Virus record (IMG/VR): IMGVR_UViG_2858656345_000001
Direction: 5' to 3' (one strand)
Length of the DNA stretch: 20,000 nt
From: an uncultured virus (IMG/VR IMGVR_UViG_2858656345_000001)
Taxonomy: Duplodnaviria > Heunggongvirae > Uroviricota > Caudoviricetes
The notes under the pieces were generated by a model, which worked only from the letters and a program-made list of their open reading frames with translations, was not told the DNA's origin and searched no databases. Shown here in pieces: positions 1-20,000 of the stretch. The stretch's first letter is position 1; every line of letters starts with the position of its first letter. A program made the translations under genes and the position numbers.

Positions 1-339
1 TGTGAATTGCACACACACATTAGAGTCAATTTGGAACCTATATCTGTGTCCACGCTTGTTTGGTATGCCGGATTCTATCGCCTGGGATGCTATATATTTC
101 GTCTCAAGCCTGCGCTCCTTATGTTGCGAACGGTCGAGCACGACCCACTCGTGGTTGCCGTGGCACTCAATCTGCGAACCATCGCTAAATGTTACCACAT
201 ACTCAGATTGTGTCTTAGGAGAGACCCATTGTACCATAACGGGAGAGCCATCACGCCCAAACACGTAATCCCCAACCCCCAAATCTCCGTGCCGCCTTAC
301 TCCAGTCGGAGTTGTAATTACTTGATTGTCAGATATTTG
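1..339 (-). mobile_element. Intein N-terminal splicing region inserted in the TerL Walker A; Gln1 and block-B Trp suggest class 3
   Basis: After GK the sequence reads QISDNQVITTPTGVRRHGDLGVGDYVFGRDG (block A plus DL.VGD motif), then VTFSDGSQIECHGNHEWVV (block B; His at 151-153, Trp at 145-147). Confidence 0.88.
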
Positions 340-549
340 TTTACCATGTTGAGGAGGTAAGAATACCATTAGCTTCTTTATCTCCTTGTTGGCAAACTTG
401 GTAAGCACTCCATAGTACCACTTGTGGAAGTCTGCCGGGTCAAAGGTCGGCATCGTCGAAAGGGTGAAACGCAAAAGATCGGTACGGGATTGCCGCACCA
501 ACCGTTCTCTCAGGGCTTGCATATATCTAACCTTGTCGCCACGGGTCAT
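1..549 (-). CDS. terL: Terminase large subunit, N-terminal part, intein-containing (partial; runs off left edge; absent from ORF track)
   Basis: My translation from ATG 549 is open to base 1: MTRGDKVRYMQALRERLVRQSRTDLLRFTLSTMPTFDPADFHKWYYGVLTKFANKEIKKLMVFLPPQHGK|QISDNQVITTPTG... LMVFLPPQHGK is a TerL Walker A lacking its final S/T. It lies directly downstream of terS. Confidence 0.9.
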   Translation of the reverse strand, partial: MTRGDKVRYMQALRERLVRQSRTDLLRFTLSTMPTFDPADFHKWYYGVLTKFANKEIKKLMVFLPPQHGKQISDNQVITTPTGVRRHGDLGVGDYVFGRDGSPVMVQWVSPKTQSEYVVTFSDGSQIECHGNHEWVVLDRSQHKERRLETKYIASQAIESGIPNKRGHRYRFQIDSNVCVQFT

Positions 550-550
550 T

Positions 551-1048
551 TCATTGATCCAGCTTCTTTTCGAGGTCGGATATTTCCTTGTCTAAGTCCT
601 CGTCCGACATCTGACGGAACAGCTCTTTTCCGTCCTTGCCTGTGACCTCGGTCGTCTGTCGGTTTCGCCACCTCGTGGGGTCACCGTTCGTCAGGGTAAA
701 GATTATCGCGGCCGTATCGGGCTGGAAGTGCTTCTTTGTCGTAGTCTGCTCCTTGATCGTAGGCCTGTTCGGGTCGTTCTTGTTCGGCACGGTTACGACC
801 TTTGTCTCGGTCACGTCGTAGCCCTGTATCTTCTTCATCAAGGACTTCTTAGCCTCCTGCACGAATAGCTGCATACGGGCTTCGTGGGCCTCTTCGATGG
901 CAAGAGCAAAGTCCTCGTATTCCGCTTTCCACTTATGATACGTAGTGTGGGAGATTCCGACCCGCTGGCAAACCTCCGCAATCGTGTAGGTGTCGGACTT
1001 AATAAGCTCGACTATCTTGCTTGCGATTTTTTTGCTGTATTTTGCCAT
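551..1048 (-). CDS. terS: Terminase small subunit (N-terminal HTH)
   Basis: HTH TIAEVCQRVGISHTTYHKW, helical middle, PDTAAIIFTLTNGDPTRWR motif and VTGKDGKEL tail. Located immediately upstream of terL. Confidence 0.85.
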   Translation of the reverse strand: MAKYSKKIASKIVELIKSDTYTIAEVCQRVGISHTTYHKWKAEYEDFALAIEEAHEARMQLFVQEAKKSLMKKIQGYDVTETKVVTVPNKNDPNRPTIKEQTTTKKHFQPDTAAIIFTLTNGDPTRWRNRQTTEVTGKDGKELFRQMSDEDLDKEISDLEKKLDQ

Positions 1049-1125
1049 TGCATGCCGCTCGTTTTCGCTTTTTCTTTTTTAGTAGGTGGTAAGGTTTGTA
1101 AGTTTTGCGCTAACCAAATGCTAAA

Positions 1126-2067
1126 CTAATCGCACTTGTGTCCGTTTATCTTATTCTCGTTCGTAAACGGGTAGTCCTCCGGATACTTATCCCATGCTAT
1201 ATTGTCGCTCTCCTTGCTCCCCTTGATGATGCAGGGCGCGAGGTGCTTGTAGTTAATCCTGTGGTGCAGCATACCTCCGTTCATCGTCTGATATTCGGCT
1301 ATAATAGCCGACGGGTACTGTATCACCGTTATGAGTGCTTTGTTCAGCAGCTTGCACTCATTGTAAAGGTCGGTTAGCCCTCCTGCTTGTGTTGCAGAGA
1401 GGGTCTGCTGTAGCACTACGGCATGATTCATCGTTCCGGTGAATAGTCCCTCGTTACAAATTCCGGTGAACAAGCTTGTATCGTCATCTTGCACACCCCT
1501 TTCCCCACGATATATGTACGGGAGCAGGTAAAACGTCGTGTTCATAACCTTTCGCAGGAATATCTTCGGCTTGTAGCCCCCCAAGAAATCCCCCGTTTGC
1601 GACAAGCCCATGACTCCGATTTTCCGCTTCCGCATTAGGTCTTCCATTGCAGCGAATGTTCTGCGAACTAAGTCGAAATCTCGGATCGTTCTCCGTTGCA
1701 TGAATGAACCGAAATAGGCCGTATCATCGTCCATCACGACGTAGAAATCTATCCCTATCGACTGTGCGTAGTCTTGAAACATGTTACGAGCCTGTCCGGC
1801 AGAACGACGAGATACGGACGCTCGATGCACGTAGTCGTACCTGTTTCGGGCTTCTTCCATATCGAAAACGTGGACATTAAAGCCCATTTCCTGCGCCGTC
1901 TCTTCGTACTGTGCTATGTCGTCCGTTTCGCTATCCAAGAACACTGTAACTCTTCCCATGTCCCATCCGATTTTTCTAAGATAGGCAGCAGTCTTTATGC
2001 TCTTCGGACGGTGATAGCTCGGTATAAAGACGTGACAGAAATTGGCACTCTCAATCTTCGTAGTCAT
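1126..2067 (-). CDS. TAGT/GREB1-like GT-A fold glycosyltransferase, putative DNA base modifier
   Basis: Motifs FIPSYHRP, AGQARN, VVMDDD (DxD), QDDD, AGGLTDLY and HHRINY match the pattern I recall for T-even beta-glucosyl-HMC-alpha-glucosyltransferase and TET-associated glycosyltransferases. Confidence 0.75.
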   Translation of the reverse strand: MTTKIESANFCHVFIPSYHRPKSIKTAAYLRKIGWDMGRVTVFLDSETDDIAQYEETAQEMGFNVHVFDMEEARNRYDYVHRASVSRRSAGQARNMFQDYAQSIGIDFYVVMDDDTAYFGSFMQRRTIRDFDLVRRTFAAMEDLMRKRKIGVMGLSQTGDFLGGYKPKIFLRKVMNTTFYLLPYIYRGERGVQDDDTSLFTGICNEGLFTGTMNHAVVLQQTLSATQAGGLTDLYNECKLLNKALITVIQYPSAIIAEYQTMNGGMLHHRINYKHLAPCIIKGSKESDNIAWDKYPEDYPFTNENKINGHKCD

Positions 2068-2908
2068 AGCCGCTTACTTTGTCTGTCTGCCATCCGAGGT
2101 CTGTGCTCATGACCTCCTCCCTTACGCGTATCAGGTCATCCTCGATGAATCCGTCGATAGAGCCATCGACCAGCACCATCCGGAGGCGTTCCATGACGGC
2201 CTTTTCCTCCTCTGTGGCGTTGAATGAGTAATAGTTTGCAGCAGCCTCGAAGTTTATCTTGATGAAGCGATAAGCAAACATCCTCATTGCTCTCTTCTGC
2301 TCTTCGCTCAGTGAGCTTTCCTCGATGACGCGAAGTTTTGCGTTGAATTTTTCGACATCGTAGCAGTCTTGCAGCTGTAGGCTGGGGATGATCTTCGGCT
2401 CGTAATACATGCCTGTAAACGCCAGCTCGCTCAGCCGTTTGGTTTCCGATTCCTTACCTCCGGTGCTGCTGTCCAATCCGTCTTCTATCTCTTTCATGGC
2501 GACGCCCCAGTCCTCCGGATCGAAGTCGAACTGCTCAACACATTGCGCGATTACCTCCTCATCCCATGCGAGGTTTGCCTTACCGGTTGCGTTGTCAGCG
2601 AGTGCAAGCTCGCGGCCTTTTTGGCTGTCGAGGTCTACGTCCTTTCGCTTTACAGCTACAAGCGTATTCCCATCCGTTTCGACGACGACAACCTTATCAA
2701 AGCCCAGTTCGCCGGCCTTTTCTGCGGTCTTGTTGCCTGCTATAATGCGGTTGTTCTTGTCGATAAGGATCGATCGCCCAAGTCCGAACTTTCGCAGGCT
2801 TTCGTCCATCAGGTGGCTACCGAACTCAGTCCCCTTATTGAAGTTCTTATCGTCCGGGATGAGCTGGTCGATCGACACGGTCTTTATGTCTGCGTCTTTA
2901 GCTTTCAT
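2051..2908 (-). CDS. ParB/Srx-like N-terminal domain fused to a C-terminal alpha-helical domain
   Basis: IDQLIPDDKNFN, SLRKFGLGRSILIDKNNRIIAGN and LALADN fit phage ParB-like domains. The C-terminal YYEPK...AYRF...AANYY...MERLRMVLVD region is helical. Overlaps the glycosyltransferase start by 17 nt. Confidence 0.75.
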   Translation of the reverse strand: MKAKDADIKTVSIDQLIPDDKNFNKGTEFGSHLMDESLRKFGLGRSILIDKNNRIIAGNKTAEKAGELGFDKVVVVETDGNTLVAVKRKDVDLDSQKGRELALADNATGKANLAWDEEVIAQCVEQFDFDPEDWGVAMKEIEDGLDSSTGGKESETKRLSELAFTGMYYEPKIIPSLQLQDCYDVEKFNAKLRVIEESSLSEEQKRAMRMFAYRFIKINFEAAANYYSFNATEEEKAVMERLRMVLVDGSIDGFIEDDLIRVREEVMSTDLGWQTDKVSGYDYED

Positions 2909-2955
2909 TGCTTAAAATTTCGCCCGAAACAAACAGCGGTTTCGTGCTCGTCTAC

Positions 2956-2995
2956 AATACCTTGTAAAGGTATTCCGTGTTTTAATATAAAACAC
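2956..2995 (-). promoter_or_regulatory. Candidate late/packaging promoter region with two tandem 8-3-8 palindromes
   Basis: AATACCTT-gta-AAGGTATT (2956-2974) and GTGTTTTA-ata-TAAAACAC (2977-2995) lie in the 110-bp gap before the ParB-GT-terS-terL block. The minus strand has TACCTTTA, a near match to the Bacteroidetes -7 box TAnnTTTG. Confidence 0.55.
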
Positions 2996-3018
2996 AGCTC
3001 GGTGAAAAAAGATATGCT

Positions 3019-3516
3019 TTACTTATTCCTCCCGACGCGTATTGGAAGACCGGAGAATACCCATGCGAGGAGTGCGGCATCTCGTGCGTCTTGATTCGTC
3101 CGCCCCTTTATGCCTGTGAACGAGACCAGCTCTTCGTGCGTGATCTTTCCATCCTTGCCCCTCCAGCACTTCCTGAGCGGCGCGTGTTCTAAGACCTCGA
3201 TGCCGAGGTGCCGGCACATTTCGGCAATCTTCCTGCCGGTCTCATGGTTCCTGCCCACGTCGTAGCCCTTAGATGCGGCCCTCTGTCGCCTCTCCCATGA
3301 CGACAGGTGCCAATTCCCTTGGATCAGCCAGCTTGCCTCGACGAGTACGATAAGCGTCTCTGTTCCATTGCTCCGGTTTGCTTGTTGCAAGTAGTCGATT
3401 ACCTGCGGAAAGGTGAGGTTTGAGACCTCCAACAGTCCGGTCGCCGGCTTCAAGAACGCAACACCGGAACGGGAGACGTCGGGATCTATAGCTATAATGT
3501 TGTCGTATCGCTTCAT
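3019..3516 (-). CDS. RuvC/RNase H-fold nuclease, probable Holliday junction resolvase
   Basis: Acidic motifs IIAIDPD-SGVA, VLVE and DARDAALLA. Sits at the end of the replication module. Confidence 0.7.
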   Translation of the reverse strand: MKRYDNIIAIDPDVSRSGVAFLKPATGLLEVSNLTFPQVIDYLQQANRSNGTETLIVLVEASWLIQGNWHLSSWERRQRAASKGYDVGRNHETGRKIAEMCRHLGIEVLEHAPLRKCWRGKDGKITHEELVSFTGIKGRTNQDARDAALLAWVFSGLPIRVGRNK

Positions 3517-3534
3517 CTTATCAATCTATTATTA

Positions 3535-3804
3535 CTATACACCATGCTCAAAATAATCTCCCCATTGGTCTTGGTCTGCACCATCATAATCTCCAGCGCT
3601 TTGTCCGCGGTCTGTTTCCATCCATACATTCCACAACCCACGTCTTATGTTGTTGCGCTCAACGCGCTCTTTGCTGTAGCATGGTCTGCCTTGCTCTCTT
3701 TTTCTTGCTGCACAGCTTTTTGAGCAACAAAGCCCCCATCCACGTTTGAGGTTGCGGCTGTCAGCCTCGTATTCCTTTCCGCAATAGTCACACTTTCGCT
3801 TCAT
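3535..3804 (-). CDS. Small Cys-rich zinc-binding phage protein
   Basis: CDYC-x(n)-CCSKSC pattern; co-oriented in the operon. Confidence 0.65.
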   Translation of the reverse strand: MKRKCDYCGKEYEADSRNLKRGWGLCCSKSCAARKREQGRPCYSKERVERNNIRRGLWNVWMETDRGQSAGDYDGADQDQWGDYFEHGV

Positions 3805-3831
3805 CCTGTCGGGTTATTTAATAGGGGAATT

Positions 3832-4497
3832 TTAATCCTCCAAAATCTCGAAATCGTAAGCAAACACGTACGGATTGCTCCCCCATGTGCCTTTTCCGGA
3901 AAGCGCGTCTATCAAGTGCGCATAGGCATCGCGAGGTGTTGGGAATAATTTCATACAACCCCTTTCAGTTTCTCTGTGTGGTTCTTTTTGCCAGTTTCTT
4001 ACCTTTAAGCCATCGACATAGAATCCAATACTTGCTTCCTGAATACCCTCCAGCAAACATTCATCATCGGTAATCTCTTGCAGGCACTGTATCCGCACAT
4101 CGGTTATTTCGATTCGTCTGGGCATGTATTTAGGTTTTACGAACATCTTATTATTCCAACCCTTTTCTCCCTCTAAATCCTTTCTAAAATCTGCCACAGA
4201 CATTCCCGCTGGCAGATTTCGTTTATACGTCTCCCAGTCATACAAAAAACCAATATACATATCCGAATATCGCTGGGCGATGGCCACAATTTCGCCCTTT
4301 TTGTATTGTGCGAAACTGGTATCACGAATATCCCAAAAATCTCCATAGCGATCTTGCGTGTAGATTATCTTCGGGCTTTCAAATGTTTCTTCGACATCCC
4401 AGATCAACGAAAACACCGCTTTAGGAACGAATCTCCGCGTCTGCCTTTTTCTCCCTTCCAAGACCGCTTGCGTCAAAAGAAAGCGGTCGTTAAACAT
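3832..4497 (-). CDS. ASCH/PUA-like domain phage protein
   Basis: AVLEGRKRQTRR (GxKxxTxR), IEITDVRIQCLQEITDDECLLEG and WGSNPYVFAYDFE motifs. Confidence 0.7.
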   Translation of the reverse strand: MFNDRFLLTQAVLEGRKRQTRRFVPKAVFSLIWDVEETFESPKIIYTQDRYGDFWDIRDTSFAQYKKGEIVAIAQRYSDMYIGFLYDWETYKRNLPAGMSVADFRKDLEGEKGWNNKMFVKPKYMPRRIEITDVRIQCLQEITDDECLLEGIQEASIGFYVDGLKVRNWQKEPHRETERGCMKLFPTPRDAYAHLIDALSGKGTWGSNPYVFAYDFEILED

Positions 4498-4504
4498 TAT
4501 TTTT

Positions 4505-4957
4505 TCATATTATTTCTTCGTTATAGAAATCCTCCAATTTATTGTCGTGAATGTTGCCGATTATTTCGATGGCACTACCACCGAACCCGTCGTGGTTGTA
4601 AGCCCTGTTTAATGACAGCTCTACTCCATCATTACCAGCGATATATTGAGCTTCTTCGTTACTCCAATACACCTCTGCGACCCTTGAGTCTCCAATTTTC
4701 ACAATATCCCCCTCGTATATTTCCTTGCCGTTTCGGTCTTTCAGTCCGGCGTATTGGCCTATTGAGTCGGGGTATACCTCCAAGAGCCCATGGACGAAAT
4801 GTCCGATGATCTCTGGGTCTCCGCCTTCAAATACCCCAGCATATTCATCTGTATCCTCAAATAGATACGCATTTCCATTTGTTTGAATTACAGCATTTCC
4901 ATAACCCCACAGATACCCACCTGTTGTGGGTTTTGCTCTAAATTTGATTTCTCTCAT
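4505..4957 (-). CDS. YopX family phage protein (start moved to MREIKFR at 4957)
   Basis: MREIKFRAK, GQYAGLKDRNGKEIYEGDIV and EIIGNIHDN are YopX signatures. Confidence 0.9.
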   Translation of the reverse strand: MREIKFRAKPTTGGYLWGYGNAVIQTNGNAYLFEDTDEYAGVFEGGDPEIIGHFVHGLLEVYPDSIGQYAGLKDRNGKEIYEGDIVKIGDSRVAEVYWSNEEAQYIAGNDGVELSLNRAYNHDGFGGSAIEIIGNIHDNKLEDFYNEEII

Positions 4958-4973
4958 AGTTTTGTGTGTTAAG

Positions 4974-5382
4974 TCAAAATAAATATCCACTACTCTCCTG
5001 TGTGTAGTCTACTAAATCCTCAGCAGCAAACAACTGCGGTACGGACTGTTGTTTCATCAGCCGCTCCTTGGCTGCGCTGTAATACTCCGGGTCAAGCTCT
5101 ATACCTGTGAGCTCAAAGCCCATCGCATCAGCTGCAAGGCAGATAGAGCCACTTCCCAAGTGGGTATCAAGGATTCTATCCCCACTCCTTGCGTATCTTT
5201 TTAGCAGCCACGCGTATAAAGCGACGGGCTTTTGACAAGGGTGAACCCTTTTCTCCTCCGGCTTTTGAGTACGGAGGATCGACAATGGCCAAGTCGAAAG
5301 CGTTATCCGGCAGCTCCCTCAACACGTCCATGCAGTCGGCGTTGATGAGACGGATCTTATTCAGATGTTCGATTCTAATCAT
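4974..5382 (-). pseudogene. Beta-class N6/N4 DNA methyltransferase with internal deletion and frameshift
   Basis: The N-terminal frame NADCMDVLRELPDNAFDLAIVDPPY ends only 25 nt before a different frame reading HPCQKP...ILDTHLGSGS...GIELDPEYY. The central motifs and target-recognition region are missing. Confidence 0.85.
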
Positions 5383-6184
5383 AAATCCTTTCAAATTTCA
5401 ATTCGTCAGAGGCAAACCGTATAGTGTTTGTCTCTCGGATTCGGTATATTGCCTTGTCTGATAGCTGGCACTCAATGGTGTCATGTGACGTAACGTAGGC
5501 GTTGCCACAAGCCTCCACCGTTGCACTGTCACAAGCCTCCACCGTTGCACTGCCCCAGGCCCGAACCGTTGCACTGCCCCAGGCCCGAACCGTTGCACTG
5601 TCNNNNNNNNNNNNNNNNNNNNNNNNNNNNNNNNNNNNNNNNNNNNNNNNNNNNNNNNNNNNNNNNNNNNNNNNNNNNNNNNNNNNNNNNNNNNNNNNNN
5701 NNNNNNNNNNNNNNNNNNNNNNNNNNNNNNNNNNNNNNNNNNNNNNNNNNNNNNNNNNNNNNNNNNNNNNNNNNNNNNNNNNNNNNNNNNNNNNNNNNNN
5801 NNNNNNNNNNNNNNNNNNNNNNNNNNNNNNNNNNNNNNNNNNNNNNNNNNNNNNNNNNNNNNNNNNNNNNNNNNNNNNNNNNNNNNNNNNNNNNNNNNNN
5901 NNNNNNNNNNNNNNNNNNNNNNNNNNNNNNAATAAATAGCCGGAATCTACCGATTCATTGCAGTGGATTCCATGTTCCGTAAATAGATCCCTGTATTCCT
6001 TTATGAGAGGTACAGTAAGCACCTTGTTTGTCACACACCAGTGGAAATTGTCCTTGATTACCTCCATTAGCTCCTCTGGCGTTTCAGAAGAATACGCTCT
6101 TCCATATTGCTCTCGACAGGCTTCGGCGATTCTCGCGCTTGCAAGGATTGTTTCTTTTAGTTCTAAAAAATTGTTTGTTTTCAT
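5375..6184 (-). CDS. Octapeptide-repeat (SATVxAxG/D) probable beta-solenoid protein spanning an assembly gap
   Basis: Helical N-terminus and a C-terminal SATVRAWG/SATVEACD array. Continuity across the N run is assumed. Confidence 0.65.
   Translation of the reverse strand: MKTNNFLELKETILASARIAEACREQYGRAYSSETPEELMEVIKDNFHWCVTNKVLTVPLIKEYRDLFTEHGIHCNESVDSGYLXXXXXXXXXXXXXXXXXXXXXXXXXXXXXXXXXXXXXXXXXXXXXXXXXXXXXXXXXXXXXXXXXXXXXXXXXXXXXXXXXXXXXXXXXXXXXXXXXXXXXXXXXXXXXXDSATVRAWGSATVRAWGSATVEACDSATVEACGNAYVTSHDTIECQLSDKAIYRIRETNTIRFASDELKFERIYD
5504..5602. repeat. 24-bp coding tandem repeat, at least 4 units of two variants, running into the gap
   Basis: Units g(c/t)cacaagcctccaccgttgcact x2 and gccccaggcccgaaccgttgcact x2, with the constant core accgttgcactg. 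Confidence 0.95.
5603..5930. other. Assembly gap (328 N)
   Basis: Run of N directly adjacent to the tandem repeat. Confidence 1.
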
Positions 6185-6216
6185 TGTCTTAGTTGTTTTC
6201 TGTTTCTTTTTTACTG

Positions 6217-6402
6217 TTAGTCGAACAAATCTCGGGCAATCGGTTGCCCTTTTATAATCTCGTTAACTCGCTGTATTTCCGCATCGACTGCTCTTTCAAG
6301 TTGCTTTGATTCAGCCAAAGCCGATGGACTCTTCGTTCGGAAGAACTCCTTTTGTGTAGCTCTCATGTTGCCAACAAGTTCAAAGAACAATTTCGCGTTC
6401 AT
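6217..6402 (-). CDS. Small hypothetical phage protein
   Basis: 61 aa, helical, ATGA overlap with the upstream gene. Confidence 0.7.
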   Translation of the reverse strand: MNAKLFFELVGNMRATQKEFFRTKSPSALAESKQLERAVDAEIQRVNEIIKGQPIARDLFD

Positions 6403-7001
6403 TTCTCGATAGTATTACTTGTCGATAGTATTTCATTCGCCTTATCTGCCATACTACGAAAATACCCGTTGAACCGGTATTCGTCGGGGTATTTGTTTAT
6501 CATATGCAGCATAGAGGAGATGTCTCGGTTTATGAATCTTGCGACGTCATCCAGCTTCAGATTTGCTGCCTTACAGTGGTGCACAAACAATATTCGGGCG
6601 AAGAATTTATTCCTCTTTCGGCTCTTCGTATTGTAGTCGTTGAGCTGTAGACCTGTGGCCTCATGGATAGCGTTCTGAATCCGCAGGAGCGAACCCTGCG
6701 TGTTCTTGACGTTCGATTCGAACAGGACTATCTTGCACGTTCGAATAGCGAAATCGTATTCGATTGTAGCACCTACACTGTCCATCCACCCGTCAAGCAT
6801 GTAGATTGCACTACATTCGTGAAGCATCTTAATGTCATTGCACATGTGGTCTATCCATGCGTCGCTTCTGCTTAGCCTGTTCTTCAGAGGGTTTACAGGC
6901 TCCAGCGACAAGCTTGTCAAGAACTCCTCGGCGAGTCCGAACCGCCTCTTTACAGTGTCGTAGCTTATGCCGGTTATACGGCCGCTTATGTACACTTTCA
7001 T
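6399..7001 (-). CDS. DUF4406 (nucleoside deoxyribosyltransferase-like) domain fused to a DnaA domain IV-like HTH
   Basis: N-terminal KVYISGRITG...NP...W...DIKML..CSAIYMLDGWMDSVGATIE. C-terminal KSRKRNKFFAR...LDDVARFINRDISSMLH resembles DnaA RDHTTVLH. Confidence 0.75.
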   Translation of the reverse strand: MKVYISGRITGISYDTVKRRFGLAEEFLTSLSLEPVNPLKNRLSRSDAWIDHMCNDIKMLHECSAIYMLDGWMDSVGATIEYDFAIRTCKIVLFESNVKNTQGSLLRIQNAIHEATGLQLNDYNTKSRKRNKFFARILFVHHCKAANLKLDDVARFINRDISSMLHMINKYPDEYRFNGYFRSMADKANEILSTSNTIEK

Positions 7002-7219
7002 TGCAGCGGTGTGTTTATTCCGGCTGGGAGCTTACCGACTTCTATCGCAAGCTTCGCCCCACCGGTAATTTCTTCCAGCAGTCGTTCCTCGCTCTCGATT
7101 AGGCCCTCCGAATCGTCATCGTAGAGCTTGTATATCTCGAAGAGTTCTACGTCCCATATTTTCCGAGCCTCCTCGGCACTTATACACTTCCACACGAAGC
7201 CATCTTTCGTTATTTTCAT
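6998..7219 (-). CDS. Small acidic hypothetical protein
   Basis: 73 aa, with ATGA overlaps at both ends. Confidence 0.7.
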   Translation of the reverse strand: MKITKDGFVWKCISAEEARKIWDVELFEIYKLYDDDSEGLIESEERLLEEITGGAKLAIEVGKLPAGINTPLQ

Positions 7220-7950
7220 ACTTTTTTTCTTCTGTCTTTACCTTTTATTTCGAGATAATTGCACATTTCACAGAGACGCGATTGCACGCGGTCTCCGTAG
7301 TCGTTTCTCAGCCTTTCGCTCGATATTCGCAGGTTTGAGGTTATCAGCGTCAGCTTTCCGTCACAGTCTCCTCGATATTCGAGCAGCTGTTGCAGTACGT
7401 TTTGCCTATTGCCCATGTAGAGTATCTCACGCGGCTCCTGCCCCAAGTCCTGAATTCCGAGGATCGGAACGCTCCTAAACTTTGCGATGTCGCCTGTCGA
7501 AGCATATTCTTGACAAATAGCGTCTGCCCTGCTTGTTACCCAAAACAGATTCACGATAGACCTTTCCGCGCGCGCCTCGCTTAGCCCCACTTGGAAACCC
7601 CAAGCACGAGAGTAGGTCAGCATGACATCCAAGCACCAAGATTTGCCTGAGCCGGTATTGCCAGCGATATAGATTCCGCGATTTATGTCCCCCTGCACGA
7701 CCTTGCCCGTAATCGGGTCTATGGCTTGCATGGCAGGGTCTGCATGGCACCACCGGATGAAGTTCTCGTAAGCAAATCGGTTTTCTTCGTCTATAGCGAA
7801 ATCCCTGTTGCGGATTCGGCCTATTGCAGTTACGACTTCAAGGGCATTGCCCATATCGTAGTCCGTAACGGGCACCCTTTCGATTCCGGCGTACAGCCTG
7901 TTCGCTTTCACGAACTCAAGCACGTCTTCAATCTTTAGGATTTGACTCAT
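7216..7950 (-). CDS. DnaC/IstB-like ATPase (helicase loader); likely start 7950
   Basis: Walker A GNTGSGKS, Walker B-like LGIQDLGQE, ITSN and YGDRVQSRL. ATGA-coupled to the initiator gene. Confidence 0.8.
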   Translation of the reverse strand: MSQILKIEDVLEFVKANRLYAGIERVPVTDYDMGNALEVVTAIGRIRNRDFAIDEENRFAYENFIRWCHADPAMQAIDPITGKVVQGDINRGIYIAGNTGSGKSWCLDVMLTYSRAWGFQVGLSEARAERSIVNLFWVTSRADAICQEYASTGDIAKFRSVPILGIQDLGQEPREILYMGNRQNVLQQLLEYRGDCDGKLTLITSNLRISSERLRNDYGDRVQSRLCEMCNYLEIKGKDRRKKV

Positions 7951-8657
7951 AACCATTCGTCGTTTATGGAATTTGCGGAATTAGTTCCTTGTGGTCGTGG
8001 GCTGTGAACAGTATTGTTGCCCTTGCTCCAAGTGCGGACGGCGGCTTTCCAGTCTTTCATTTTGTTCTTGCCGACCATCCACCCTTTCGAGGTGTAGAAG
8101 TCGATGAAGCGTTCGGCGTCTACAGCGTACCCCTTTTCAAGAATATAAGCCTTAACTTCTTCAGTGGTCGGTGGCACAAACGCTGTGCGTTTTGCCCCTA
8201 TATATTCTACTTCGTTAGAAGTAGATATATATTCTTTATCTTTATCTTTATCTTTATTCTTTGTATCAGTTTGTAATACATTTGTATTTGTTTCCTTTTT
8301 TCTGTAAGTCTTAGTGGTTCTTTCCCAGCGAGTTGCGATTGCAGACTTCCGCTTATCTGAAATCTCCTTGCGCTTATCTAAGCGAGCATTTACGGAGTTC
8401 GACCAAAAAAAGTTTCCGTCATTTTCAAATAATCCGAAGTCCAAAACGACGCTTTCTATCAATTCTCTCTCTTCGTGTAATTCAAAAGAAATACAACTGT
8501 ATTCATCAGTCGGTATTTTCCCGTCTCGCTCATAAAGCAACTCTATGATACACCAATATGCACCGATTCCGGATAGCCCGTGTTTTTGCATCAGGCGTAT
8601 CAGTTTCGGATCTCTTCGTGCGTTATAGTCGTGCGGAAAGTATAATGTATCTTTCAT
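7947..8657 (-). CDS. Phage replication initiator (DUF4373/Lin1244-like N-terminus)
   Basis: YFPHDYNARRDPKL...GAYWCIIELLY, low-complexity DKDKDK linker, and C-terminal FVPPT..EV...FIDFYTSKGW...KMKDWKAAVRTW. Confidence 0.8.
   Translation of the reverse strand: MKDTLYFPHDYNARRDPKLIRLMQKHGLSGIGAYWCIIELLYERDGKIPTDEYSCISFELHEERELIESVVLDFGLFENDGNFFWSNSVNARLDKRKEISDKRKSAIATRWERTTKTYRKKETNTNVLQTDTKNKDKDKDKEYISTSNEVEYIGAKRTAFVPPTTEEVKAYILEKGYAVDAERFIDFYTSKGWMVGKNKMKDWKAAVRTWSKGNNTVHSPRPQGTNSANSINDEWL
8206..8286. other. Candidate replication origin inside the initiator gene
   Basis: Palindrome TCTACTTC-gtta-GAAGTAGA (8206-8225), (TCTTTA)x4 at 8233-8256, and TTTGTA at 8260, 8270 and 8281, in AT-rich DNA. 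Confidence 0.45.
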
Positions 8658-8673
8658 TGCCTATTGTGGTTGT

Positions 8674-8708
8674 CCGCCTCGGCTGACTTTTTATATCGGC
8701 CAAGGCGG
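8674..8708 (-). other. Intergenic GC-rich hairpin without a U-tract
   Basis: Minus-strand CCGCCTTGGCCGA-tataaaaag-TCAGCCGAGGCGG forms a 13-bp stem with one G-U pair and one mismatch. Confidence 0.6.
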
Positions 8709-8718
8709 TTGCTAATTA

Positions 8719-9147
8719 TTACTTCTCTGCGAACACCTCAAGTATCTTAGTCTCCTCGACCTTTTCTACGATGTAGTCGGAAATAGAACCTTTCATGTGT
8801 TCGTCCACGCGTTTGTGGGCATCCATAGCTGTATCAGCATTGACTAACAAGTCAAAAGGGCTCTTTTTCTCTCTTCCGCTCTTTTCGTCGAGCGTCACCA
8901 GATTGAGCTTGCAGTGGAACCACTTTTCCGCTGCATCTTCTTGTCCCCGGAGAACTTCTGCATAGTTCTTTCGGGCTATTGCAACTATGTCGAAATCGCC
9001 GCTTGCAGTTGGGGCTATATACTCCTGCACAGTCCTTTCTGCTACTCCGAAACAGTCCGTTTCAACTAAATAGACCTCGGAAACTTGTTTTAAGCTTCCA
9101 TCCTCTTGCACCTTATCAAGGCGCGCTTTTACTTGACAGTAAATCAT
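8719..9147 (-). CDS. DUF4494 family protein
   Basis: KVQEDGSLKQVSEVYLV, KWFHCKL..VTLDEKSGREKK...LLVNA and VEETKILEVF motifs. Confidence 0.8.
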   Translation of the reverse strand: MIYCQVKARLDKVQEDGSLKQVSEVYLVETDCFGVAERTVQEYIAPTASGDFDIVAIARKNYAEVLRGQEDAAEKWFHCKLNLVTLDEKSGREKKSPFDLLVNADTAMDAHKRVDEHMKGSISDYIVEKVEETKILEVFAEK

Positions 9148-9151
9148 TTCT

Positions 9152-9649
9152 TTATTGTTTTATGAATAATATCCAGTGGGTGTTTGAGCGCTTTCCACTC
9201 TTGTGACCCAACACGGGCTTCTGCTCTGTTAGCTTGAGTATTTCCGACAGGGGGATGTCGGTTTCGTTCCACTTGAATACAAGTAGCCCGTTAGGCTTTA
9301 GCACCCGAAAGCATTCCCCAAACCCCCTCCTTAGCGTATCTCTCCAATCGCTGTCGAGATGTCCGTATTTTACCATCTGCCACCCGTTGAGCTCTTTTTT
9401 TGAGCCGGTATATTTGAGGTGTGGCGGGTCAAACACAACAGCAGAAAAAGATAAATCCGGGTAGGGCATACTCGTGAAATCAGCGATGACGTCTGGTTTA
9501 ACGACAAATTCGCGGCCATCGCAAAGGGTGGTCTCTACCTCCCTTATATCCTGAAACAGGACACGTGGATCCTGCTTGTCGAAGTAAAACATCTTCCCTC
9601 CGCAGCAAGCATCAAGTATTGGCTTTGTATCCATCAGTCCTGAAATCAT
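9152..9649 (-). CDS. Compact class I SAM-dependent (amino-type) methyltransferase
   Basis: ILDACCGGKM (motif I), VVFDPPH (motif IV variant) and ECFRVLKPNGLLVFKW. Confidence 0.85.
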   Translation of the reverse strand: MISGLMDTKPILDACCGGKMFYFDKQDPRVLFQDIREVETTLCDGREFVVKPDVIADFTSMPYPDLSFSAVVFDPPHLKYTGSKKELNGWQMVKYGHLDSDWRDTLRRGFGECFRVLKPNGLLVFKWNETDIPLSEILKLTEQKPVLGHKSGKRSNTHWILFIKQ

Positions 9650-9993
9650 CTTAGTCTTAGCTCCTCTATCAAGGCATCGGCGCAGGCAATAGCATATCGG
9701 GAGACAGCCTTGGGGGTGGTGCGTTTTTCTCCTTTTAAGTATATTGCTTCTGTGCAGGCATACCCCGTTTGTTCGTCACTGCTAAGGATGCCAGCCATAG
9801 CCTCCTTGGCTATTTCGTACCGCCGCTGCTCCCAGTCGATGGTTGGCTCATCAAGAATAAGCTCTACATCATCGAGACTTTTTGTGTCATATTCTCCAAA
9901 TGAGTTGTTCCCACCGTATTCGATACAGTAGTTATGTTTACTGTAGTTGATAACCTCTACTATCTCGCCTGTCTCTTTAATCCTCGCTTTCAT
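9646..9993 (-). CDS. Hypothetical phage protein
   Basis: MKARIKETGEIVEV and DWEQRRYEIAKEAM...ADALIEEL motifs, which I recognise from Bacteroidales phage proteins. Confidence 0.75.
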   Translation of the reverse strand: MKARIKETGEIVEVINYSKHNYCIEYGGNNSFGEYDTKSLDDVELILDEPTIDWEQRRYEIAKEAMAGILSSDEQTGYACTEAIYLKGEKRTTPKAVSRYAIACADALIEELRLR

Positions 9994-9998
9994 TTTTT

Positions 9999-10466
9999 TT
10001 ATTCTTTTGCTGTTATCCCAAATACGCTCTCAAGCAGCCTCCTCGCTGCTTTCTGCTTTGCTTCTTTCTGATTACATCCGCTTGCTCTTTCCTCTGTTCC
10101 ATCTGGCAGCACGATGGACACAGTGATCGTGGGGCAATGGTCTTGCCCGTTCTTCGCGATCACACGCGCTTCAAGACTCCTCCCGAAGCGCTTTTGCACA
10201 AGCTCCGATAGGACTATAATCGGGTTGCCTGTTGGTGCCGGTATAGGTGCTTGTTTTTGACCAGACAAGACGCCGCTCTCGATCTTCTCGGCTATCCCCT
10301 TTATGAAGAAGTGAAGACGATCGGCACTAACAGTTTTTGTTTTGCATGAATCCAGCAGCAACTGCGTGGACTTGGGGTCGTTCTTAACACGGCAAGTGTA
10401 TTTGCCGTTTTCTTGCTGGTAGAACTCCACTTCTACACCGTGGAGCGTCTTTGTTATTGTTGTCAT
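9999..10466 (-). CDS. Protein with a C-terminal double-stranded RNA-binding domain (dsRBD/DSRM)
   Basis: Residues 81-149 follow the alpha-beta-beta-beta-alpha dsRBD pattern: NPIIVLSELVQK, GQDH (GxxH loop), TITVSIV, and ASGCNQKEAKQKAARRLL (cf. GxGxSKKxAxxxAA). Confidence 0.8.
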   Translation of the reverse strand: MTTITKTLHGVEVEFYQQENGKYTCRVKNDPKSTQLLLDSCKTKTVSADRLHFFIKGIAEKIESGVLSGQKQAPIPAPTGNPIIVLSELVQKRFGRSLEARVIAKNGQDHCPTITVSIVLPDGTEERASGCNQKEAKQKAARRLLESVFGITAKE

Positions 10467-10469
10467 TTT

Positions 10470-11213
10470 TTAGAAAGGTGTTTTATTAAATTCTATTTCC
10501 GTCCCTGCGTCGGCTATATGCACGTTCTTGCAGGTCAGTTCTCGTATTCCATGCTTGAACTCCTCTGCCCTGCTGTTTGCGTCGGAGAGGTGTATCAATA
10601 CGATGTTGTTTACCTCCGACAGATCGTTGGCAGCAAGGACTTCCTTGCACGTTTCGTAGCTCATGTGGCTCTGTAGCGTCCTATCTCGTTGTTGCTTACT
10701 TATGCGACCCTGCTTGTAGTTGTCCTCCAGCAGGGTACTATCGTAGTTGCATTCGAGCAGGATGTTCGCAAGCCCTTTGAACTTGTACTTGAGGTAGTAG
10801 GTATCCGTTGCGAATAGCACCGTTCCCATCTCTTCGTGATAGATAAGGAAGCCGAAAGGCTCGGCAGCATCGTGCTGCACCTCGAACGGCAAGACAACAA
10901 AGCTTCCTATAACCTGCTTGCGATTCGGGATTAGCATCTCCATCTTGGGGCGGCTTACACCACCCTCGATGGAAACGATCGTACCGGAAGAAGCCCACAC
11001 GGGAATCCGCGCTCTCAAGAACGACTTAACGTGCTTTGCGTGGTCTCCATGCTCGTGAGAGACAAGGCAGCCAGCAATCCGTGCAATATCGAAATCGACT
11101 GCCTTTTGAATCTCACGGAATGGTATCCCACACTCAACGACAAGGCACTCCTTCTCGTTGTCAAACAGATAGCAGTTTCCTGCTGAGCTACTTCCGAGTA
11201 CTTTTAGTTTCAT
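10470..11213 (-). CDS. MBL-fold metallo-hydrolase, probable nuclease (start moved to MKLKVLGSSSAGN at 11213)
   Basis: SHEHGDH (HxHxDH), HD, ATDT, ECNYD, SHMS and LIHLS motifs. ATGA overlap with the upstream gene. Confidence 0.9.
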   Translation of the reverse strand: MKLKVLGSSSAGNCYLFDNEKECLVVECGIPFREIQKAVDFDIARIAGCLVSHEHGDHAKHVKSFLRARIPVWASSGTIVSIEGGVSRPKMEMLIPNRKQVIGSFVVLPFEVQHDAAEPFGFLIYHEEMGTVLFATDTYYLKYKFKGLANILLECNYDSTLLEDNYKQGRISKQQRDRTLQSHMSYETCKEVLAANDLSEVNNIVLIHLSDANSRAEEFKHGIRELTCKNVHIADAGTEIEFNKTPF

Positions 11214-11473
11214 ATTCCTAAAATTTCCTTTGCTTCGTTGAAACGTCGCTCCTCCATATGCACATCCCCTCGGAACCTTATTGTTGCTCGTTCCGCCCAC
11301 TCCTTGTAGCATTTCGGGCAGTACCAAAGGTTCAGGATCGCTACATAGTAGCCAACCGCGGTTTCCTTTCTACAGTGGTCGCATAGACCCATACTGCCGA
11401 ACTTTTCTTCGTACTCCGAACTGGATACTTCGATCACCAAGAAACCGCGGTTGTTTTTCACGACTTTTGCCAT
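11210..11473 (-). CDS. Small zinc-finger protein (start moved to 11473)
   Basis: CDHC...CPKC; the ATG lies 1 nt after the recT stop. Confidence 0.7.
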   Translation of the reverse strand: MAKVVKNNRGFLVIEVSSSEYEEKFGSMGLCDHCRKETAVGYYVAILNLWYCPKCYKEWAERATIRFRGDVHMEERRFNEAKEILGI

Positions 11474-11474
11474 G

Positions 11475-12383
11475 TTAGAATCCGGGAGCCTGCGCTGCCT
11501 GTTGTTCCTGTGGATCACCCTCGAACAGCTCTCCCGTTTGAGCATCTACGACCATCTCCGCTGTCTTATCTTTGCCCGGCGCAGCAAGATCAAGACCGAT
11601 AATAGTCTTGTTCGCGTTCTCATCGATCTCCTCTGCTACGACATCAGCAATATCTTGCTGATTGTCTACGTACTTAGATCCTGTCTCTGTGATAACTGCT
11701 TGATCGCTATTCACCGCGTTGATCATGTCCACGGACAAGGGGGCGTATTTTGACAAAAGCAGCTTAATAGCTGTTTTCTTTGCCATAGCGTCGAAGTCTG
11801 TAGCCCACTTGCTGTTTTGCTGCACTTTTTCGTATTTGCTGGAGTAGGTCTGCGAGTACTTTTTTGCATGTACATCGACCTCCTCTTTTGTCATGTACAG
11901 GGTCTTTTCAAACCCATTGGACAGCCGAAAGAATGCCGCATATCCGATTACCGGTCTTTCAGTCCTTTTAGGCACGGCGGTAAACCTCATTTCTCCGGTC
12001 AGTAGGTCGAACGTTTCAAGCTCTCCCTCTCTAACCTCCGTTACGTTTATAGTCTTGAATTGACCGCTCCGGATCGCCAGCTGGATAAATCCGCGATACC
12101 CGATTTGGAATTGTGCTTCCGTCTTGTTCTCCCTGTTGTTTTTGTAGGGGATTACGTAGGCAAATCCTAAGTTTGGGTCTAACGGCAAGTCTAAGGCTGT
12201 GGCCTTTAAGCCGGCAAACATTACGCTCATCGGCTCGCACGCCTGTAGCGTTGTGTTGTTGCTGACAAGTGCAACGATGTTGTTCACAAATGCGTTCTTT
12301 TTCCCTGAAAGAACCTGCTCCAAGTACGCCTGCGTCTTGGGGTCTGTGATTGCTCGATTGAACTGCTGTAAATTGCTACCCAT
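11475..12383 (-). CDS. recT: RecT-family single-strand annealing protein
   Basis: LDPNLGFAYVIPY, AQFQIGYRGFIQLAIRSGQ and WATDFDAMAKKTAIK motifs. Confidence 0.92.
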   Translation of the reverse strand: MGSNLQQFNRAITDPKTQAYLEQVLSGKKNAFVNNIVALVSNNTTLQACEPMSVMFAGLKATALDLPLDPNLGFAYVIPYKNNRENKTEAQFQIGYRGFIQLAIRSGQFKTINVTEVREGELETFDLLTGEMRFTAVPKRTERPVIGYAAFFRLSNGFEKTLYMTKEEVDVHAKKYSQTYSSKYEKVQQNSKWATDFDAMAKKTAIKLLLSKYAPLSVDMINAVNSDQAVITETGSKYVDNQQDIADVVAEEIDENANKTIIGLDLAAPGKDKTAEMVVDAQTGELFEGDPQEQQAAQAPGF

Positions 12384-12389
12384 TTCTTT

Positions 12390-14375
12390 TTAGTTGTTAT
12401 TAGTGATTATTATTAGCTCCTTGTCGGTCGTAACTACAAGGTTGATTATTTGACTTTCTGTAGCGAGAATCTCGTTTACAGACTCGCGCCCATCGATGAA
12501 GATCGGGGCACTCACACCGTGGAATTGCGACAGCGTATTGATTACGTCGATACCGGCGTTTACCTGATCGGCCGTATTCGTGCTGGCGTAATATCTGCCA
12601 CGCACAAGCGGAATGCAGCACTCGATCGGGTTTTCTTTCTTGCTGTCCTCGATGTTGTAGTCGAAGAGCTTAAATGTCACGAGTGAAAACATCGAATCGA
12701 TTCGCTTTTCACACTCGTCAATCTTTGCTTTGTTGAATTGCGCGATGGTGTACTCTTCGCGCTCTGCATCTGCTATCTGCCGGGCAAGCTCTTTTCCTCT
12801 TGCTTCAAGGTCGGCTATCTGCCGTGTGAATTGCTCGATGCGTCCACGGTCGGAAAGCTTAGCCATCAAACCGTCACGCGTGACCGACAACTCTTTCTTT
12901 TTAGCTTGGTATGCTTCTGTGCTGTCGGTATGCACCTGCCCCTCGCAGGCCTTTAGCTCTGCTTCAAGGTCGGCTATCTGCCGGGCGAGGTCTGTGTACT
13001 CCTTGATGTTTTCAGGTTTTACCTCCTCCTCTTTGACTTCTGTGATGGCTCCGAGTTCGCTGTTTAGAATTTCCAGCTCGGATTTCTTATTGTTCAGTAT
13101 ATCGCTCTCACGAACGATGTCTACTTCAAGCTTCTGTATCCTGCTTATCGCAAGGTCTATCTGCTCCTTGACACCTTTTCCCTTTTCGTTTATGACATCA
13201 AGCTCGCCCTGCTTGTGTGCCTTGAATACATTGAGAGCCTCCGACTTCATCGAATCCGGCAGCTCCTGTCCGCAATGTGCGCAAGTGGTCTCACCGGTAT
13301 ATTCCGTAGTATTTACTTCGTACCACTTCTTGCGCAAAGCGCCTACTTCCGTGTTGAGTTTTTCGACCTCTGCATTAAGGTTGGACTTTTTCAGGTATAA
13401 GGCTCGCACTTCTCCGCCCTCGGTCTCGGCTGTGAGCGTTCGGATTCGTGCAAGCAGATCGTTTCGCTTGCTGTTTGCCTTGTGCGCTTCCTCTTTCGAT
13501 GCGCTTTGCGCGTCGAAGAGTATTTTCTGCTGCCGGCTCTTCAGGGAATTAATTTCTCCCTGTTTCTTCTGTACAGCTTCGTACTGCTGCCTTGTCCTCT
13601 CTGCGACATCCGAGATAGCTCTTTCTATGTCTGCTATCTCTTTGTCTATGCCGGCAATCTCTGCTTCAATCACATCGAAGTCGGTAGATTCCGGCATCAA
13701 CTTGTGTGTTTGGTCGATACGTGGTTGTATTTCTTCAAGGTCTGCTTTCAGACGTTTCTTGCGCGCTGACAGCTCTTTCTTGAAGTCGGCAAGGCTCTTT
13801 CCCGAAAGCCTGTCGAGCAGCTCGGCAAAGGCCGGATTGGTGCTTGCAATTTCATTGTCATCAACCGTTCCGGCGAGCTGAAACAGGATGTCTCGTTGAT
13901 CCTGCCATTTTAGTGTGAAGAAAAAGGCAGGATTGGTAATCAGCTTAAACACCGTTTCATCTATAATAGACTTCACCCGTTGCTGGTATTCACCGACTTT
14001 CATCGGTACGTCATTAACCCAGCAAAGGGTTTCATTACCCTTTAGCACGGATTCAACTTGTCCTCGTGGCTTTACCCACTTCTCAGACAGTTCTCTTTTG
14101 AGAGTTATTTCCTCTCCGTCTATATCTAATACGCCTACGACGCTGCACTCTACGTTGTGCAGCTCCTCGCCGTCGATACGTGTCTTTACCTCGAAGTTAT
14201 CGCGCCCCTCTTTGTCTTTTCCGAAAAGAAGCCAGATAAAGGCGTCGAAGTGCCTGCTTTTGCCTAACCCATTGTCACCGGCAATCATGGTGCTAAGCGG
14301 GTCAAACACTGTTGTTCTACTTTGCTCTCCTCTGAAATTTGTCAGGGTTAAGCTTTTTAGTGTTACTTTCTTCAT
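12390..14375 (-). CDS. Rad50/SbcC/SMC-like ABC ATPase with coiled coil and zinc hook
   Basis: LTLTNFRG, Walker A GDNGLGKS, long coiled coil with central CAHC, and C-terminal PIFIDGRES Walker B. Confidence 0.88.
   Translation of the reverse strand: MKKVTLKSLTLTNFRGEQSRTTVFDPLSTMIAGDNGLGKSRHFDAFIWLLFGKDKEGRDNFEVKTRIDGEELHNVECSVVGVLDIDGEEITLKRELSEKWVKPRGQVESVLKGNETLCWVNDVPMKVGEYQQRVKSIIDETVFKLITNPAFFFTLKWQDQRDILFQLAGTVDDNEIASTNPAFAELLDRLSGKSLADFKKELSARKKRLKADLEEIQPRIDQTHKLMPESTDFDVIEAEIAGIDKEIADIERAISDVAERTRQQYEAVQKKQGEINSLKSRQQKILFDAQSASKEEAHKANSKRNDLLARIRTLTAETEGGEVRALYLKKSNLNAEVEKLNTEVGALRKKWYEVNTTEYTGETTCAHCGQELPDSMKSEALNVFKAHKQGELDVINEKGKGVKEQIDLAISRIQKLEVDIVRESDILNNKKSELEILNSELGAITEVKEEEVKPENIKEYTDLARQIADLEAELKACEGQVHTDSTEAYQAKKKELSVTRDGLMAKLSDRGRIEQFTRQIADLEARGKELARQIADAEREEYTIAQFNKAKIDECEKRIDSMFSLVTFKLFDYNIEDSKKENPIECCIPLVRGRYYASTNTADQVNAGIDVINTLSQFHGVSAPIFIDGRESVNEILATESQIINLVVTTDKELIIITNNN
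12801..12983. repeat. Perfect 24-bp direct repeat within the coiled-coil coding region
   Basis: tgcttcaaggtcggctatctgccg at 12801-12824 and 12960-12983, with a partial third copy at 12772-12785. Encodes RQIADLEA. Confidence 0.9.
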
Positions 14376-14397
14376 TGTTGTAGTATAATTGATATTG

Positions 14398-15048
14398 TTA
14401 CTCTGTTTCTCCCCAAAGCTTGGTTGCTATCTCAACTTTCTTGGCAAGTTCATTTACCTCTTTTTTTGCGTAGGTAAGAGTGTAGGCGTGTTCTCTTGGG
14501 TATTTCCCAGACTTAACACCCTCGTGGTATTCTACCGCCTTGGCGTACATTTCGGTGTAGTATTCCAGGCTCTCTGGCATCGAAAGATTCATATCCTCGG
14601 TATGTAGCTCCCAATCATTGGCTTTTTGCTCGAAAGCCCTCGCTTTGTCGTGCATTTCGACTGATTTTCCCATGTTATTCCAAGCGTCTTCGATAGCCTT
14701 TCTGTGTCGTTTCTCTGAATGATGACCAACCTTGATGGGTTCTCCAAGAGAAAGGAAGTCACGGTCTTTGTTTGAGCGGTCGAAATAGTGTTGGCTCTTG
14801 GCATCAGCCACACTTGCACTTCTCCTGTATTGCTCCGCCTTTCTCTTGGCTCTCTCTTGCAGATTATAGCCATCTGCACGAGTAATAGAGTAGTAGTAGA
14901 ATCCGTCCTTTTGTGCAACGAGGTTGTGCACAACGCATTCGTTTTCTTTCCCGTACTTGGTCGTTACCTCGATGAGGTCTCCTTTTTCGTGCTCCTCGTC
15001 GCATTTGGCAACGTACACGTTAGGGCAATACTTTGCATAAGTGTTCAT
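14398..15048 (-). CDS. DUF3560 domain protein
   Basis: GEPIKVGHHSEKRHRK signature. Confidence 0.85.
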   Translation of the reverse strand: MNTYAKYCPNVYVAKCDEEHEKGDLIEVTTKYGKENECVVHNLVAQKDGFYYYSITRADGYNLQERAKRKAEQYRRSASVADAKSQHYFDRSNKDRDFLSLGEPIKVGHHSEKRHRKAIEDAWNNMGKSVEMHDKARAFEQKANDWELHTEDMNLSMPESLEYYTEMYAKAVEYHEGVKSGKYPREHAYTLTYAKKEVNELAKKVEIATKLWGETE

Positions 15049-15062
15049 ATCTGTTTTCGTTG

Positions 15063-15347
15063 TTAGTTGTTGTTCCTCTTCATTAGTTGCAATGCAAGGT
15101 CGGCATCAACTGTTATCATGCGCCCACATTGGCTGATTGCCTTATCTATCTTTCCGCTTGCCTTGATCCGGTTTGCGGTCGTCGTAGAGCAGTTGAACAG
15201 CTGTGCTATACCTGCTATCCCGTACACGTATCGTCTCGGCGTTGGGGCTTCCTGCTCACCCATTGAGAGGCGGCGGAATACATCAACAAGCACGTCGGCA
15301 AATTCGCCGGCTGTCATGTCGATTACCCTTTTATCCACGGCGATCAT
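15063..15347 (-). CDS. DUF3853 family HTH protein, candidate excisionase/RDF
   Basis: DMTAGEF and YVYGIAGIAQLFNCSTTTANRIKASGKIDKAISQ.GR motifs. Confidence 0.85.
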   Translation of the reverse strand: MIAVDKRVIDMTAGEFADVLVDVFRRLSMGEQEAPTPRRYVYGIAGIAQLFNCSTTTANRIKASGKIDKAISQCGRMITVDADLALQLMKRNNN

Positions 15348-15505
15348 TTCTCGTCGGGTATTTCTTTGTTTATCACCCTCACGGAGTTGGCCAGATTGGC
15401 GACAAGAAGAAATCCTATCGCTACGTCCGTGCCATCCGATATAGCTGTCACCAGCAGGAGCGACAGTAGCAGGTACAGCCCTGCGAGACCTTTCCTGATA
15501 CTCAT
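15344..15505 (-). CDS. 53-aa hydrophobic, probably membrane, peptide (below the ORF-track cutoff)
   Basis: MSIRKGLAGLYLLLSLLLVTAISDGTDVAIGFLLVANLANSVRVINKEIPDEK. It exactly fills the gap, with TAATG overlap upstream and ATGA overlap downstream. Confidence 0.8.
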   Translation of the reverse strand: MSIRKGLAGLYLLLSLLLVTAISDGTDVAIGFLLVANLANSVRVINKEIPDEK

Positions 15506-15729
15506 TATTCCACCCCCCATACGTCTTTTATCCCGAAACGACGGAAGATTGCTTCAATCTCCATCGCCTCTGATACTTTCGGCTCTATGTGGCCGTTCAA
15601 CCGCTTAGACCAGCTGATACGGTTGTTTATGCCGATAGCCTTCATGATAAGCCCCCTGACTTCGTCCGCGTCTTTTTGTCGGACTTGCAAGAAGCCTTTT
15701 TTGAAAGAATACTTGTTGGTTTTATTCAT
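15505..15729 (-). CDS. Cro-like small DNA-binding protein
   Basis: First gene divergent from cI; basic, 74 aa; SWSKRLNGHIEPKVSEAMEI is XRE-like. Confidence 0.65.
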   Translation of the reverse strand: MNKTNKYSFKKGFLQVRQKDADEVRGLIMKAIGINNRISWSKRLNGHIEPKVSEAMEIEAIFRRFGIKDVWGVE

Positions 15730-15749
15730 ACTTATCTGAAAATTTTGCG

Positions 15750-15757
15750 TAGCTTTG
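15750..15757 (+). promoter_or_regulatory. Candidate -7 box of the cI promoter
   Basis: TAGCTTTG matches TAnnTTTG. No well-spaced -33 box seen. Confidence 0.4.
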
Positions 15758-15815
15758 AGGGCTACACTTGTTTGTTTTTTGCATCACAACTTCAAAGGTT
15801 GTGGCTTACACACTG

Positions 15816-15846
15816 CAAATATAGAATAAAGTTCAAAACAATGCAA
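15816..15846 (-). promoter_or_regulatory. Lytic (cro) promoter, Bacteroidetes type
   Basis: Minus-strand TATATTTG (15823-15816) with TTG 20 nt upstream (15846-15844). Confidence 0.65.
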
Positions 15847-15868
15847 CAATTTATAGAACAAATTTCAA
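15820..15868. promoter_or_regulatory. Two candidate repressor operators
   Basis: TATAGAATAAAGTTCAA (15820-15836) and TATAGAACAAATTTCAA (15852-15868) are 15/17 identical and 32 bp apart, each with a GAA-n5-TTC dyad. The first overlaps the lytic promoter and the second lies just upstream of it. Confidence 0.6.
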
Positions 15869-15875
15869 CGCCGGT

Positions 15876-16532
15876 ATGGAAAGAAAAATAGACAGATTCG
15901 ATAAGTTCCTGAAACACAAAGGAATAAATGATAATCAGGCGACTAAACTTTTGGGCTTTTCTACGGGGACTATTTCTAAATCGCGGGAAAAGGGGCGCGA
16001 TCTTTCAGACAGGAACGCGGAAAAAGCATTGAACTTTTTTCAAGACCTGTCGCGCGTTTGGCTCCTTACCGGCGTGGGAGAAATGATAAACAACCCCAAC
16101 CAACCGGCAGAAGCTAAGGATAATGATAGTACAGACGATGTGGCTATGGTTCCACTTCTCCCTATCGCAGCTCTTGCCGGCAGTCTGAGCGATTTCGCTG
16201 TATCGGTTATGTACTCCGATTGCGAGCAAGTAGTATCACCGATACGGGGTGCCGATTTGGCCATAACGGTAAGTGGTGAGAGCATGACACCGGAGTACCC
16301 GAACGGCTCTCAGATATTCATTAAGAGGATAAACGAAAAGGCATTTATCGAGTGGGGCCGCGTCTATGTCCTTGACACGGTGAACGGCAGTGTAGTAAAA
16401 AGGGTGTTTCCGTCCGATGATGAAAACAGAATCAAGTGCGTTTCAACGAATCCGGAATACCCGCCATTTGAGATAAACATGCAGGATGTGAACGGTATAT
16501 ACCGCGTGCTGCTGTGTATGAGCGTGAAATAG
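15876..16532 (+). CDS. cI: CI/LexA-like repressor (HTH plus S24 peptidase)
   Basis: N-terminal HTH ending WLLTGVGEM, Ala-Gly cleavage site in ALAGS, catalytic GESM and VVKRV. Confidence 0.9.
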   Translation: MERKIDRFDKFLKHKGINDNQATKLLGFSTGTISKSREKGRDLSDRNAEKALNFFQDLSRVWLLTGVGEMINNPNQPAEAKDNDSTDDVAMVPLLPIAALAGSLSDFAVSVMYSDCEQVVSPIRGADLAITVSGESMTPEYPNGSQIFIKRINEKAFIEWGRVYVLDTVNGSVVKRVFPSDDENRIKCVSTNPEYPPFEINMQDVNGIYRVLLCMSVK

Positions 16533-16549
16533 GATAATACCATACGAGT

Positions 16550-16840
16550 ATGAAAAACATCAAGAATATCAACCAGCAGGCTATCGAAATACAGCGGCGT
16601 TTTTTTGAGGCCATCGAGCTGGCTAAAACCCTTGAACGTACAAGCGGAATAAAGGAGTTTTGCATCACACACAACCTGAATAGAACTAAGTACTACAGGG
16701 TGAAGTCGCTATTGAATAAGCCACCGACTGAAATGCACTATAAGTCTATAGATATAGATGCGCTGCATTATTTGTGCCGCGACTTCGGCGTGTCCCCAAC
16801 GTGGCTGCTCCTTGGAAAGGGTGAGCTGAAAATACGATAA
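16550..16840 (+). CDS. Small XRE-like HTH protein
   Basis: IKEFCITHNLNRTKYY and LCRDFGVSPTWLLLGKG motifs. Confidence 0.7.
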   Translation: MKNIKNINQQAIEIQRRFFEAIELAKTLERTSGIKEFCITHNLNRTKYYRVKSLLNKPPTEMHYKSIDIDALHYLCRDFGVSPTWLLLGKGELKIR

Positions 16841-16844
16841 CGAC

Positions 16845-18113
16845 ATGGTTATCAAACGGAGCGTGAAATTCTTACTACATAAGCGGAAAGCCGGTGAAGC
16901 GGTTGGTCTCTCTATCCGGATGCGCGTAACGCTAAGAGGTGAACGCCCTTTCGATTTTCCGCTTGGACTAAAAGTTGATTCCGACAAATGGGATTCGGCT
17001 ACAGAGAGGGCTGTTGAGGGCACAAAGGAAGCAGACGAAATAAATAGAACCGTCGAAGAATACAGGACGAATATAAACGAAGTGTTTGCACGCTATGAGC
17101 TGTTGGAGAAGCGGATACCGACAGTGCAAGAAGTAAAGGACTTGTTTAACGATATGATAGGTAAGGCATCCTTGCTCGATGAGAGCGGAAAACTCGACCT
17201 TTGGAGTGTGTTCGACCTCTTTACAGAACAAGTCGGAAATAAGAACCAATGGGCGGCCTCCACGTTTCAGAAATTCCGCACACTCAGGCATCACCTGAAA
17301 GCATTTGCGCCAAACCTATCTTTCGCCTCTCTGTCGGACGAAAAAATGCAAGGGTTCGTTGATTATTATAGAAAAAAAGATTTCCGAAACACGACTATTT
17401 CGAAACAGCTTTCATTTTTGCGCTGGTTCTTGCGCTGGGCGGCTCAAAAAAGATATTACAACGGTGATCTGCACGACACATTCAAACCGAAACTGAAAGG
17501 GGTATCGGTCGATTCTAAGGAAATCATCTATCTTTCACAAGACGAGGTAAAGCAGCTTGAAGATTTCCATTTCCAACCGACGCAAGAAGCACTTGAGCGT
17601 GTCCGGGACGTGTTCCTGTTTCAGTGTTTCACGGGACTTAGATATTCAGACGTCGCGAAATTGAAGCGTTCTGACGTCAAAAGGGGTGTTATCCATGTAG
17701 TCACGAAAAAGACCGTGGATGGTCTTAGAATTGAGCTGAACAAGCATTCACAGGCTATTCTTGATAAGTACAAGGATTGCACATTTCCGAGCGACAAGGT
17801 TTTACCCGTTATCTCTAATGTGAAGATGAACGCGCACCTCAAAACGCTGGGGCAGGTTGTAGGGCTTGACGAACCTACGCGGATAGTCTTCTTCAAGGGC
17901 AATCAACGATACGAAGAGGTCTATCCGAAATGGTATCTCCTGACAACGCACGTTGGGCGACGTACCTTTGTCGTTACAGCCTTACAGCTCGGAATACCGG
18001 TAGAAGTTATTATGCGCTGGACTGGACACTCCAGCTTTGAGGCGATGAAGCCTTACGCAAAGATCGTGGACGAGTTGAAAGAAAAATCTATGGCCAAGTT
18101 CGATTCGCTGTGA
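16845..18113 (+). CDS. int: Prophage tyrosine integrase
   Basis: Bacteroidetes arm-binding N-terminus, TGLRYSD, HVGRRTF, WTGH and catalytic Tyr in MKPYAK. Confidence 0.95.
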   Translation: MVIKRSVKFLLHKRKAGEAVGLSIRMRVTLRGERPFDFPLGLKVDSDKWDSATERAVEGTKEADEINRTVEEYRTNINEVFARYELLEKRIPTVQEVKDLFNDMIGKASLLDESGKLDLWSVFDLFTEQVGNKNQWAASTFQKFRTLRHHLKAFAPNLSFASLSDEKMQGFVDYYRKKDFRNTTISKQLSFLRWFLRWAAQKRYYNGDLHDTFKPKLKGVSVDSKEIIYLSQDEVKQLEDFHFQPTQEALERVRDVFLFQCFTGLRYSDVAKLKRSDVKRGVIHVVTKKTVDGLRIELNKHSQAILDKYKDCTFPSDKVLPVISNVKMNAHLKTLGQVVGLDEPTRIVFFKGNQRYEEVYPKWYLLTTHVGRRTFVVTALQLGIPVEVIMRWTGHSSFEAMKPYAKIVDELKEKSMAKFDSL

Positions 18114-18115
18114 TA

Positions 18116-18247
18116 TGTACACGAATAAAGGGCACGAAGCAGACGCACACGAAAGTGTACACGAATTTATAATACTGATACGAAAGCTCGTGAAACAGTA
18201 TGATATTGAAAAAGCTGCAAAAACAAAGAATTGGCATCAAACGAAAT
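18116..18247 (+). repeat. Candidate integrase arm-type sites
   Basis: TGTACACGAAT at 18116-18126 and 18156-18166, with related ACGAA-containing copies near 18132, 18145, 18177 and 18239. Confidence 0.6.
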
Positions 18248-18270
18248 CACATGACAGCATGGTCTTGCTT

Positions 18271-18283
18271 CCTCTCTCTCCGC
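18271..18283 (+). other. att core: displaced 3' end of a tRNA-Ser gene
   Basis: CCTCTCTCTCCGC lies 157 bp after int. It resembles tRNA-Ser 3' ends and differs by one base from the NBU2 13-bp core as I recall it (CCTGTCTCTCCGC). No T-loop precedes it. Confidence 0.75.
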
Positions 18284-18341
18284 TGAAAACCTTTTCAAGT
18301 AGTCCGAAAGACATCTGAAAAGAAAATTACAAAAAACGGAT

Positions 18342-18380
18342 AAACGTCTTAATCATAAGCAATTAAGGCGTTTTTCTTTT
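18342..18380 (+). terminator. Rho-independent terminator-like hairpin after the att core
   Basis: AAACGTCTTAAT-cataagca-ATTAAGGCGTTT followed by TTCTTTT. Confidence 0.65.
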
Positions 18381-18443
18381 TAGAAAACTCCTACTTTCGG
18401 AAGAGATACTGAATAGGCGTATATTCCATAAATATGCCCTGGA

Positions 18444-18577
18444 TGGTTCCATTTTGGTTACAAAAAACGAAGAGGCTGAAATTTGTAACCACAGAAGACC
18501 TTCAGGCTATGTTTAGACGACAGATAAATATCTCTGTTTCAAAATAATATGTAGAACTTTGTAGCCGTATGGTTACA
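18444..18577. repeat. Candidate arm-type sites of the second integrase
   Basis: TGGTTCCA at 18444, TGGTTACA at 18455 and 18570, and inverted TGTAACCA at 18484. Confidence 0.55.
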
Positions 18578-18593
18578 CTAATTTTGAAACCAG

Positions 18594-19871
18594 ATGAAGA
18601 GTCAATTTCGTTCAGTTTTTTACCTGCGCAGCAATTACATTAACAAAGAAGGTAAAACTCCTGTCCTTATTCGTATTTATCTGAATAAGGAACGCCTGTC
18701 GTTGGGTTCGACAGGGCTGGCTGTTAATCCCATACAATGGGATTCAGAAAAAGAGAAAGTCAAAGGACATAGTGTAGAAGCACTTGAAGTCAATCGAAAG
18801 ATCGAAGAAATCAGGGCTGATATTCTGACCATTTACAAACGTTTGGATGTTACAGTGGAAGATTTGACGTTGGAGCGTATCAAATCGGAATATTTCGGTA
18901 CATCTGACACACTGACAAGTGTCATGGAATTATTCGAAAAACACAATAGCGATGTACGCGTTCAAGTAGGAATAACCAAAACAGTGGCAACCTTACAGAA
19001 ATATGAAAATTGTAAACGTCACTTCGAACAGTTTCTCAAAAGTAAATACAAGCGGACGGACCTGAAGTTTTCGGAGCTTACTCCGTTGATTATTCATAAT
19101 TTCGAACTATTTCTTTTGACTGTCGCCAAATGTCGCCCCAATACTTCAACAAAAATTTTGAAGTTTCTCAAGACCATAACCATTTATGGGCAGAAACATG
19201 GTTTTTTAGCACATGACCCATTTGCCAATAAGCGTTTTCATCTGGAAAATACGGACAGAGGATTTCTTACGGACGAAGAGATCAAGAAGTTAATTCACAA
19301 AGAAATGGCTTCTCCGAGACTGGATTTGGTTCGTGACATTTTTCTCTTTTCCTGTTTCACGGGTTTGGCATATATAGATGTGGCTAATCTTACCGAAGAC
19401 AATATTGTTGAGCTGGATGGTAGGAAATGGATCATGACTAAACGACAAAAAACAAATATAGCCACAAATATTCTTCTTCTTGAAATGCCTGGGATGATTC
19501 TCGAAAAGTATAGACCGGTAAGAAAAGAAAGGAAATTACTGCCTGTCATATCTAATCAGAAAATGAACGGTTACCTGAAGGAGATTGCCGATTTGTGCGG
19601 AATAAAGAAGCATTTAACCTTTCATATGGCCCGCCATACATTTGCCACGATGTCTTTGAGCAAAGGTGTTCCCATCGAATCCGTATCCAAAATGTTGGGA
19701 CACACTAACATTAGGACTACTCAAATTTATGCCCGTATCACCAATAAAAAGATAGAAGCCGATATGATCGCTCTCGGGGCCAAATTGGACATCTTTGAAC
19801 GTGAGGCCAAATCTGTAGTCGGAAATCGTAAATTGAAAGAAGAAATGGGAATACGAAGCTATTCCAAATGA
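18594..19871 (+). CDS. int: Bacteroidales site-specific tyrosine integrase of the second element
   Basis: Arm-binding and SAM-like domains, TGLAYID, KRQKT, HMARHTFAT and LGHTNIRTTQIY. Confidence 0.95.
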   Translation: MKSQFRSVFYLRSNYINKEGKTPVLIRIYLNKERLSLGSTGLAVNPIQWDSEKEKVKGHSVEALEVNRKIEEIRADILTIYKRLDVTVEDLTLERIKSEYFGTSDTLTSVMELFEKHNSDVRVQVGITKTVATLQKYENCKRHFEQFLKSKYKRTDLKFSELTPLIIHNFELFLLTVAKCRPNTSTKILKFLKTITIYGQKHGFLAHDPFANKRFHLENTDRGFLTDEEIKKLIHKEMASPRLDLVRDIFLFSCFTGLAYIDVANLTEDNIVELDGRKWIMTKRQKTNIATNILLLEMPGMILEKYRPVRKERKLLPVISNQKMNGYLKEIADLCGIKKHLTFHMARHTFATMSLSKGVPIESVSKMLGHTNIRTTQIYARITNKKIEADMIALGAKLDIFEREAKSVVGNRKLKEEMGIRSYSK

Positions 19872-19908
19872 TTTAGAGAATGATTCAAAAACAAGAATAA
19901 ATTATGAC

Positions 19909-20000
19909 ATGATGAAACAGGAAAAGAAAACCTTGTCGTATTACCGACTCAGGCTGGAAGTTTATCTGAAAGACTACCATCCGCAGTTGCTCAGTGACGA
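19909..20000 (+). CDS. DUF1896-like protein, N-terminus (partial)
   Basis: MMKQEKKTLSYYRLRLEVYLKDYHPQLLSD resembles the LSY..L.L..YL...HP motif of CTn-associated DUF1896. Confidence 0.6.
   Translation, partial: MMKQEKKTLSYYRLRLEVYLKDYHPQLLSD

Follow-up and report, generated by a model that had tools for sequence, protein, structure and literature searches.

The window analysed here is a stretch of 20,000 nucleotides, and the gene under study lies near its centre on the minus strand. Porphyromonas phage phage005a_ATCC49417 (BK068088.1) agrees at every base of its positions 1-18270 with the reverse complement of window positions 1-18270 (100% identity), and the copy of the gene in phage005b (PP754928.1) is also 100% identical, which bears out the earlier note's view that the gene is phage-encoded. 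Positions 18271-20000 extend beyond the phage record, so the window comprises one end of an integrated prophage together with its flank. We identify it as prophage phage005 of the oral bacterium Porphyromonas gingivalis ATCC 49417. Matrishin et al. (2023, PMC10367356) describe phage005 as a temperate, particle-producing siphovirus whose DNA is enriched and nuclease-protected in culture supernatants of this strain. The gene encodes an unknown N-terminal domain, a proline-rich linker and a C-terminal domain of the type that binds double-stranded RNA (dsRBD), arranged as follows.

9999..10466, minus strand: whole coding sequence, 155 aa plus stop with an ATG start; phage005a_ATCC49417_13, and XAW31776.1 in phage005b
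10263..10466, minus strand: N-terminal domain, residues 1-68, beta-beta-beta-alpha-alpha, without a Pfam or PHROG family or a convincing fold match
10227..10262, minus strand: Pro-rich linker, residues 69-80 (QKQAPIPAPTGN), of low model confidence and of variable length and sequence among relatives
10020..10226, minus strand: canonical dsRBD, residues 81-149 (alpha1 82-94, beta1-3 99-130, alpha2 133-149)
10203..10205, minus strand: Glu88 in helix alpha1 (region 1), Glu in 28 of 44 family representatives
10137..10148, minus strand: G107-Q-D-H110, region 2, in the loop between beta1 and beta2; of the 44 representatives, 29 have the Gly and 24 the His
10056..10073, minus strand: N132-Q-K-E-A-K137 at the N-terminus of helix alpha2 (region 3, KKxAK-like), with conservation in the 44 representatives given below

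In the direction of the phage, the BK068088.1 annotation opens with an integrase, two repressors, small ORFs, an SbcC-like ATPase and RecT. These are followed by an 'anti-Pycsar nuclease, Apyc1-like' (an MBL hydrolase), the dsRBD gene ('hypothetical protein'), a second hypothetical protein and a methyltransferase, and then by a replication initiator, a DnaC-like loader, further methyltransferases, a Holliday-junction resolvase, a ParB-like protein, a glucosyltransferase and a terminase. The dsRBD gene is therefore placed between RecT/MBL and methyltransferase/replication initiator/DnaC. Its start lies 3 nt past the MBL stop, and 5 nt separate its own stop from the following gene; gaps this short on either side place it in one operon with its neighbours. 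The same operon encodes DNA methyltransferases, a TET-associated glycosyltransferase and the MBL hydrolase, Apyc1-like according to the phage's authors. Operon position is the sole basis for the presumptive label 'early protein' that the earlier note had given the product.

A phmmer search of the MBL protein against PDB sequences gave no match at E ≤ 1e-3, so the Apyc1-like label was not reproducible by sequence and is a remote one. No Rfam family reached its gathering score anywhere in the window. When the window was scanned for promoters and terminators, promoter-like sites proved no commoner than in shuffled sequence; Bacteroidota promoters are of another type than the sigma-70 consensus.

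Recognition of a dsRBD in this gene is not new, and already stands in the public supplementary table of the phage's authors. There, the row for phage005a_ATCC49417_13 carries the Cenote-Taker entry 'Double-stranded_RNA_binding_motif', the CD-search entry 'DSRM', the Bakta product 'putative dsRNA-binding protein' and an InterProScan match to PF00035 at 1.4e-5, together with a summary annotation of 'unknown' and blank DeepAcr and PaCRISPR (anti-CRISPR predictor) columns (PMC10367356). In the portion of that table available, 'double-stranded RNA' occurs six times, in every case for phage005a/b, and the main text contains no occurrence of dsRNA, dsrm or RNA-binding (PMC10367356).

A canonical dsRBD behind a family-specific N-terminal domain

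Residues 81-149 are a canonical, non-catalytic dsRBD, recognized far beyond chance. Pfam PF00035 (dsrm) matches residues 85-146 with an E-value of 2.3e-7 and 31.7 bits, above the gathering score of 23. By phmmer, the PDB sequences matched include ADAR2 (2.3e-8), NF90 (4.3e-6) and TRBP (2.7e-5), as well as Staufen and RNase III dsRBDs. An AlphaFold2 model built from a 13-row alignment has a mean pLDDT of 80.9, and its C-terminal half comprises helix 82-94, strands 99-108, 111-119 and 125-130, and helix 133-149. This is the alpha-beta-beta-beta-alpha order that had been set beforehand as a test of the domain call. The N-terminal half of the model consists of strands 3-8, 11-17 and 22-27 followed by helices 31-40 and 48-63, and pLDDT falls below 50 at residues 70-76 of the linker, the Pro-rich segment that the earlier note had also described.

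Structural comparison gave the same assignment. Foldseek returned 48 PDB matches at E ≤ 1e-3, and all among the matches listed are dsRBD proteins, with an rmsd of 1.3 Å over 69 columns for 1di2, 2.0 Å for 7e4v and 1.3-2.3 Å for isolated dsRBDs. Together with the dsrm score, the matches at 1.3-2 Å uphold the full dsRBD that the earlier note had placed at about 10020-10226. Against BFVD, the 38 matches at E ≤ 1e-3 were eukaryotic-virus proteins, either dsRBD proteins or RNase III enzymes, with PKR inhibitors of the poxvirus E3 type among them; no named phage protein appears in the best 50 rows, several of which are nameless. A profile of the family matched TRBP (2e-18), Aquifex RNase III (8e-11), PKR (2.4e-7) and vaccinia E3 (chain 8i9j_C, 1.5e-5) in the PDB, every one of these matches falling at about profile position 51 or beyond.

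We assign the protein to the dsRBD (PF00035) family and not to RNase III, Acb4 or HicA. The Pfam scan of the 155-aa protein detected no RNase III family at E ≤ 0.1, in agreement with the earlier note's reading that an RNase III catalytic motif is absent, and no PF13876 or HicA family at the same threshold. HicA toxins, which share a dsRBD-like fold, were rejected as relatives on this ground, the similarity being to canonical dsrm instead.

Three regions of a dsRBD contact RNA: a Glu in alpha1, the His of a GPxH-type loop, and KKxAK at the start of alpha2. All three have counterparts in the phage protein, namely E88, at a position we take to be RNA-binding region 1, G107-x-x-H110, and Q133-K-E-A-K137. 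The GxxH and K134-E-A-K137 motifs named in the earlier note are thus present, and the residue aligned with the first Lys of canonical KKxAK is Gln133. Conservation was counted over 44 two-domain representatives, each no more than 50% identical to the 155-aa protein (P0001). Region 3 retains Ala136 in all 44, Lys or Arg at position 137 in 39, Lys or Arg at 134 in 35 and Asn132 in 34, and position 133 is Gln in 23 and Lys in 15. Elsewhere in the domain, Leu86 is kept in 42, Gln91 in 39, Gly107 in 29, Glu88 in 28, Pro112 in 27 and His110 in 24. Since the conserved residues coincide with RNA contacts, selection appears to fall where RNA binding predicts, most strongly on region 3. RNA binding may not be family-wide, as Gln133 occurs in 23 of the 44, His110 in only 24, and several members (P0025, P0045, P0053, P0059 and P0122) are without the GxxH loop.

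Because signature, fold and conservation pattern agree and nothing else is attached to the domain, we consider it likely, judging from sequence and model, that the protein binds duplex RNA. A dsRBD can also serve as a protein-binding surface (the 'type B' or 'black sheep' domains), in which case the phage protein would inhibit or hijack a host protein without RNA, for example the dsRBD of RNase III or a Cas effector. The moderate conservation of region 2 and the frequent replacement of the first region 3 Lys by Gln would suit such a surface, as would a weak, non-significant likeness of the N-terminal domain to RWD/UBC-like domains and two AcrIF proteins (Z about 4). However, all three RNA-binding regions are near-canonical here and Z values of 4-5 lie within the noise stated for the tool, and we give this explanation little credence.

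A second alternative comes from SPO1 Acb4, a 96-aa tetrameric sponge for 3′3′-cGAMP whose protomer is reported to be structurally homologous to dsRBDs (Chang et al., PMC11722364). The phage005 protein could similarly be a dsRBD-like oligomer that sequesters cyclic-nucleotide immune signals and complements the Apyc1-like hydrolase, a notion encouraged by the anti-Pycsar annotation of the upstream gene and by the CBASS and Thoeris systems of P. gingivalis. Yet PF13876, the Acb4 family, had no match in the 155-aa protein or, at E ≤ 0.01, in 30 relatives, and no Acb4 chain stands among the best 60 of the 97 PDB matches of the family profile or among the Foldseek matches listed. The conserved residues, moreover, are those that contact dsRNA, and the Apyc1-like label is itself remote; an Acb4-like sponge is thus highly improbable, and binding of duplex RNA remains the reading we prefer.

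The N-terminal domain is the less familiar half of the protein, and the earlier note's description of it as unknown held against Pfam, Foldseek and VIA-align, none of which gave a match above noise. Modelled from a 61-row alignment, it has a pLDDT of 86.8 and a beta3-alpha2 order. No PDB entry was matched by Foldseek at E ≤ 1e-3, and VIA-align, run against 48,161 chains, scored at most Z 5.0, within the tool's stated noise. Profile comparison by hhalign detected no similarity between the N-terminal domain and the dsRBD half (probability 0.4%), and an ESM Atlas search with the N-terminal part led to nothing but the dsRNA-binding cluster to which the protein itself belongs, at 0.76. The domain has a conserved core (Phe15 in 42, Phe25 in 40, Lys22 in 37, and Thr34, Lys44 and Arg/Lys45 in 35 each, of the 44), and its net charge across the family is basic (median +4), so a second nucleic-acid contact is conceivable. 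It also occurs alone or with an unrelated C-terminus in 10 of the best 150 profile matches and at a further locus (L029), and none of seven such N-only proteins scanned has a Pfam family. The N-terminal domain, rather than the dsRBD, may therefore be the constant module of the family, and the dsRBD an exchangeable accessory instead of its functional core.

Distribution of the family and its genomic neighbourhoods

A word-indexed search yielded 12 homologues among 81 candidates, 44-96% identical and 128-157 aa in length. Ten of the 12 carry a precomputed PF00035 match, and the close homologues P0009 (internal deletion) and P0012 (truncated) are without an intact dsRBD. A profile of the homologues was then compared with 1.84 billion cluster representatives, giving 351 matches at E ≤ 1e-3, of which 89 reached ≤ 1e-10 and 11 reached ≤ 1e-30. 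HMMs for either half, derived from alignment A2, were used to sort the best 150 of the 351. Both domains were present in 52; besides the 10 with the N-terminal domain alone or joined to an unrelated C-terminus, 39 were dsRBD-only proteins of at most 110 aa, 14 had a single dsRBD in another context, and 35 were long, presumably eukaryotic proteins with several dsRBDs.

Among the dsRBD-only proteins, the 73-aa P0049 is 51% identical to residues 81-145. The longer two-domain relatives P0017 (306 aa) and P0153 (246 aa) match dsrm or nothing in Pfam, and no nuclease or other enzyme domain was detected in the 155-aa protein or in the longer relatives scanned against Pfam. The description of the dsRBD as stand-alone therefore holds within the best 150 of the 351 matches. 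As leads, the protein falls in an ESM Atlas cluster of 60 members, 54% of them labelled viral, that bears the automatic name 'DsRNA-binding protein family protein', and adjoining clusters hold dsRBDs of 73-74 aa labelled mostly Bacteroidota and Bacillota.

The two-domain protein belongs to a rare family that is uncharacterized in the literature searched. A tblastn search with four different family members against 50,697 GenBank phage records found phage005a/b only. PHROGs v4 gave no family for the 155-aa protein at E ≤ 0.01 or for the two-domain relatives P0015, P0017, P0018, P0021, P0023 and P0153 at E ≤ 1e-3. In a sample of 401 genomes from the same class as one carrier, G002, four genomes had a match at E ≤ 1e-8. 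The N-terminal domain was matched in G002 alone; in the other three genomes the match was confined to profile positions 50-150 and lay in open frames 254-274 aa long, the size of RNase III. With the close-relative alignment A1, 78 pattern matches in viral contigs and 23 in genome contigs led to no confirmed member in either set. An alternative genetic code considered for the copy at locus L004 was rejected; that copy simply has no clean start, and a frame on the opposite strand had been picked.

Loci of relatives were located with alignment A3 and their neighbours scanned by PHROGs in two batches, the first of five loci (L002 and L004-L007) and the second of 14 (L009, L010, L012-L015, L017, L018, L022, L024-L026, L028 and L029). 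Input to the second batch was 56 of 113 ORFs; omitted were the members of the family, every ORF of L019 and the majority of ORFs shorter than about 70 aa. Loci that were very short or at a contig end (L003, L011, L016 and L027) were dropped, as were repeats (L008, identical to L007; L020 and L021, copies on the L019 contig; and L023, on the L006 contig). Many of the scanned contigs span just 1-3 kb, and the resulting 20 loci, window included, are not independent, because L012/L013 and L007/L028 look like near-duplicates.

Most neighbours have no PHROG family. DNA methyltransferases occur at five of the 20 loci, and primase, helicase, loader or initiator genes likewise at five; DUF4494 (phrog_19572) occurs at three (the window, L002 and L026), RecT or Erf annealing proteins at two, and terminase genes, on the opposite strand just upstream, at two (L005 and L029). 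Relatives are found near primase-helicases, DnaC-like loaders, replication initiators, Erf with an exonuclease, and a NinB-like mediator. Such changing neighbours indicate an accessory gene of phage early or replication regions that has no obligate partner.

Within the stretches scanned, the MBL hydrolase (phrog_392) is present at 2 of the 20 loci, adjacent to the dsRBD gene in the window and 3.2 kb away at L002. The partnership with the adjacent MBL nuclease suggested in the earlier note is therefore not supported, as family members sit in early or replication regions without a fixed neighbour. The same count bears on a broader explanation, in which the protein would be an RNA-processing cofactor whose dsRBD brings a nuclease to particular phage or host duplexes, be it the RNase III of the host or an enzyme of the phage like the MBL hydrolase, or sets the cleavage site, and so times phage gene expression or the lysis-lysogeny decision. 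TRBP, Loquacious and R2D2 guide Dicer in comparable fashion. This explanation draws on the same dsRBD evidence, on the presence of the Dicer partners TRBP and Loquacious among the best PDB sequence matches, and on the shared operon with its 3-nt and 5-nt gaps, but the MBL neighbour is not conserved beyond the two loci, is adjacent in the window only, and no nuclease fusion was found among the family members scanned. We judge a cofactor role unlikely.

Steady placement among replication and recombination genes would, taken by itself, fit a role in DNA metabolism equally well. The protein might then be a replication or recombination accessory that binds RNA primers, R-loops or RNA:DNA hybrids, with the N-terminal domain docking on the replisome or on RecT/SbcC-like machinery. 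The position of the window gene and the replication and recombination genes near its relatives speak for this. However, no single replication gene is a constant neighbour, and early regions routinely mix accessory and replication genes. Canonical dsRBDs, moreover, read 2′-OH groups on each of the two strands and have poor affinity for hybrids or DNA, and we consider this alternative still less probable than a processing cofactor.

Proposed role and comparison with known systems

The reading we favour is sequestration of RNA duplexes. The C-terminal dsRBD would most likely hold A-form duplex RNA without cutting it. Candidate targets are transcripts of the phage or the host, either paired sense to antisense or folded into long hairpins. 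The family-specific N-terminal domain, carried on a flexible linker, may add a second function such as self-association or partner docking. During lytic growth the protein would coat RNA duplexes and change their fate, protecting them against host RNase III, against immunity that RNA triggers or guides, or against both. Sequestration is favoured because single-dsRBD proteins of eukaryotic viruses act in this way, because the gene moves among early regions as an unattached accessory, and because many genes of its own early operon serve DNA modification or, putatively, evasion. It is favoured also by a host species saturated with Cas13b and further equipped with other CRISPR types and CBASS. We put the probability of the whole model, a non-catalytic two-domain dsRBD protein that coats RNA duplexes in lytic growth, purpose included, at roughly 0.4.

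To our knowledge, no bacterial defence is triggered by plain dsRNA. The nearest case among the abstracts listed is a structured cabRNA reported to activate a CBASS cyclase. In P. gingivalis, type VI-B Cas13b is reported in 73 of 79 strains, with spacers that match all 24 candidate phage species, and the species also has II-C and III-B CRISPR, CBASS and Thoeris systems (PMC10367356). The frequency of Cas13b makes a shielding or counter-defence role plausible, and we hold this part of the model tentatively, at odds somewhat short of even. The particular targets raised in the earlier note, among them RNase III, Cas9 guide maturation, antisense toxin-antitoxin pairs and CBASS, are speculative.

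In a bolder version, eukaryotic viruses with their dsRNA-masking proteins would find in this family a first counterpart among viruses of prokaryotes, blunting RNA-guided or RNA-triggered immunity with the N-terminal domain as a reusable docking module. Masking could, for example, keep target sites double-stranded and inaccessible, or prevent a CBASS cyclase from sensing a trigger of the cabRNA kind, and other phages would join the same docking module to different C-terminal heads. We regard this version as doubtful.

Conflict between phages and bacteria at the RNA level is a young field that spans Cas13, type III CRISPR, RNA-activated CBASS and RNase III-dependent processing. The literature searched, mostly listings and abstracts, describes no phage protein that acts by plain dsRNA binding, in keeping with the earlier note's remark that no characterized phage equivalent is known. 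Nor does it describe this architecture, a new N-terminal domain joined to a dsRBD and reused with other C-termini, or its phage setting. A small two-domain family in an inducible prophage, with a cultivable host that nearly always has Cas13b, offers a tractable entry point, and the N-terminal domain would represent a new fold-level module with swappable partners. Should the protein merely regulate the phage's own transcripts, it would still be the first point of access to RNA control among phages of P. gingivalis.

Compared with canonical dsRBD proteins (PF00035; Xlrbpa-2 in 1di2, TRBP, ADAR2, Staufen and the C-terminus of RNase III), the phage protein shares the sequence family, the fold and the three RNA-contact regions. 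In contrast to them, it is without a catalytic or known partner domain, carries a new N-terminal domain of about 65 aa, and has Gln in place of the first Lys of KKxAK. The all-helical catalytic domain of RNase III is absent, its place being taken by the beta3-alpha2 domain, and the family profile matches RNase III chains through their dsRBD only. Acb4 (PF13876) is likewise described as a small phage protein with an alpha-beta3-alpha-like core and an anti-defence context (PMC11722364). Acb4, however, is a single-domain tetramer with extra helices, shaped as a pinwheel whose recessed pockets take cyclic dinucleotides, whereas the phage005 protein belongs to another sequence family and keeps the dsRNA-binding signature. 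The stand-alone dsRBD mini-proteins of phages and bacteria, about 72-77 aa long (e.g. P0049), share the dsRBD and are missing the N-terminal domain.

A parallel in layout is offered by vaccinia E3/OPG065 and other poxvirus PKR inhibitors, likewise small viral proteins with a C-terminal dsRBD behind an unrelated N-terminal domain. In vaccinia E3 the latter is Z-alpha, a Z-nucleic-acid-binding domain. The phage N-terminal domain is probably not Z-alpha; its beta3-alpha2 order is not that of a winged helix, and no Z-alpha chain appears among the matches listed. The phage protein is not of the poxvirus E3 family, because this domain differs, and we know of no PKR/OAS-type dsRNA sensors in a bacterial host. 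Our best guess, by analogy, is nonetheless that the phage005 protein may work like the poxvirus E3-type masks.

Possible modular use of the N-terminal domain

In the proteins P0164, P0104, P0105, P0120 and P0121, the N-terminal domain of the dsRBD protein is fused to unrelated C-terminal regions, none of which yielded a Pfam or PHROG family.

L029 5007-5441 (+): P0164, N-terminal domain plus unrelated C-terminal region

P0164 occupies an early-region place near a phrog_28855 primase/helicase gene, the same kind of place as that of the dsRBD form in locus L007. Because the C-termini are unrelated and this kind of place is shared, the sequences suggest that the N-terminal domain is a reusable module.

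Across the 20 loci scanned, the sole recurring neighbour of unknown function was a DUF4494 / phrog_19572 gene, found at most one to two genes from the family member in three of them:

Window 8719-9147 (-): DUF4494 / phrog_19572 gene
L002 5993-6445: DUF4494 / phrog_19572 gene
L026 1320-1751: DUF4494 / phrog_19572 gene

L019, L020 and L021 represent one locus repeated three times at a spacing of ~69.65 kb on a single 165,133-base metagenome contig, where a ~69.6-kb phage genome appears to have been assembled as a concatemer; L004, which goes with them, lies on a 69,374-base viral contig. In-frame stops immediately precede residue ~14 of this phage's family member, which lacks a clean start and may be 5'-truncated.

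Prophage end and possible DNA modification

Window 18271-20000 lies beyond the deposited phage005 record and carries a second integrase gene that directly adjoins that of phage005 in tandem, possibly derived from another integrated element.

16845-18113: phage005 integrase
18594-19871: second tyrosine integrase (Phage_integrase, SAM-like and Arm-DNA-binding domains)

The 20,000-nt window yielded no tRNA gene, although Matrishin et al. 2023 (PMC10367356) place phage005 under a 'tRNA-Ser' group. Phage005 DNA may also be hypermodified, judging from gene content: a glycosyltransferase gene adjoins a gene annotated as ParB-like, in an operon that also holds several DNA methyltransferase genes.

1126-2067 (-): TET-associated glycosyltransferase (PF20691, 1.7e-15)

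The MBL-fold hydrolase and its upstream ORF

Between the RecT and MBL genes lies a small Cys-rich ORF, absent from the GenBank annotation, with a zinc-ribbon-like CxxC...CxxC pattern.

11210-11545 (-): Cys-rich ORF (phrog_22392, 2.2e-22, residues 25-108)
10470-11213 (-): MBL-fold hydrolase (phrog_392, 2.3e-77)

The TGA of this ORF shares bases with an ATG at 11213 in an ATGA overlap, and the 247-aa MBL protein starting there aligns with phrog_392 from profile position 6, so the deposited 280-aa protein, with its start at 11312, probably begins too far upstream. The record labels the hydrolase an 'Apyc1-like anti-Pycsar nuclease'. Since phmmer retrieved no PDB sequence at E <= 1e-3, the Apyc1 assignment reflects remote homology (the authors' HHpred), and a DNA-processing role is possible because the gene lies within the SbcC-like/RecT recombination block.
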